This document shows positions 1 through 32,000 of a stretch of 32,000 nucleotides of DNA, one piece after another. The stretch is from positions 30,001 through 62,000 of the forward strand of contig JBBIMK010000008.1 in NCBI GenBank assembly GCA_037444445.1. Reading direction: 5' to 3'. Position 1 is the stretch's first letter; each line of letters begins with the position of its first letter. The stretch comes from a bacterium. GTDB taxonomy: Bacteria; UBP7; UBA6624; JBBIMK01. A program made the position numbers and the translations under genes. Below the pieces are notes generated by a model. That model worked only from the letters and a program-made list of their open reading frames with translations. It was not told the DNA's origin and searched no databases.

Positions 1-978
1 TGAGCGAACGAGAGCGCGGGCAGAGTAAGGGTTGTGAGCCCCGTCCAGCACGAGATAGGAATCCTCTGCAGGGTATACTCCTGCCTGGGGGACTCGGATG
101 ATTTCCATTCTACCAGGCCAGAATACAGTCTCAAAACCCTTCAGGACTGCGGGTGGAATCCTGCCTATCAGCACCTCTAACACTCGCAGGGCAGTGCTGA
201 CATTCTCCTTTTGAAAATCGCCATGCATGCGAATCGTTACAGGGAAGGAAGAATCACCATAATAGCGGAATGTTTGCCCATTTTCAGTTCGACGAGGATT
301 GCCTGTGTGGTAATTTTTTCCATACAGGTGGAGGTCAGTGAAAGATACACGGGCTTGTAAAATAGGCAGGAGGGATTTCCGCTGGCGGGAAGAAACAAAA
401 GGTGTCCCCGGACGATGGATGGCCATCTTTTCACACAAGATTTTCTGGAGGGTGTTTCCCAGGAGGTCTGTGTGGTCTCTGGAGATGGATGTCAGGACAT
501 TCACGATGCGAGGAAGGGCATTGGTAGCATCTAATCGTCCACCCAATCCTACTTCCCAAACTGCAAAATCCACCTGCATTTTTTGAAAGTACCGCGCTGC
601 CATCACGGTGAGCATTTCAAAAAAAGATAATGGAGGAAGAGTTCTCTTCGTCCACATTTTCTCGTAAGTTTTTAGTTCTTCTTCCAGAAAAGAAGGGGGA
701 ACCTTCTTCCCATTCACGAGGATTCGTTCTCCCACATCCACCAAATGGGGTGAGGTATAAAGGCCCACGGAATATCCGAGGGCGGACAATCCAGCGGCAA
801 TGAACACAGCGGTAGAACCTTTTCCTTTCGTGCCTGCCACCAGAATTCCTTTATAACTCTTCTCCGGATGCTGAAAAAGACGCAAGGCTTTCTCCACGCG
901 TTCCAGGCCGGGCTGAATTTTCCCTATGGAGGCTATGGCGTTTAGACGGTCTTGAATCTCTTTATAAGGGGAATTCAC
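1..978 (-). CDS. folC: Folylpolyglutamate synthase / dihydrofolate synthase (FolC), N-terminal ~326 codons; runs off the left edge
   Basis: Absent from the ORF track because it has no stop in the window. My minus-strand translation from GTG at 978 gives VNSPYKEIQDRLNAIASIGKIQPGLERVEKALRLFQHPEKSYKGILVAGTKGKGSTAVF...WEVGLGGRLDATN...LVLDGAHNP. It carries the Mur-ligase P-loop GTKGKGST plus the GLGGRLDATN and DGAHN motifs. The GTG start overlaps the valS stop (GTGA at 975-978). valS-folC linkage is common in bacteria. Confidence 0.9.
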   Translation of the reverse strand, partial: MNSPYKEIQDRLNAIASIGKIQPGLERVEKALRLFQHPEKSYKGILVAGTKGKGSTAVFIAAGLSALGYSVGLYTSPHLVDVGERILVNGKKVPPSFLEEELKTYEKMWTKRTLPPLSFFEMLTVMAARYFQKMQVDFAVWEVGLGGRLDATNALPRIVNVLTSISRDHTDLLGNTLQKILCEKMAIHRPGTPFVSSRQRKSLLPILQARVSFTDLHLYGKNYHTGNPRRTENGQTFRYYGDSSFPVTIRMHGDFQKENVSTALRVLEVLIGRIPPAVLKGFETVFWPGRMEIIRVPQAGVYPAEDSYLVLDGAHNPYSARALVRS

Positions 979-3626
979 AAAAATTGGCGGAGGTATATCA
1001 GTTCCTCTTCGTCCAGTTGCTTTCGGGTTTCTTCGTTCTGAAGTTTTACCCTCCATTTTTGCTTTACATCTTCGGGTATTTTTCCGCTCACCTCAGCCTC
1101 TTTCAGTTTATCACGAAGGCTTTGAATGCGTCCGTCCCTTAACGACATCTCTTTTCTCTTTTCCTCCAGTCTCTTTTCTATCACCGCTCTGTCGGGCTTT
1201 TCAAAATAGTATCGTATAAATTGGGGTGGAGCACTTACGGGGTCATATCTCACCGTCAGATGAACCGTCTCAGGCCAGGGCGGAGAAACTCCCGAAAGAA
1301 AAGTTGTTTTTGACAGAGCCGGCACTAATTCCAGCAACTCAGGGGGAAGGGACACCTGCCAGACCTCTATAATTTCCTCTACAGCCCTGCCCGTAATTTT
1401 CTTAAATTTTCGTATTGCTCTGACAGACTCTTCAAAAGCCTGAAATAGTGCCAGAGCTCGCTTATTGGCTTGCTCATCCAGCAAGGGTTCAGGATGCTTC
1501 CATGTGGAAGTAATGAGGGAGGATGGAGAATCACGGAAGAAAGTCCATATCTTCTCCGTGATGAAAGGAGCGAAGGGGTGGAGAAGTTGGAGGAGATAGC
1601 GAAGGACTTTCACGGAAATATGGAGGACAACGCGCCTTTTTTCCGGGTTGCTGGAGTAATATCTCACCTTTACCGCTTCCAGATACCAGTCGCAGAATTC
1701 CCCCCAGATGAAGTCATAGAGCAAGTGGGTAACACCCTGGAAGTCATAGAGAGCCATTTTTTGTTGAACTTCCGAAGAGACCTGGCAAAGCCTCGTCCAT
1801 ATCCATCGGTCTATCCATTCGTATTCCACCTGCGGGATATACTGACCATCCACGAAATCTGGGGGGAGGTTCAGGAGAATCAGGCGAGAGGCGTTCCAGA
1901 GTTTATTTAAGAATCTCCGGGCACCCTCCAGTTTGTCCTCGCTGAGTAGAATATCCTGCCCCTCGGAAATGGTATAGGCGAAGGCAAAGCGAAGGGAATC
2001 AGCGCCATATTCTTGAATAACCTCCAGAGGGTCAACCACATTGCCTGCTGATTTGGACATTTTCCTTCCCTGAATGTCTCGAATCAGTCCGTGGATGTAA
2101 ACTTCCTTGAAAGGCACGCTGTCTGTGAACTCCAGCCCGAACATCACCATCCGGGCCACCCAGAAGAAGAGTATGTCAAAAGCGGTAACCAGGATGGAGG
2201 TGGGGTAATATCGTTTTAAGTCATCCGTCTCTTTGGGCCAGCCAAAGACGGAAAGGGGCCAGAGTGCGGAGGAGAACCAAGTGTCCAGGACATCCGGGTC
2301 AGGGGTAAGGGATGTGGCTTCGCAGTGAGGGCATCGGGCGGGCTGAGATTCAGCCGCCGTATATTGCTGACAGGAGGAGCAAAAGTAGGCAGGGATCGGA
2401 TGCCCCCACCACAACTGGCGAGAGATGCACCAATCCCGGATTTCTTCTAACCATCTCCGATAGACCTTCGTCCAGGAGGGAGGAATGAAGGCGGGTCCCT
2501 TACCGCTGTCCAGGGCATCCAGGGCTTTTTTGGCCAGGGGTTTCATAGAGAGGAACCACTGCCGGGAGAGGCGGGGTTCCACCATAATTCCGCACCGCTG
2601 GCAATGGCCGACAGCGTGAAGGTAAGGCTCCACTTTCATCAGAAGACCTGCCTGCTGGAGAGCATCCACCACTTTCTCTCTTGCCTCAAATCGGTCTAAT
2701 CCTGCATAAGCGGGGAAATCCGATGATATGCGGGCATGTTCATTCAGGGCTTCTATGGAGGGGAGATGGTGACGAAGACTTATCTCATAGTCCACAGGGT
2801 CGTGAGCGGGGGTGATTTTCAGAGCCCCCGTGCCAAATTCCGGGTCCACCGCTTCGTCACCAATAATGGGGAGTTCCCGGTGGATACCCGGAATAGGAAG
2901 GAGAACGGTTCGTCCCACCCAGGTGGAGTATCGCTCGTCGGAAGGATGAACGGCCACCGCCACATCGCCCAGGATAGTTTCCGGTCGCGTAGTGGCTACA
3001 CACAGAAAGCCCCTGCCTTTTTTCTCCAGATATTTCACTGTGTAAAGTTTGCCGTGGATTTCTTTATGCTCCACTTCAATATCCGAGAGGGCAGTCGTGC
3101 ATCGGGGGCACCAGTGAATGATACGATGGCCCCGGTAGATGAAACCTTTATTGAACAGGCGGATGAAAGCAGTTTTAACGGCCTGTGTCCGAACCTCATC
3201 CAGGGTGTAGGCTTGCTTTCCCCAATCGCAGGAGACGCCCATCGCTTTCAACTGGGCAACGATTTGTTCGCGAGATTTTTCTGTCCACTCCCGGGTGCGC
3301 TGGATAAAGGCCTCTCTCCCCAGCATATAACGGGTTTTCCCCTCTTCCATCAGGATACGCTCCAGGACATTCTGGGTGGCGATTCCTGCATGGTCGGTGC
3401 CCGGCACCCACAGAGTATCCTTTCCCTGAAGACGAGCAAAACGAATCAGAATGTCCTGAAGGCTGTTATTCAGCGCATGACCAATGTGGAGGATTCCCGT
3501 TACATTGGGGGGTGGGATGACGATGGAAAAAACCTTCCCTTTCTGGGAGGGTGAAAACGCATTTTCCTTTTCCCATTTCTGGTAAATTTCCTCTTCAACG
3601 GGATGCGGCTGATATGATTTCTCCAT
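975..3626 (-). CDS. valS: Valine--tRNA ligase (ValRS)
   Basis: ORF 975-3680. Class-I motifs HIGH (PPNVTGILHIGHALN) and KMSKS (GRKMSKSAGN) are present, with a long C-terminal coiled-coil tail typical of ValRS. The preferred start is ATG 3626 (MEKSYQPHPVEEEIYQKWEKENAF). That start overlaps the last 32 nt of lon. Confidence 0.93.
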   Translation of the reverse strand: MEKSYQPHPVEEEIYQKWEKENAFSPSQKGKVFSIVIPPPNVTGILHIGHALNNSLQDILIRFARLQGKDTLWVPGTDHAGIATQNVLERILMEEGKTRYMLGREAFIQRTREWTEKSREQIVAQLKAMGVSCDWGKQAYTLDEVRTQAVKTAFIRLFNKGFIYRGHRIIHWCPRCTTALSDIEVEHKEIHGKLYTVKYLEKKGRGFLCVATTRPETILGDVAVAVHPSDERYSTWVGRTVLLPIPGIHRELPIIGDEAVDPEFGTGALKITPAHDPVDYEISLRHHLPSIEALNEHARISSDFPAYAGLDRFEAREKVVDALQQAGLLMKVEPYLHAVGHCQRCGIMVEPRLSRQWFLSMKPLAKKALDALDSGKGPAFIPPSWTKVYRRWLEEIRDWCISRQLWWGHPIPAYFCSSCQQYTAAESQPARCPHCEATSLTPDPDVLDTWFSSALWPLSVFGWPKETDDLKRYYPTSILVTAFDILFFWVARMVMFGLEFTDSVPFKEVYIHGLIRDIQGRKMSKSAGNVVDPLEVIQEYGADSLRFAFAYTISEGQDILLSEDKLEGARRFLNKLWNASRLILLNLPPDFVDGQYIPQVEYEWIDRWIWTRLCQVSSEVQQKMALYDFQGVTHLLYDFIWGEFCDWYLEAVKVRYYSSNPEKRRVVLHISVKVLRYLLQLLHPFAPFITEKIWTFFRDSPSSLITSTWKHPEPLLDEQANKRALALFQAFEESVRAIRKFKKITGRAVEEIIEVWQVSLPPELLELVPALSKTTFLSGVSPPWPETVHLTVRYDPVSAPPQFIRYYFEKPDRAVIEKRLEEKRKEMSLRDGRIQSLRDKLKEAEVSGKIPEDVKQKWRVKLQNEETRKQLDEEELIYLRQFL

Positions 3627-5997
3627 GTTTTTCGGGGAGGGCGGTGGGGAAAACCTCCTCCAGAAGTTCCCGGACATCACTCACCCAGTGGAAAGTCATC
3701 TGGTTGAGGACTTCCTGGGGCACTTTTTCCAGGTCTTTCTGATTATTTTTGGGAAGGAAGACTTCCTGAAGTCCTTCTCGGAAGGCGGCAAGAACCTTTT
3801 CTTTCACCCCCCCTACGGGAAGCACTTTTCCACTGAGGGTGATTTCGCCCGTCATAGCAACATTACGCTTGGGTGATCGTTTGGTCAATGCGGATAAAAT
3901 GGAGCAAAGGATGGCTATACCTGCAGAGGGACCGTCCTTGGGGATGGAGCCTTCGGGAACATGGACATGCAAATCGCTTTTATCCAGGAAATCCGACTCA
4001 ATTCCCCACTCATTGGCATGGGCGCGGACATAACTCAGGGCTGCTTGAGCAGATTCTCGCATAACTTCTCCCAGCCGACCGGTGAGGGTGAGATTTCCTT
4101 TCCCGGGCATCACGATGGTTTCCACCGGTGTAAGAGTTCCACCTACCTCTGTCCAGGCAAGGCCGATGACCACGCCCACCTGCCCCCGCTGTTCCGCATA
4201 GGATTCCTGAATAAATACGGGGGCTCCGAGAAAATCAGACAGATTCTCCGGGGTAATCTGCATCTTCTGAATGGCTTCCTCCAGTACCTTTCGGGCGACC
4301 TTTCTGCAAATTTTTGCCAGGGCTTTCTCCAGATTTCTCACTCCTGCTTCACGGGTGTATTTACGGATAAGAGTTCGGAGAGCGGGCTCTGTGATTTCCA
4401 GCTGGAGGTCTTTCAGGCTATGCTTACGGAGAACTTTCGGAATCAAATGGCGGAGGGCAATTTGAACCTTCTCATCTTCCGTATAACTGGAGAGGTGAAG
4501 GACTTCCATTCGGTCTAAAAGCGGGGGAGGGATGGTGTAATCCACATTGGCGGTGGTAATGAAGAGAACCTCCGATAGGTCGAAGGGGATTTCCAGGTAA
4601 TGGTCCATGAAGGAGTGGTTCTGGTCAGGGTCCAGGACTTCCAATAGAGCAGCGGAGGGGTCACCACGGAAATCGGCACCGATTTTGTCCACTTCATCCA
4701 GGAGGAAAACTGGATTTTTGGTACCTGCCCTGCGGATAGCCTGAATAATTTTCCCGGGGAGAGCGCCGACATAAGTTCTTCGGTGGCCACGAATTTCTGC
4801 TTCATCCCGGATTCCGCCGAGGGCAGCACGGACATACTTCCGTCCCAGCGCCCGGGCGATGGACTGACCCAGAGAAGTTTTCCCTACGCCCGGGGGACCG
4901 ACAAAGCACAAAATCGCCCCCTCCGTGGATTTATTCCTGGACAGCCGTTTCACCGCCAGGTGTTCCACAATCCGTTCTTTCACTTCCTCCAGCCCGTAGT
5001 GGTCTTCATCCAGAATTCGTGCCACCTTTCGGAGGTCAATGGTGGTTTTGGAACGGGTTTCCCAGGGAAGTTCCAGAAGCCAGTCCAGGTAGGTTTTCAC
5101 CACGGCCGATTCTGGGGAAATTGGCGACATCCCTTCCAATCTGGAGACTTCTTTCAGGGCCTTCTCCCGGAGAGATTTCGGATATTTCCCCTTTTTTATT
5201 CGGGAGCGGAGTTCCTCAATTTCTGCCTGATACACATCTTTCTCGCCCAGTTCTTTCTGGATGGCTTTCAACTGCTCGCGTAGATAGGCCACGCGCTGGG
5301 GTTCTGTGATTTGCTGGCGAACCTCACTTTGAATTTTTTGCTCCAGCCGGAGAATTTCTACTTCACGGGTGACCAGTTTCAACAATTTTTCCAACCGCTG
5401 GCTGGGGGGAATAGTTTCCAGAATTTCCTGTCGTTCTTCCAGTTTCAGATTGGTCTGGGAAGCAATGAGGTCAGCCATGGAATCAGGGTCATCCATATCC
5501 ACGCTGGTAAAGAGGATTTCCGAAGGCATGAAGGGAGCGCGCTTGGCATACGCATCAAAGACATGACGGACGCTACGCAAGAGCACTTCTGCTTGCACAT
5601 CTTTTTCTTGCGGTATCTGAATTGCTTCCGTTTCTACCTCCATGTAAGGCTCTTCCCGAAGGAAGTTCAAAATTCTATGGCGGGAGATTCCCTCAACGAG
5701 AGCCTGAACTTTTCCATCGGGTCGTAGTCCCACATGGGTGATTTTTGCCAGGGTACCCACCGTGAAAAGGTTCTCCTTCTTCACTTCTTCAATCTGTGGA
5801 TTTTTCTGGGAAGTGAGGAAAATCAACCCCTGCCGTTCTTCTGCCTTCCTCAGAGCGAGGATGGAAGCGGTTCGACCGATGAGAAGGGGCAGAATCATCC
5901 GGGGAAAAATCACAATGCCGCGGAGAGGAATCAAGGGGTAAATGTTCACAGATGGAGAAGGCGGAACGGCGGGAGGTAACTCATCTGAAGATGTCAT
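3595..5997 (-). CDS. lon: ATP-dependent Lon protease (LonA type)
   Basis: ORF 3595-6036. It has the N-terminal LON domain (LIPLRGIVIFPRMILPLLIGR), Walker A GPPGVGKTS, Walker B FLLDEVDK and the catalytic Ser motif PKDGPSAG. The preferred start is ATG 5997 (MTSSDELPP), 4 nt after the clpX stop. Confidence 0.95.
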   Translation of the reverse strand: MTSSDELPPAVPPSPSVNIYPLIPLRGIVIFPRMILPLLIGRTASILALRKAEERQGLIFLTSQKNPQIEEVKKENLFTVGTLAKITHVGLRPDGKVQALVEGISRHRILNFLREEPYMEVETEAIQIPQEKDVQAEVLLRSVRHVFDAYAKRAPFMPSEILFTSVDMDDPDSMADLIASQTNLKLEERQEILETIPPSQRLEKLLKLVTREVEILRLEQKIQSEVRQQITEPQRVAYLREQLKAIQKELGEKDVYQAEIEELRSRIKKGKYPKSLREKALKEVSRLEGMSPISPESAVVKTYLDWLLELPWETRSKTTIDLRKVARILDEDHYGLEEVKERIVEHLAVKRLSRNKSTEGAILCFVGPPGVGKTSLGQSIARALGRKYVRAALGGIRDEAEIRGHRRTYVGALPGKIIQAIRRAGTKNPVFLLDEVDKIGADFRGDPSAALLEVLDPDQNHSFMDHYLEIPFDLSEVLFITTANVDYTIPPPLLDRMEVLHLSSYTEDEKVQIALRHLIPKVLRKHSLKDLQLEITEPALRTLIRKYTREAGVRNLEKALAKICRKVARKVLEEAIQKMQITPENLSDFLGAPVFIQESYAEQRGQVGVVIGLAWTEVGGTLTPVETIVMPGKGNLTLTGRLGEVMRESAQAALSYVRAHANEWGIESDFLDKSDLHVHVPEGSIPKDGPSAGIAILCSILSALTKRSPKRNVAMTGEITLSGKVLPVGGVKEKVLAAFREGLQEVFLPKNNQKDLEKVPQEVLNQMTFHWVSDVRELLEEVFPTALPEKHGEIISAASR

Positions 5998-6001
5998 TCG
6001 G

Positions 6002-7246
6002 TTATGCCTCCGCCGCCTCCACAGGCGGCTCTTCATTGAAAATGAGGCGGGGCTTACTCTTCCCGCGAACCACAGAAGAAGTGAGGACCACTCGCTTCAA
6101 ATCCTTCAGGGATGGGAGTTCATACATCACATCCAGCATCAGGCTTTCCGTAATGGCTTTCAAACCTCTGGCTCCAGTGCCTCGCTCCTGTGCCAGCCGG
6201 GCTATCTCGCATAAAGAATTTTTGCTAAATTCCAGCGTGACTCCATCCATGCGAAAGAGTTCCGTGTACTGGCTGACGAGGGAGTTTTTGGGTTCTACAA
6301 GAATCTTCACCAAATCCTCGGTGGTGAGAGGGTCAACCGGGGTGAGAATCGGGAATCGTCCCACAAATTCAGGGATAAACCCATATTTCAATAGGTCTTC
6401 TGGCATGACTTTGCGGAGGAGTTCCGATTCACTCAGGGATGCAGGAGGCACGGGGTTGGCACGGAAGCCCATGGGTCGTTCCTGAACCCGAGAGCGGATA
6501 ATATTCGGAAGCCCGTCAAAGGCGCCACCGGCAATAAATAGAATATTCGTCGTATTCAACTGGAGGAAATCCTGATACGGGTGCTTCCGCCCGCCCTGAG
6601 GGGGAATATTGGCCACTGTGCCCTCCAGGATTTTTAACAGGGCTTGCTGAACCCCTTCACCGGACACATCTCGGGTGATGGAAGGGCTATCCGTTTTCCG
6701 GGCGATTTTATCCACTTCATCCAGGTAAATGATGCCCTTCTCCGCGGCGGAGATGTCGCCATCCGCTGACTGAATCAGCCTCAACAGGATGTTCTCCACA
6801 TCTTCCCCCACATACCCGGCTTCTGTGAGGGGGGTGGCATCGGCTATGGCGAAGGGAACTTGAAGGATACGGGCTAAAGTTTTCGCCAGGAGGGTTTTCC
6901 CGGAGCCCGTAGGGCCGATGAGCAGGATATTCGTTTTTTCAATTTCCACGGGGCTACCAAAATAAATCCGCTTATAGTGGTTGTAAACCGCCACAGAAAG
7001 GATTTTCTTGGCATTGTCCTGCCCGACCACATACCGGTCCAGTTCTTGTTTAATCTCCATTGGAGTGAGGAGATGGTCGGTTTTCACGGGTTTACGCCCA
7101 TCCTTTTTCAAAATGTCCCAGCAACGAAGGACGCATTCTTTGCAGATGAACGCGGACATATCCACGCTGACGAAGAGGCGTTCGGTCTCCTCCTGAGTTC
7201 GACCGCAGAAGGAGCACTTTTTTTGTGAAGTGTTTCGCTGGCTCAA
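6002..7246 (-). CDS. clpX: ATP-dependent Clp protease ATP-binding subunit ClpX
   Basis: N-terminal zinc ribbon CSFCG...CKEC, Walker A GPTGSGKT, Walker [11 protein letters not shown], and a ClpP-docking loop region. The start codon is TTG (plus strand caa at 7244-7246), 3 nt after the clpP stop, with GGAGGA about 10 nt upstream. There is no in-frame ATG before the zinc ribbon. Confidence 0.95.
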
Positions 7247-7249
7247 GGT

Positions 7250-7843
7250 TTATCTATCCTCCATTCGTATAATTTTATCGATAATGCCATATTGCAGGGC
7301 TTCTTCGGGAGTCATATAGAAATTACGGTCTGTATCCCGGGAGATTTTTTCCAGGGGTTGCCCGGTATGGCTTGCGAGAATACGGTTCAACAGGTCACGG
7401 GTTCGGAGCATTTCCCTGGCTTCAATGTCAATATCCGTGGCTTGACCCTGAACTCCGCCCCAGGGTTGGTGGAGCAGGATGCGGGAAGAGGGAAGGGCGA
7501 AGCGTTTCTCTTTTCGGCCTCCAGACAGAAGGACGGCAGCCATACTGGCAGCGAGCCCGACACAAATCGTGGAAACCGCTGGCTTCACAATCTGGATGGT
7601 GTCGTAGATGGCTAATCCCGCCGTGACGCTCCCACCGGGGCTATGGATATACACATCAATATCCCGGCTCGGGTCCTCTTTCTCCAAAAAGAGCAACTGG
7701 GCGACTACCAGGTTCGCCATTTCATCCAGGATGGGACCTGTGATAAATACAATCCGCTCTTTCAGTAAGCGGGAATAGATGTCATAGGCTCGCTCGCCCC
7801 GGGCCGTTTGCTCCACCACAATTGGCACCAACTGATTCTTCAT
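7250..7843 (-). CDS. clpP: ATP-dependent Clp protease proteolytic subunit ClpP
   Basis: 197 aa with the typical ClpP sequence ([27 protein letters not shown]), catalytic Ser context GLAASMAA and His context LLHQP. The ATG overlaps the tig stop (ATGA). Confidence 0.95.
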
Positions 7844-9066
7844 CTCACGCCTCCCTTCCGATACTGAATCTCGCCTTTAGAAATCAGGAAATCCACGGTT
7901 TTCTCGCGTAGCACCTGACGCTCCAGGGAGTTTAACCATCCTCTTTTCTCCAGTTTCCGCCGGAGGACATCTTTTTTCAAGCCCTCACGATTTGCCCATC
8001 GTTCCAGCCTATGGTCAATTTCTTCCGGATACACTTTCAGCCCTTCCATTTCTGCCACCTCATCCAGAGCCAGGCGGAGGAGGAGGGTCTTCTTTGCTCC
8101 CTCTCGTGCAGACTCTTTCCATTTCTCATAACTCCCCCATTTCTGATGGATATAAGCCTCCAACTGGTTTTCATCATCACCGAGAGAGTGGAATAAATCA
8201 TGGAAGCGCTCCTCAATTTCTTCCTCCAGAAGGGCTTCTGGCAGGTCTACCTCCACAATTTGACGAAAAAGGGCCTCCAGCACCGCCTGTTCTGTCAGAG
8301 ATTCCTGCAGTTGCCGGCTTCGCAACTCCAGGGTTTTCTTCACACTCTCTTTCAAAACTTCCATAGAAGGGGCTTCCATTTTTTTCAGTAGTGCAGCGTC
8401 ATCGGGTAGACTTCGTTCAAATACCTCTTCCACCTTCGCATGCACGGGTTCTTTTCCCTCCACAGGCAGGGAAACTTCATCAGATTTTCTGCGGTTGACC
8501 AGAGGCTCCATAGCCCGATTCCCTTCCTGCAAGAAGAAATGATGTTTTCTGGAATTCTGGGAAACCAGCACCACATCTCCCCAGCGGGATTGTCTTTCCA
8601 CAGGGGTGAGGGTGGCAAATTCTTCACGAAAGCGTTGAATCTCCTGCTCCACCATGGTTTCCGTGACGGGTGGAACCTCTTCCACTTCCACCTTTAAGTG
8701 AGCATACGAACGAACCTGAACCTTTGGCACCACTTCTATCAAAGCAGAAATGAGAATGCCTTCTTGGCGTGGAGACACATCCACCTTCGGCTTTTCCACG
8801 GGTTGTAAACGGTAATTTTTTATGGCTTCTCGGAAATGCTTCTGCCAGACATCATCTATGGCACGACGGGTTATCTCTTCATCCGAATAGATATTTTGCA
8901 GGACTTTCACGGGCACCTTACCGGGGCGAAATCCAGGGATGGAAACCTGACGGGATAAGGACTGCAGGGTTTTCTCCTTCTCCTGCTGAATTTCCTCGGC
9001 GGGAATGTCTATCACCACCTGAACCTTTTTGGGCTCAATTTGTTCCACTTTCACCGATGGGCACAT
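7840..9066 (-). CDS. tig: Trigger factor (ribosome-associated chaperone; 408 aa, short form)
   Basis: Its position upstream of clpP-clpX-lon is the classic tig-clpPX-lon arrangement. The N-terminal ribosome-binding signature GFRPGKVP is present ([15 protein letters not shown]). ATG 9066 lies only 20 nt downstream of tRNA-Gly, and no SD is visible. Confidence 0.85.
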
Positions 9067-9085
9067 TTTTTTCAGGCTTGTGTTA

Positions 9086-9160
9086 TGGAGCGGAAGACGG
9101 GATTTGAACCCGCGACCTCCTCCTTGGCAAGGAGACGCTCTTCCCCTGAGCTACTTCCGC
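9086..9160 (-). tRNA. tRNA-Gly (anticodon GCC), 3' CCA encoded
   Basis: Hand-folded cloverleaf: GCGGAAG-TA-GCTC/AGGGGAA/GAGC-G-TCTCC/TTGCCAA/GGAGG-AGGTC-GCGGG/TTCAAAT/CCCGT-CTTCCGC-T-CCA. Length 75 nt. The discriminator U fits bacterial tRNA-Gly. Confidence 0.9.
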
Positions 9161-9247
9161 TCCTATCTCCACTATGTTATACCATTCAGGGGAAAATTCT
9201 GCAAGACTTCTGACCATCAAGATAGCGGGGACATTACTCATCATCCC

Positions 9248-9320
9248 TGGGCCGTGAGGGAGTCGAACCCCCGACCCGCTGATTAAGAGTCAGCTGCTCT
9301 GCCTTCTGAGCTAACGGCCC
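9248..9320 (-). tRNA. tRNA-Lys (anticodon CTT)
   Basis: Hand-folded: GGGCCGT-TA-GCTC/AGAAGGCA/GAGC-A-GCTGA/CTCTTAA/TCAGC-GGGTC-GGGGG/TTCGACT/CCCTC-ACGGCCC-A. Length 73 nt. CCA is not encoded. Confidence 0.9.
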
Positions 9321-9329
9321 CGGGAAGAA

Positions 9330-9403
9330 CGCGCCTGAGAGGACTCGAACCCCCAACCCGCGGATCCGAAGTCCGCTGCTCTGTCCACTTGAGCTACAGG
9401 CGC
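9330..9403 (-). tRNA. tRNA-Arg (anticodon TCG)
   Basis: Hand-folded: GCGCCTG-TA-GCTC/AAGTGGACA/GAGC-A-GCGGA/CTTCGGA/TCCGC-GGGTT-GGGGG/TTCGAGT/CCTCT-CAGGCGC-G. Length 74 nt. The T stem has two G-U pairs. Confidence 0.85.
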
Positions 9404-9467
9404 CCTGCATATTCCCTTTTTCTTCTTTTTCCTGAATCATTCCTCGCAGTCTATTTATTCCATCCAT

Positions 9468-9540
9468 CGCGCCCAGGAGGATTCGAACCTCCGGCCCGCG
9501 GCTTAGAAGGCCGCTGCTCTGTCCCCTGAGCTATGGGCGC
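9468..9540 (-). tRNA. tRNA-Arg (anticodon TCT)
   Basis: Hand-folded: GCGCCCA-TA-GCTC/AGGGGACA/GAGC-A-GCGGC/CTTCTAA/GCCGC-GGGCC-GGAGG/TTCGAAT/CCTCC-TGGGCGC-G. Length 73 nt. Confidence 0.9.
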
Positions 9541-9549
9541 CGGGAGACA

Positions 9550-9623
9550 TCGGGGCGAGTGGACTTGAACCACCGACCCCCTCCTCCCAAGGGAGGTGCG
9601 CTACCAGCCTGCGCTACGCCCCG
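9550..9623 (-). tRNA. tRNA-Pro (anticodon TGG)
   Basis: Hand-folded: CGGGGCG-TA-GCGC/AGGCTGGTA/GCGC-A-CCTCC/CTTGGGA/GGAGG-GGGTC-GGTGG/TTCAAGT/CCACT-CGCCCCG-A. Length 74 nt. Confidence 0.9.
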
Positions 9624-9638
9624 TTCTATACTATCTAT

Positions 9639-9667
9639 ATTATACCTCGTTTCCCGTTCAATGTCCC
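9639..9667 (-). promoter_or_regulatory. Candidate sigma70-type promoter for the tRNA cluster (and possibly tig-clpPX-lon)
   Basis: The minus strand reads GGGACA-17 nt-TATAAT. The -10 is at 9644-9639 and the -35 at 9667-9662. The -10 ends 15 nt upstream of the tRNA-Pro 5' end. Confidence 0.4.
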
Positions 9668-9742
9668 TTTTGCTCCCGGGTGGCTTGCGAAACAGATGGG
9701 ATGGGCATATAATACAGAATCAAGTAATGGAGGTGAAGTGGA

Positions 9743-10138
9743 ATGGAAAAACCCGCCGGTGTATGGGTGGTGAGCATTTTATTTTTCATCGGTGGAGCCC
9801 TCGGGGTTCTGGGTGGTTTGATGATGCTCCTTGGCGGTGGAGCCATCGGTGTAATGGGTGGAATGGCAGGAAGAGGAATCTTTAGCGGCGCCATCCTGGG
9901 TTTTGTTGGCTTCGTCACCCTCATCCTTGCCGTTTTTGAACTCATCGTGGGATGGGGAGTTCTGACCTTACAACTCTGGGCTCGCATCGTGGGCATTATC
10001 CTTGCCATTATCAGCCTTCTGAGTATTCCCATTGGCACGATTATCGGGCTGGTGATTTTATACTTTCTCGTGCTGGATAAAGCCACGGTGGCTGCCTTTC
10101 AGCCTGCTCCACCCCCATCATCACCCCCGCCAGGTTAA
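9743..10138 (+). CDS. Small polytopic membrane protein (about 4 TM, Gly-rich helices, Pro-rich tail), function unknown
   Basis: 131-aa ORF with GGAGGTG 7 nt upstream of the ATG. Hydrophobic segments are VWVVSILFFIGGALGVLGGLMMLL, ILGFVGFVTLILAVFELIVGWGV and IVGIILAIISLLSIPIGTIIGLVILYFLV. The C terminus is PAPPPSSPPPG. Confidence 0.7.
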   Translation: MEKPAGVWVVSILFFIGGALGVLGGLMMLLGGGAIGVMGGMAGRGIFSGAILGFVGFVTLILAVFELIVGWGVLTLQLWARIVGIILAIISLLSIPIGTIIGLVILYFLVLDKATVAAFQPAPPPSSPPPG

Positions 10139-10202
10139 ATCGCGCTCAGATATAAAATCTTCGGGACGTCTTTTGAACATTCCCTGACGCTGGTCCTCAT
10201 TC

Positions 10203-10232
10203 CTGATTTCCTAACGGGTGAAAGGATATAAT
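10203..10232 (+). promoter_or_regulatory. Possible promoter immediately upstream of the ArsA-like gene
   Basis: TATAAT at 10227-10232 lies only 5 nt before ATG 10238, and there is a weak -35 (CTGATT, 18-nt spacer). If used, the mRNA would be leaderless or would start at the second ATG (10250). Confidence 0.25.
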
Positions 10233-10237
10233 TAAGA

Positions 10238-11302
10238 ATGGTAACCCCGATGAGTTCACTGCAGTCAATTTTCCAGAATCGGCGTGGATTGCGATTTCTA
10301 TTTACTGGAGGGAAGGGCGGGGTGGGAAAAACTGTCATCGCATCCGCTATGGCGTATCATTTTTCCGAGCAGGGGAAGAAAATACTTCTGGCTTCCTTGA
10401 ATCCTGTTCACTCCCTGTCATCCGTGTTCCAGCAAGAGCTTTCCGGCGGCTCTGTGAAGCCTGTGGCAGGCGTCCCGAATCTTTACGCCATAGAAGTGGA
10501 GATTCAGGAAGTGGTTCAACGCTATCGGGAGAACATCGGGAAGCGGGTCCGGGATTTTTTGAAGTGGTCTGACATCCCCCTGGATGCTAAACCCTTTGTG
10601 GACATCGCCGCCACCAACCCTGCTTTTGAGGAATCCGCTATGTTTGACAAAATGATTGACCTCATGCTGACCTGGAGCAGGGAAGTCAACTCCACCGGAA
10701 GAAATGAAAGCAGGGATAGCGGGCAAACCGCCCCCGCATTTGACCTGATTATCTTTGATACTGCTGCAGTTGCCAATGCTATCCGCCTCATCGGATTATC
10801 CAAAATCTACGGCCTCTGGCTTCAAAGAATGATTGAATCCCGCAAGGAAGCCCTTTCTCTCCGGGTTCAACTCTCTTTCCGGAAGGAGAAAATTATGGAG
10901 GAAGTGCGAAAGGACCCCCTGCTTGCCGACCTTCTGGATATGAATGAGCGGTATATTCGCGCTCGCGCGCTCCTCACCGACCCTCAAATCACCGCTTTCT
11001 TTTTTGTCACTCTCCCCCTTGCACTTCCCATTGCTGTGGTCACCCGCTTCATCCAGATGGTTCAACAGTATGACATTCCTGTAGGAGGCGTGATTGTCAA
11101 CGGGATGATGGATGAATCCATCCTTATGCAGAACCCGGGGGATGAATACCTGCAAAACCGGTGGGAAGAGCAGAAAAGATACCTGGGCATTATCCAGCGA
11201 GATTTAGGGCATCTGGTTTGTGCCCATACCTCTTTATTGCCCGGCGAAGTCGTGGGGCTTGAAGCCCTTGCCACCATCGCTTCTTCCCTCTTCTCTCCGT
11301 GA
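10238..11302 (+). CDS. ArsA/Get3-family ATPase, single nucleotide-binding domain, divergent switch region
   Basis: Deviant Walker A FTGGKGGVGKT. The ArsA/Get3 signature SLNPVHSLSSVF corresponds to canonical S-T-D-P-A-H-S-L-S-D-A-F. Walker B/switch II reads IIFDTAAVANAIRLIGL, where the canonical form is DTAPTGHTLRLL. Confidence 0.8.
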   Translation: MVTPMSSLQSIFQNRRGLRFLFTGGKGGVGKTVIASAMAYHFSEQGKKILLASLNPVHSLSSVFQQELSGGSVKPVAGVPNLYAIEVEIQEVVQRYRENIGKRVRDFLKWSDIPLDAKPFVDIAATNPAFEESAMFDKMIDLMLTWSREVNSTGRNESRDSGQTAPAFDLIIFDTAAVANAIRLIGLSKIYGLWLQRMIESRKEALSLRVQLSFRKEKIMEEVRKDPLLADLLDMNERYIRARALLTDPQITAFFFVTLPLALPIAVVTRFIQMVQQYDIPVGGVIVNGMMDESILMQNPGDEYLQNRWEEQKRYLGIIQRDLGHLVCAHTSLLPGEVVGLEALATIASSLFSP

Positions 11303-11530
11303 GCCGGGACTGGGGGGGACACCCTGCCACCTGTGCCAAGCACCTTGATGGCTTCAACGATTTATGCACGGCAGAAATTGAAAAGCCTAATTACAAGCGG
11401 CCAGATTATCTATTTCCCTAAAAATCCTTTATGTAAAAAACCGGAATATGTATGCTTTACCCTGGAAAAGTTACTTACCAAGATTTTTGTTACCGGGTAA
11501 GAGAAAGGCGGGTTTTTATTTATGCGTATA

Positions 11531-11558
11531 TTGACAAGGACGGAGCAGGTGGTATAAT
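11531..11558 (+). promoter_or_regulatory. Near-consensus sigma70 promoter with extended -10, heading the metal-efflux island
   Basis: TTGACA (11531-11536), a 16-nt spacer ending in TGG, then TATAAT (11553-11558), which forms a TGnTATAAT extended -10. ATG 11567 is 8 nt after the -10, so the transcript would be leaderless or nearly so. Confidence 0.6.
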
Positions 11559-11566
11559 AAGATAGG

Positions 11567-11944
11567 ATGAGCGCACAAAGAAAGGTTGCACTATTTTTCA
11601 TCCTTAGCGTTGGGATGTCGTGGATAGGGGTAATGAATTGTTCCTCTACCAGGCTCGAATCTCACCATTCGGGAATGCCCATACCTGCCTCTTCAGTGCC
11701 CTGCCCGAAGTGCAGCCCAACCCAATTGCCTGTTCTTCACATTCTTACCTGCGTTCATCCCAATGCTTCCGTTTTCTTCCCCACTTTTGAGTCAACGAGA
11801 GCTTTCCAGCCTGCACTGCTCTCTACGCTGAGTGATTTCGTCCATTCCCCGGCAGTATGGCATTCACCGAGTCCAGCAGGTTTTCATCTAAAACCGCCGA
11901 ATCAAGTTCCACTTTATCTGTTAAACCTCTCTATTTTATCCTGA
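11567..11944 (+). CDS. Hypothetical small exported Cys/His/Pro-rich protein (125 aa)
   Basis: ORF with a signal-peptide-like N terminus (MSAQRKVALFFILSVGMSWIGVMNC), a CPKC motif and several His. It occupies the position of small periplasmic accessory ORFs seen upstream of some czc/cus operons. No family was recognised, and its coding status is uncertain. Confidence 0.3.
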   Translation: MSAQRKVALFFILSVGMSWIGVMNCSSTRLESHHSGMPIPASSVPCPKCSPTQLPVLHILTCVHPNASVFFPTFESTRAFQPALLSTLSDFVHSPAVWHSPSPAGFHLKPPNQVPLYLLNLSILS

Positions 11945-11951
11945 TTCACTA

Positions 11952-12017
11952 CCCTGATTTCCCCGCATAATTAATCAGGGGACCCTTACAGCCTTCTCCT
12001 AAAAATACCCTGTAAGG
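11952..12017 (+). other. Two adjacent 8-bp stem-loops in the leader of cusC
   Basis: Hairpin 1 pairs CCCTGATT (11952-11959) with AATCAGGG (11973-11980). Hairpin 2 pairs CCTTACAG (11984-11991) with CTGTAAGG (12010-12017). The 3' arm of hairpin 2 overlaps a strong SD, AAGGAGG (12014-12020). Confidence 0.3.
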
Positions 12018-12101
12018 AGGTGGTGAATTCTGGAACGAAGGCTCTCACACTTTCTACTTTATTCTTATAGAAAATATACAGCAAGGCTATCGGACTGGCT
12101 G

Positions 12102-13430
12102 ATGGAAAATGCGGGCAATGGATACAGGTTTGCCCGATATAAAAAAGACTGGATACCCATCCTTCTTCTTCTCTTCTGGAGTGGAATCGGATGGGCGGAG
12201 AATCCTGCCATTACACCCATAGAAGCGTTTGTCCGGGAGGCGCCGGAGAAGAACCCGGAAATTCAGGCACTCACTTATCAGTGGGAAGCGATGAAGGCAC
12301 GGATTTCTCCCGCGAAAACCCTGCCTGACCCTACCATTGGCATCCGTCTGATGAATATGGGAAACCGCTTGAGCCTCGGGAAGGATATGAACTCTATGGT
12401 GGGAATCTCTTTCTCACAGATGGTGCCGTATGCGGGCAAACTCCCCCTGATGGGCAAGATTATGGAAGAAGAAGCCAACCAAATGTTTTATATGCTCCAG
12501 GAGAAAAGGTGGATGCTCACCGCGGAAGTTAAAAAAACCTACTACTCTATCTACCACACCGACCGGATGCTGGAAATTCTTCAGGAGAATAAAACCATCC
12601 TGGAGAATATGGAGAAGTCAATGGAAGCGATGTATCAAGTTGGGGAAGCGCTCCAGCAGGATGTCCTGAAGGCCCAGGTGTCGATTTCTAAGCTTCTGGA
12701 GCAGATGCTGGACCTCCGGAGGCAGAGAAAGGAGTTAGAGGCACGGATGAACCGTCTTCTGGGAAGAAGCGTCACGGCGCCCATCGGAAATCTCCAGGTG
12801 TCTGAGGAGATTTCCCTGCCTTACACGCTGGAGGACTTCAGAGAACTGGCGCTGAAATATTCGCCCACCCTGAGAGTGGAGGAAAAGGGAATCTCCAGGG
12901 CGGAGTATCAAGTGAAACTTGCGGAAAGGGAGTTCAAGCCGGACGCCATGTTCACATACTCTCGTTTCGCTCGTGGAAACTTTGGTCCCGCCTGGGAAGC
13001 CATGATGGAAATCACCGTGCCGTTATACAAGGAGAAAAAGCAGGCTTTTCAACTGATAGAAGCCCGGCAAAAGAAAGAGCAGGCAGAGCAGGCGCTTCAA
13101 GGGAAGAAAAACGAAATTCTCCAGGGGCTGGATGAAATGTTCGCCGCTCTTCAAACCAATGAGGAAATCTATCATCTCCTCGTGGATGGAATCATCCCAC
13201 AGGCGGAACTCACTTTTCGGGCATCTATGTCCGCTTATCAAGTGGGAAAGGTGGATTTCCTCACCACCCTGGATAGTCTGATGACTCTTTACGATATGAA
13301 GATGCGCCTTCACATGACCCTGGAGATGTTTCATAAAGACCTGTCGGATGTGGAGGCAATGATTGGAAAATCCTTAGAGATTCATTCTGGAGGTGAAACT
13401 CATGGAATCAAAACGACTCAAGAAAACTAA
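12102..13430 (+). CDS. cusC: TolC-family outer membrane efflux factor (CusC/CzcC-like)
   Basis: 442 aa with signal peptide KKDWIPILLLLFWSGIGWA and the heavy-metal OMF N-terminal pattern (EKNPEIQALTYQWEAMKARISPAKTLPDPTIG). It shows the two-repeat coiled-coil OMF architecture and lies directly upstream of the MFP and RND genes. The frame stays open upstream to 12027, so an alternative ATT/CTG start behind a strong SD is possible (see findings). Confidence 0.85.
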   Translation: MENAGNGYRFARYKKDWIPILLLLFWSGIGWAENPAITPIEAFVREAPEKNPEIQALTYQWEAMKARISPAKTLPDPTIGIRLMNMGNRLSLGKDMNSMVGISFSQMVPYAGKLPLMGKIMEEEANQMFYMLQEKRWMLTAEVKKTYYSIYHTDRMLEILQENKTILENMEKSMEAMYQVGEALQQDVLKAQVSISKLLEQMLDLRRQRKELEARMNRLLGRSVTAPIGNLQVSEEISLPYTLEDFRELALKYSPTLRVEEKGISRAEYQVKLAEREFKPDAMFTYSRFARGNFGPAWEAMMEITVPLYKEKKQAFQLIEARQKKEQAEQALQGKKNEILQGLDEMFAALQTNEEIYHLLVDGIIPQAELTFRASMSAYQVGKVDFLTTLDSLMTLYDMKMRLHMTLEMFHKDLSDVEAMIGKSLEIHSGGETHGIKTTQEN

Positions 13431-14826
13431 CTGGTTTATCGGGGCGGGGTTGATACTCACCCTTGTGGGGGGATACACTGCCCATCAGCAAGGCTGGCTG
13501 ACCCTGCCTTTCTTTTCCCCAGCTATTACCGCACAACCTATGGAAGGGATGAGCGGAATGGAGATGGGGAAATCAAAAGAGGAGCATGCGGGAATGGCCG
13601 GGATGGAAGGTATGGAGGAAATGGAGGAAGAGGTAGCGCCCAAACGCATTATGATTGACCCGGAAATGCAGCAGATTATCGGCGTCAGAATCCAGAAGGC
13701 CGGATATATGCCCCTCGTGAAAGAAATTCGGACGGTGGGACGAGTGGAATATGACGAAACCCGACTGAAAGCGGTTACAGTTCGGGTGATGGGCTACATT
13801 ACCAAACTTCTTGTGGATTACACAGGGAAAGAGGTAGAAGAAGGCGAACCACTTTTTACCTTTTATTCTCCTGAGCTTGTTTCTGCGCAGCAGGAATATC
13901 TTCTGGCGTTAAAAGGGGCGAACACTCTTTCCGGTTCCTCCTATTCGGAAATCAGCCAGGGGAGCAAAACCCTGCTGGAATCTGCAAGAAAGCGTCTTCT
14001 CCTCTGGAACTTCACTGAGGAACAAATTCAATCTCTGGAAAATCGTGGAGAGCCAGAGATTGAGTCCTATGTCTATTCCCCGGTTTCTGGGACCGTGGTA
14101 GAAAAGATGGCTCTACAAGGCAAGCAGGTGATGCCCGGGGAAGATTTATACAAAATTGCAGACCTCTCTCAAGTCTGGGTTATTGCCGACCTGTATGAGG
14201 AGGATGCTCCCCTATTGCGAGTTGGCCAGCATGCTTCCATTCAACTCACCTATTACCCTGGCAAAGCCTTCCACGGCTCTGTGGATTACATCTATCCCTA
14301 TTTAGACGAGAAAACGAGAACGATCCGGGTCCGCTTCGCCTTTCGAAACCAGCGAGAAAATGCCCGTGGCGTGAGGGAGGAAACCCGGCACCTGGAACAC
14401 GAAGGAATGGAAGGGATGGAAATGCCTGGAATGCCCGGCATGAATCACACACAGCACCAGGCTCCAAATTCAACCTCTGAAAATTCTTCCGGATGGCTTC
14501 TGAAACCCGGCATGTTCACCAATGTGACAGTGAATGTGAATCTCGGGCAGTATCTTGCGATTCCGGAGGACTCTGTCATAGACACGGGCTTACGTCAGGT
14601 CGTTTTCGTGGACCTGGGGAATGGACATTTCGAGCCCCGGAATGTGGTTCTCGGGCATCGGGTGAACGGCTACTACGCCGTTCTCTCAGGCTTGAAGCCA
14701 GGAGAGCCTATTGTGACCAGCGCCAACTTCCTGCTGGATGCAGAGAGCAAAATCCGCACTGCGATGCCTGCGATGCCGGGAATGGATATGAAAGGGATGA
14801 AGATGCCCGGACATGCAGGACATTAG
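13402..14826 (+). CDS. cusB: Efflux RND periplasmic adaptor (CusB-like), with three Met-rich segments
   Basis: The ORF track starts at GTG 13393. ATG 13402 is preferred because GGAGGTG lies 6 nt upstream. The HlyD/MFP core is present (VRVMGYITKLLVDYTGKEVEEGEPLFTFYSPELVSAQQEYL). Met-rich tracts are MEGMSGMEMGKSKEEHAGMAGMEGMEEMEEE (N terminus), HLEHEGMEGMEMPGMPGMNHTQHQ (internal) and MPAMPGMDMKGMKMPGHAGH (C terminus). Confidence 0.9.
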   Translation: MESKRLKKTNWFIGAGLILTLVGGYTAHQQGWLTLPFFSPAITAQPMEGMSGMEMGKSKEEHAGMAGMEGMEEMEEEVAPKRIMIDPEMQQIIGVRIQKAGYMPLVKEIRTVGRVEYDETRLKAVTVRVMGYITKLLVDYTGKEVEEGEPLFTFYSPELVSAQQEYLLALKGANTLSGSSYSEISQGSKTLLESARKRLLLWNFTEEQIQSLENRGEPEIESYVYSPVSGTVVEKMALQGKQVMPGEDLYKIADLSQVWVIADLYEEDAPLLRVGQHASIQLTYYPGKAFHGSVDYIYPYLDEKTRTIRVRFAFRNQRENARGVREETRHLEHEGMEGMEMPGMPGMNHTQHQAPNSTSENSSGWLLKPGMFTNVTVNVNLGQYLAIPEDSVIDTGLRQVVFVDLGNGHFEPRNVVLGHRVNGYYAVLSGLKPGEPIVTSANFLLDAESKIRTAMPAMPGMDMKGMKMPGHAGH

Positions 14827-14841
14827 AGGTGAAGGCTGGCT

Positions 14842-17800
14842 ATGATTGAACGACTAATAGACTGGTCTGCACGGAATAAATTCCTCGTTCTTCTCGCCAC
14901 CTTCTTTGCCATTCTCGGAGGTATCTGGGCGATTAAGAACACTCCGCTGGATGCCATCCCCGACCTCTCCGATGTTCAGGTCATCATCTACACCGAATGG
15001 ATGGGAAGAAATCCCAGAATCATAGAGGACCAGATTACCTATCCCATTTCCACCACTATGCTCTCTGCGCCGAAAGTGAAGGCGGTTCGGGGCATTTCTG
15101 CCTTCGGCTTCTCCTTCATCTATGTCATCTTTCAGGATGGAACGGACATCTACTGGGCGAGGACTCGTGTTCTGGAATATCTGGAAAAAATCAAAGGGCG
15201 TCTCCCGCCCGGCATCACGCCAATCCTCTCCCCGGATGCCACGGGAGTGGGCTGGGTTTATATTTATGCCCTCGCAGATAAAACCGGTCAGAACGACCTG
15301 GCACAACTTCGGACCATCCAGGACTGGTATCTGAAGTACTATCTGGAAAGCCTGCCTGATGTGGCAGAGGTGGGCACCTTTGGAGGTTTTGTTCGGGAAT
15401 ATCAGGTGGAAGTTGACCCGAATAAACTTCTTGCCTTCGGCATCCCGTTGAAGATGGTGATGGATGGCATCCGAATGAGCAATCTGGAGGTGGGAGGTGG
15501 AGCCATTGAACTCGCCCAGACGGAATATATGGTGCGAGGGATAGGATATGTGCAAAAAGTGGAGGACCTGAAAAATATCCCTCTGGGCACCAATATGATG
15601 GGCACGCCGATTTATCTCAAGGATGTGGCGAGAGTGACCCTGGGACCCGATATGAGGAGAGGAGCGGCGGACCTGAATGGAGAGGGCGATGTGGTGGGAG
15701 GCATCGTTGTGATGCGGTATGGAAAAAACGCCCTGCAGGTCATTAACCGGGTGAAGGTGGCGATAGAAGAGTTTCAGAAAACCCGACTCCCCCCCGGTGT
15801 TGAAATCATCCCCGTCTACGACCGTTCCAAACTCATTCTACAATCCATTGCTACCCTTCGCCGAACCCTGATTGAAGAGTCCATCATCGTGATTCTCGTG
15901 TGTCTCATCTTTCTCTTCAGCCTGAGAAGTTCCGGCGTGGTCATCGTCACTCTACCCATTGCCGTGATTCTTTCCTTCATCCCGATGATGTATCTACGGC
16001 TGACCTCCAACATTATGTCGCTGGGCGGGATTGCCATCGCCATCGGAGCCATGGTTGATGCGGCTATCGTGATGATTGAAAATGTCCACAAGCGGCTGGA
16101 GCATTTTGCACTGGAACATCCTGACTGGGCTCTGACATCAGAGGGTAGAGCCCAGCGAAGTCAAATCCTGATTCACGCCATGCAGGAAGTGGGAAAACCC
16201 CTCTTCTATTCCCTTCTGGTTATCACGGTCTCCTTCCTCCCGGTATTCACCTTAGAATATCAGGAGGGGAGGCTTTTCAAGCCATTAGCCTTCACGAAAA
16301 CCTTCTCCATGTTTTTTGCCTCCTTTCTTTCCATCACCCTGGTGCCTGCCATCATGGGACTATTTATTGAGAAGAAGGTCATCCCGGAGAAGAGAAATCC
16401 CATCAGCCGATTTCTTATCAGTCTGTATAATCCTGTTGCCCGTTTTGCACTGCGCTGGCGGTTCATCACCATCACCCTCGGTCTTATGGCAACTTTTCTC
16501 GCTTACCCTGCCTATAAAAAACTGGGGAGTGAATTTATGCCACCTCTCTATGAGGGTACCCTTCTATATATGCCAATGACCACACCGGGGATTTCTATCT
16601 ACGAATCCCGGCGGGTTCTGCAAATACAGGATAAACTCCTGAAGCAATTCCCTGAGGTTGACCAGGTGCTGGGGAAAGTGGGGAGAGCCACCACACCCAC
16701 GGACCCTGCTCCCCTGCCCATGGTAGAAACCGTAGTCTCTCTCAAACCTGAACACGAATGGAGGAAAGGGCTGACCTGGGAAAAACTCTTTGACGAGATG
16801 GATAAAGAAATTCAAATCCCCGGATTCGTGAATGTGATGACCATGCCCATCAAAAATCGGGTGGATATGATCACCACGGGGATACGAACACCCGTAGGAG
16901 TGAAGGTCTTCGGGCCGAAACTGGAGGAGGTTCAGGAGATAGCGGAAGAAATTGAACGCATCATTCCACAGGTGGAAGGCACGAGAAGCGCCATTGCCGA
17001 GCGCTCTTTAGGCGGGTTTTACTTGAACATCACCCCCAGGCGGGAAGCTCTGGCTCGCTACGAACTTTCCATTATGGATGTCCAGGATGTGATAGAAATG
17101 GCAATCGGTGGAACTGTCATCTCCACCACGATTGAGGGCCGAGAACGCTACCCCATCAATATCCGGTATCCGAGGGAACTTCGGCTCTCTCCAGCCCTCC
17201 TGAAAAGGGTATTGATTCAAACGCCTATGGGCTACTCCATCCCGATTTCGCAGGTGGCGGATATAGAACTCACTCAGGGTCCGGATATGATACGAAGTGA
17301 GCGGGGACAACTCACTGGCACAGTTTATGTTGATGTGGCTGGCCGGGACATTGGCTCCTATGTGGCGGAAGCCAAAAAACTGGTGGAAGAAAAAATCAAA
17401 CTCCCTCAGGGTTATTCCATCCTCTGGAGCGGGCAATACGAGTATATGCAGAGAGTTACAGAAAAGTTAAAATATATGATTCCCCTTACCCTTTTCATCA
17501 TCTTCCTGCTGATGTATCTCAACTTCGGCTCCGTGGGGAAGACTCTCGTAGTGATGCTTTCCATTCCCTTCGCTCTCACCGGGAGTATGCTGGGAATATA
17601 TTTGATGAATTATAATCTCAGCGTGGCGGTGTGGGTGGGAATCATTGCTCTCGCCGGCGTTGCCGCTGAAACCGGCGTGGTGATGCTGGTGTATATTGAT
17701 GAAGCCTATGAACGATACAAAAAACAGGGGATGATGCGCACCCGCCAGGACCTCTCTGATGCCATCATTGAGGGAGCAGTGCAAAGGGTTCGCCCCAAGA

Positions 17801-18009
17801 TGATGACCGTAATGGCTGTCATGATGGGGCTGATTCCCATCCTGTGGAGCCACGGAGCAGGTGCGGATGTGATGCGGAGAATCGCCATGCCGATGATTGG
17901 CGGTATGGTCACTTCTACCATTCTCACTCTCTTCATCATTCCTTCCATCTTTCACATCTGGAAATCTTTTGAACTCCCTAAACAGAAGCAAACTGGAGGT
18001 GAATCCTGA
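14842..18009 (+). CDS. cusA: Heavy-metal efflux RND transporter, CusA type (Cu(I)/Ag(I))
   Basis: 1055 aa with HME-RND architecture. Positions equivalent to the E. coli CusA methionine triad are conserved: LLYMPM, PLPMVET and NRVDMITTG. The stop overlaps the next start (TGATG at 18007-18011). Confidence 0.93.
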   Translation: MIERLIDWSARNKFLVLLATFFAILGGIWAIKNTPLDAIPDLSDVQVIIYTEWMGRNPRIIEDQITYPISTTMLSAPKVKAVRGISAFGFSFIYVIFQDGTDIYWARTRVLEYLEKIKGRLPPGITPILSPDATGVGWVYIYALADKTGQNDLAQLRTIQDWYLKYYLESLPDVAEVGTFGGFVREYQVEVDPNKLLAFGIPLKMVMDGIRMSNLEVGGGAIELAQTEYMVRGIGYVQKVEDLKNIPLGTNMMGTPIYLKDVARVTLGPDMRRGAADLNGEGDVVGGIVVMRYGKNALQVINRVKVAIEEFQKTRLPPGVEIIPVYDRSKLILQSIATLRRTLIEESIIVILVCLIFLFSLRSSGVVIVTLPIAVILSFIPMMYLRLTSNIMSLGGIAIAIGAMVDAAIVMIENVHKRLEHFALEHPDWALTSEGRAQRSQILIHAMQEVGKPLFYSLLVITVSFLPVFTLEYQEGRLFKPLAFTKTFSMFFASFLSITLVPAIMGLFIEKKVIPEKRNPISRFLISLYNPVARFALRWRFITITLGLMATFLAYPAYKKLGSEFMPPLYEGTLLYMPMTTPGISIYESRRVLQIQDKLLKQFPEVDQVLGKVGRATTPTDPAPLPMVETVVSLKPEHEWRKGLTWEKLFDEMDKEIQIPGFVNVMTMPIKNRVDMITTGIRTPVGVKVFGPKLEEVQEIAEEIERIIPQVEGTRSAIAERSLGGFYLNITPRREALARYELSIMDVQDVIEMAIGGTVISTTIEGRERYPINIRYPRELRLSPALLKRVLIQTPMGYSIPISQVADIELTQGPDMIRSERGQLTGTVYVDVAGRDIGSYVAEAKKLVEEKIKLPQGYSILWSGQYEYMQRVTEKLKYMIPLTLFIIFLLMYLNFGSVGKTLVVMLSIPFALTGSMLGIYLMNYNLSVAVWVGIIALAGVAAETGVVMLVYIDEAYERYKKQGMMRTRQDLSDAIIEGAVQRVRPKMMTVMAVMMGLIPILWSHGAGADVMRRIAMPMIGGMVTSTILTLFIIPSIFHIWKSFELPKQKQTGGES

Positions 18010-18014
18010 TGAAA
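17953..18014 (+). repeat. Direct repeat copy A (3' end of cusA through the first codons of the next gene)
   Basis: Sequence is CACATCTGGAAAT[22 nt]GCAAACTGGAGGTGAATCCTGATGAAA. It matches copy B at 24205-24241, apart from a 22-nt and a 3-nt indel and two mismatches. Confidence 0.75.
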
Positions 18015-18242
18015 TTTTTTGACCCTGTTTGCAACGTTTTCCTGGACACGCTGGACGAAGAGTTGCAGGCCCCTCACGGCAACCACATTCACTACTTCTG
18101 CTCTCCCACCTGCCGGAAAATCTATGAGGAAGCACTGGAATACGAGGAGACCATCCGAAATCCACTGGAGTTCCATGCCGGTGGCAGGGAAAAGGAGCCA
18201 TACCTTTTCATCAAGAGGGTAGATACAGGGTATGAGGCGTAG
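18009..18242 (+). CDS. YHS-domain mini-protein (77 aa)
   Basis: MKFFDPVCNVFL...HIHYFCSPTCRKIYEE matches the YHS/TRASH pattern DPVC-x(n)-Y(Y/F)FCS-x2-C. The start is translationally coupled to the cusA stop. Confidence 0.8.
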   Translation: MKFFDPVCNVFLDTLDEELQAPHGNHIHYFCSPTCRKIYEEALEYEETIRNPLEFHAGGREKEPYLFIKRVDTGYEA

Positions 18243-18275
18243 AAGAAAAAACTGAACACCTGGAGGTGAGAAAAT

Positions 18276-18764
18276 ATGAAACTTGTATGGGCGGTCATTC
18301 GGGAAAATAGACTACGAGAAGTTCAAAAAGCCCTGCAAAAAGAAGGCTTTACCGGGGCAACCGTAGTCCATGTTTCCGGTATGGGGGAAGAAGATTCTCA
18401 TCCTCCCCTCACCCTTTTTCCCCACATCAAAATGGAAATCATCACTTCGGATAACCTGGCAGAAAAAGCAGTGGAAACGATTATGAATGCTGCCTGGACG
18501 GGCTTGCCAGGAGACGGAGGGATTGCCATCTTACCGGTGGAGAAGGTCTGGAAAATCCGACATAAGGAACGACTCATCACTCTTTTGGAAAAAGTGATTG
18601 ACCCGGTTTGCAAAATGAAGATAGAGAAAATGAAAGCAGCGGGTAAGACAGAGTTTGCAGGAACCAGTTACTACTTCTGTTCTGAAATATGCCTGTTAAA
18701 ATTCCAGGAGTCTCCGGAAAAATTTCTCCGGGCAAGCAAGAGCTCTAAAGTAAAGGAGGAATAA
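18276..18764 (+). CDS. PII-like (GlnB-fold) domain fused to a C-terminal YHS domain
   Basis: The N-terminal ~105 aa align by eye to PII proteins: MKLVWAVIRENRLREVQKALQKEGFTGATVVHVSGMG...IKMEIITSDNLAEKAVETIMNAAWTGLPGDGGIAILPVEKVWKIRHKE. The B-loop TGxxGDG is kept and the T-loop is about 8 aa shorter. The C terminus DPVCKMKIEKMKAAGKTEFAGTSYYFCSEICLLKFQESPEKF is a YHS domain. GGAGGTGAG lies upstream. Confidence 0.8.
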   Translation: MKLVWAVIRENRLREVQKALQKEGFTGATVVHVSGMGEEDSHPPLTLFPHIKMEIITSDNLAEKAVETIMNAAWTGLPGDGGIAILPVEKVWKIRHKERLITLLEKVIDPVCKMKIEKMKAAGKTEFAGTSYYFCSEICLLKFQESPEKFLRASKSSKVKEE

Positions 18765-18766
18765 AT

Positions 18767-19060
18767 ATGAAATTGAATCCGGCAGGATTCGCAAGCGCTC
18801 TGGGGATAACCTCAGCCATCCTTTACTTTGTGTGCGGCATCCTTGCCGCGGTCACTCCTCAGTTTCTCCTCTACATTTTCAAGACCTGGTTCCACGGGAT
18901 GAATCTGGATGCACTCGTCCCTGCTGACGGACACATTTTCAATCTGACTCTGTTCATCATCGGGCTTATCACCTTCACGGCTACCGGCTGGGGCAGTGGG
19001 TGGTTGGTGGCAATTATTTACAATTTGTGGCAAAAGAAAAGCCCGGAGAAAGGAGAGTGA
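18767..19060 (+). CDS. Small membrane protein (97 aa, 2-3 TM), function unknown
   Basis: AAAGGAGGA lies 6 nt upstream of the ATG, and the start is 2 nt after the previous stop. Hydrophobic segments are LGITSAILYFVCGILAAV and LTLFIIGLITFTATGWGSGWLVAIIY. Confidence 0.65.
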   Translation: MKLNPAGFASALGITSAILYFVCGILAAVTPQFLLYIFKTWFHGMNLDALVPADGHIFNLTLFIIGLITFTATGWGSGWLVAIIYNLWQKKSPEKGE

Positions 19061-19065
19061 TAGAG

Positions 19066-19275
19066 ATGGTAATGGAAATTGACCCCGTGTGCGGTATGAG
19101 GGTGGATACACGGATTCCTGCTGCTAAATCTGAGCATGAAGGGATTACTTATTTCTTCTGCTCCGTTGGGTGCAAGGGCATCTTTGACCAGGACCCCGAC
19201 AAATACAGCCGACTATACTGGAAGAAAAGAGGGATGGATAAACCTGAATCTCCGGAGGTGGAGACTGATGGTTGA
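19066..19275 (+). CDS. YHS-domain mini-protein (69 aa)
   Basis: The ORF track starts at 19000, but ATG 19066 has AAAGGAGAG 8 nt upstream and follows the previous stop by 5 nt. MVMEIDPVCGMRVDTRIPAAKSEHEGITYFFCSVGCKGIFDQDPDKY is a canonical YHS domain. Confidence 0.8.
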   Translation: MVMEIDPVCGMRVDTRIPAAKSEHEGITYFFCSVGCKGIFDQDPDKYSRLYWKKRGMDKPESPEVETDG

Positions 19276-19483
19276 GAAGGACCCGGTATGCGGGATGCCG
19301 GTAGATACAAAACGGGCAGGCAGTAGCCTTTCCTTTCAGTATAACGGAAGGACCTACTACTTTTGCTCTCACTATTGCCGGGAGCATTTTGAAGCGGACC
19401 CGGAACGATATTACCGGGGAAGGCAGACAGAGATGATGGGCCCACATAAAGAATTCAGGGAAAAAGGAGGTGAAAATGAATGA
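19268..19483 (+). CDS. YHS-domain mini-protein (71 aa)
   Basis: The ORF track starts at 19136. ATG 19268 has GGAGGTGGAG upstream and overlaps the previous gene by 8 nt (ATGGTTGA). The sequence is MVEKDPVCGMPVDTKRAGSSLSFQYNGRTYYFCSHYCREHFEADPERY. Confidence 0.8.
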   Translation: MVEKDPVCGMPVDTKRAGSSLSFQYNGRTYYFCSHYCREHFEADPERYYRGRQTEMMGPHKEFREKGGENE

Positions 19484-19977
19484 AGGGCCGAAATTCTCTT
19501 CACTGGATTCTGGCACTGGCGTTTACAGGGCTTTTTCTCGGTGTGGCAGACGATTCTTCCTCTACGCCTCATGATGAGGGGATGATGGGCGGGATGATGC
19601 CTATGATGCAGATGTGCCACCAGATGATGTCCCGACAGATGTCGGGAATGGGCGGCGGTATGCATCATCCTATGATGGACATGATGGGGCATGAACCGCA
19701 ACCCATGACCCCCGAGGAGCGGGAAATCGCTAAAATGATGGCGGATGCAGAGGTGAAAGAAGCCCAGCTGCACCGAATGCTTCTGGAAGAGAATGTGAAT
19801 CCGGATGCCCTGAAGGGAAAGATACGAGAGATTCATGACCTTCAGGTGGAAATCCAGTTCAGGGAAATCATGACCGCTCGTGCAAAAGCATCGGCTCAGA
19901 AACCTTCCGAAAAGGGAGAAAGCAAGAGTGAGCACGAGATGCATCACATGGGCGGCATGGGCAGGATGGGGAAATAA
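19480..19977 (+). CDS. Exported Met/His-rich protein with a Spy/CpxP/ZraP-like helical core (periplasmic metal binding or chaperone)
   Basis: Signal peptide MKGRNSLHWILALAFTGLFLGVA. The Met/His tract is HDEGMMGGMMPMMQMCHQMMSRQMSGMGGGMHHPMMDMMGHEPQPM. The helical segment TPEEREIAKMMADAEVKEAQLHRMLLEENVNPDALKGKIREIHDLQVEIQFREIM resembles periplasmic heavy-metal-sensor/Spy-family repeats. The C-terminal tail is HEMHHMGGMGRMGK. The ATGA overlaps the previous stop, and GGAGGTG lies 8 nt upstream. Confidence 0.75.
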   Translation: MKGRNSLHWILALAFTGLFLGVADDSSSTPHDEGMMGGMMPMMQMCHQMMSRQMSGMGGGMHHPMMDMMGHEPQPMTPEEREIAKMMADAEVKEAQLHRMLLEENVNPDALKGKIREIHDLQVEIQFREIMTARAKASAQKPSEKGESKSEHEMHHMGGMGRMGK

Positions 19978-20021
19978 CGGAGGGTGAAGAGGAGGAATTG
20001 CCCCCTTCCATCAGGAATCGC

Positions 20022-20052
20022 GGGGGGTCCTCTACCTGCTCCGGGACCCCCC
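20022..20052 (+). other. GC-rich stem-loop inside the operon (no U tract)
   Basis: GGGGGGTCC (20022-20030) pairs perfectly with GGACCCCCC (20044-20052) around a 13-nt loop. It lies in the only sizeable gap (96 nt) of the module and is followed by CGATTCC rather than a T run. Confidence 0.5.
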
Positions 20053-20073
20053 CCGATTCCACTTTAAGGAGGA

Positions 20074-20766
20074 ATGCATATGCCTACATGCGCTGTGTGC
20101 TTGATGAAAGTCTCACGCGAGGTTAAATTTCGCACAGAAATTAAGAAGCGAACCTACTATTTTTGCAGTTCCCGCTGTCTGATGCAATTTCAGAAAACTC
20201 CGGAAAAATATTCTCCTGTGCATATACGAACACCGGCATTTGTGGGAATTCCTTCCCGGGTTCATCTCAGCCAATCCGCCTTTACAGCATTGATTTTATC
20301 CGTGGCGGAGATATTCAAAAAAGAAGCCATGGGCTACCTTCTGGGAAATTGCAAGGGCGAAGTGGTGGAGATAGACCATGCGATACCCTTTCAAACGGGT
20401 AAAAGAGGTTATACTTACAGTGCAGTTTCTCTCCGGCGGCTGGAGTGGGTTAGAGACCTGACAGAGCGCATCCATCCAGGATTGCAGTGGATTGGAGATT
20501 ATCATTCTCACCCTCAGCATGGAAATGTCCTGCGTCTTCACCTTCCCAGCATTCTGGATGTGGAAGATATGGAACCCGGGTATGTTTATTTAGTCATTTC
20601 AGTGAACGAAGTACAAGTTTGCTTACCCTGGCGCACGAGCAGGAAGAGGGGAACTCTCGCTGGAACTCTGGGAAAATTGCGGATGGAGATTGCGGGCTAC
20701 TGTCTTGATAAAGAGCAAAATTTGCGCCGTTTAGAGGTGGATGCCCCCTGGTTGAAAAGAAAATAA
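20074..20766 (+). CDS. TRASH/YHS-type zinc-ribbon domain fused to a JAB/MPN (JAMM) metallopeptidase domain
   Basis: The N terminus CAVC-x21-CSSRC (MPTCAVCLMKVSREVKFRTEIKKRTYYFCSSRCLMQFQKTPEKY) is the full TRASH C-x2-C-x19-22-C-x3-C pattern. The C-terminal half has JAMM elements: KKEAMGYLLG (Glu) and GDYHSHPQHGNVLRLHLPSILD. That is HxH...S-x2-D with 12 residues where 7 are usual. The likely true start is ATG 20080, 7 nt after AAGGAGG. Confidence 0.75.
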   Translation: MHMPTCAVCLMKVSREVKFRTEIKKRTYYFCSSRCLMQFQKTPEKYSPVHIRTPAFVGIPSRVHLSQSAFTALILSVAEIFKKEAMGYLLGNCKGEVVEIDHAIPFQTGKRGYTYSAVSLRRLEWVRDLTERIHPGLQWIGDYHSHPQHGNVLRLHLPSILDVEDMEPGYVYLVISVNEVQVCLPWRTSRKRGTLAGTLGKLRMEIAGYCLDKEQNLRRLEVDAPWLKRK

Positions 20767-22880
20767 AAAAAGCCCTATTTCTTTATGCTTTTTTCACGGT
20801 AGTCCAGCCAGCACTTCTATGGGCGCACGGGGCAGGGCATCTCTCCACAGAAGAAATGGCTTCGGGACTGGTGGTCGTTGGGCGCTATCAGTTTCTGCTG
20901 GAAAAAGAAGCCACGCCACTCACCCGGGGAAAGACATCATACATTACCGTTCGCATCTTTGATACTTATGCGAAGGCTCTGCTGAAGGGGAAGCGAGTGC
21001 TTATGGCTATCAAACTTCCTCAAGCAGCGATTCCCCCCGGCCAAATCCCGGTACCCACGCTTATACCACCTTCTTCTCAGCACTCTTCTACAGGAATAGC
21101 AGTGGACAGTCCTGTTTCCTGGACCCCAGAGGGCAACCCGGATGTATCCGACCTACTGCCCACAGAAGAAACTGCGGAGGGAGGGCATTATCGGATAAAA
21201 TTCACTCCTGAAACTTCCGGGGTTCATCTATTGAAACTGGCACTGTTTGTGGACGATGCATCCTCACCTCTTCTAATAGAATTCCCTCTCCAGGTAAAAA
21301 ACCCGGCGTTCACGCTCACACGAATCGTATTTTTTACGCTTCTCCTGCTATTCCTCACCGTTATTTCTCTGAGCGTTTTCTCTCTCCGCAGAAGATATGG
21401 CTCCTCCGATTCACAGTCTTTGAATCTACTGGAAATTCCATGGTTAAACCGGTTTATTCGCTGGAGATATTTTCAAACAGTTTTTCAAGTTCCCCTGCTG
21501 TTTTTGTTGATTCTCATCATCTTTGCAGGTTTATATGATGCACCTGATGGGAGCAAAAATTTCGCCACGATTCTCACCTGGACAGTGTGGTGGGCGGGGA
21601 TTATCTTTACCTTCGTTCTACTGGGAAGAGTCTGGTGTTTTATGTGTCCTGTGGGAGGGCTGGCGGATTGGACGGGGAAATGGGCTCAGCCCCGTCGCCT
21701 TCTACCCAAACTCCTTCGTTCTTTGTGGATTCCCACCGTTCTATTCCTTTTTCTTACCTGGCTGGATGGAGCGGTGGGCATCGTAAACAATCCGCGCTTG
21801 ACCGCCTGGGTCCTGATGTCTATTGCCGGGCTTGCAATTCTCATTTCTCTGCTGTTTGCCCGTAGGACTTTTTGCCGGTATATCTGCCCGATTGGAGGAA
21901 TGATTGGGTTATATTCTATGTTTTCCCCGGTAGAGTTGAGGGTGAAATCTCATGAAATCTGTCGTTCACACAACCCGAAAACCTGCTATCTGGGTTCTCC
22001 AGATGGGGAAGGATGCCCGATGTTTGAATATCCAGCGGTGATGAATCGCAACAATTACTGTAACTTTTGCGGGGAGTGCGTCAAAACCTGCTCGCCGAAC
22101 AATCTTGTCTTGAGATTTCGCCCGTTCGGGACAGACCTTTTTACTCTGGTAAATCCCCGTCTGGATGAGGCATTTTTTGCCCTTACATTAACAGGAGTAA
22201 GCCTGGTGGCGGTAGGGCATATGATTGCTCCCTGGCATTCCTGGATGCTGGGGCTTTCCAGGCTCATCGGATTGGGAAGGCTGGGTATTACCAGCGAGAA
22301 AACCTTAACTGTCATCGGTTTCACCATCACCCTGTTCAGTATATCTGTGGTGATTTTGCCTGCTCTGGTTTACGGTGCAGTGCTCTGGCTTCAAAAGTTT
22401 TCTGTGGGGCAACCCATTCTGGCCGACCGAGGGAACGACGGCAGGGCAGAAAAAGTGGCTCCACATCAAATTTTCAGCCGTTTTGCTTACGCCTTCATTC
22501 CTGTGGGATTATCCATGCATCTGGCTCACAATATCCAGCATTTATTAACTGAAGGAGCCGTTATCATCCCCGCCACACAAAAATTCCTGAACAACTATAC
22601 TTTCTTTAATCTCGGCATTTCCAACTGGCAGGCTTATTCTTTCCCTCATTCCCCCTATATCACCTGGCTTCAAATCACACTCGTCCTCATATTTTTGCCC
22701 TTTTCTCTGCGAATACTTGATAGGGTGTGGCATCAGTATTTTTCTCCATCAGCCCGATTTCAGTGGGCAATGGCTCCCTTACTCCTTTTGGTTCTCGTTC
22801 TGGTGTGGCTGAATCTCTTCCTTATCCAGCAAGATATGTCTGCCCGGCACACAACCCTGTTGACAGCCATCGCCCGATGA
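20748..22880 (+). CDS. Polytopic membrane Fe-S protein of the NapH/MauN/CcoG(FixG) type with an exported N-terminal beta-sandwich-like domain
   Basis: ORF track gives 20856-22880. Motifs are GRVWCFMCPVGG, RRTFCRYICPIGG (the CxxxCP type of NapH/CcoG) and the ferredoxin-like CNFCGECVKTCSPNN. There are about 10 or more TM segments. The frame is open upstream to 20712 and encodes a signal peptide (VEKKIKKALFLYAFFTVVQPALLWA/HGAGH) with no ATG/GTG/TTG. CTG 20748 sits 7 nt after GAGGTGG, so the start given here is provisional. Confidence 0.7.
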   Translation: MVEKKIKKALFLYAFFTVVQPALLWAHGAGHLSTEEMASGLVVVGRYQFLLEKEATPLTRGKTSYITVRIFDTYAKALLKGKRVLMAIKLPQAAIPPGQIPVPTLIPPSSQHSSTGIAVDSPVSWTPEGNPDVSDLLPTEETAEGGHYRIKFTPETSGVHLLKLALFVDDASSPLLIEFPLQVKNPAFTLTRIVFFTLLLLFLTVISLSVFSLRRRYGSSDSQSLNLLEIPWLNRFIRWRYFQTVFQVPLLFLLILIIFAGLYDAPDGSKNFATILTWTVWWAGIIFTFVLLGRVWCFMCPVGGLADWTGKWAQPRRLLPKLLRSLWIPTVLFLFLTWLDGAVGIVNNPRLTAWVLMSIAGLAILISLLFARRTFCRYICPIGGMIGLYSMFSPVELRVKSHEICRSHNPKTCYLGSPDGEGCPMFEYPAVMNRNNYCNFCGECVKTCSPNNLVLRFRPFGTDLFTLVNPRLDEAFFALTLTGVSLVAVGHMIAPWHSWMLGLSRLIGLGRLGITSEKTLTVIGFTITLFSISVVILPALVYGAVLWLQKFSVGQPILADRGNDGRAEKVAPHQIFSRFAYAFIPVGLSMHLAHNIQHLLTEGAVIIPATQKFLNNYTFFNLGISNWQAYSFPHSPYITWLQITLVLIFLPFSLRILDRVWHQYFSPSARFQWAMAPLLLLVLVLVWLNLFLIQQDMSARHTTLLTAIAR

Positions 22881-22935
22881 ATAAACTGGAAATGAATGCT
22901 TCAAAGGAAATACAGCAATGGAGAGGTGAGGTGAG

Positions 22936-23244
22936 ATGTGTAGATTCATCTGGACGGTAATTTTAGTGGTAACTCTGAGTTCAGCAGGGTTAGCCCATAC
23001 AGGAGAGAAACACGAGAAGTTGCAGGAGTCACCCCCATCTGCGGAAGTTACAACGCCAGAGAAAGAAATGAACCAGGGAGTGGAACACGAGATGATGGAA
23101 GGAGCATCAGAAACCCGGCCTGCTCCTCAGGTGCCTTTGAATCCGGCGAGAGATGTGGTTTTGCTTGTCATATTCACCGCTGGTGGAATCTGGCTGGCGA
23201 TTCGCAACTACCAGCATTTCTCTAAGGGGGCTGCTTCCCGATGA
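22936..23244 (+). CDS. Small exported, C-terminally membrane-anchored His/Glu/Met-rich protein (102 aa)
   Basis: Signal peptide MCRFIWTVILVVTLSSAGLA, with a predicted mature N terminus HTGEKHEK. It also has VEHEMMEG and the C-terminal TM VVLLVIFTAGGIWLAI. GGAGAGGTGAGGTGAG lies upstream. Its stop overlaps the cytochrome b start (ATGA). Confidence 0.6.
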   Translation: MCRFIWTVILVVTLSSAGLAHTGEKHEKLQESPPSAEVTTPEKEMNQGVEHEMMEGASETRPAPQVPLNPARDVVLLVIFTAGGIWLAIRNYQHFSKGAASR

Positions 23245-24236
23245 CCACCTGGCGAGAAAGATTCGGTCTTCACGCGCTGGCGTACCCGGTTCCATCACAC
23301 AGTCACCGATTAGACTATGCCCTCGGAGCTATCGCTCTCTCGGGCTTTCTGATTCTCATTCTCACGGGCATCTGGCTGGGGCTTTTATATCAGGTCGGTG
23401 CCACCAGTGCCTATGAAAGTGTGGAGGCTCTTCAGGGTCTGGACCGGTGGGTGCGAAACCTACATTACTGGTCCGCCCACTTCACCTATCTTACGGTGCT
23501 TCTTCATGTGGTTCGGGTAGGGATTACAGGGGCCTATCGCACTCCGAGAGAAGGAATCTGGTGGTTGGGAGTTTTTCTCCTCGCTACCGTCTCTGCTATA
23601 TTCCTCACCGGAACCATCATCAAGTGGGACCAGGAAGGATATGAAGCCTACGCCCATCTGGAAGAAGGCTTCGCATACGCCGGACCTCTTGCCAATTTCT
23701 TGAAAAGCAGATTTACTGGTTCTGTCGCATTTTCCTCTCTCTTCTTCACCCATACTTCCCTTCTCCCGATTTTAGTTCTTCTTCTGATTGCAGGACATTT
23801 ACTTCTGATAAAAATCCACGGGATTTCTGAATTACCTGGCGAGACCTCTTCCACTGCACGCATTCCTTTTACGCAGGTTATGAAAACCATTTCCCTTTAT
23901 ACAGGTGGATTTTTTATTCTGCTGGTGATACTTGCCACTTTCCTCCCAGCCCCATTGGGGCCTAACTTCGTAGAAGGGTTTGAGGTTACTAAACCTCCGT
24001 GGCCCTTCCTCTGGATTTATGCCCTGGAGAACTGGCTTGGAATGATGGGTATGGTATGGGGACCTGCCCTGCTCTTCCTCGGATTATTGGCTATGCCACT
24101 GCTGGACCGGGGGAAAAATCGGCGAGCATGGATTACCCTATTCCTCCTTGTCCTTCTACTTCTGATTGCCCTTGGTTTATATGCTGCCCTCTCTGTTCCC
24201 GTTCCTCATCTGGAAATGCAAACAGGTGAATCCTGA
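23241..24236 (+). CDS. Cytochrome b (fused b6-like N-domain plus subunit-IV-like C-domain), no adjacent Rieske or cytochrome c partner
   Basis: The helix-B His pair is in NLHYWSAHFTYLTVLLH (13 intervening residues). The helix-D His pair is in FFTHTSLLPILVLLLIAGH (14 intervening residues, the b6-type spacing). The C-terminal part has PPWPFLWIYALENW at the position of the PEWY Qo motif. Confidence 0.8.
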   Translation: MTTWRERFGLHALAYPVPSHSHRLDYALGAIALSGFLILILTGIWLGLLYQVGATSAYESVEALQGLDRWVRNLHYWSAHFTYLTVLLHVVRVGITGAYRTPREGIWWLGVFLLATVSAIFLTGTIIKWDQEGYEAYAHLEEGFAYAGPLANFLKSRFTGSVAFSSLFFTHTSLLPILVLLLIAGHLLLIKIHGISELPGETSSTARIPFTQVMKTISLYTGGFFILLVILATFLPAPLGPNFVEGFEVTKPPWPFLWIYALENWLGMMGMVWGPALLFLGLLAMPLLDRGKNRRAWITLFLLVLLLLIALGLYAALSVPVPHLEMQTGES

Positions 24237-24241
24237 TGAAA
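24205..24241 (+). repeat. Direct repeat copy B (3' end of the cytochrome b gene)
   Basis: Sequence is CTCATCTGGAAAT-GCAAACAGG-TGAATCCTGATGAAA. See copy A at 17953-18014. It gives cytochrome b the same C-terminal QTGES* tail as CusA (QTGGES*) and the same TGATGAAA stop/start junction. Confidence 0.75.
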
Positions 24242-24295
24242 GAAAACGAACCTAATGTGGAAGAAAACGAAAATCTTCAGAGGAGGTAGAGTGAA

Positions 24296-24754
24296 ATGTC
24301 ACAGAAGAAAGGCTCAACCAGGGAAGCAGAGAAAGCCAGGTCTTTATCGCGAGTGATAGGGGTGACTGGTTTTCTCGCCCTGGGGCTTGGACTCTTTTTC
24401 ACTGTCCGCCTATTTCTTACGGGGAAACCGGTGGAGATAAAAACCAATGGAGAAGCTCCACCTTACAGGCGAGTGGAGACACGCCCTGTTCTTCCCTCTT
24501 CTCTTTTCACTGGTGCTGTGGCAGAAGCCTATCAGGCTGCCCACGATATGCCCGATTTCATTGACCAGTTTTACTGCTACTGCCAGTGCAAGGAATATCA
24601 CGGGCACAAAACTCTTCTTACCTGTTTTACTGATAAGCACGCCGCTAATTGCGACATTTGTTTATATCAAGCCCTCACTGCTGTCCAGATGAGCAAAGAA
24701 GGAAAGTCTGCGGATGCCATTCGCCATTTCTTCTCCTCCCGTTTCGCCCAGTAA
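24296..24754 (+). CDS. PCYCGC-motif family membrane-anchored protein
   Basis: N-terminal TM VIGVTGFLALGLGLFFTVRLFL. The Cys cluster is FYCYCQCKEYHGHKTLLTCFTDKHAANCDICLYQAL, matching the CYCxC...GH...CF...C-x2-C pattern of the PCYCGC family. AGGAGGT lies 8 nt upstream. Confidence 0.7.
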   Translation: MSQKKGSTREAEKARSLSRVIGVTGFLALGLGLFFTVRLFLTGKPVEIKTNGEAPPYRRVETRPVLPSSLFTGAVAEAYQAAHDMPDFIDQFYCYCQCKEYHGHKTLLTCFTDKHAANCDICLYQALTAVQMSKEGKSADAIRHFFSSRFAQ

Positions 24755-24844
24755 ACCCGGTCCCTGACCCTGGCTCATAGTAATGGTTTCTAAGAAGATG
24801 GACAGCCACCCCTCTGGCTTCTAACTTGTTCAACAGGAAATATC

Positions 24845-24871
24845 ACAGGATGAGTTGATGCGAAATCCTGT
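24845..24871 (+). terminator. Weak candidate terminator after the metal island
   Basis: ACAGGAT (24845-24851) pairs with ATCCTGT (24865-24871) around a 13-nt loop, followed by TTAT. The stem is short and AT-containing. Confidence 0.2.
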
Positions 24872-25013
24872 TTATGCCGTGACTTTTTAATGTGCTCTCA
24901 ATTACTATTTTTAGTTTTCTGATTAGAGAAAGACTCCGCTGAGAAAATTTTATGGATGGGTGTTCTCTGACTTCGGCACCGCTGTTCCGGCGCAAGCCTT
25001 ACCACCCTCACTT

Positions 25014-25568
25014 TCACCGGAATAAAACGGGGAGTTCAATGTAAGTGCCGGGAGGGATTCCAAAGGACCAAATTTGAGTGTTGGGAGCACCCGTAAAATA
25101 CTGGCGAATCAAACAAATAGGCACAGCATGGGTGACGACGCAGATGGTGCCTTCCGGATTTTGTCGGAGGATACGCCATAGAGAAGACAGGACTCTTTTA
25201 CGGATATGGCGGAAAGGTTCACCGTGTGGAGGTGAAAGGTGTTCCGGGTTTTCCCGCCAGCGTGCGAGCCAGTGAGAATAACGGCGTTGGACTTCTTCCT
25301 GGGTCAGCCCTTCCAGTTTGCCCTGATAAATTTCCCTTAACCCCGGAGCCAGGCGAATCGCCAGATGAAGCCTCTGTGAAATGTATTCTGCTGTTTCAAC
25401 CGCTCTTTTAAGCGGGCTGGAATACAGACAGCGTATGGATTTTTTAGTGAGTTCCTCTGCCATCAGATAGGCTTGTTGCCTTCCTTGTTCGGTGAGAGGG
25501 ATGTCCGTTTGCCCCTGGAATCTCCTCTCACGGTTGTATTGGGTTTCTCCGTGCCGAACGAGGAGCAG
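25014..25568 (-). CDS. Histidine phosphatase superfamily (phosphoglycerate-mutase-like); candidate glucosyl-3-phosphoglycerate phosphatase
   Basis: The ORF track starts at internal Met 25463. The same frame is open upstream to 25613 and encodes the catalytic N terminus KLLLVRHGETQYNRERRFQGQTDIPLTEQG (RHG motif). That stretch contains no ATG/GTG/TTG. The start given here is CTG 25568 and is provisional. Confidence 0.7.
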   Translation of the reverse strand: MLLVRHGETQYNRERRFQGQTDIPLTEQGRQQAYLMAEELTKKSIRCLYSSPLKRAVETAEYISQRLHLAIRLAPGLREIYQGKLEGLTQEEVQRRYSHWLARWRENPEHLSPPHGEPFRHIRKRVLSSLWRILRQNPEGTICVVTHAVPICLIRQYFTGAPNTQIWSFGIPPGTYIELPVLFR

Positions 25569-25584
25569 TTTATTCGCTTTCCAC

Positions 25585-27405
25585 CTACCTCCTTTGTAGA
25601 TATTCCTGGATGCTTATAATCGGAGGTCTTCTGTGTTCTTCTACTACTTGCGTTTCCAGATGAAGTTTTTGGGGCTCGTAAATGATTCGCCTCAAAACTG
25701 TTGAAGCGGTATCCAGCAGGTAAAGTTTTTTCTTCTCCTCCGCCCTTTTCAGAATAATTTGTTGAAGGGCAAACGACATTCTGGAAAGGGAGGAAAGGGA
25801 TTGGTGCCGATGCCGAACCATCTGGACATCCACCTGGGCAACAGAAAACAGACCAAACTCCTCCAGAATATCCAGGAGGTGGCCAATCTCCACACCGTAA
25901 CAGGTGTAAAAAGAGAGGTGTTCCAGGATGTTCCTCCTGCCTGCGTAAATGCCGGAAAGTGGCTGTATGATACCGGATAATTCCGGATAGAAAAGGTTGA
26001 GCAAAGGGCGAACAACCAGTTCTGTCACCCTTCCTCCACCGGTGCTGTGGACTACGCCGTCCAGAATCAGAGGCCTTCGGAAATACCCTTTCACATATCC
26101 GACCCTGGAATAGTAAAGCAAAGGCCCCAGAACTCCATAAACGAATTTCGGGTGAGGATTCTTAATATCTGTGTCCATCCACGCTATCAGGTCCCCTTTC
26201 AAAATGTGCAGACTCTTCCAGAGTGCTTCTCCTTTCCCCTGAAAAGTTCCATATTTACGGAGAATTTTAGGATGCTGAAACACGGGAATCTTTCTGGAGC
26301 GAGCAATTTCAACAGTTTTATCCTTGCTTCCAGAATCTATGACCACGATCTCATCCAGCAGAGGATATTCATCCATTAGCACAGGTTTGAGCGTATCCAA
26401 GATATTCGCGAGGGTGGATTCTTCGTTTAGAGCAGGGAGACCAAGACTAATGGTCAAGCCCAGGACTTTTTTTCTTTCCACCAGTTTTTTCAGGTCGCGG
26501 AATTCCCGGAAGTGAAAAGTATTTTCAGCAAACCACTTCTCAATATAGCTTTCTTTCGGCAGAGCGGGTAGGGGAGAAAAGAAAAAGGGTTCTAACGGAC
26601 GGACGGTCCGAACAATCAGAGTGATTCTTCCAGAGGACTCAGCAATCTTGCGGGCCCTCACTCCGGTGGAAAGGGCTGAATTCGGGCCTCTGGCGCCCAT
26701 GACGATGATGTGATGGCTTTTAGCCGCTCGGAGCACCTCTTCCACAAGGTTTCCGGATGTGGTAAGAAATTGAGTTACACGAGGGCTCTTGAGAGCGGAA
26801 TCCAGCACCATTGCATAGGGACGGTCTGCTTCCAGGTCATAAGCGGGTTCAGTTTCTGGAATCTTATGAAGTAGAGTCACTTCTCCGTCACAGGTGTTTG
26901 CAATTTGCACTGCGATTTTCAGAGCCAATTCTGCGTAGGGACCACCCCGCACTGGAAGTAGAATTCGGCACTTCTTCTGAAGTAGAGGTGAAGAAAGGGG
27001 GAAGCGAACGACCCCTGCATCACAGGGAGGATTTTCCATTAACTGGTCAATGATTCTGCTGTAAAAATTCCGGGTTTTTTTACGGCGCAGTTTCCAGATG
27101 AGCAATAAGAAGTCCGCATTCATTTCCTGAGCATGATGGTGAACTTCTTCATAAGCGTTTTTTGATACCTTCACCACACACTCACAGGATGTGTTCTCAG
27201 GAAGCGAGAAACGGGAGATTTTCTGGTGAAGGAGGGCACGCTTTCTACGGAGGTCAAGAGCCACACGACTCATCTGGTCTATTTTTTTTCGCTCTATAAC
27301 CAGTAAAAACCGAATCAGTAAAGGCTCTTCACCCTTCCAGAAAAGAAGGAAAGGAAGCAGATGATGAGCGTCATCAGGCGATGAAATGGGAACCAGAATT
27401 CTCAT
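25585..27405 (-). CDS. gpgS: Tandem USP-like domains fused to glucosyl-3-phosphoglycerate synthase (GT81-type GpgS)
   Basis: The C-terminal ~300 aa resemble GpgS: LPALNEESTL, IVVIDSGSKDKT, QGKGEALWKSL, AWMDTDI, GGGRVTELVVRPLLNLFYPELSGIIQPLSGIYAGRR and YGVEIGHLLD. The N-terminal ~300 aa have two USP-like halves (MRILVPISS...; ILLPVRGGPYAELALKIAV...HHIIVMGARG). Confidence 0.75.
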   Translation of the reverse strand: MRILVPISSPDDAHHLLPFLLFWKGEEPLLIRFLLVIERKKIDQMSRVALDLRRKRALLHQKISRFSLPENTSCECVVKVSKNAYEEVHHHAQEMNADFLLLIWKLRRKKTRNFYSRIIDQLMENPPCDAGVVRFPLSSPLLQKKCRILLPVRGGPYAELALKIAVQIANTCDGEVTLLHKIPETEPAYDLEADRPYAMVLDSALKSPRVTQFLTTSGNLVEEVLRAAKSHHIIVMGARGPNSALSTGVRARKIAESSGRITLIVRTVRPLEPFFFSPLPALPKESYIEKWFAENTFHFREFRDLKKLVERKKVLGLTISLGLPALNEESTLANILDTLKPVLMDEYPLLDEIVVIDSGSKDKTVEIARSRKIPVFQHPKILRKYGTFQGKGEALWKSLHILKGDLIAWMDTDIKNPHPKFVYGVLGPLLYYSRVGYVKGYFRRPLILDGVVHSTGGGRVTELVVRPLLNLFYPELSGIIQPLSGIYAGRRNILEHLSFYTCYGVEIGHLLDILEEFGLFSVAQVDVQMVRHRHQSLSSLSRMSFALQQIILKRAEEKKKLYLLDTASTVLRRIIYEPQKLHLETQVVEEHRRPPIISIQEYLQRR

Positions 27406-27542
27406 TCCTCTGCGTCATCTCCCATATCTTCATTTTATCGTGAATGATAGAAAATCAGAAGCCCTCAGTATGCGGAGGGTTGGCTTGCGGTCGTTCCCTG
27501 AAAGAAGTGTGGTAAGATAGGGTAGCAGGAGGGAGATAAAAT

Positions 27543-30224
27543 ATGTGCTCACCAGGAGGGTTTTTCAAGAGATGGCAGATAGGATGGGTGGTGGCGTGTT
27601 TGATGATTTTTTCCAGTATAGGGGGACGACAGGGCATAGAAGATTTAGAGGATTGGCCCCGAAGGACCAAACGAGCAGAAGAAGAAACGACTTTTGATGA
27701 ACGGGTGAAAGGGGCAGAAGTGCAGAAGGGATTATTCACGCTGTATCGCAGGAAAGACCATTTATACCTGGAGATTCAGCCTTCGCAGCTGGAAAAAAAT
27801 TTCATCATGATTCTCACGCTGGAAAAGGGGCTGGGAATTCGCGACCTACTGGGTGGCTTGCCTATAGATGAATATGTACTGACTTTCCGCAGGATGGAGG
27901 ATAAAGTGTTGTGGATAAAGCGAAACCCCTATTTTCGTGCGGCGAAAGGAACGCCGGTGGAAAGAGCCGTGGAACATGCTTTCTCGGATTCCATTCTGAC
28001 TACCCTTCCTATTGAGGCAGAACATCCAAAGACAGGAGCTCTTCTGATAGATATTCAAAAATATCTGCTGTCGGACATTCCCGCTCTTTCCTTTGCTCTC
28101 CAGCAGGCTCTGGGAGAGGAGTATTCGCTGAATAAAGATGCCAGCCATCTCTCTTATCTCAAAGTATTTCCGGAGAATATAGAATTCGGAGTGCTGTATA
28201 ACTATGTGACTTCAAAGCCCAATTACATAGAAGGGCTTCCGGATGCCCGGAGTGTGGAACTGGGGGTTCGTTATAGTGTTTCCGAGTTGCGGGAGACGGA
28301 TTATCGCCCGCGTCTGGCAGACGACCGCGTGGGGTATTTTCTCGTGGCGCTCAAAGATTTTTCCAGCGACAATCCCCGAAGCCCTTTCGTTCGGTATATC
28401 ATTCGCTGGAATCTGCAGAAAGCGGACCCAACCGCCACCATTTCTCCACCGAAAAAGCCCATTGTATTCTGGGTTGAGAACACTGTTCCGGTGGAGTATC
28501 GGGAGGCTGTAAGGGAAGGAATTTTAATGTGGAATAAAGCCTTTGAAAAGGCAGGCTTCAGGGATGCCATCGTGGCGAAAATTCAGCCGGATGATGCGGA
28601 CTGGGATGCGGCAGATGTCCGTTACAATACCATCCGCTGGATTACTTCCAGCGATGTCTCCTTCGGTGGAATCGGACCTGCCCGTGTCAATCCCCTGACG
28701 GGGGAGATTCTGGATGCGGACATCCTCATAGAAAATGAAACGGTTCGGGGAATTCGCCAGTATTATCGTCGGATAATTGCACCACGCTCCAGCACTTTTC
28801 CAGCCTTTCCTTTCCAGCCATCGTTTAATTTCTGCGAGTTTGGAAGCGTGCTTCAGACGGAAGCAAGTTTTGCGCTTCTGGCGATGACAGCCCGTGGGGA
28901 TTTGCCGCCCGAGGATGTGCCTCCTGAATTTGTCCACGCCTATATTCGGGAACTCGTGGGGCACGAGGTAGGGCATGTGCTGGGGCTACGCCACAATTTT
29001 AAGGGCAGTTTATTGCATAAATTGGAGGATGTGAACCGCCCGGAATTGACACGACAAACCGGCCTCTCCTCCTCCATTATGGACTATATACCGGTGAACC
29101 TGGCTCCTAAAGACATGCCACAGGGTGAGTATTTCACCAGCACGGTAGGCCCCTGGGATGTATGGATGATTGAGTACGGGTATAAACCCATAGATGCCCG
29201 CACTCCGGAAGAGGAATTGGTAGAACTCCGGAAAATTGCATCCCTGACTGTCCTTCCTGAACATGCTTATGGCACGGATGAAGATACTTTCGGCTGGTCG
29301 GAAGAACCGGTTACACCAGACCCTACTTCCAACTGGAGTGATTTAAGTGATGACCCCATAGCCTGGGCGGAACGAAGAATCCAGATTGCTCAGGAAGTTT
29401 TGCCACGGCTGATTGACCGCTCCATACCGGAAGGGGAAGGATACGAATTGCTTCGTCAGAACTTTCATACTTTGCTGATGATGATACGGAATAATACTCA
29501 GGTATTTGCTAAATTTATCGGGGGTCAATATATGAGGAGAATGCATAAAGGGGATGGGGAAGGTCTGCTTCCCATGGAAGTCGTGCCTGCAAAGGAGCAA
29601 AGGCGGGCTTTAGAACTATTGAACCGCTATCTCTTTCTGGATACTTTTTTCCAATTCCCACCGGAATTACTGAATCGCCTTTCACCGAGCCGATGGGCGC
29701 ACTGGGGAAGCGATACATTTTCTTCCGCTCGTTTAGACTACCCCTTACACGAAGTCATCTTAGAGATGCGAGCCGCGGCTCTGCGGCGTCTTCTCCACCC
29801 CTATGTCTTGAGCAGAATTCAAGAGGGTGAGAAGAAGATGCTCCAGGGAAAAGAAGCCTACAGTCTTGCAGAACTTTTTGATTTTTTGCGAGCGGCCATC
29901 TGGAGCGAACTTTCTCAAAAGCCTCCGGCTGGAGGATATTCGGAGCAATCTCCTTTCATATCCAGTTTTCGGCGGGAATTTCAAAAGGAATTTATCCATC
30001 AGTTCATTGACCTGATGCTGGCTCCCGCTGAAGGAACTCCTGAGGATGCCCGGACCCTTGCCTGGGCAACTCTGACTCATCTTCAGAACGAAATTCGGGA
30101 GGTCTTGAGTTCAGATGTGGGGAAAGGGCTGGATTTACTCAGTCGGACTCATCTGGAAGAGACGAAGGTGCGAATTCAGCGGGCATTGGAAGCTCGGTTT
30201 CTTGTTCGTGCGGATTCCCTCTAA
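27543..30224 (+). CDS. Secreted zinc-dependent metalloprotease (metzincin-like HEXXHXXGXXH; large DUF-type family common in Bacteroidota and others)
   Basis: 893 aa with a hydrophobic N terminus (WQIGWVVACLMIFSSIGG). The active-site motif is HEVGHVLGLRHNF, followed by SSSIMDY. AGGAGGGAG lies upstream of the ATG. Confidence 0.8.
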   Translation: MCSPGGFFKRWQIGWVVACLMIFSSIGGRQGIEDLEDWPRRTKRAEEETTFDERVKGAEVQKGLFTLYRRKDHLYLEIQPSQLEKNFIMILTLEKGLGIRDLLGGLPIDEYVLTFRRMEDKVLWIKRNPYFRAAKGTPVERAVEHAFSDSILTTLPIEAEHPKTGALLIDIQKYLLSDIPALSFALQQALGEEYSLNKDASHLSYLKVFPENIEFGVLYNYVTSKPNYIEGLPDARSVELGVRYSVSELRETDYRPRLADDRVGYFLVALKDFSSDNPRSPFVRYIIRWNLQKADPTATISPPKKPIVFWVENTVPVEYREAVREGILMWNKAFEKAGFRDAIVAKIQPDDADWDAADVRYNTIRWITSSDVSFGGIGPARVNPLTGEILDADILIENETVRGIRQYYRRIIAPRSSTFPAFPFQPSFNFCEFGSVLQTEASFALLAMTARGDLPPEDVPPEFVHAYIRELVGHEVGHVLGLRHNFKGSLLHKLEDVNRPELTRQTGLSSSIMDYIPVNLAPKDMPQGEYFTSTVGPWDVWMIEYGYKPIDARTPEEELVELRKIASLTVLPEHAYGTDEDTFGWSEEPVTPDPTSNWSDLSDDPIAWAERRIQIAQEVLPRLIDRSIPEGEGYELLRQNFHTLLMMIRNNTQVFAKFIGGQYMRRMHKGDGEGLLPMEVVPAKEQRRALELLNRYLFLDTFFQFPPELLNRLSPSRWAHWGSDTFSSARLDYPLHEVILEMRAAALRRLLHPYVLSRIQEGEKKMLQGKEAYSLAELFDFLRAAIWSELSQKPPAGGYSEQSPFISSFRREFQKEFIHQFIDLMLAPAEGTPEDARTLAWATLTHLQNEIREVLSSDVGKGLDLLSRTHLEETKVRIQRALEARFLVRADSL

Positions 30225-30357
30225 ACTCACCAGCCTTCCTCTGATTCCACTCACCCGATAAATCAATTCACACTATGGAAGCCAGCGCAAAGTATGCCCG
30301 GCAAATCATAGCACGGTTTTAGAGAGCAGACCCCAAAAAGGTGCGCTGATTTTTATG

Positions 30358-31932
30358 TTAAATGAAGAGGCCCAGTCTACCGAAATAGAAAGAGAGAGAA
30401 GAGTTATATATGTTCGTTAAAAGGCCGGGGAGAACGCCAAAAAGAACGATAAAAAAACTGGGGATGGCAAGGCTGAGCACCTCACGACGGTCCATATCTG
30501 TCAGATGTTTCCAGGTTTCATTCAGCGGTCCCATGAACATCCGTTGAAGCATCCAGAGAGTATAGCCGGCGGTGATGACGATAGCCGGTGCGGCGCAGAT
30601 TGCCAGCAGTCGGAAGGTATAGATTCCGTTCCAGAGGTAGAAGGTGTTTCTGAAGGCCCCCAGATAAGCCAGGGCTTCGCCCCAGAAGCCAGAGAGCCCG
30701 GGCAGAGCCAGGTTTGCCATCCCCACGAGGCCGAAGAAGGCAAAATAAGTGCTCATAACGGCGCCCAGGCCTCCAAACTCGCTCATAATTCGGGTATGTG
30801 CTCGGTCATAAATCACGCCAGTCAGCAAGAAGAGTGCTCCGGAAACGAATCCATGACTGACCATCACAAACATGCCGGCAGAGGCACCTTCCGGTGTCTG
30901 GGTTGCCAACCCGAATAGCACATATCCCATATGGCTTACACTTGCCATGGCAATCAGAGTTTTCAAATCTGCCTGCGCCATGGCTACCAGAGCGGCATAC
31001 ACGATGGAAACCACACCGATGAGGGCAATGAGAATCGCCAGATGCTTCACCGCATCTGGAAAGGTCGGGAAGACAAAACGATAAAACCCATATCCCCCCG
31101 TCTTCAGGAGCAATCCCGCCAGGATAACGCTGATAGGCGTAGGGGCTTCCACATGGGCATCCGGTAGCCAGGTATGAAAAGGCACAATGGGAACTTTTAC
31201 ACCAAAGCCCAGCAGAAAAAGGAAAAACGCAGTAACCTGGAGAGAAAGGGGTAGTTGATGAGTGGTTCGCGCCAGGACGAACGAATTGAAGGTGAGTTCT
31301 TCCGGCTTCAATCCGCTATGCCAGTAAATGAGCAGAATGCCGAAGAGAAGGGCAATACTTCCCGCGAGTGTAAACAGGAAAAATTTAATAGCGGCATAGA
31401 TTCGCCTCGGCCCTCCCCAGATGCCAATGAGAAAATACATAGGCACCAGCATCAATTCCCACATAATAAAGAAGAGAAAATAATCCATAGATATAAACAC
31501 TCCGATAATGCTCATCTCCAGTAAAAGGAATAAGATGGAATATTCCTTCACCCGGAAATGGATGCTCCAGGAGCCGAGAGCGGCGGCGACGAAAAGAATG
31601 GCAGTGAGCATCACCATAGCCAGGCTGATGCCATCCACCTGCACATGATAATAAGCGCCAATCTGAGGAAACCAGGGAATCATCAGCCCGAATTCTCTTT
31701 GAAATCCTCCCTTCATATAGTCATACAGCGTCATCATATAGCCCACTTCTCCGGCGACTACGAGAGTGACCAGAAGGGTGAAGGTTCGGATGGCTTTCTC
31801 TTTTGCGGGAGGAAAGAAAGTCAGGAGGATAAGACCGATGAGAGGAGTAAAAAGAATCAGGGTAGGTAAATTGGTTATCATCGCACGAAGAATCTCCACA
31901 GCGGGCAGTAAGGTTACCTGTGCTTCTTCCAT
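30358..31932 (-). CDS. nuoM: NADH-quinone oxidoreductase subunit M (complex I antiporter-like subunit)
   Basis: 524 aa and polytopic, with the NuoM/ND4 signature FFIMWELMLVPMYFLIGIWGGPRRIYAAIKFFLFTLAGS and VPIVPFHTWLPDAHVEAPT. GGAGGA lies about 10 nt upstream of ATG 31932. Confidence 0.85.
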   Translation of the reverse strand: MEEAQVTLLPAVEILRAMITNLPTLILFTPLIGLILLTFFPPAKEKAIRTFTLLVTLVVAGEVGYMMTLYDYMKGGFQREFGLMIPWFPQIGAYYHVQVDGISLAMVMLTAILFVAAALGSWSIHFRVKEYSILFLLLEMSIIGVFISMDYFLFFIMWELMLVPMYFLIGIWGGPRRIYAAIKFFLFTLAGSIALLFGILLIYWHSGLKPEELTFNSFVLARTTHQLPLSLQVTAFFLFLLGFGVKVPIVPFHTWLPDAHVEAPTPISVILAGLLLKTGGYGFYRFVFPTFPDAVKHLAILIALIGVVSIVYAALVAMAQADLKTLIAMASVSHMGYVLFGLATQTPEGASAGMFVMVSHGFVSGALFLLTGVIYDRAHTRIMSEFGGLGAVMSTYFAFFGLVGMANLALPGLSGFWGEALAYLGAFRNTFYLWNGIYTFRLLAICAAPAIVITAGYTLWMLQRMFMGPLNETWKHLTDMDRREVLSLAIPSFFIVLFGVLPGLLTNIYNSSLSFYFGRLGLFI

Positions 31933-31939
31933 TCTCTAT

Positions 31940-32000
31940 CTATCCTCCTTTGAACAGGAATTTCATGAGAATCAGAATCAGGGCAATGGAAGCCAGCATG
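31940..32000 (-). CDS. 3' end of an upstream membrane-subunit gene (possibly nuoL), partial
   Basis: My minus-strand translation is ...MLASIALILILMKFLFKGG*, with stop TAG at 31942-31940. It is a hydrophobic tail located directly upstream of nuoM. Identity is inferred from position only. Confidence 0.3.
   Translation of the reverse strand, partial: MLASIALILILMKFLFKGG

Follow-up and report, generated by a model that had tools for sequence, protein, structure and literature searches.

A 32,000-nucleotide stretch of bacterial DNA (hereafter the window) contains what is, on balance, probably a chromosomal operon for Cu(I)/Ag(I) resistance, assembled from separable cassettes, among them candidate cupric-reductase or thiol-redox cassettes, rather than one machine of eleven parts. 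The cluster consists of eleven same-strand genes (g1 to g11, positions 18009 to 24754; all features given here lie on the + strand) directly 3' of cusCBA, as an earlier note on this DNA had mapped them. That note further held that the eleven genes are welded into one unit, a claim that is contradicted by three close relatives carrying three different subsets of them; its remark that it knew of no description of the combination as a unit stands, in that no published description of it was found in the literature.

The pump is encoded by cusC (12102..13430), an outer-membrane factor (Pfam OEP, 133 bits); cusB (13393..14826), a membrane-fusion protein (Pfam HlyD_D23, 252.6 bits) with N-terminal, internal and C-terminal Met-rich stretches; and cusA (14842..18009), a Cu(I)/Ag(I)-type HME-RND pump (TIGR00914, 1154 bits). 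Compared with E. coli CusA the latter reaches 1156 bits, as opposed to 512 for ZneA, and its cluster of three methionines (M573/M623/M672) is conserved; by these scores and the Met triad it is a genuine CusA of the Cu(I)/Ag(I) type, the exporter type that had been proposed. The window has no gene for a P1B-ATPase, a multicopper oxidase, CopZ/CusF or a regulator, in agreement with the previous account, and the M-x-C-x-x-C motif is absent from all of its frames.

Upstream of the operon are a sigma-70-type promoter (11531..11558), with a perfect TTGACA-16-TATAAT arrangement and a TG, and a conserved leader open reading frame (11567..11944) whose 125-residue product contains an N-terminal hydrophobic segment, as well as His and Cys residues, and has no Pfam match. 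Both promoter hexamers are kept in the relative L083, where the leader is in frame, free of indels and approximately 77% identical at the nucleotide level. The cusA stop codon overlaps the g1 start (TGATG), and the junctions from cusA/g1 onward measure -1, 33, 2, 5, -8, -4, 96, -19, 55, -4 and 59 nucleotides, which on remeasurement reproduces the range of -19 to +96 given in the earlier note. A GGAGG-type Shine-Dalgarno sequence is located 5 to 10 nucleotides upstream of the start of every gene, and no intrinsic terminator was found in any spacer of the cluster; together with the tight junctions, these features argue for an operon. A GC-rich 17-bp hairpin without a U-tract, computed to fold in the g6-g7 spacer (20014..20060), has equivalents in L083 and in a second relative, L001, and could give rise to two transcription units from one cluster. 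The tight or overlapping junctions with the cus genes, and the ribosome-binding signals at each gene, also speak against a reading that we regard as very unlikely, in which g8/g11 and g9/cytochrome b are parts of a pathway for electron transport or for delivering copper cofactors (a respiratory or a cuproenzyme-biogenesis role) and are chance neighbours of cusCBA; so does the absence of any terminal oxidase or cuproenzyme gene adjoining the cluster within the window.

L083, which is syntenic with the window from tig to nuo at approximately 83% nucleotide identity, carries only cusCBA, a YHS gene, g6, g7, g9 and cytochrome b, and lacks window positions 18035-19253, 20762-22916 and 24447-27564. 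L001, at approximately 75% identity, carries cusCBA, a YHS gene, g6, g7, g8 and the PCYCGC gene, and lacks g1 to g4, g9 and cytochrome b. Since close relatives hold subsets only, the cluster is best described as a patchwork of separable cassettes. In L083, g9 and cytochrome b are present although g8 is missing and g11 is not complete; in L001, g8 and g11 are present although g9 and cytochrome b are missing, so that g8 and the cytochrome are themselves separable. Because each occurs without the other, an obligatory electron chain from the cytochrome to the iron-sulfur protein, as the earlier note had envisaged, is unlikely. The fuller model, in which the two form a single quinol-to-Cu(II) chain that delivers Cu(I) to CusCBA under regulation by the PII::YHS and TRASH::JAB proteins, is in our estimation improbable, although g8 to g11 follow one another on a single strand, as it would lead one to expect.

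Pfam and NCBIfam profile searches, which had been suggested as a check, assigned P-II, YHS, Prok-JAB, Fer4_5, Cytochrome_B and PCYCGC domains within the cluster. All three close relatives have in common a core of CusCBA, a YHS protein (g5), a Met/His-rich protein that is exported (g6) and a TRASH::JAMM protein (g7). The first of these accessory genes (g5, 19268..19483; YHS, 50.6 bits) has orthologues directly 3' of cusA in L083 and L001, and would supply the cytoplasmic YHS metal-binding protein of the core. The second (g6, 19480..19977) encodes an exported, helical protein conserved at 79% in L083 and 54% in L001, for which profile searches returned no significant family match; its former designation as Spy-like was rejected, the Metal_resist model reaching just 13.3 bits (E 0.09) and hhalign against E. 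coli ZraP a probability of 0.5%. It may bind Cu(I)/Ag(I) in the periplasm, a role that would resemble those of CusF, SilE and PcoE. The third (g7, 20074..20766) is a fusion of a TRASH/YHS domain (32.5 bits) and a JAMM (MPN+) metalloprotease domain (Prok-JAB, 33.5 bits), lacks a signal peptide, and retains the catalytic residues E84, H144, H146, S159 and D162; its AF2 model (pLDDT 89.7) matches Rpn11-like enzymes (E 6e-9). The full-length fusion was found in two clusters only (the window's own and P0122) among 5.8e9, and P0122 was the sole other example among 1.84e9 representatives, a distribution that points to a fusion found and conserved only in this narrow lineage.

The first four genes constitute, by the comparison of relatives, an optional 1.2-kb insert (cassette A). 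The 77-residue product of g1 (18009..18242) is a divergent TRASH/YHS-like protein that has no orthologue in L083 or L001 and reaches no Pfam threshold (its zf-FCS score is 21.1, with a cutoff of 22.4). It nevertheless shares an invariant Cys triad (C-x22-24-C-x3-C) that aligns with the other four YHS/TRASH domains, and the reported total of five such domains therefore holds by motif, while Pfam recognizes four. The second gene (g2, 18276..18764) encodes a PII-like::YHS fusion (P-II, 70.5 bits; YHS, 56.4 bits) that does not reach the NCBIfam GlnB/GlnK equivalog cutoffs and gave no full-length match when plasmids were searched or metagenomes scanned; its absence from both L083 and L001 counts against the single-chain model, in which it has a regulatory part. 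An association of PII-like genes with neighbouring HME-RND pumps is known (PMC7726332, citing Sant'Anna 2009). The insert is completed by a DUF5676 protein with two transmembrane helices (g3, 18767..19060; Pfam, 65.9 bits) and a further YHS protein (g4, 19066..19275; 51.4 bits), for which the ATG at 19066, preceded by a Shine-Dalgarno sequence, is preferred over the GTG at 19000. Cassette A would provide extra cytoplasmic metal-binding or sensing capacity.

The iron-sulfur membrane protein g8 (20748..22880; Fer4_5, 46.3 bits) belongs, with g11, to cassette B. Its product carries a signal peptide and an Ig-like domain that starts with His, together with a YccM/CcoG/NapH-like membrane core with Cys motifs, two [4Fe-4S] clusters, and a C-terminal domain of five transmembrane helices in which H555, H558 and H562 are conserved. 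The exported domain described previously is present only if translation starts at CTG 20748, a choice supported by a Shine-Dalgarno sequence 9 nucleotides upstream and by an ATG at the same place in the closest relative. In both g8 and g9, as had been noticed, His is the first residue after the predicted signal-peptide cut, a point in favour of the single-chain model; that model also has Cu(II) being reduced while held on these His-start domains. Comparisons of the g8 core with YccM (hhalign probability 97.6%, E 4e-12) and NapH (94.9%) show homology to YccM/CcoG, again as that model would have it, and Foldseek found no solved structure like the membrane part. CcoG is a cupric reductase by experiment, with YccM as its homologue, and was found as an oxidase assembly factor (PMC7558416), the latter fact favouring a role in biogenesis. 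The likeness to CcoG that had been proposed thus extends to the core; orthology was rejected, since no CcoG or FixG_C model matches and the Ig domain is N-terminal in g8 but C-terminal in CcoG.

At least 557 relatives of g8 were confirmed in GTDB genomes. A P1B-ATPase or cusA gene is present in 17 of the 41 family loci of at least 15 kb, and linkage to cusCBA or P1B-ATPases recurs across several phyla, which argues against chance adjacency; approximately half of the long loci have no copper gene within 10 kb. One homologue (P0072) is fused to a cation-diffusion-facilitator domain, and YtkA-like domains occur inside or beside others. In Rokubacteria/NC10 the genes run PCYCGC, g8, EB_dh, cytochrome c, multihaem cytochrome and cytochrome b, and no copper exporter is seen near these loci; the g8 family may therefore have a general part in electron transfer. 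This arrangement lends some weight to the respiratory or biogenesis reading, and the spacing of 4-6 kb between g8 homologues and cytochrome b in eight such loci lends some to the single chain.

The partner gene g11 (24296..24754; PCYCGC, 45.8 bits) encodes a membrane-anchored PCYCGC/CYCXC (OS_HP4) protein that scores 106 bits against NF041379 (cutoff 90). Of the 44 loci that extend 3 kb or more to each side of the g8 relative, 25 have a PCYCGC gene no farther than 3 kb away and 17 no farther than 0.5 kb, and cytochrome b is found in only five, which weighs against the single chain. In 18 of 28 partners adjoining g8 relatives, TGA occupies the position of Cys119, converting the first Cys of CxxC to UxxC; PMC13188914 lists the family among UxxC selenoproteins of unknown function, and g11 is its Cys form. 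Cassette B is a widely conserved and unstudied pair. The topologies of both proteins are predicted from charge distribution and AF2 helices only, and place g11 as membrane-anchored and extracytoplasmic; Bacillales members of its family are lipoproteins (PMC13068155).

These properties bear on an unlikely alternative, in which reducing power from g8 lets g11 maintain cysteines of the periplasm in reduced or isomerised form during copper stress, g6 being a chaperone and g7 a protease. Copper induces non-native periplasmic disulfides, selenocysteine at the first CxxC position is typical of redox-active centres, and the predicted location of g11 is suitable. However, in g8 the Cys motifs and the Fe-S clusters are predicted to lie on the cytoplasmic side, no DsbD- or CcdA-type thiol relay across the membrane was detected, the assignment of g6 as a chaperone is statistically unsupported, and g7 has no signal for export. 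On this proposal the accessory genes would protect proteins and leave the redox state of copper alone.

Within the preferred, modular reading, cassette C comprises a small bitopic protein (g9, 22936..23244), with the mature N-terminus H-x-G-E-K-H-E-K, and a dihaem cytochrome b (g10, 23241..24236; Cytochrome_B, 65.1 bits) of a short subfamily (330-360 residues). The motif H-x-G-E-K-H-E is kept in L083 and in a distant homologue, L087, and in both the small gene overlaps the cytochrome b start. Residues R72, H75, H89, H171 and H186, including the four haem-ligand histidines, are invariant, and KPxWPF replaces PEWY. The pair also occurs in a Meiothermus copper island, where the cytochrome b homologue lies amid genes for CopA, cupredoxin, HMA proteins and CsoR; neighbourhood conservation therefore extends to the copper context of g8 and of cytochrome b, but not to the full set. 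A giant multihaem cytochrome adjoins the pair in L087, as a respiratory role would predict, and the pairing of the subfamily with multihaem cytochromes and other partners tells against an exclusive chain with g8.

Gene content, domains, homologies and neighbourhood counts are direct results of the analysis; the activities, reaction sidedness and electron paths that we infer from them follow this division. In cassette B, g8 would combine a YccM/CcoG-like core, whose two Cys motifs and two [4Fe-4S] clusters face the cytoplasm, with a periplasmic His-start Ig-like domain and a His/Met-lined C-terminal helix bundle, and g11 would serve as its partner through an extracytoplasmic CxxC centre (UxxC elsewhere). 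Cassette C would work on its own as a quinol-linked dihaem module that includes a small His-start subunit, and it may act as electron donor or acceptor at the periplasmic face. Cassette B most likely would reduce Cu(II) to Cu(I) and hand the Cu(I) to exporters, or, alternatively, would keep periplasmic thiols reduced under copper stress.

Three genes at 12102-18009 encode an outer-membrane factor, a methionine-rich membrane-fusion protein and an RND pump. Against the CusA/CzcA model TIGR00914 the pump reaches 1154 bits (cutoff 701); it scores 1156 bits against Escherichia coli CusA and 512 bits against the zinc pump ZneA, and carries methionine at all three positions of the CusA metal-relay triad (E. 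coli M573, M623 and M672; HMMER alignment to 3t51, counted by hand). The model score, the closeness to E. coli CusA and the methionine relay together identify it as a pump of the Cu(I)/Ag(I) type. Like the CusCFBA and SilCFBA-SilE systems (E. coli, Salmonella plasmids), the locus encodes a tripartite RND pump with a three-methionine relay and an AIG..DAA..IEN motif, accompanied by a Met/His-rich periplasmic accessory protein (here g6, the sixth gene downstream of the pump). Unlike those systems, it is without CusF, CusRS and SilRS, it carries ten further genes 3' of the pump that are missing from them, and no sequence relation of its g6 to CusF, SilE or PcoE could be detected. The window CusB (13393-14826) was observed to contain three Met/His-rich stretches, at its N-terminus (MEGMSGMEMG...), internally (HLEHEGMEGMEMPGMPGMNHTQH) and at its C-terminus (MPAMPGMDMKGMKMPGHAGH), whereas E. 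coli CusB has fewer.

The eleven same-strand genes that the earlier note had read behind cusA (g1 to g11, in order) were borne out as open reading frames extending to 24754, each of the 11 preceded by a GGAGG-type ribosome-binding site, with junctions from cusA/g1 onward of -1, 33, 2, 5, -8, -4, 96, -19, 55, -4 and 59 nt. Its domain calls largely match the outcome of Pfam and NCBIfam profile searches (for g2, g3, g4, g5, g7, g8, g10 and g11), and it was correct that other copper genes are missing: no P1B-ATPase, multicopper oxidase, CopZ/CusF or metal regulator was found in the window, and the MxCxxC motif had zero occurrences in the window when every frame was scanned.

A perfect sigma-70-type promoter (11531-11558) lies upstream of the operon, and just 5' of that promoter is a gene for a single-domain ArsA/Get3-like ATPase (10238-11302) that is syntenic in L083, a relative locus from a JGI metagenome. 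After the promoter (window 11567-12040 region), a 125-aa leader open reading frame was observed, with a hydrophobic N-terminus and a region containing ESHHSGMP and CPKC, whose frame is kept in L083; 3' of it, an untranslated stretch at approximately 11945-12040 is more conserved than the reading frame and contains two 8-bp inverted repeats. This region could be a regulatory leader of an operon that contains no regulator. An Rfam search of the whole window and of the 5' leader returned five tRNAs and nothing else, a cluster of genes for Gly, Lys, Arg, Arg and Pro on the minus strand (9086-9623) that likewise sits a short way 5' of the operon promoter.

The earlier note had treated the eleven genes as one module welded to cusCBA. 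As a conserved unit they did not survive a comparison of neighbourhoods, in which L083 and a second relative, L001, were found to carry different subsets. L083 is approximately 83% identical to the window at the DNA level, with synteny from trigger factor to the nuo genes, and its order is cusCBA, a YHS gene orthologous to g5, g6, g7, g9, cytochrome b and then the window's zincin gene. It is without window positions 18035-19253 (g1, the PII::YHS gene g2, the DUF5676 gene g3, and g4), 20762-22916 (the Fe-S membrane protein gene g8) and 24447-27564 (most of the PCYCGC gene g11 and two unrelated genes). Positions 12046-12196 of L083 still align with window 24296-24446, the first ~150 nt of g11, so L083 must have lost the rest of this gene; its shorter cluster therefore arose at least partly by deletion rather than by gain in the window lineage. 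L001 (GCA_900175145.1), which is about 73-82% identical to the window, has the order cusCBA, YHS, g6, g7, g8, PCYCGC and then the window's Usp-glycosyltransferase gene, and is without g1-g4 and without g9 and cytochrome b. From the gene content of the three loci, the common core is therefore cusCBA with g5, g6 and g7, and three cassettes vary independently: A (g1-g4), B (g8 and g11) and C (g9 and g10). Within the window, cassette C lies between the two genes of cassette B, and a search for direct and inverted repeats around the cassette borders found neither flanking repeats nor traces of mobile elements.

Among the core accessory genes, g6 is kept in the window, L083 and L001, and its composition suggests that it could be a periplasmic Cu(I)/Ag(I) binder. 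Its earlier description as 'Spy-like' had to be abandoned (Metal_resist 13.3 against 29.2, E 0.09; hhalign against ZraP, probability 0.5%), and its identification as a Spy/CpxP/ZraP chaperone was rejected, the matches to LTXXQ, Metal_resist and ZraP being not significant; a search of g6 against PDB sequences gave no match. In the 96-nt spacer between g6 and g7, a 17-bp GC-rich hairpin without a U-tract was observed (window 20014-20060), and an equivalent hairpin is found at the same position in L083 and L001; this element may be an attenuator or an mRNA-stability element that divides expression of the operon. A separate observation concerns g5, which sits two genes upstream of the JAMM isopeptidase gene g7 and whose product ends (window 19454-19483) in ...KGG-ENE, the L083 orthologue ending in ...KGG-EIE, that is, in Gly-Gly and three residues. 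The L001 orthologue is without the KGG tail, so the tail may be coincidence.

The third core gene, g7, matches Prok-JAB (33.5 bits), and across 40 homologues its JAMM residues E84, H144, H146 and D162 do not vary, with S159 conserved at 90% or more. Its structural model (pLDDT 89.7) matches the Rpn11 homologue 6fnn in Foldseek (E 6e-9, TMt 0.77-0.80), and by catalytic motif and MPN fold the protein is predicted to be a JAMM/MPN+ metalloprotease. Among 5.8 billion clusters, full-length TRASH::JAMM proteins comprised the window's own and P0122, a protein of the L001 lineage, and none besides; among 1.84 billion representatives, too, P0122 alone matched over the full length. Some 400 further g7 matches are stand-alone JAB domains or multi-YHS proteins, and the neighbourhoods of two stand-alone homologues (P0140 and P0142) were uninformative. 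The TRASH-JAMM fusion of g7 is thus essentially unique.

The count of five YHS/TRASH domains holds at the level of a cysteine triad (sought as C-x19-24-C-x3-C), which is invariant across the five-domain alignment (g1, g2, g4, g5 and g7). The Pfam YHS model (gathering score 30.3 bits) recognizes g2 (56.4), g4 (51.4), g5 (50.6) and g7 (32.5), but g1, which contains the triad and is about 21-28% identical to the YHS domains in the same comparison, falls under all Pfam thresholds (zf-FCS 21.1 against 22.4). The possibility that g4 and g5 are a recent tandem duplicate was rejected, the L001 orthologue of g5 being 74% identical to g5 and 37% to g4.

Within cassette A, g2 follows cusA on the same strand at a distance of 267 nt, and 98 of its residues cover positions 1-106 of the Pfam P-II model (70.5 bits), with a T-loop that was judged by eye to be shortened; it is not a canonical GlnB or GlnK (NF008111, 54 against a cutoff of 202; NF007946, 47.6 against 181). 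The name PII-NG already exists for PII-like genes that neighbour heavy-metal RND pumps (PMC7726332), and their linkage to czc-type RND pumps was described by Sant'Anna et al. 2009, as cited in PMC7726332; Geobacter GSU2134 is one such protein. The g2 gene resembles PII-NG in that a PII-fold gene shares an operon with an HME-RND pump, which is a likeness of gene neighbourhood, and differs from it in having a C-terminal YHS fusion, in lying 3' rather than 5' of the pump, and in being missing from the two closest relatives. A metagenome scan for PII::YHS returned one locus, in which the match was confined to the YHS part, and a tblastn search against plasmids returned canonical GlnB/K-like matches over the PII half alone; no other instance of the fusion was found in the collections searched. 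The adjacent g3 belongs to DUF5676 (65.9 bits against a threshold of 27.6), for which a tblastn search of plasmids gave zero matches. Literature searches on DUF5676, PCYCGC, CYCXC, TRASH with JAB, and YHS with cusA and P-II found no functional description.

The cytochrome b of cassette C, g10 (Pfam Cytochrome_B, 65.1 bits), contains the haem ligands R72-x2-H75 ... H89 and H171 ... H186, of which the four histidines are invariant across 29 sequences. It shares with cytochromes b of the bc1/b6f type a fold family, the four haem-ligand histidines and a b6-like helix D spacing, and differs from them in belonging to a short subfamily (~330 aa), in having KPxWPF in place of PEWY, and in being translationally coupled to a small His-start subunit. 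Neither a Rieske gene nor a cytochrome c1/f gene lies beside it, and a Rieske gene was not found anywhere in the window. Assignment to ExtP, of selenite/tellurite reduction, was rejected, the score against NF040969 (108.9 bits, cutoff 290) reflecting generic b6 similarity. The coupled subunit, g9, overlaps the start of g10 by 4 nt and has a signal peptide, a mature N-terminus of H-T-G-E-K-H-E-K, a Met/His/Glu-rich stretch and a C-terminal transmembrane helix. A distant pair in the relative locus L087 has the motif H-K-G-E-K-H-E-R and the same 4-nt overlap, with a cytochrome b that is 38% identical and lies 3' of a giant multihaem cytochrome c, and the surroundings of a Meiothermus homologue of g10 (44% identical) form a copper island: CopA, cupredoxin, HMA proteins, two CsoR genes and a Rieske protein. 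On the strength of these two occurrences the g9/g10 module is therefore real, portable and sometimes found in a copper context; it is not dependent on g8.

For g8, the earlier proposal of an exported domain depends on the choice of start codon: it stands with a CTG start at 20748, which the signal peptide requires, and fails with the later start. A standard ORF caller begins the gene at ATG 20856, so the signal peptide is lost; the CTG has a Shine-Dalgarno sequence 9 nt upstream, and in the closest relative the corresponding codon is ATG. From the CTG start, the mature protein begins H-G-A-G-H, and this 'HG' mature N-terminus is kept in the g8 subclade nearest the window. An AF2 model (pLDDT 79) comprises an N-terminal beta-sandwich, a transmembrane helix, helices bearing the Cys motifs, an Fe-S domain and five more transmembrane helices; Foldseek searches with it returned weak Ig-domain matches (copper protein CrdA, E 0.02) and zero matches for the membrane part. 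Invariant residues include the motifs C261-x2-C264-P and C340-x3-C344-P, seven further cysteines for two [4Fe-4S] clusters (C369, C377, C387, C402, C405, C408 and C412), H555, H558 and H562 in a C-terminal helix, and M456, W460, M661, R664 and H665. Hundreds of full-length homologues exist, annotated merely as 'polyferredoxin' or '4Fe-4S binding protein', and a scan of GTDB species genomes confirmed at least 557 relatives; the family is found in Nitrospirota, Nitrospinota, Desulfobacterota, Methylomirabilota/Rokubacteria, Binatia, Acidobacteriota, Chloroflexota and Actinomycetota.

Profile searches place g8 near several membrane polyferredoxins (Fer4_5, 46.3 bits; weak NCBIfam matches to NapH and NosR). 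The core of the protein (residues 255-416) aligns by hhalign with E. coli YccM over ~150 columns (probability 97.6%, E 4e-12) and more weakly with NapH (probability 94.9%), and the comparison shows homology of this core to CcoG/YccM. YccM is a CcoG homologue, and CcoG itself is the one specific cupric reductase of bacteria that experiments support, with a physiological electron donor that the review gives as unknown (PMC7558416); Marckmann et al. 2019, according to the same review, described the family. Like CcoG and YccM, g8 has two Cys-x2-3-Cys-Pro motifs, two [4Fe-4S] clusters, an Ig-like periplasmic domain and a copper context. Unlike CcoG, its Ig-like domain is N-terminal, His-start and behind a signal peptide, it has an additional 5-TM C-terminal domain with conserved histidines, and its partner is a CYCXC (seleno)protein instead of ccoHIS, genes which are absent from the window. 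Identification as a CcoG orthologue was rejected, with no match to the CcoG, FixG_C or Fer4_18 models at E<=0.01 (Pfam, NCBIfam). NapH and NosR share the Fer4_5 core, but the window g8 locus is without nap or nos genes, and both were rejected as identities: NapH on TIGR02163 (35.7 against 213), NF007013 (29.4 against 234) and the absence of a NapG-like gene from the window, and NosR on NF046105 (17.6 against 1000) and the failure of FMN_bind to match the N-terminal 201 aa.

The neighbourhoods of g8 homologues were compared in 81 non-redundant fetched loci. A PCYCGC gene lies within 3 kb of g8 in 25 of the 44 loci with at least 3 kb of flank on both sides (within 0.5 kb in 17), and 17 of the 41 loci of at least 15 kb contain cusA or a P1B-ATPase, the latter often YHS-headed. 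Usually in Nitrospirota and Thermodesulfovibrionales, g8 lies between two unknown exported proteins, with PCYCGC, a YtkA-like protein and either cusCBA or YHS-CopA alongside; in Desulfobacterota, g8 is followed by PCYCGC. The Nitrospirota trio was observed in the locus L008 (753-4163) and in 19 others, and consists of an exported protein of ~190 aa with the mature N-terminus H-D-L-V-W-P-G-E-K, the g8 homologue, and an exported protein of ~278 aa that gives a weak YtkA/filamin-like Ig signal; Pfam assigns nothing to either flanking family. In Rokubacteria/NC10 (L034, L039, L056, L058, L063, L064 and L066), the order is PCYCGC, g8, an EB_dh-like haem protein, mono- and multihaem cytochromes c and a full-length cytochrome b, which suggests that the family is there part of a larger electron-transfer system. 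P0072, a homologue of 999 aa, carries cation-efflux (CDF) domains as a fusion (PF01545 and PF16916), a further tie of the family to metal transport.

The partner of g8 in cassette B, the PCYCGC protein g11, passes the NCBIfam model NF041379, 'CYCXC family (seleno)protein' (106.1 bits against a cutoff of 90), and its predicted layout is a positively charged N-terminus, one transmembrane helix and an outward Cys-rich domain (CYCQC ... C ... CDIC), in which C94, C96, C98 and C110 are invariant. Eighteen of 28 homologues beside g8 relatives have TGA exactly at the position of window Cys119, after which conserved sequence resumes in frame (L002, L003, L005, L008, L024, L031, L035, L036, L039, L050, L052, L054, L056, L066, L069, L070, L072 and L073), and all 18 of the apparently truncated reading frames end in TGA at that position. 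These 18 genes encode U-x-x-C selenoproteins, with which C119-D-I-C122 of g11 aligns in the CYCXC/OS_HP4 family (PF13798, NF041379); the window protein is a Cys form, unlike the Sec members. A matching OS_HP4/CYCXC entry appears without a function in two selenoproteome reviews (one of them PMC13188914), and the recurrent g8-CYCXC pairing found no mention in the literature searched; a search of g11 against PDB sequences was likewise without a match. Selenocysteine at the Cys119 position argues for what would be a redox-active or soft-metal-binding centre.

Every functional statement about the locus is an inference from homology and neighbourhood, and taken together these favour a modular Cu/Ag resistance operon. 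The earlier picture of an integrated eleven-gene redox machine, in which cytochrome b and the Fe-S protein would reduce Cu(II), is only partly supported: the copper context is real, but the genes do not form a single conserved unit, the relatives carrying subsets. The g8 and CYCXC pair appears to be the operon's most interesting component, being widespread, uncharacterised and, by profile comparison, distantly related to CcoG, and its candidate role is in redox chemistry, either of copper or of periplasmic thiols. In a mechanism that would fit, g8, as a distant relative of CcoG, would act as a membrane Fe-S enzyme. Working with a His-start Ig domain and a partner that supplies an extracytoplasmic Cys/Sec centre, it would reduce Cu(II) at the membrane and pass the resulting Cu(I) to CusCBA or to P1B-ATPases. 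The window lineage would have combined this pair with a second new module, the dihaem cytochrome b and its HxGEKHE subunit, and further with a metal-gated TRASH::JAMM protease. The full proposal, of an undescribed copper redox system widespread across at least eight phyla, to which this lineage adds the cytochrome b and HxGEKHE module and the gated protease, is put forward tentatively and is rather improbable in its entirety. Should these genes turn out to have nothing copper-specific about them, the locus would amount to a normal cus operon whose neighbours hitch-hike beside it.

According to PMC7558416, CcoG is the only specific enzyme of cupric reduction to have been characterised in bacteria, and the g8 family, with hundreds of members, a dedicated Cys/Sec partner and an enrichment beside copper exporters, would provide a second candidate architecture. 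The CYCXC/OS_HP4 family, with its function previously unassigned, gains from this pairing a defined genomic partner and a role that can be tested. The window, L083 and L001 are natural variants that differ by whole cassettes, making the contribution of each cassette directly testable.

Follow-up and report, generated by a model that had tools for sequence, protein, structure and literature searches.

A PII signalling domain and a complete YHS domain, a predicted metal-binding module, are joined in one gene downstream of a CusA-type heavy-metal pump in the window, by which we mean the whole 32,000-nucleotide stretch of bacterial DNA that was analysed. Such a PII-YHS fusion arose twice independently, each time at the corresponding site following a CusA-type pump, and its presence beside CusA points to metal as the probable signal of an orphan PII subgroup. 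The preliminary description of this DNA had mentioned that one PII subgroup is genetically associated with heavy-metal efflux but lacks a defined function, and the literature bears this out (PMC11617674, PMC4285133, PMC7726332). While that linkage is known, the YHS fusion, the adjacency of PII and YHS genes and the second independent fusion are new, and the literature searched (PII-like with YHS, and PII with cusA) yielded no description of a PII-YHS fusion. To our knowledge no ligand, partner or function has been assigned to the metal-linked PII group since 2009, and the fusion makes this question experimentally tractable.

The fused gene and its operon

The PII-YHS gene (18276..18764, + strand) is an open reading frame of 162 amino acids plus stop that begins with ATG. 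A Shine-Dalgarno element read from the sequence, GGAGGTGA (18262..18269, +), has a GGAGG that ends 9 nt before this ATG, and the N-terminus MKLVWAVIR aligns with the MKMIWAVIR of family N-termini. A second strain (L059, located via the cluster member P0360) was assembled independently from run SRR11582170 and is 95.9% identical to the window in nucleotides over 13.4 kb. It carries the same fused reading frame with 155 of the 162 amino acids identical (96%), separated from ours by 12 synonymous and 7 non-synonymous differences, and all motif residues are retained. The gene is under purifying selection (dN/dS about 0.15 between the two strains). Because the fused reading frame recurs in an independently assembled strain, PII-YHS is a real gene; it looks expressed, and its product is a cytoplasmic two-domain protein. 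The possibility that the fusion is an assembly or sequencing artefact joining two genes, or a decaying gene, could draw on the fact that both parts are separate genes in the closest relatives. Against this, the 162-codon frame is also uninterrupted in the L059 assembly, and an analogous fusion occurs in a second lineage in six protein clusters at 90% identity. We regard an artefact as hardly credible, and the second-strain reading frame effectively refutes it. A compositionally foreign island was also considered for the locus and is ruled out, with GC uniform at 0.47-0.55.

The genes around the fusion all lie on the + strand and read as a metal efflux system. An outer-membrane factor of TolC/CusC-like type (12102..13430; Pfam OEP, 133 bits) is followed by a CusB/CzcB-type periplasmic adaptor (13393..14826; Pfam HlyD_D23, 252.6 bits), which falls below the NCBIfam cut-offs for both CzcB/NccB (138 bits against 319) and CusB (117 bits against 390). 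Next comes the CusA-type heavy-metal RND pump (14842..18009; TIGR00914, 1154 bits), which scores 1156 bits to E. coli CusA as compared to 512 to ZneA. Its M573/M623/M672 triad and its transmembrane Met residues are conserved in the alignment, and TM4 reads AIGAMVDAAIVMIEN. By sequence, the pump is best classed as a true CusA orthologue with its predicted methionine metal sites intact. Upstream of the operon there is a match to a consensus sigma-70-type promoter (11531..11558, +; TTGACA-16-TATAAT, 12/12 and TG-extended), which is a pattern match only.

The preliminary description had placed the PII-YHS gene next to cusA. The gene does lie just 267 nt downstream of cusA, but the wording is only nearly exact because a 77-aa reading frame (18009..18242, +) separates the two. 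The ATG of this small frame overlaps the cusA stop by one base (a TGATG junction), and the frame is kept as a called gene in L059. Motif alignment marks it as YHS/TRASH-like (DPVC-x22-C-x3-C); its zf-FCS/TRASH matches are weak, and a purpose-built YHS HMM matches it at E <= 0.01. On the other side, a two-transmembrane DUF5676 protein (18767..19060, +; PF18926, 65.9 bits) starts 3 nt after the PII-YHS stop. It is followed by a stand-alone YHS protein of 69 aa from an internal ATG (19066..19275, +; Pfam YHS, 51.4 bits), a second one of 71 aa (19268..19483, +; 50.6 bits), a Met/His-rich protein with a signal-peptide-like N-terminus and a weak Metal_resist match (19480..19977, +), and a YHS-JAB/MPN fusion protein (20074..20766, +; Pfam YHS 32.5 bits, Prok-JAB 33.5 bits). 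Both stand-alone YHS genes are called in L059, at 69 aa and 71 aa. Further downstream on the same strand are redox and membrane genes for a Fer4_5 membrane protein, a cytochrome b and a PCYCGC protein. The claim that the locus is without a transcription factor holds for what was scanned, as no Pfam DNA-binding domain appears in the reading frames of at least 90 aa between 9.7 and 25 kb, nor in four smaller ones of the YHS cluster.

From gene order we infer that CusA, or the redox module, would be the target and that control would be post-translational. This order also bears on whether PII-YHS controls or helps the redox/membrane module that lies downstream (DUF5676, YHS-JAB, Fer4_5, cytochrome b and PCYCGC) and not CusA. 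The DUF5676 gene within 3 nt, followed by YHS proteins and redox genes on the same strand, would fit such a role, as would the conservation of this whole downstream block in the second strain. However, the neighbours that recur across relatives are RND genes (20/60 loci) and YHS, and DUF5676, Fer4_5 and cytochrome b are not beside PII in L001, L002, L006 and L055-L058. We thus consider it improbable that this module, and not the pump, is what the protein serves.

The PII domain and its short-T-loop family

The PII layout reported earlier for the N-terminal part, including the B-loop TGLPGDGGIAI, is borne out. Pfam P-II (PF00543) matches residues 1-98 (18276..18569, +) over profile positions 1-102 of 102 with E 1.7e-19 and 70.5 bits (cut-off 25). 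PII chains in the PDB match at E <= 0.01 in 41 cases, the closest solved relative being A. fulgidus GlnB-2/GlnK2 (3ncp, E 1.5e-17). AlphaFold2, run as a monomer only, predicts the beta-alpha-beta-beta-alpha-beta core (E-H-E-E-H-E) with a pLDDT of 95-97. A Foldseek search of the PDB gives GlnK, GlnB or GlnZ for every one of its best 50 matches, with TM-scores of 0.63-0.81 normalised to the target. No CutA structure is among these 50 and no CutA Pfam match is found at E <= 1, so that Pfam and Foldseek together rule out a CutA identity and leave the protein as a true PF00543 member.

The T-loop is where the domain departs from the canonical proteins. Its alignment to 3ncp holds one gap only, of exactly 8 residues and within the T-loop, which agrees with the shortening of about 8 residues noted before. 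The remaining loop (residues 38-49, 18387..18422, +) reads EEDSHPPLTLFP. It counts 12 residues after G37 and before the position of K58, which is taken by H50, and contains no Tyr. In the alignment the Tyr51/Ser49 modification site is absent from the protein. The residues equivalent to R38, Q39, K58 and K90 are E38, E39, H50 and G82; the last is a Gly in a B-loop (residues 75-85, 18498..18530, +, by alignment and residue counts) that keeps the G84/G87/D88/G89 equivalents.

These residues bear on the reading of the protein as a conventional GlnB/GlnK-like PII that reports ATP/ADP/2-oxoglutarate to the pump, with an incidental YHS. The clear Pfam P-II match is what one would expect from such a protein, and the retained GxxGDG of the B-loop and R103 could still allow adenine-nucleotide binding. 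On the other hand, the NCBIfam GlnB/GlnK equivalog scores are far under their cut-offs (54.1 against 202 bits and 47.6 against 181 bits), all of R38, Q39, K58 and K90 are replaced, and the Tyr51/Ser49 site is missing. K58 is a direct 2-oxoglutarate ligand in canonical PII, and K58N/M mutants lose 2-oxoglutarate binding (PMC6908673). With canonical ATP/2-oxoglutarate ligands lost, 2-oxoglutarate sensing is therefore not to be expected. Nor were glnA, amtB, nadE or nif found among the window reading frames scanned. On equivalog scores and ligand residues we reject a canonical GlnB/GlnK identity, and a conventional nucleotide and 2-oxoglutarate reporter is very improbable.

The truncated T-loop is real, as the preliminary description had it, but it is not special to this protein: all 131 of the 131 family members examined share it, with 12-13 residues as compared to 20 in canonical PII (a 7-8-residue deletion). 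The short T-loop is thus, as judged from these sequences, probably a hallmark of the whole metal-linked PII family. Among the same 131 members E38 is found in 128, His at K58 in 117 and I/L/V at K90 in 128, and R103 and the GxxGDG B-loop are nearly invariant. Since R103 and this B-loop are so well kept, nucleotide binding may persist, and metal may be only part of the input. A sister subgroup has a His-rich T-loop, GYGEEWHLYEPLIHGGHHKLE. In a neighbour-joining tree (identity distances, 50 bootstrap replicates) the short-T-loop sequences form no well-supported exclusive node.

Relatives without the fusion have about 100-110 aa, and their genes come immediately after an OEP-MFP-RND set. A Nitrospirae MAG supplies the nearest PII (46% identity), and by this the host does not seem to be a proteobacterium. 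The PII gene directly follows an RND gene, often with overlapping stop and start, in L001, L002, L008, L011, L013 and L015, and also in L020, L023 and L045, among others. In the fetched loci an RND gene lies directly upstream of 20 of 60 distinct short-T-loop PIIs; among long-T-loop PIIs whose upstream flank is long enough, the figure is 3 of 82. Similarity to the window protein was the basis for fetching these loci, which makes the sample non-random. Frequent as it is, the linkage does not occur everywhere (12 of the 30 loci that have sufficient flank). Other relatives adjoin Cu-type P-type ATPases, a ZIP transporter or a plasmid metal island. The last, in Pontibacter, was the informative match of a plasmid tblastn search that otherwise returned mostly canonical PIIs on chromids, while a genome scan with a 3-sequence alignment also drew many archaeal GlnK/NifI arrays, which are irrelevant here.

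Pairing of PII and YHS

The C-terminal YHS domain is complete, as first described. Pfam YHS (PF04945) matches residues 107-152 (18594..18731, +) over profile positions 1-45 of 47 with E 2.9e-15 and 56.4 bits (cut-off 30.3). D109, C112, C135 and C139 give the Asp and three Cys of the metal-site pattern (D-x2-C-x22-C-x3-C), all retained in L059, and by its sequence the domain would carry a YHS/TRASH-type Cys3-Asp predicted metal site. The Cys spacing agrees with the C-x19-22-C-x3-C of such domains, and the residues were aligned with those of the locus's four other YHS-type domains. The two Pfam envelopes are separated by a short linker, RLITLLEK (residues 99-106, 18570..18593, +). Because the alignment did not cover YHS, the AlphaFold2 model has low confidence in this part and in how the domains are arranged. 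In the structure alignment the stand-alone YHS proteins of the window were misaligned onto the PII domain and were dropped, and in the alignment with the Aminicenantales fusions described below the first half of the YHS is misaligned.

A YHS domain is missing from most of the family. In L001, L009, L023/L121, L065, L070 and L073 the PII gene is directly adjoined by a separate YHS gene. Two fusion families, and only these, are found among the best 150 matches listed from an exhaustive HMMER search of 1.84 billion representative proteins; this list was dominated by multi-YHS proteins, and its PII-containing matches were picked with a purpose-built HMM. A word-indexed homologue search with the single protein returned only itself. 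The second family, in Aminicenantales (P0116 and P0266-P0270), belongs to a different PII clade (bootstrap 98-100 in the neighbour-joining tree), has a full-length T-loop and a junction unlike the window protein's in length and sequence, and again follows a CusA-type pump (OEP-MFP-CusA-type RND-[PII-YHS]-YHS/HMBD). Fusion at one and the same location on two independent occasions acts in the manner of a 'Rosetta stone': it makes YHS a candidate for the functional partner or input of these PIIs, and copper/silver a candidate for what they respond to. The suggestion that the YHS would give this PII a direct metal input gains strong comparative support from both the separate neighbouring PII and YHS genes and the two independent fusions.

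The abundance of YHS at the locus also invites a reading without signalling, in which the PII is a trimerisation platform showing three YHS domains and the protein is a metallochaperone or buffer that hands Cu(I)/Ag(I) to CusA or other acceptors. On this account metal would enter CusA from the cytoplasmic side, by a transmembrane methionine relay. Within 2.2 kb there are five YHS/TRASH-type domains, of which small stand-alone proteins account for three. Cu-type P-type ATPases at related loci (L006, L009 and L010) have a YHS where their N-terminal metal-binding domain would normally be, and chaperone-like domains typically occupy that position. The conserved transmembrane Met residues of CusA and the loss of canonical PII effector ligands fit as well, and the operon's three other YHS domains suit a buffer or chaperone no less than a sensor. 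What tells against a chaperone is that E38, the His at K58 and GDG are invariant or nearly so, a constraint that exceeds the need of a passive oligomerisation module, and that most of the family lacks the YHS. Further, the cited PII and PII-like proteins of known function (GlnK, PII and SbtB) are all signal transducers. A chaperone or buffer without signalling is somewhat unlikely but deserves real weight.

Proposed function and known systems

We propose that the PII-YHS protein responds to Cu(I)/Ag(I) in the cytoplasm and assists or regulates the CusCBA pump, its YHS domain being the metal input, a reading to which we give about an even chance of being right. The YHS domain would bind cytoplasmic Cu(I)/Ag(I). 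It is attached about 13 residues after K93/R95, which are expected to line the effector cleft, and this nearness suggests that its metal state could be relayed to the cleft and to the T-loop face of the PII trimer. The trimer would then act on a membrane partner from the same tightly packed, translationally coupled operon, most likely the trimeric CusA pump, and efflux would be switched or tuned by the cytoplasmic metal load. The sequences show the domains, the family features, the gene order, the recurrent PII/YHS pairing, the two fusions and the purifying selection; that metal is bound, that a trimer forms, which partner it has and in which direction it exerts control we infer. With a T-loop of 12 residues, a deep plug in the style of GlnK is less likely than surface docking or allostery. 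We know of no post-translational regulator of RND metal pumps. If the proposal is true, PII signalling extends from carbon, nitrogen and energy sensing to metal homeostasis.

A wider and more doubtful reading, which we hold to be unlikely, is that the metal-transporter-linked PIIs are a metal-sensing branch, with a cation pocket, a YHS Cu(I) module and a trimer that docks on CusA/HME-RND pumps and gates efflux. The proposed cation-site residues are E38, E/Y39 and the His at K58, in place of the ATP/2-oxoglutarate anion site. The YHS Cu(I) module would be either a separate protein or fused, and docking would be on the cytoplasmic face of the trimeric pump, with post-translational gating. If true, this would be a control circuit of the GlnK-AmtB type for heavy-metal export.

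Comparison with known systems places the protein between several of them. The PII-NG ('PII New Group') was reportedly defined by Sant'Anna et al. in 2009, and GSU2134 of Geobacter sulfurreducens, upstream of czcABC, is presumably an example. The short-T-loop family fits this group. PII-NG and the window protein share PF00543, a cytoplasmic location and the linkage to heavy-metal RND efflux, while the C-terminal YHS sets the window protein apart; this comparison is with PII-NG as described in the literature. CutA1, a trimeric ferredoxin-like PII relative associated with 'divalent cation tolerance' and historically with copper, has an unsettled role, and the window protein differs from it in being a PF00543 member.

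For the YHS half, a precedent is the Mycobacterium phlei adenylyl cyclase, in which a C-terminal YHS behind an 8-residue linker is a copper sensor and Cu switches the enzyme on (PMC4626032). Both proteins have a complete YHS (Asp and three Cys) C-terminal to a signalling domain with a linker of about 8 residues, the partner being a cyclase in M. phlei and a PII, predicted to be a trimer, in the window protein. For direct action on a transporter, SbtB-SbtA and PII-NrtABCD are reported examples. They resemble our case in that a small PII-type protein is encoded with a membrane transporter; SbtB and PII sense adenine nucleotides or 2-oxoglutarate via long T-loops, whereas the window protein has a remodelled pocket and a predicted metal-binding domain. 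GlnK regulates trimeric Amt directly (PMC3198391). GlnK/GlnB have the same fold and B-loop core as the window protein, whose best matches in sequence and structure are A. fulgidus GlnK1-3, but the latter has a T-loop 8 residues shorter, no Tyr51, the replacements R38E, Q39E, K58H and K90G, and an extra YHS. The gene of the window PII neighbours that of a trimeric membrane transporter, much as glnK neighbours amtB, but its neighbour is a metal exporter where that of GlnK is an ammonium channel.

Domains of PII-YHS and the reality of the fusion

The PII-YHS gene occupies 18276..18764 on the forward strand, behind a ribosome-binding site read from the sequence as GGAGGTGA (18262-18269, +), and its ORF encodes 162 aa. 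Pfam assigns residues 1-98 to the P-II domain over the full profile (E 1.7e-19, 70.5 bits, cut-off 25) and residues 107-152 to YHS (E 2.9e-15, 56.4 bits, cut-off 30.3, profile positions 1-45 of 47), with a complete ligand pattern of D109, C112, C135 and C139 (C-x22-C-x3-C). The preliminary description had proposed this PII domain, a complete YHS domain and a T-loop about 8 residues short, while allowing that the N-terminal part might be only CutA or another ferredoxin-like fold. All three proposals hold. The PII core is predicted at pLDDT 95-97 (AlphaFold2, family alignment of 72 sequences), and the 50 best Foldseek matches of the model in the PDB are GlnK, GlnB or GlnZ throughout, with CutA at 0 of 50, so that a CutA-like protein is rejected. 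The closest solved structure is Archaeoglobus fulgidus GlnB-2/GlnK2 (3ncp, E 1.5e-17), and the alignment with it contains a single gap of exactly 8 residues, within the T-loop. The model is poor in its YHS part, which the family alignment does not cover, and this domain is therefore identified by the HMM and the motif.

The fusion is real. A second strain in an independent assembly (L059, run SRR11582170), with 95.9% nucleotide identity to the window over 13.4 kb, carries an intact fused ORF of the same 162 codons, with 155 of 162 aa the same and every motif residue kept. The two genes differ by 12 synonymous and 7 non-synonymous changes (dN/dS ~0.15), and an artefact is rejected on these grounds. 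The fusion is also rare. Of the 150 best-scoring matches among 1.84 billion representative proteins, searched exhaustively with HMMER, two combine PII and YHS, the window protein and P0116; YHS is absent from the 120 best matches of the short-T-loop family, the window protein excepted, and no PII-YHS fusion occurs among 80 metagenome loci.

A short T-loop and a remodelled pocket

The nearest PII-only relatives, P0020 (49% identity), P0053, P0122 and P0145, and a further large set of ~108-aa proteins, chiefly from gammaproteobacterial MAGs, have the T-loop deletion in common; judging from these sequences, the short T-loop is a trait of the whole family and not of PII-YHS alone. Over 131 members, the stretch from G37 to the K58 position counts 12-13 residues in every case, against 20 in canonical PII. 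The canonical R38 is Glu in 128 members, Q39 is Tyr or Glu in 128, K58 is His in 117 and Tyr in 12, and K90 is Ile, Leu or Val in 128; R103 is retained in 126, and the conserved G84, G87, D88, G89 and E62 are invariant or almost so. Given these four replacements and the scores of PII-YHS itself, far under the NCBIfam equivalog cut-offs for GlnB and GlnK (54 versus 202 bits and 48 versus 181 bits), a conventional nitrogen-sensing PII is rejected. K58 is a direct 2-oxoglutarate ligand, and binding is lost in K58N and K58M variants (PMC6908673); because this residue is replaced, canonical 2-oxoglutarate sensing by PII-YHS is very unlikely, and some nucleotide binding is conceivable. In a sister subgroup of short-T-loop PIIs from Binatia, Deltaproteobacteria and Syntrophobacteraceae MAGs (L009-L015, L020, L045 and many of L061-L138), the T-loop is conspicuously rich in His and Glu, GYGEEWHLYEPLIHGGHHKLE, and resembles a metal site in its own right.

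Metal-transport loci of PII-YHS and its relatives

In the window, PII-YHS lies inside a tightly packed block of forward-strand genes. It follows an outer-membrane factor (12102-13430), a CusB/CzcB-type adaptor (13393-14826), a CusA-type RND pump (14842-18009) and a 77-aa YHS/TRASH-like ORF (18009-18242) whose ATG overlaps the cusA stop codon. A DUF5676 two-transmembrane protein (18767-19060) begins 3 nt past its stop, followed by two overlapping genes for stand-alone YHS proteins (19066-19275 and 19268-19483), a 165-aa Met/His-rich secreted protein (19480-19977) with a signal-peptide-like start and only a weak Metal_resist match, and a YHS-JAB fusion (20074-20766; YHS 32.5 bits, Prok-JAB 33.5 bits), downstream of which are genes for a Fer4_5 membrane protein, a cytochrome b and a PCYCGC protein. 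Five YHS/TRASH-type domains thus fall within 2.2 kb (18009-20223): the 77-aa ORF, PII-YHS, the two stand-alone proteins and the N-terminus of the JAB protein, all with (D)PVC...YYFCSxxC. The unusual YHS-JAB/MPN protein has a JAMM-like motif, HSHPQH, is kept in the second strain, and might act as an isopeptidase or peptidase under metal control. The Met/His-rich protein contains extreme runs (MMGGMMPMMQM..., HHMGGMGRMGK) and is a candidate for a periplasmic Cu(I) binder in the role of CusF.

No DNA-binding domain was detected in a scan of ORFs of at least 90 aa from ~9.7 to 25 kb and of four smaller YHS-cluster ORFs. A sigma-70 consensus promoter (12/12 match, extended -10 TG) lies at 11531-11558, ~540 nt 5' of the outer-membrane factor gene, and between them is an unannotated 125-aa ORF (11567-11944) with a lipoprotein-like N-terminus. 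Immediately 5' of the metal operon is an ArsA/Get3-like P-loop ATPase gene (10238-11302, 184.5 bits), kept in the second strain, and ahead of it a hydrophobic Gly-rich 131-aa ORF (9743-10138) matches nothing in Pfam. The flanks hold chromosomal housekeeping genes (tig, clpP, clpX, lon, valS and five tRNAs), the tRNA cluster (9086-9623, -; Gly-GCC, Lys-CTT, Arg-TCG, Arg-TCT, Pro-TGG) lying between tig and the metal locus. GC content is uniform across the locus, which therefore gives no sign of a foreign island.

The relatives occupy similar loci. In the OEP-MFP-RND operon of L001, the gene of the closest relative and the stop codon of the CusA-type RND gene overlap, and PII likewise follows an RND gene in L002, L008, L011, L013, L015, L020, L023, L045 and several metagenome contigs. 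Other short-T-loop PII genes follow a Cu-type P-type ATPase (L006), precede a YHS-bearing P-type ATPase (L010) or a ZIP transporter (L004), or lie in a plasmid metal island (Pontibacter). Among all fetched loci, an RND gene ends within 400 nt upstream of 20 of 60 distinct short-T-loop PII domains; where at least 1.5 kb of flank is available this is so for 12 of 30, against 3 of 82 longer-T-loop PIIs, figures that are indications and not frequencies because the loci were fetched by similarity to PII-YHS. A second PII set (L057/L058, L051), with a full-length T-loop and ~113-126 aa, also comes directly after CusA-type RND genes and likewise has neither K58 nor K90, so more than one PII lineage is pump-linked. 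PII-YHS might control the downstream redox module and not CusA, but this is less likely, as no gene of that module stood beside PII in the relatives' loci examined.

In unfused relatives PII has a separate gene for a small YHS protein directly beside it, as PII then YHS with a 58-nt gap (L001), YHS then PII with 33-35 nt (L009, L065, L070, L073), or RND, YHS, PII (L023/L121); in the window one YHS-like ORF lies ahead of PII-YHS and another YHS is joined to PII. The YHS gene between the CusA-type pump and PII in Candidatus Hydrothermus pacificus (L023 8066-8233, L121 6013-6233) has an in-frame TGA precisely at the second motif Cys (...GKTYYF[TGA]ALGCKTAFEENPEKYL...), and probably encodes a selenocysteine-containing protein (cf. 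NCBIfam NF041384), not a truncated one.

The other fusion, P0116, comes from Candidatus Aminicenantales, where it represents a family that forms six clusters at 90% identity. The T-loop of its PII domain has full length, and in a bootstrapped NJ tree this domain nests, with 98-100% support, among unfused ~113-aa PIIs that are also encoded after RND genes. The linker of P0116 is unlike that of PII-YHS in length and sequence. Despite the different clade and linker, its genomic position is the same (P-type ATPase, cupredoxin, OEP, MFP, CusA-type RND, the fusion, YHS/HMBD protein). That the fusion arose twice independently in the same type of locus strongly supports, on comparative grounds, joint action of PII and YHS with each other and with the pump.

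A proposed role at the CusCBA pump

The best-supported reading is that PII-YHS would respond to metal in the cytoplasm and serve CusCBA as an accessory or regulator, by a mechanism that we infer. The proposed input is Cu(I)/Ag(I) bound by the YHS domain; in the single case considered, a C-terminal YHS on an 8-residue linker is the copper switch of an adenylyl cyclase (PMC4626032). In PII-YHS this domain starts ~13 residues past K93/R95, which correspond to R101/R103 in the lining of the cleft, a favourable position from which it could act on the cleft and the T-loop side of PII.

The window pump scores 1156 bits to E. coli CusA versus 512 to ZneA and is a true CusA orthologue. In the alignment it keeps the whole periplasmic Met triad (M573/M623/M672) and all of the transmembrane Met residues M391, M403, M410, M486 and M501; its TM4 is AIGAMVDAAIVMIEN. 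These conserved transmembrane residues also favour the main rival, a role as chaperone or scaffold: the PII trimer would do no more than present three YHS domains, which would hand Cu(I) on to the conserved Met relay in the CusA membrane part. The many YHS proteins of the operon are equally compatible with this rival. However, the remodelled PII pocket is strictly conserved, which argues for a function beyond that of a scaffold. As for the output of a regulator, CusA is a homotrimer in crystal structures, and a PII-YHS trimer on the CusA trimer would be an attractive arrangement. Trimeric Amt is plugged directly by GlnK (PMC3198391), and SbtB-SbtA and PII-NrtABCD are further cases of PII-type trimers controlling transporters directly. 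A T-loop of 12 residues speaks against a deep plug and in favour of surface docking or allostery.

Both domains were already known, as was a metal-linked PII group, and the annotation pipelines of the databases already record the two-domain architecture; NCBI labels such proteins 'P-II family nitrogen regulator'. Our literature search found neither the PII-YHS fusion itself, nor the recurrent PII/YHS gene pairing, nor the double independent origin of the fusion beside CusA-type pumps. By its description, the PII 'New Group' (PII-NG), of which GSU2134 is an example (PMC7726332), matches the short-T-loop family: it shows linkage to genes of heavy-metal efflux and has no function assigned (PMC11617674; PMC4285133). 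The fusion, the gene pairing and the double origin thus provide a concrete, testable hypothesis on the input and partner of the orphan PII-NG.

Follow-up and report, generated by a model that had tools for sequence, protein, structure and literature searches.

A YHS/TRASH domain fused to a predicted JAMM metallopeptidase in a Cus-type efflux operon of an uncultured bacterium

What might a JAMM metallopeptidase do in a bacterial copper/silver efflux operon, and what might it mean that this peptidase carries a cysteine-rich YHS/TRASH domain at its N-terminus? These questions are raised by a gene that lies in a 32,000-nucleotide stretch of contig JBBIMK010000008.1 (hereafter the window). A first-pass annotation of this stretch had proposed that the encoded protein is either a metal-gated peptidase or a metal-binding pseudo-peptidase. 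The former proposal appears to be a reasonable one in the light of the analysis described below, in which we examine the two domains, the genes around them, and the relatives of the peptidase domain.

Domain structure and conservation of the fusion

The annotated open reading frame (positions 20074..20766, plus strand, 230 aa) is present as had been claimed. A Shine-Dalgarno sequence that can be read from the DNA, AAGGAGG at 20066..20072 (+), directly abuts the first ATG of this frame (20074), and lies 7 nt from a second ATG at 20080. Because of this position of the ribosome-binding site, the second ATG is the likelier start, and we therefore place the gene at 20080..20766 (+), with a product of 228 aa followed by a stop codon, rather than the 230 aa that would result from the alternative ATG. 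A public copy of the protein (P0001) has the 228-aa form and is 100% identical. The product is located in the cytoplasm.

The N-terminal four-cysteine YHS/TRASH domain comprises residues 3-46 (20086..20217, +), as judged by a Pfam match, the cysteines of an ortholog and a structural model. The YHS profile (PF04945) matches residues 8-46 with 32.5 bits against a cutoff of 30.3 (E 8.5e-8). Two further TRASH models (PF24273 and PF08394) gave scores under their cutoffs, and there is weak similarity to zf-FCS/MYM and eL24-type zinc ribbons. AlphaFold models the region as a beta-hairpin plus helices, with a pLDDT of 72-82. The cysteine codons lie at 20089-20091 (C4), 20098-20100 (C7), 20164-20166 (C29) and 20176-20178 (C33), and the resulting pattern, C4-x2-C7-x21-C29-x3-C33, satisfies the C-x2-C-x19-22-C-x3-C arrangement by which Ettema et al. 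reportedly defined TRASH in 2003. The four-cysteine pattern that had been read from the sequence, CAVC-x21-CSSRC, is also kept in an ortholog with 65% identity, which retains all four cysteines (4/4) once its too-short gene call is extended (MRKCPVCLMKV...). Of the five YHS copies in the window, only this one has the first CxxC, as the annotation had pointed out, because the other four show only DPVC(G/K/N)M plus FCSxxC. Family membership and operon context suggest that the putative TRASH site may bind Cu(I) or another metal.

A linker (residues 47-59; 20218..20256, +) joins this domain to the C-terminal one. It is the lowest-confidence part of the AlphaFold model (pLDDT 67 for the block of residues 41-50), and its amino-acid identity to the ortholog is 46%.

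The remainder of the protein (residues 60-228; 20257..20763, +) is a JAB/MPN+ (JAMM) metallopeptidase domain, based on Pfam, on Foldseek and on more than 90 family matches. Prok-JAB (PF14464) matches residues 67-180 with 33.5 bits against a cutoff of 25 (E 4.3e-8), and JAB (PF01398) reaches 21.2 bits, slightly below its cutoff of 22.5. The AlphaFold model of the whole protein has a pLDDT of 90.2 and a pTM of 0.80, and Foldseek identifies the C-terminal domain of this model as an MPN fold, in keeping with the original assignment. Among the 197 PDB matches at E <= 1e-3, the top ones are Rpn11 homologs, Rpn11, CSN5 and BRCC36. The best match is the Caldiarchaeum Rpn11 homolog (E 1e-8, target-normalised TM 0.77-0.80), and the search also recovers Cap3 and 8tyx, a bacterial Ubl-deubiquitinase complex.

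The canonical JAMM zinc motif is H-x-H-x7-S-x2-D. All four of its residues are present and conserved in the fusion protein, in which the spacing is x12 instead: H142-S-H144-x12-S157-x2-D160 (20503..20559, +), with the 12-residue loop at 20512-20547. The JAMM elements on which the annotation had relied, KKEAMGYLLG and HSHPQHGNVLRLHLPSILD with 12 residues from HxH to Ser, are thus there. The loop, which exceeds that of the solved structure 2kcq by 5 residues, is ordered in the AlphaFold model (pLDDT about 94-95). The predicted catalytic glutamate, E82 in the 228-aa numbering (20323..20325, +), lies in the KKEAMG motif and aligns with the glutamate of the E-x-x-G motif in Rpn11/BRCC36. It is invariant in sets of 45 and 82 sequences, and H142, H144 and D160 are likewise invariant among the 82 relatives, 80 of which also have S157. 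Judged by these residues, the C-terminal domain has the full predicted catalytic set of a JAMM zinc peptidase and is apparently active.

The motif had been described as expanded. The x12 spacing itself is real, but it is not special to this protein: the same spacing is seen in 64 of 93 family matches, which makes it the norm for a JAB subfamily. The two extra histidines that had been noted in the loop are similarly present but not conserved, since the column of H147 contains Y, F or W in relatives and Arg in the ortholog, and that of H154 contains P, A or V. For this reason, we rejected the idea that they form a second metal site.

The combination of the two domains is nevertheless unusual, as had been supposed. 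Among 1.84 billion representative proteins, a single 50%-identity cluster holds both YHS/TRASH and JAB, and a whole-protein search of k-mer-indexed proteins returned only the window protein and one ortholog. Scanning genome contigs with a two-sequence alignment of the fusion gave no match, a scan of metagenome contigs gave only an ordinary YHS-CopA ATPase (L010), and blastn with positions 18000-24800 gave no match in a plasmid database. A full-text literature search found no paper joining YHS or TRASH with JAB or JAMM, which agrees with the annotation, whose author had seen no description of the fusion. On the other hand, the same continuous reading frame is found in NCBI, JGI and Logan data for this species-level cluster, and the 65%-identical ortholog, which occurs in two further assemblies, sits among the same neighbours, so the architecture is not a one-off. 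Synonymous sites are saturated between the two genes. The YHS part has a pN of 0.30 and a pS of 0.82, and the JAB part has a pN of 0.19 and a pS of 0.73; in both parts, non-synonymous change is far below synonymous change, and the JAB domain is under strong purifying selection. The fusion is genuine, though almost unique. It is recorded only in two species-level lineages of uncultured bacteria, and its practical weight is therefore limited.

The Cus-type operon and its conserved neighbours

The fusion gene belongs to a same-strand gene array headed by CusC-, CusB- and CusA-type heavy-metal RND efflux genes (12102..18009, +), which are recognised by OEP and HlyD_D23/CusB matches and by a CusA/CzcA match of 1154 bits (TIGR00914). 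The locus of the ortholog (L001) has CusCBA in the same order, and synteny between the two loci extends over CusCBA, a YHS gene, a Met-rich periplasmic protein, the YHS-JAB fusion, a Fer4_5 protein and a PCYCGC protein. In the window, the fusion gene lies among four other YHS genes.

The conserved upstream neighbour (19480..19977, +) encodes a Met/His-rich protein with a signal peptide. It is 46% identical to its ortholog in L001, which has a weak Metal_resist match under the cutoff (E 6e-4). Between this gene and the fusion gene lies a GC-rich hairpin (20014..20060, +) with a 17-bp stem and no T-tract after it. This hairpin is the only strong inverted repeat within positions 11000-25500, and a comparable hairpin is found at the equivalent place in L001. 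It is not a repeated element, as it occurs in a single copy (both arms were matched, and one match with 1 mismatch can be explained by chance), nor is it a known RNA as judged by Rfam, which gave no match.

The downstream neighbour is a Fer4_5 membrane polyferredoxin (20748..22880, +; Pfam Fer4_5), whose signal-peptide region lies 5' of the first canonical start at 20856. The in-frame translation upstream of 20856 shares AHGAGHLS.EEMASG with the Fer4_5 ortholog in L001. The start is therefore likely to be non-canonical, either CTG at 20748 or ATA at 20763, and to overlap the JAB stop codon. In L001, the Fer4_5 gene starts with an ATG and overlaps the end of the JAB gene by 25 nt. An overlap of the JAB stop with the Fer4_5 start is thus found in both genomes, and the fusion gene is probably translationally coupled to the polyferredoxin. 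Further downstream is a protein of the PCYCGC/CYCXC family (24296..24754, +; Pfam PCYCGC; NCBIfam OS_HP4_CYCXC, 106 bits against a cutoff of 90), whose gene L001 has as well, and which adjoins a Fer4_5 homologue in another locus (L035). Neither of the two Fer4_5 homologue loci that we examined, one of which has an adjoining PCYCGC gene, contains a JAB gene; to the Fer4_5/PCYCGC module, the JAB is thus accessory and does not belong to its core.

One candidate substrate that the annotation had named is the QTG(G)ES tail common to CusA and cytochrome b. This suggestion does not hold up in the ortholog locus, which lacks a cytochrome b gene and whose CusA ends in ...PAKEGRSE. We also discarded the C-termini of the small YHS proteins that contain GG, as the YHS protein in the ortholog locus ends in ...RKPEEEVK. 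The most plausible partner would be a component of the Fer4_5/PCYCGC redox module or a small, chaperone-like YHS protein.

Our leading explanation, which we hold tentatively and judge to have a little less than an even chance of being correct, is that the fusion protein is a metal- or chaperone-coupled JAMM peptidase of the Cus-type copper/silver efflux operon. A JAMM peptidase in this lineage would have gained an N-terminal four-cysteine TRASH/YHS module, which could bind Cu(I) or Ag(I), or dock on another metal-loaded YHS protein. Such binding or docking would gate or target the peptidase, confining its cleavage of a partner protein, or of an adduct at a C-terminus, to times of stress by thiophilic metals. 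An analogy is provided by archaeal CopR, in which TRASH and a helix-turn-helix domain tie copper sensing to transcription.

Stand-alone relatives of the JAMM domain

The C-terminal domain belongs to a family whose other members stand alone, at a length of about 175 aa, and in which the HSH-x12-S-x2-D motif is usual. Roughly 600 proteins make up this family. These Prok-JAB (PF14464) proteins resemble the C-terminal 170 residues of the fusion protein end to end, at 25-41% identity, and share with it the pattern E-x4-E-x2-G ... P-x-Q-T ... GD[FY]HSH[PT]Q[YFW]G-x2-[KR][GA]-x3-[PL]S-x2-D ... SGT-x-G. However, they have no N-terminal domain, and YHS/TRASH is found only in the window protein and its ortholog. 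The subfamily comprises more than 100 clusters at 50% identity with E below 1e-10, from MAGs of Thermodesulfobacteriota, Nitrospirota, Dadabacteria, WOR-3, Bathyarchaeota and Nanoarchaeia. Its members have only generic names on record ('Mov34/MPN/PAD-1'), and none appears to have been characterised.

The closest stand-alone relatives, at about 40% identity, include proteins whose genes directly follow a gene for a small metal-binding domain. In L003, the gene order is a CopA-type ATPase, a Metal_resist-like protein, MerA (500.6 bits against a cutoff of 454), HMA and JAB, with the JAB gene starting right after the HMA gene. (A 392-aa protein encoded after this JAB gene was considered as a Fer4_5 homologue, but no homology to the Fer4_5 protein of the window was found.) The HMA-JAB pair occurs again in L011, from a WOR-3 MAG, with other flanking genes and convergent with a Fer4_5 polyferredoxin. 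These WOR-3-type pairs (L003/L004 and L011) belong to the same JAB subclade as the fusion. In a rough neighbour-joining tree that has no bootstrap support, the HMA-paired JABs group with the fused proteins. One pair is thus in a CopA/MerA operon, while the other lies beside the family of membrane proteins that is also the downstream neighbour of the fusion gene, although Fer4_5 is co-directional with the JAB in the window and convergent in L011. The metal module of the pairs also differs, in that it is a ferredoxin-like HMA (GMTCxxC) rather than TRASH, and is encoded by a separate gene rather than fused. Pairings of a metal-binding domain with JAB therefore recur, and provide an independent link between the JAB subclade and metal-binding modules. 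They also speak indirectly for the proposal of a metal-gated peptidase.

The wider family calls for a different explanation to be weighed, namely that the protein is a housekeeping JAMM peptidase that does the same general job as its stand-alone relatives, and that it came to lie in a cus operon through an accident of gene order in this lineage. The four-cysteine domain would then be a structural zinc ribbon, holding Zn as an interaction module and sensing no copper. Most family members are indeed in contexts unrelated to metals, such as TolB-JAB-LigT-rplU-rpmA in Dadabacteria, Usp-JAB in Nitrospirota and cNMP-binding-JAB; the weak resemblance of the cysteine pattern to zinc ribbons would allow for structural zinc, and the fusion occurs in no more than one 50%-identity cluster. 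However, the N-terminal domain scores above the YHS cutoff and is found among four other YHS genes. Moreover, the place in the operon and the overlap with Fer4_5 are kept at 65% identity, at which synonymous sites are saturated, and the nearest stand-alone relatives are the ones paired with HMA genes in Hg/Cu contexts. We thus regard the housekeeping explanation as rather unlikely, but as one to be taken seriously.

Known JAMM and TRASH systems and the possible role of the fusion

If the protein is instead a peptidase coupled to metal, its design resembles that of known TRASH proteins. TRASH is a copper-sensing module in archaeal CopR (PMC7830388). The archaeal regulators CopR and CopT, which combine HTH with TRASH, and the TRASH-only chaperones of the CopM type share with the fusion protein the C-x2-C-x19-22-C-x3-C module and a location in a copper-resistance locus (PMC7830388). 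As in CopR, a putative metal-sensing module is fused to an effector. The effector, however, is a predicted peptidase instead of a DNA-binding domain, the host is a bacterium, and copper binding by the TRASH domain is putative.

Enzymes of the Rpn11, CSN5 and BRCC36 type act on ubiquitin or Ubl conjugates inside larger complexes. Together with the Caldiarchaeum subterraneum Rpn11 homolog (PDB 6fnn, 6fno and 6fjv), they are the best structural matches of the fusion protein, with which they have in common the MPN fold and the Glu/His-x-His/Ser/Asp residues. Matches at the sequence level are weak but consistent. The differences are the x7 spacing and a sequence identity of only 14-21%. The protein could accordingly be imagined as an enzyme that deconjugates a Ubl or sulfur carrier encoded elsewhere, or that processes the C-terminus of such a protein, in the manner of HvJAMM1, Mec+/CysO or QbsD, with TRASH as the link to metal stress. 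In addition to its Rpn11-type structural neighbours, Cap3 and 8tyx, this idea draws on weak profile similarity to desampylase and Cap3-type JAB models. Yet no Ubl system is visible around the gene: no ubiquitin-like, beta-grasp, E1, E2 or CD-NTase gene was seen in the window, the ortholog locus or the loci of about 30 relatives, and no ThiS/MoaD/CysO-like Gly-Gly carrier was found among the adjacent genes at these loci, which leaves room for a distal carrier. The archaeal desampylase model (NF041370, HvJAMM1 type) gives 16.8 bits, far from its cutoff of 130. The small bacterial JAMM enzymes CBASS Cap3 and Mec+/QbsD are weakly similar to the fusion protein in profile and structure, but their defining partners (Cap2/CD-NTase and CysO/QbsE, respectively) are absent from all neighbourhoods examined. 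PADLOC JAB models of the Cap3 type score no higher than 29.5 bits and align with nothing but residues of about 59-149; the alignments break off at the HxH, just as the x12 loop starts. With these weak matches, and with no Cap2 (E1-E2) or CD-NTase domain among the window genes scanned, we rejected a role in CBASS or other defence. A deconjugase acting on a carrier encoded elsewhere is, in our estimation, quite unlikely.

A related idea is that the enzyme is an amidase that acts on a low-molecular-weight thiol or metal-thiolate conjugate, and so handles Cu, Ag or Hg without cleaving proteins. The model for this would be Mec+, which releases cysteine from CysO-Cys. The neighbours of the subclade are rich in thiols and disulfides, among them MerA, HdrC/HdrB-like CCG proteins, the Cys-rich PCYCGC protein, and the thiolate sites of HMA and YHS proteins. 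This argument is purely associative, however: Fe-S and disulfide proteins are common by chance in the genomes of anaerobes, and neither a carrier protein nor a gene for thiol biosynthesis turned up. We consider an amidase of this kind very unlikely. Still less probable is the pseudo-peptidase that had been offered as an alternative, in which the cysteines of TRASH and the His-rich loop of the JAMM domain would serve to buffer copper or pass it on, with no catalysis. It would account for the two additional histidines of the loop, and would suit an operon full of metal-binding mini-proteins. However, these histidines vary even between the window protein and its ortholog (H147), whereas the glutamate, both histidines, the aspartate and, nearly always, the serine of the catalytic set are invariant in the family, and purifying selection is strong across the whole JAB domain. 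Finally, the notion that assembly, a frameshift or gene calling artificially joined two genes, for which nothing but the rarity of the fusion speaks, is effectively refuted by the uninterrupted frame in several data sources, by the ortholog, and by a single high-confidence model that spans both domains.

The coupled peptidase that we favour might be one instance of a broader theme. The JAMM subclade as a whole could take part in resistance to thiophilic metals (Cu, Ag, Hg), a role that would so far have gone unrecognised. It would be drawn in through interchangeable modules of the metallochaperone type, with TRASH fused in the window protein and HMA adjacent in WOR-3, and the metal-loaded module would trigger proteolytic processing of a membrane Fe-S redox partner, the Fer4_5 polyferredoxin, or of chaperones. 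We consider this extension speculative and, as it stands, unlikely. Described bacterial systems for Cu, Ag and Hg consist of efflux pumps, chaperones, reductases or oxidases, and transcription factors. To our knowledge, none of the described copper, silver and mercury systems of bacteria includes a dedicated JAMM peptidase, and our search of full-text literature agrees with this. If the extension is true, it would thus amount to a one-component 'metal sensor plus protease' circuit, for which there is no described counterpart in bacterial metal homeostasis. The TRASH-JAMM fusion in a cus operon, together with HMA-paired relatives near MerA and CopA, makes it a testable idea that regulated proteolysis or deconjugation takes part in the metal defence of some uncultured lineages. 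For the JAB subfamily defined here, with its conserved 5-residue insertion inside the zinc motif, the fusion is the first functional lead.

Architecture and distribution of the fusion

The YHS-JAB gene occupies 20074..20766 on the plus strand, with 230 codons from its first ATG. Because an AAGGAGG Shine-Dalgarno sequence (20066-20072) abuts this ATG but lies 7 nt ahead of the second, the true start is probably at 20080, giving a protein of 228 aa; the public copy of the window protein (P0001, 100% identity) has this form. The product, whose N-terminus carries neither signal peptide nor transmembrane segment, is a cytoplasmic two-domain protein. As the first-pass annotation had described, it contains a four-cysteine TRASH pattern (C4-x2-C7-x21-C29-x3-C33) and the JAMM elements KKE82AMGYLLG and H142-S-H144-x12-S157-x2-D160, and it is the only YHS copy in the window with a CxxC first knuckle, since the other four carry just DPVC(G/K/N)M and FCSxxC. 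Both domain assignments are well supported statistically (Pfam Prok-JAB, 33.5 bits, cutoff 25, E 4.3e-8; Pfam YHS, 32.5 bits, cutoff 30.3, E 8.5e-8), and by the tests run the protein belongs to both the JAMM/MPN+ superfamily and the YHS/TRASH family, except that its zinc motif departs from the x7 spacing. The desampylase equivalog model scores it at 16.8 bits, far below the cutoff of 130, and so excludes it.

An AlphaFold2 model of YHS-JAB, with an alignment of 82 relatives as input, reached a mean pLDDT of 90.2 and a pTM of 0.80. The C-terminal 170 residues have pLDDT values of 87-98 and the N-terminal part has values of 72-82, forming a beta-hairpin plus helices that fits the expected TRASH/YHS knuckle; the linker is the least confident region. 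Foldseek returned 197 PDB matches at E <= 1e-3, the best being the Caldiarchaeum subterraneum Rpn11 homolog (6fnn/6fno; E 1e-8, target-normalised TM 0.77-0.80), followed by Rpn11, CSN5, BRCC36, CBASS Cap3 and a bacterial Ubl-deubiquitinase. PDB-sequence profile searches point the same way. The C-terminal domain is therefore assigned to the MPN fold, and the first-pass call withstands the check that would have overturned it had this domain proved not to be MPN.

When 1.84 billion representative proteins were searched exhaustively with HMMER (618 matches at E <= 1e-3), only one 50%-identity cluster combined YHS with JAB. It is represented by P0002, a 65%-identical ortholog, and includes the window protein; all remaining matches are JAB-only or YHS-only, and precomputed Pfam architectures of 96 family members likewise place the fusion nowhere outside this cluster. 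The window version is found in NCBI, JGI and Logan data, and P0002 occurs in two further assemblies, where its gene call is too short: an in-frame upstream ATG with its own RBS yields MRKCPVCLMKV..., which brings back the first CxxC. Between the two orthologs, synonymous sites have reached saturation (pS 0.73-0.82), while non-synonymous change is low (pN 0.30 for YHS, 0.19 for JAB); judged from these substitutions, both parts are under purifying selection. The fusion is confined to two uncultured lineages, and with the ortholog's neighbours conserved at its locus (L001), it is not a one-off. A full-text literature search found no paper pairing YHS/TRASH with JAB/JAMM, in line with the earlier remark that neither the fusion nor its genomic context had been seen described: the component domains are known, and their fusion and its cus/Fer4_5 setting appear undescribed.

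The x12 JAB family

The matches over the JAB half are nearly all stand-alone proteins of 165-225 aa, with alignments beginning within their first ~30 residues. The canonical spacing of the zinc motif in the JAMM/MPN+ superfamily is x7, whereas that of YHS-JAB is x12, an expansion already noted in the first-pass annotation. It is a family trait: among the 93 JAB-half matches with a recognisable motif, the HxH-to-Ser spacing is exactly 12 in 64 and 7 in 16, with the consensus GD[FY]HSH[PT]Q[YFW]G-x2-[KR][GA]-x3-[PL]S-x2-D. When the sequence is aligned with 2kcq, a bacterial MPN protein of solved structure, a gap of 5 residues opens precisely between HSHP.. and ..PS, and the AlphaFold2 model orders the x12 loop (pLDDT ~94-95). 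The subfamily appears uncharacterised.

Across 82 sequences, E82, G85, G89, G139, H142, S143, H144, D160 and G195 are invariant, and E77, Q105 and S157 nearly so. The two additional loop histidines noted earlier are indeed present in the window protein, but they are not conserved: the H147 column is aromatic across the family and Arg in the ortholog, and the H154 column is P/A/V. They should therefore not be read as a second metal site. Given the family-wide catalytic set, the ordered loop and the unconserved histidines, YHS-JAB is much more likely to be an active peptidase, as predicted from sequence, than the pseudo-peptidase proposed as an alternative.

The cus operon and the downstream polyferredoxin

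A perfect sigma-70-like promoter (TTGACA, 16 nt, TG-TATAAT; 11531-11558) heads a same-strand gene array that opens with a 125-aa ORF (11567-11944) whose N-terminus resembles a signal peptide or that of a lipoprotein, the first gene of the cus operon. It continues with a CusC-like OEP, CusB, CusA (TIGR00914, 1154 bits), a YHS-like mini-protein, a P-II-YHS fusion, DUF5676, two more YHS proteins, a signal-peptide Met/His-rich protein, a GC-rich hairpin, YHS-JAB, a Fer4_5 membrane polyferredoxin, a 102-aa protein, cytochrome b and a PCYCGC/CYCXC protein. The run of cytoplasmic YHS-type genes 3′ of cusA (18009-19483) holds the degenerate YHS-like protein (77 aa), the P-II-YHS fusion (18276-18764), the 2-TM DUF5676 protein (18767-19060) and the two YHS mini-proteins, listed as ORFs 19000-19275 and 19136-19483, whose true starts are probably later (MVMEIDPVCGM and MVEKDPVCGM). 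L001 retains CusCBA, one YHS protein, the Met-rich protein (46% identity), YHS-JAB, Fer4_5 and PCYCGC; the additional YHS genes, P-II-YHS, DUF5676 and cytochrome b are missing from it. Convergent with the operon end lies a Usp-glycosyltransferase-2 fusion gene (window 25585-27405 (-); L001 13321-15081 (-)). Elsewhere in the window, five tRNA genes (9089-9623 (-)) separate the trigger factor/ClpP/ClpX genes from an ArsA-like ATPase gene.

The hairpin (20014-20060; 17-bp stem, arms GGAATCGCGGGGGGTCC / GGACCCCCCCCGATTCC) stands just 5′ of the YHS-JAB RBS, and is followed by no T-tract; no other strong inverted repeat occurs across the 14.5 kb of the operon. Its counterpart at the equivalent place in L001 (~9921-9960, z = -4.8) is similar and shares the GGAATC-N-GGGGGG arms. 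The element may serve processing, stability or attenuation, and would set the efflux half of the operon apart from the redox half.

In L001, Fer4_5 starts at an ATG and shares 25 nt with the end of the JAB gene. In the window, the Fer4_5 signal peptide (KKIKKALFLYAFFTVVQPALLWA/HGAGH) and the conserved segment AHGAGHLS.EEMASG, which marks upstream sequence as coding, lie in frame 5′ of the first ATG/GTG/TTG (20856). This implies a non-canonical start, CTG at 20748 or ATA at 20763, that overlaps the JAB stop; alternatively, the A-rich run here contains a sequencing error. The two genes are likely translationally coupled in both genomes. Among Fer4_5 proteins are NapH, NosR and the Fe-S cupric reductase CcoG (PMC7558416); since only the generic Fer4_5 model fits the window protein, with NapH-type models well below their cutoffs, we do not name it CcoG. 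YHS-JAB is embedded in this copper-related membrane redox module and is probably co-translated with it.

Homologues of the polyferredoxin are widespread (505 matches). Neither of the two loci read, L035 and L036, contains a JAB gene, so JAB is a lineage-specific accessory of the Fer4_5 module. In L035, PCYCGC adjoins Fer4_5; L036 (Nitrospinota MAG contig JBHIBA010000005.1) is a large metal-stress cluster with a sensor kinase and sigma-54 regulator, Metal_resist, Rieske, DUF5676, HtrA, FtsH, rhodanese and a YHS-HMA-CopA ATPase, its proteases belonging to families other than JAB. In P0322 (999 aa), a polyferredoxin homologue is fused to CDF cation-efflux (PF01545) and ZT_dimer domains, another physical link between this family and metal transport.

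Possible function and the relatives of the JAB domain

TRASH senses copper in TRASH-HTH regulators (PMC7830388). By parallel, the TRASH module of YHS-JAB would bind Cu(I)/Ag(I) or a metal-loaded YHS partner, and would then gate or target the JAMM peptidase. On associative evidence, we tentatively favour such a metal- or chaperone-coupled peptidase, at a little under an even chance. The QTG(G)ES tails suggested as a candidate substrate (CusA ...KQKQTGGES, 17971-18009; cytochrome b ...EMQTGES, 24210-24236) do not hold up: the ortholog CusA ends ...PAKEGRSE, L001 has no cytochrome b, and the resemblance of the two tails is probably due to chance or peculiar to the species. A GG-containing C-terminal tail on one of the small YHS proteins was also rejected, not being conserved in the ortholog locus.

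A housekeeping peptidase whose TRASH module is a structural zinc ribbon is rather unlikely. The contexts of the wider JAB family are varied and often housekeeping: TolB-JAB-LigT-rplU-rpmA in Dadabacteria and allies, Usp-JAB(-GGR) in Nitrospirota, a cNMP-binding protein then JAB in WOR-3/Hydrothermales, and Aldedh, a 139-aa protein, JAB and a beta-eliminating lyase. (In the Nitrospirota loci L005 and L012, stand-alone Usp genes lie immediately 5′ of JAB, with a 4-nt overlap in L012.) The proteins nearest to the fused JAB (p-distance 0.60-0.63), however, have contexts that differ from these. A deconjugase for a distal Ubl or sulfur carrier is distinctly unlikely: ubiquitin deconjugases stand among the structural matches, but no ubiquitin-like, ThiS/MoaD-like, E1, E2 or CD-NTase gene adjoins any family member examined. 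Weak partial matches and missing partner genes likewise place YHS-JAB outside the CBASS Cap3 system. A thiol-conjugate amidase has little probability. A pseudo-enzyme is very improbable beside the conserved catalytic residues, and an artefact can practically be dismissed given the copies in three databases, the ortholog in two assemblies and purifying selection.

The metal- or chaperone-coupled reading draws on the closest relatives. The fused JAB falls with them in a 9-member group in a rough neighbour-joining tree without support values. P0194, 40% identical to it, ends an array of OsmC, CopA-type P1B ATPase (651 bits), Metal_resist-like, MerA (500.6 bits, cutoff 454), HMA and JAB genes, in which JAB starts right after the HMA stop (L003, HMA-JAB pair at 5087-5825). 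The same pair recurs with an ortholog of P0194 in a WOR-3 MAG (L011 6696-7501), where JAB is 80% and HMA 69% identical and the flanks are entirely different; there it is convergent with a Fer4_5 polyferredoxin (26% identity to that of the window over 198 aa, E 1e-10), a ferredoxin and a GGR-like flavoprotein. Both pairs lie in WOR-3-type genomes, and each JAB protein shares about 40% identity with that of the window. Of the other close relatives, P0003 is preceded by a DUF302 gene, and the P0004 gene overlaps the end of an MsbA-like ABC exporter gene. P0005 and P0009 each come straight after genes of HdrC-like (4Fe-4S) and HdrB-like (CCG domain) type (L030 1034-3170; L031 843-2848), which suggests a link of the JAB subclade to Fe-S or disulfide-reductase proteins.

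A small metal-binding domain with JAB therefore recurs beside MerA/CopA or Fer4_5, as a separate HMA gene or a fused TRASH domain. This recurrent pairing is the strongest indirect evidence of a functional link. HMA and TRASH are non-homologous. The pattern points to this JAB subclade working with a metallochaperone-type module. The fusion is an unusual architecture in a conserved context, with the HMA-JAB pair as its independent analogue.
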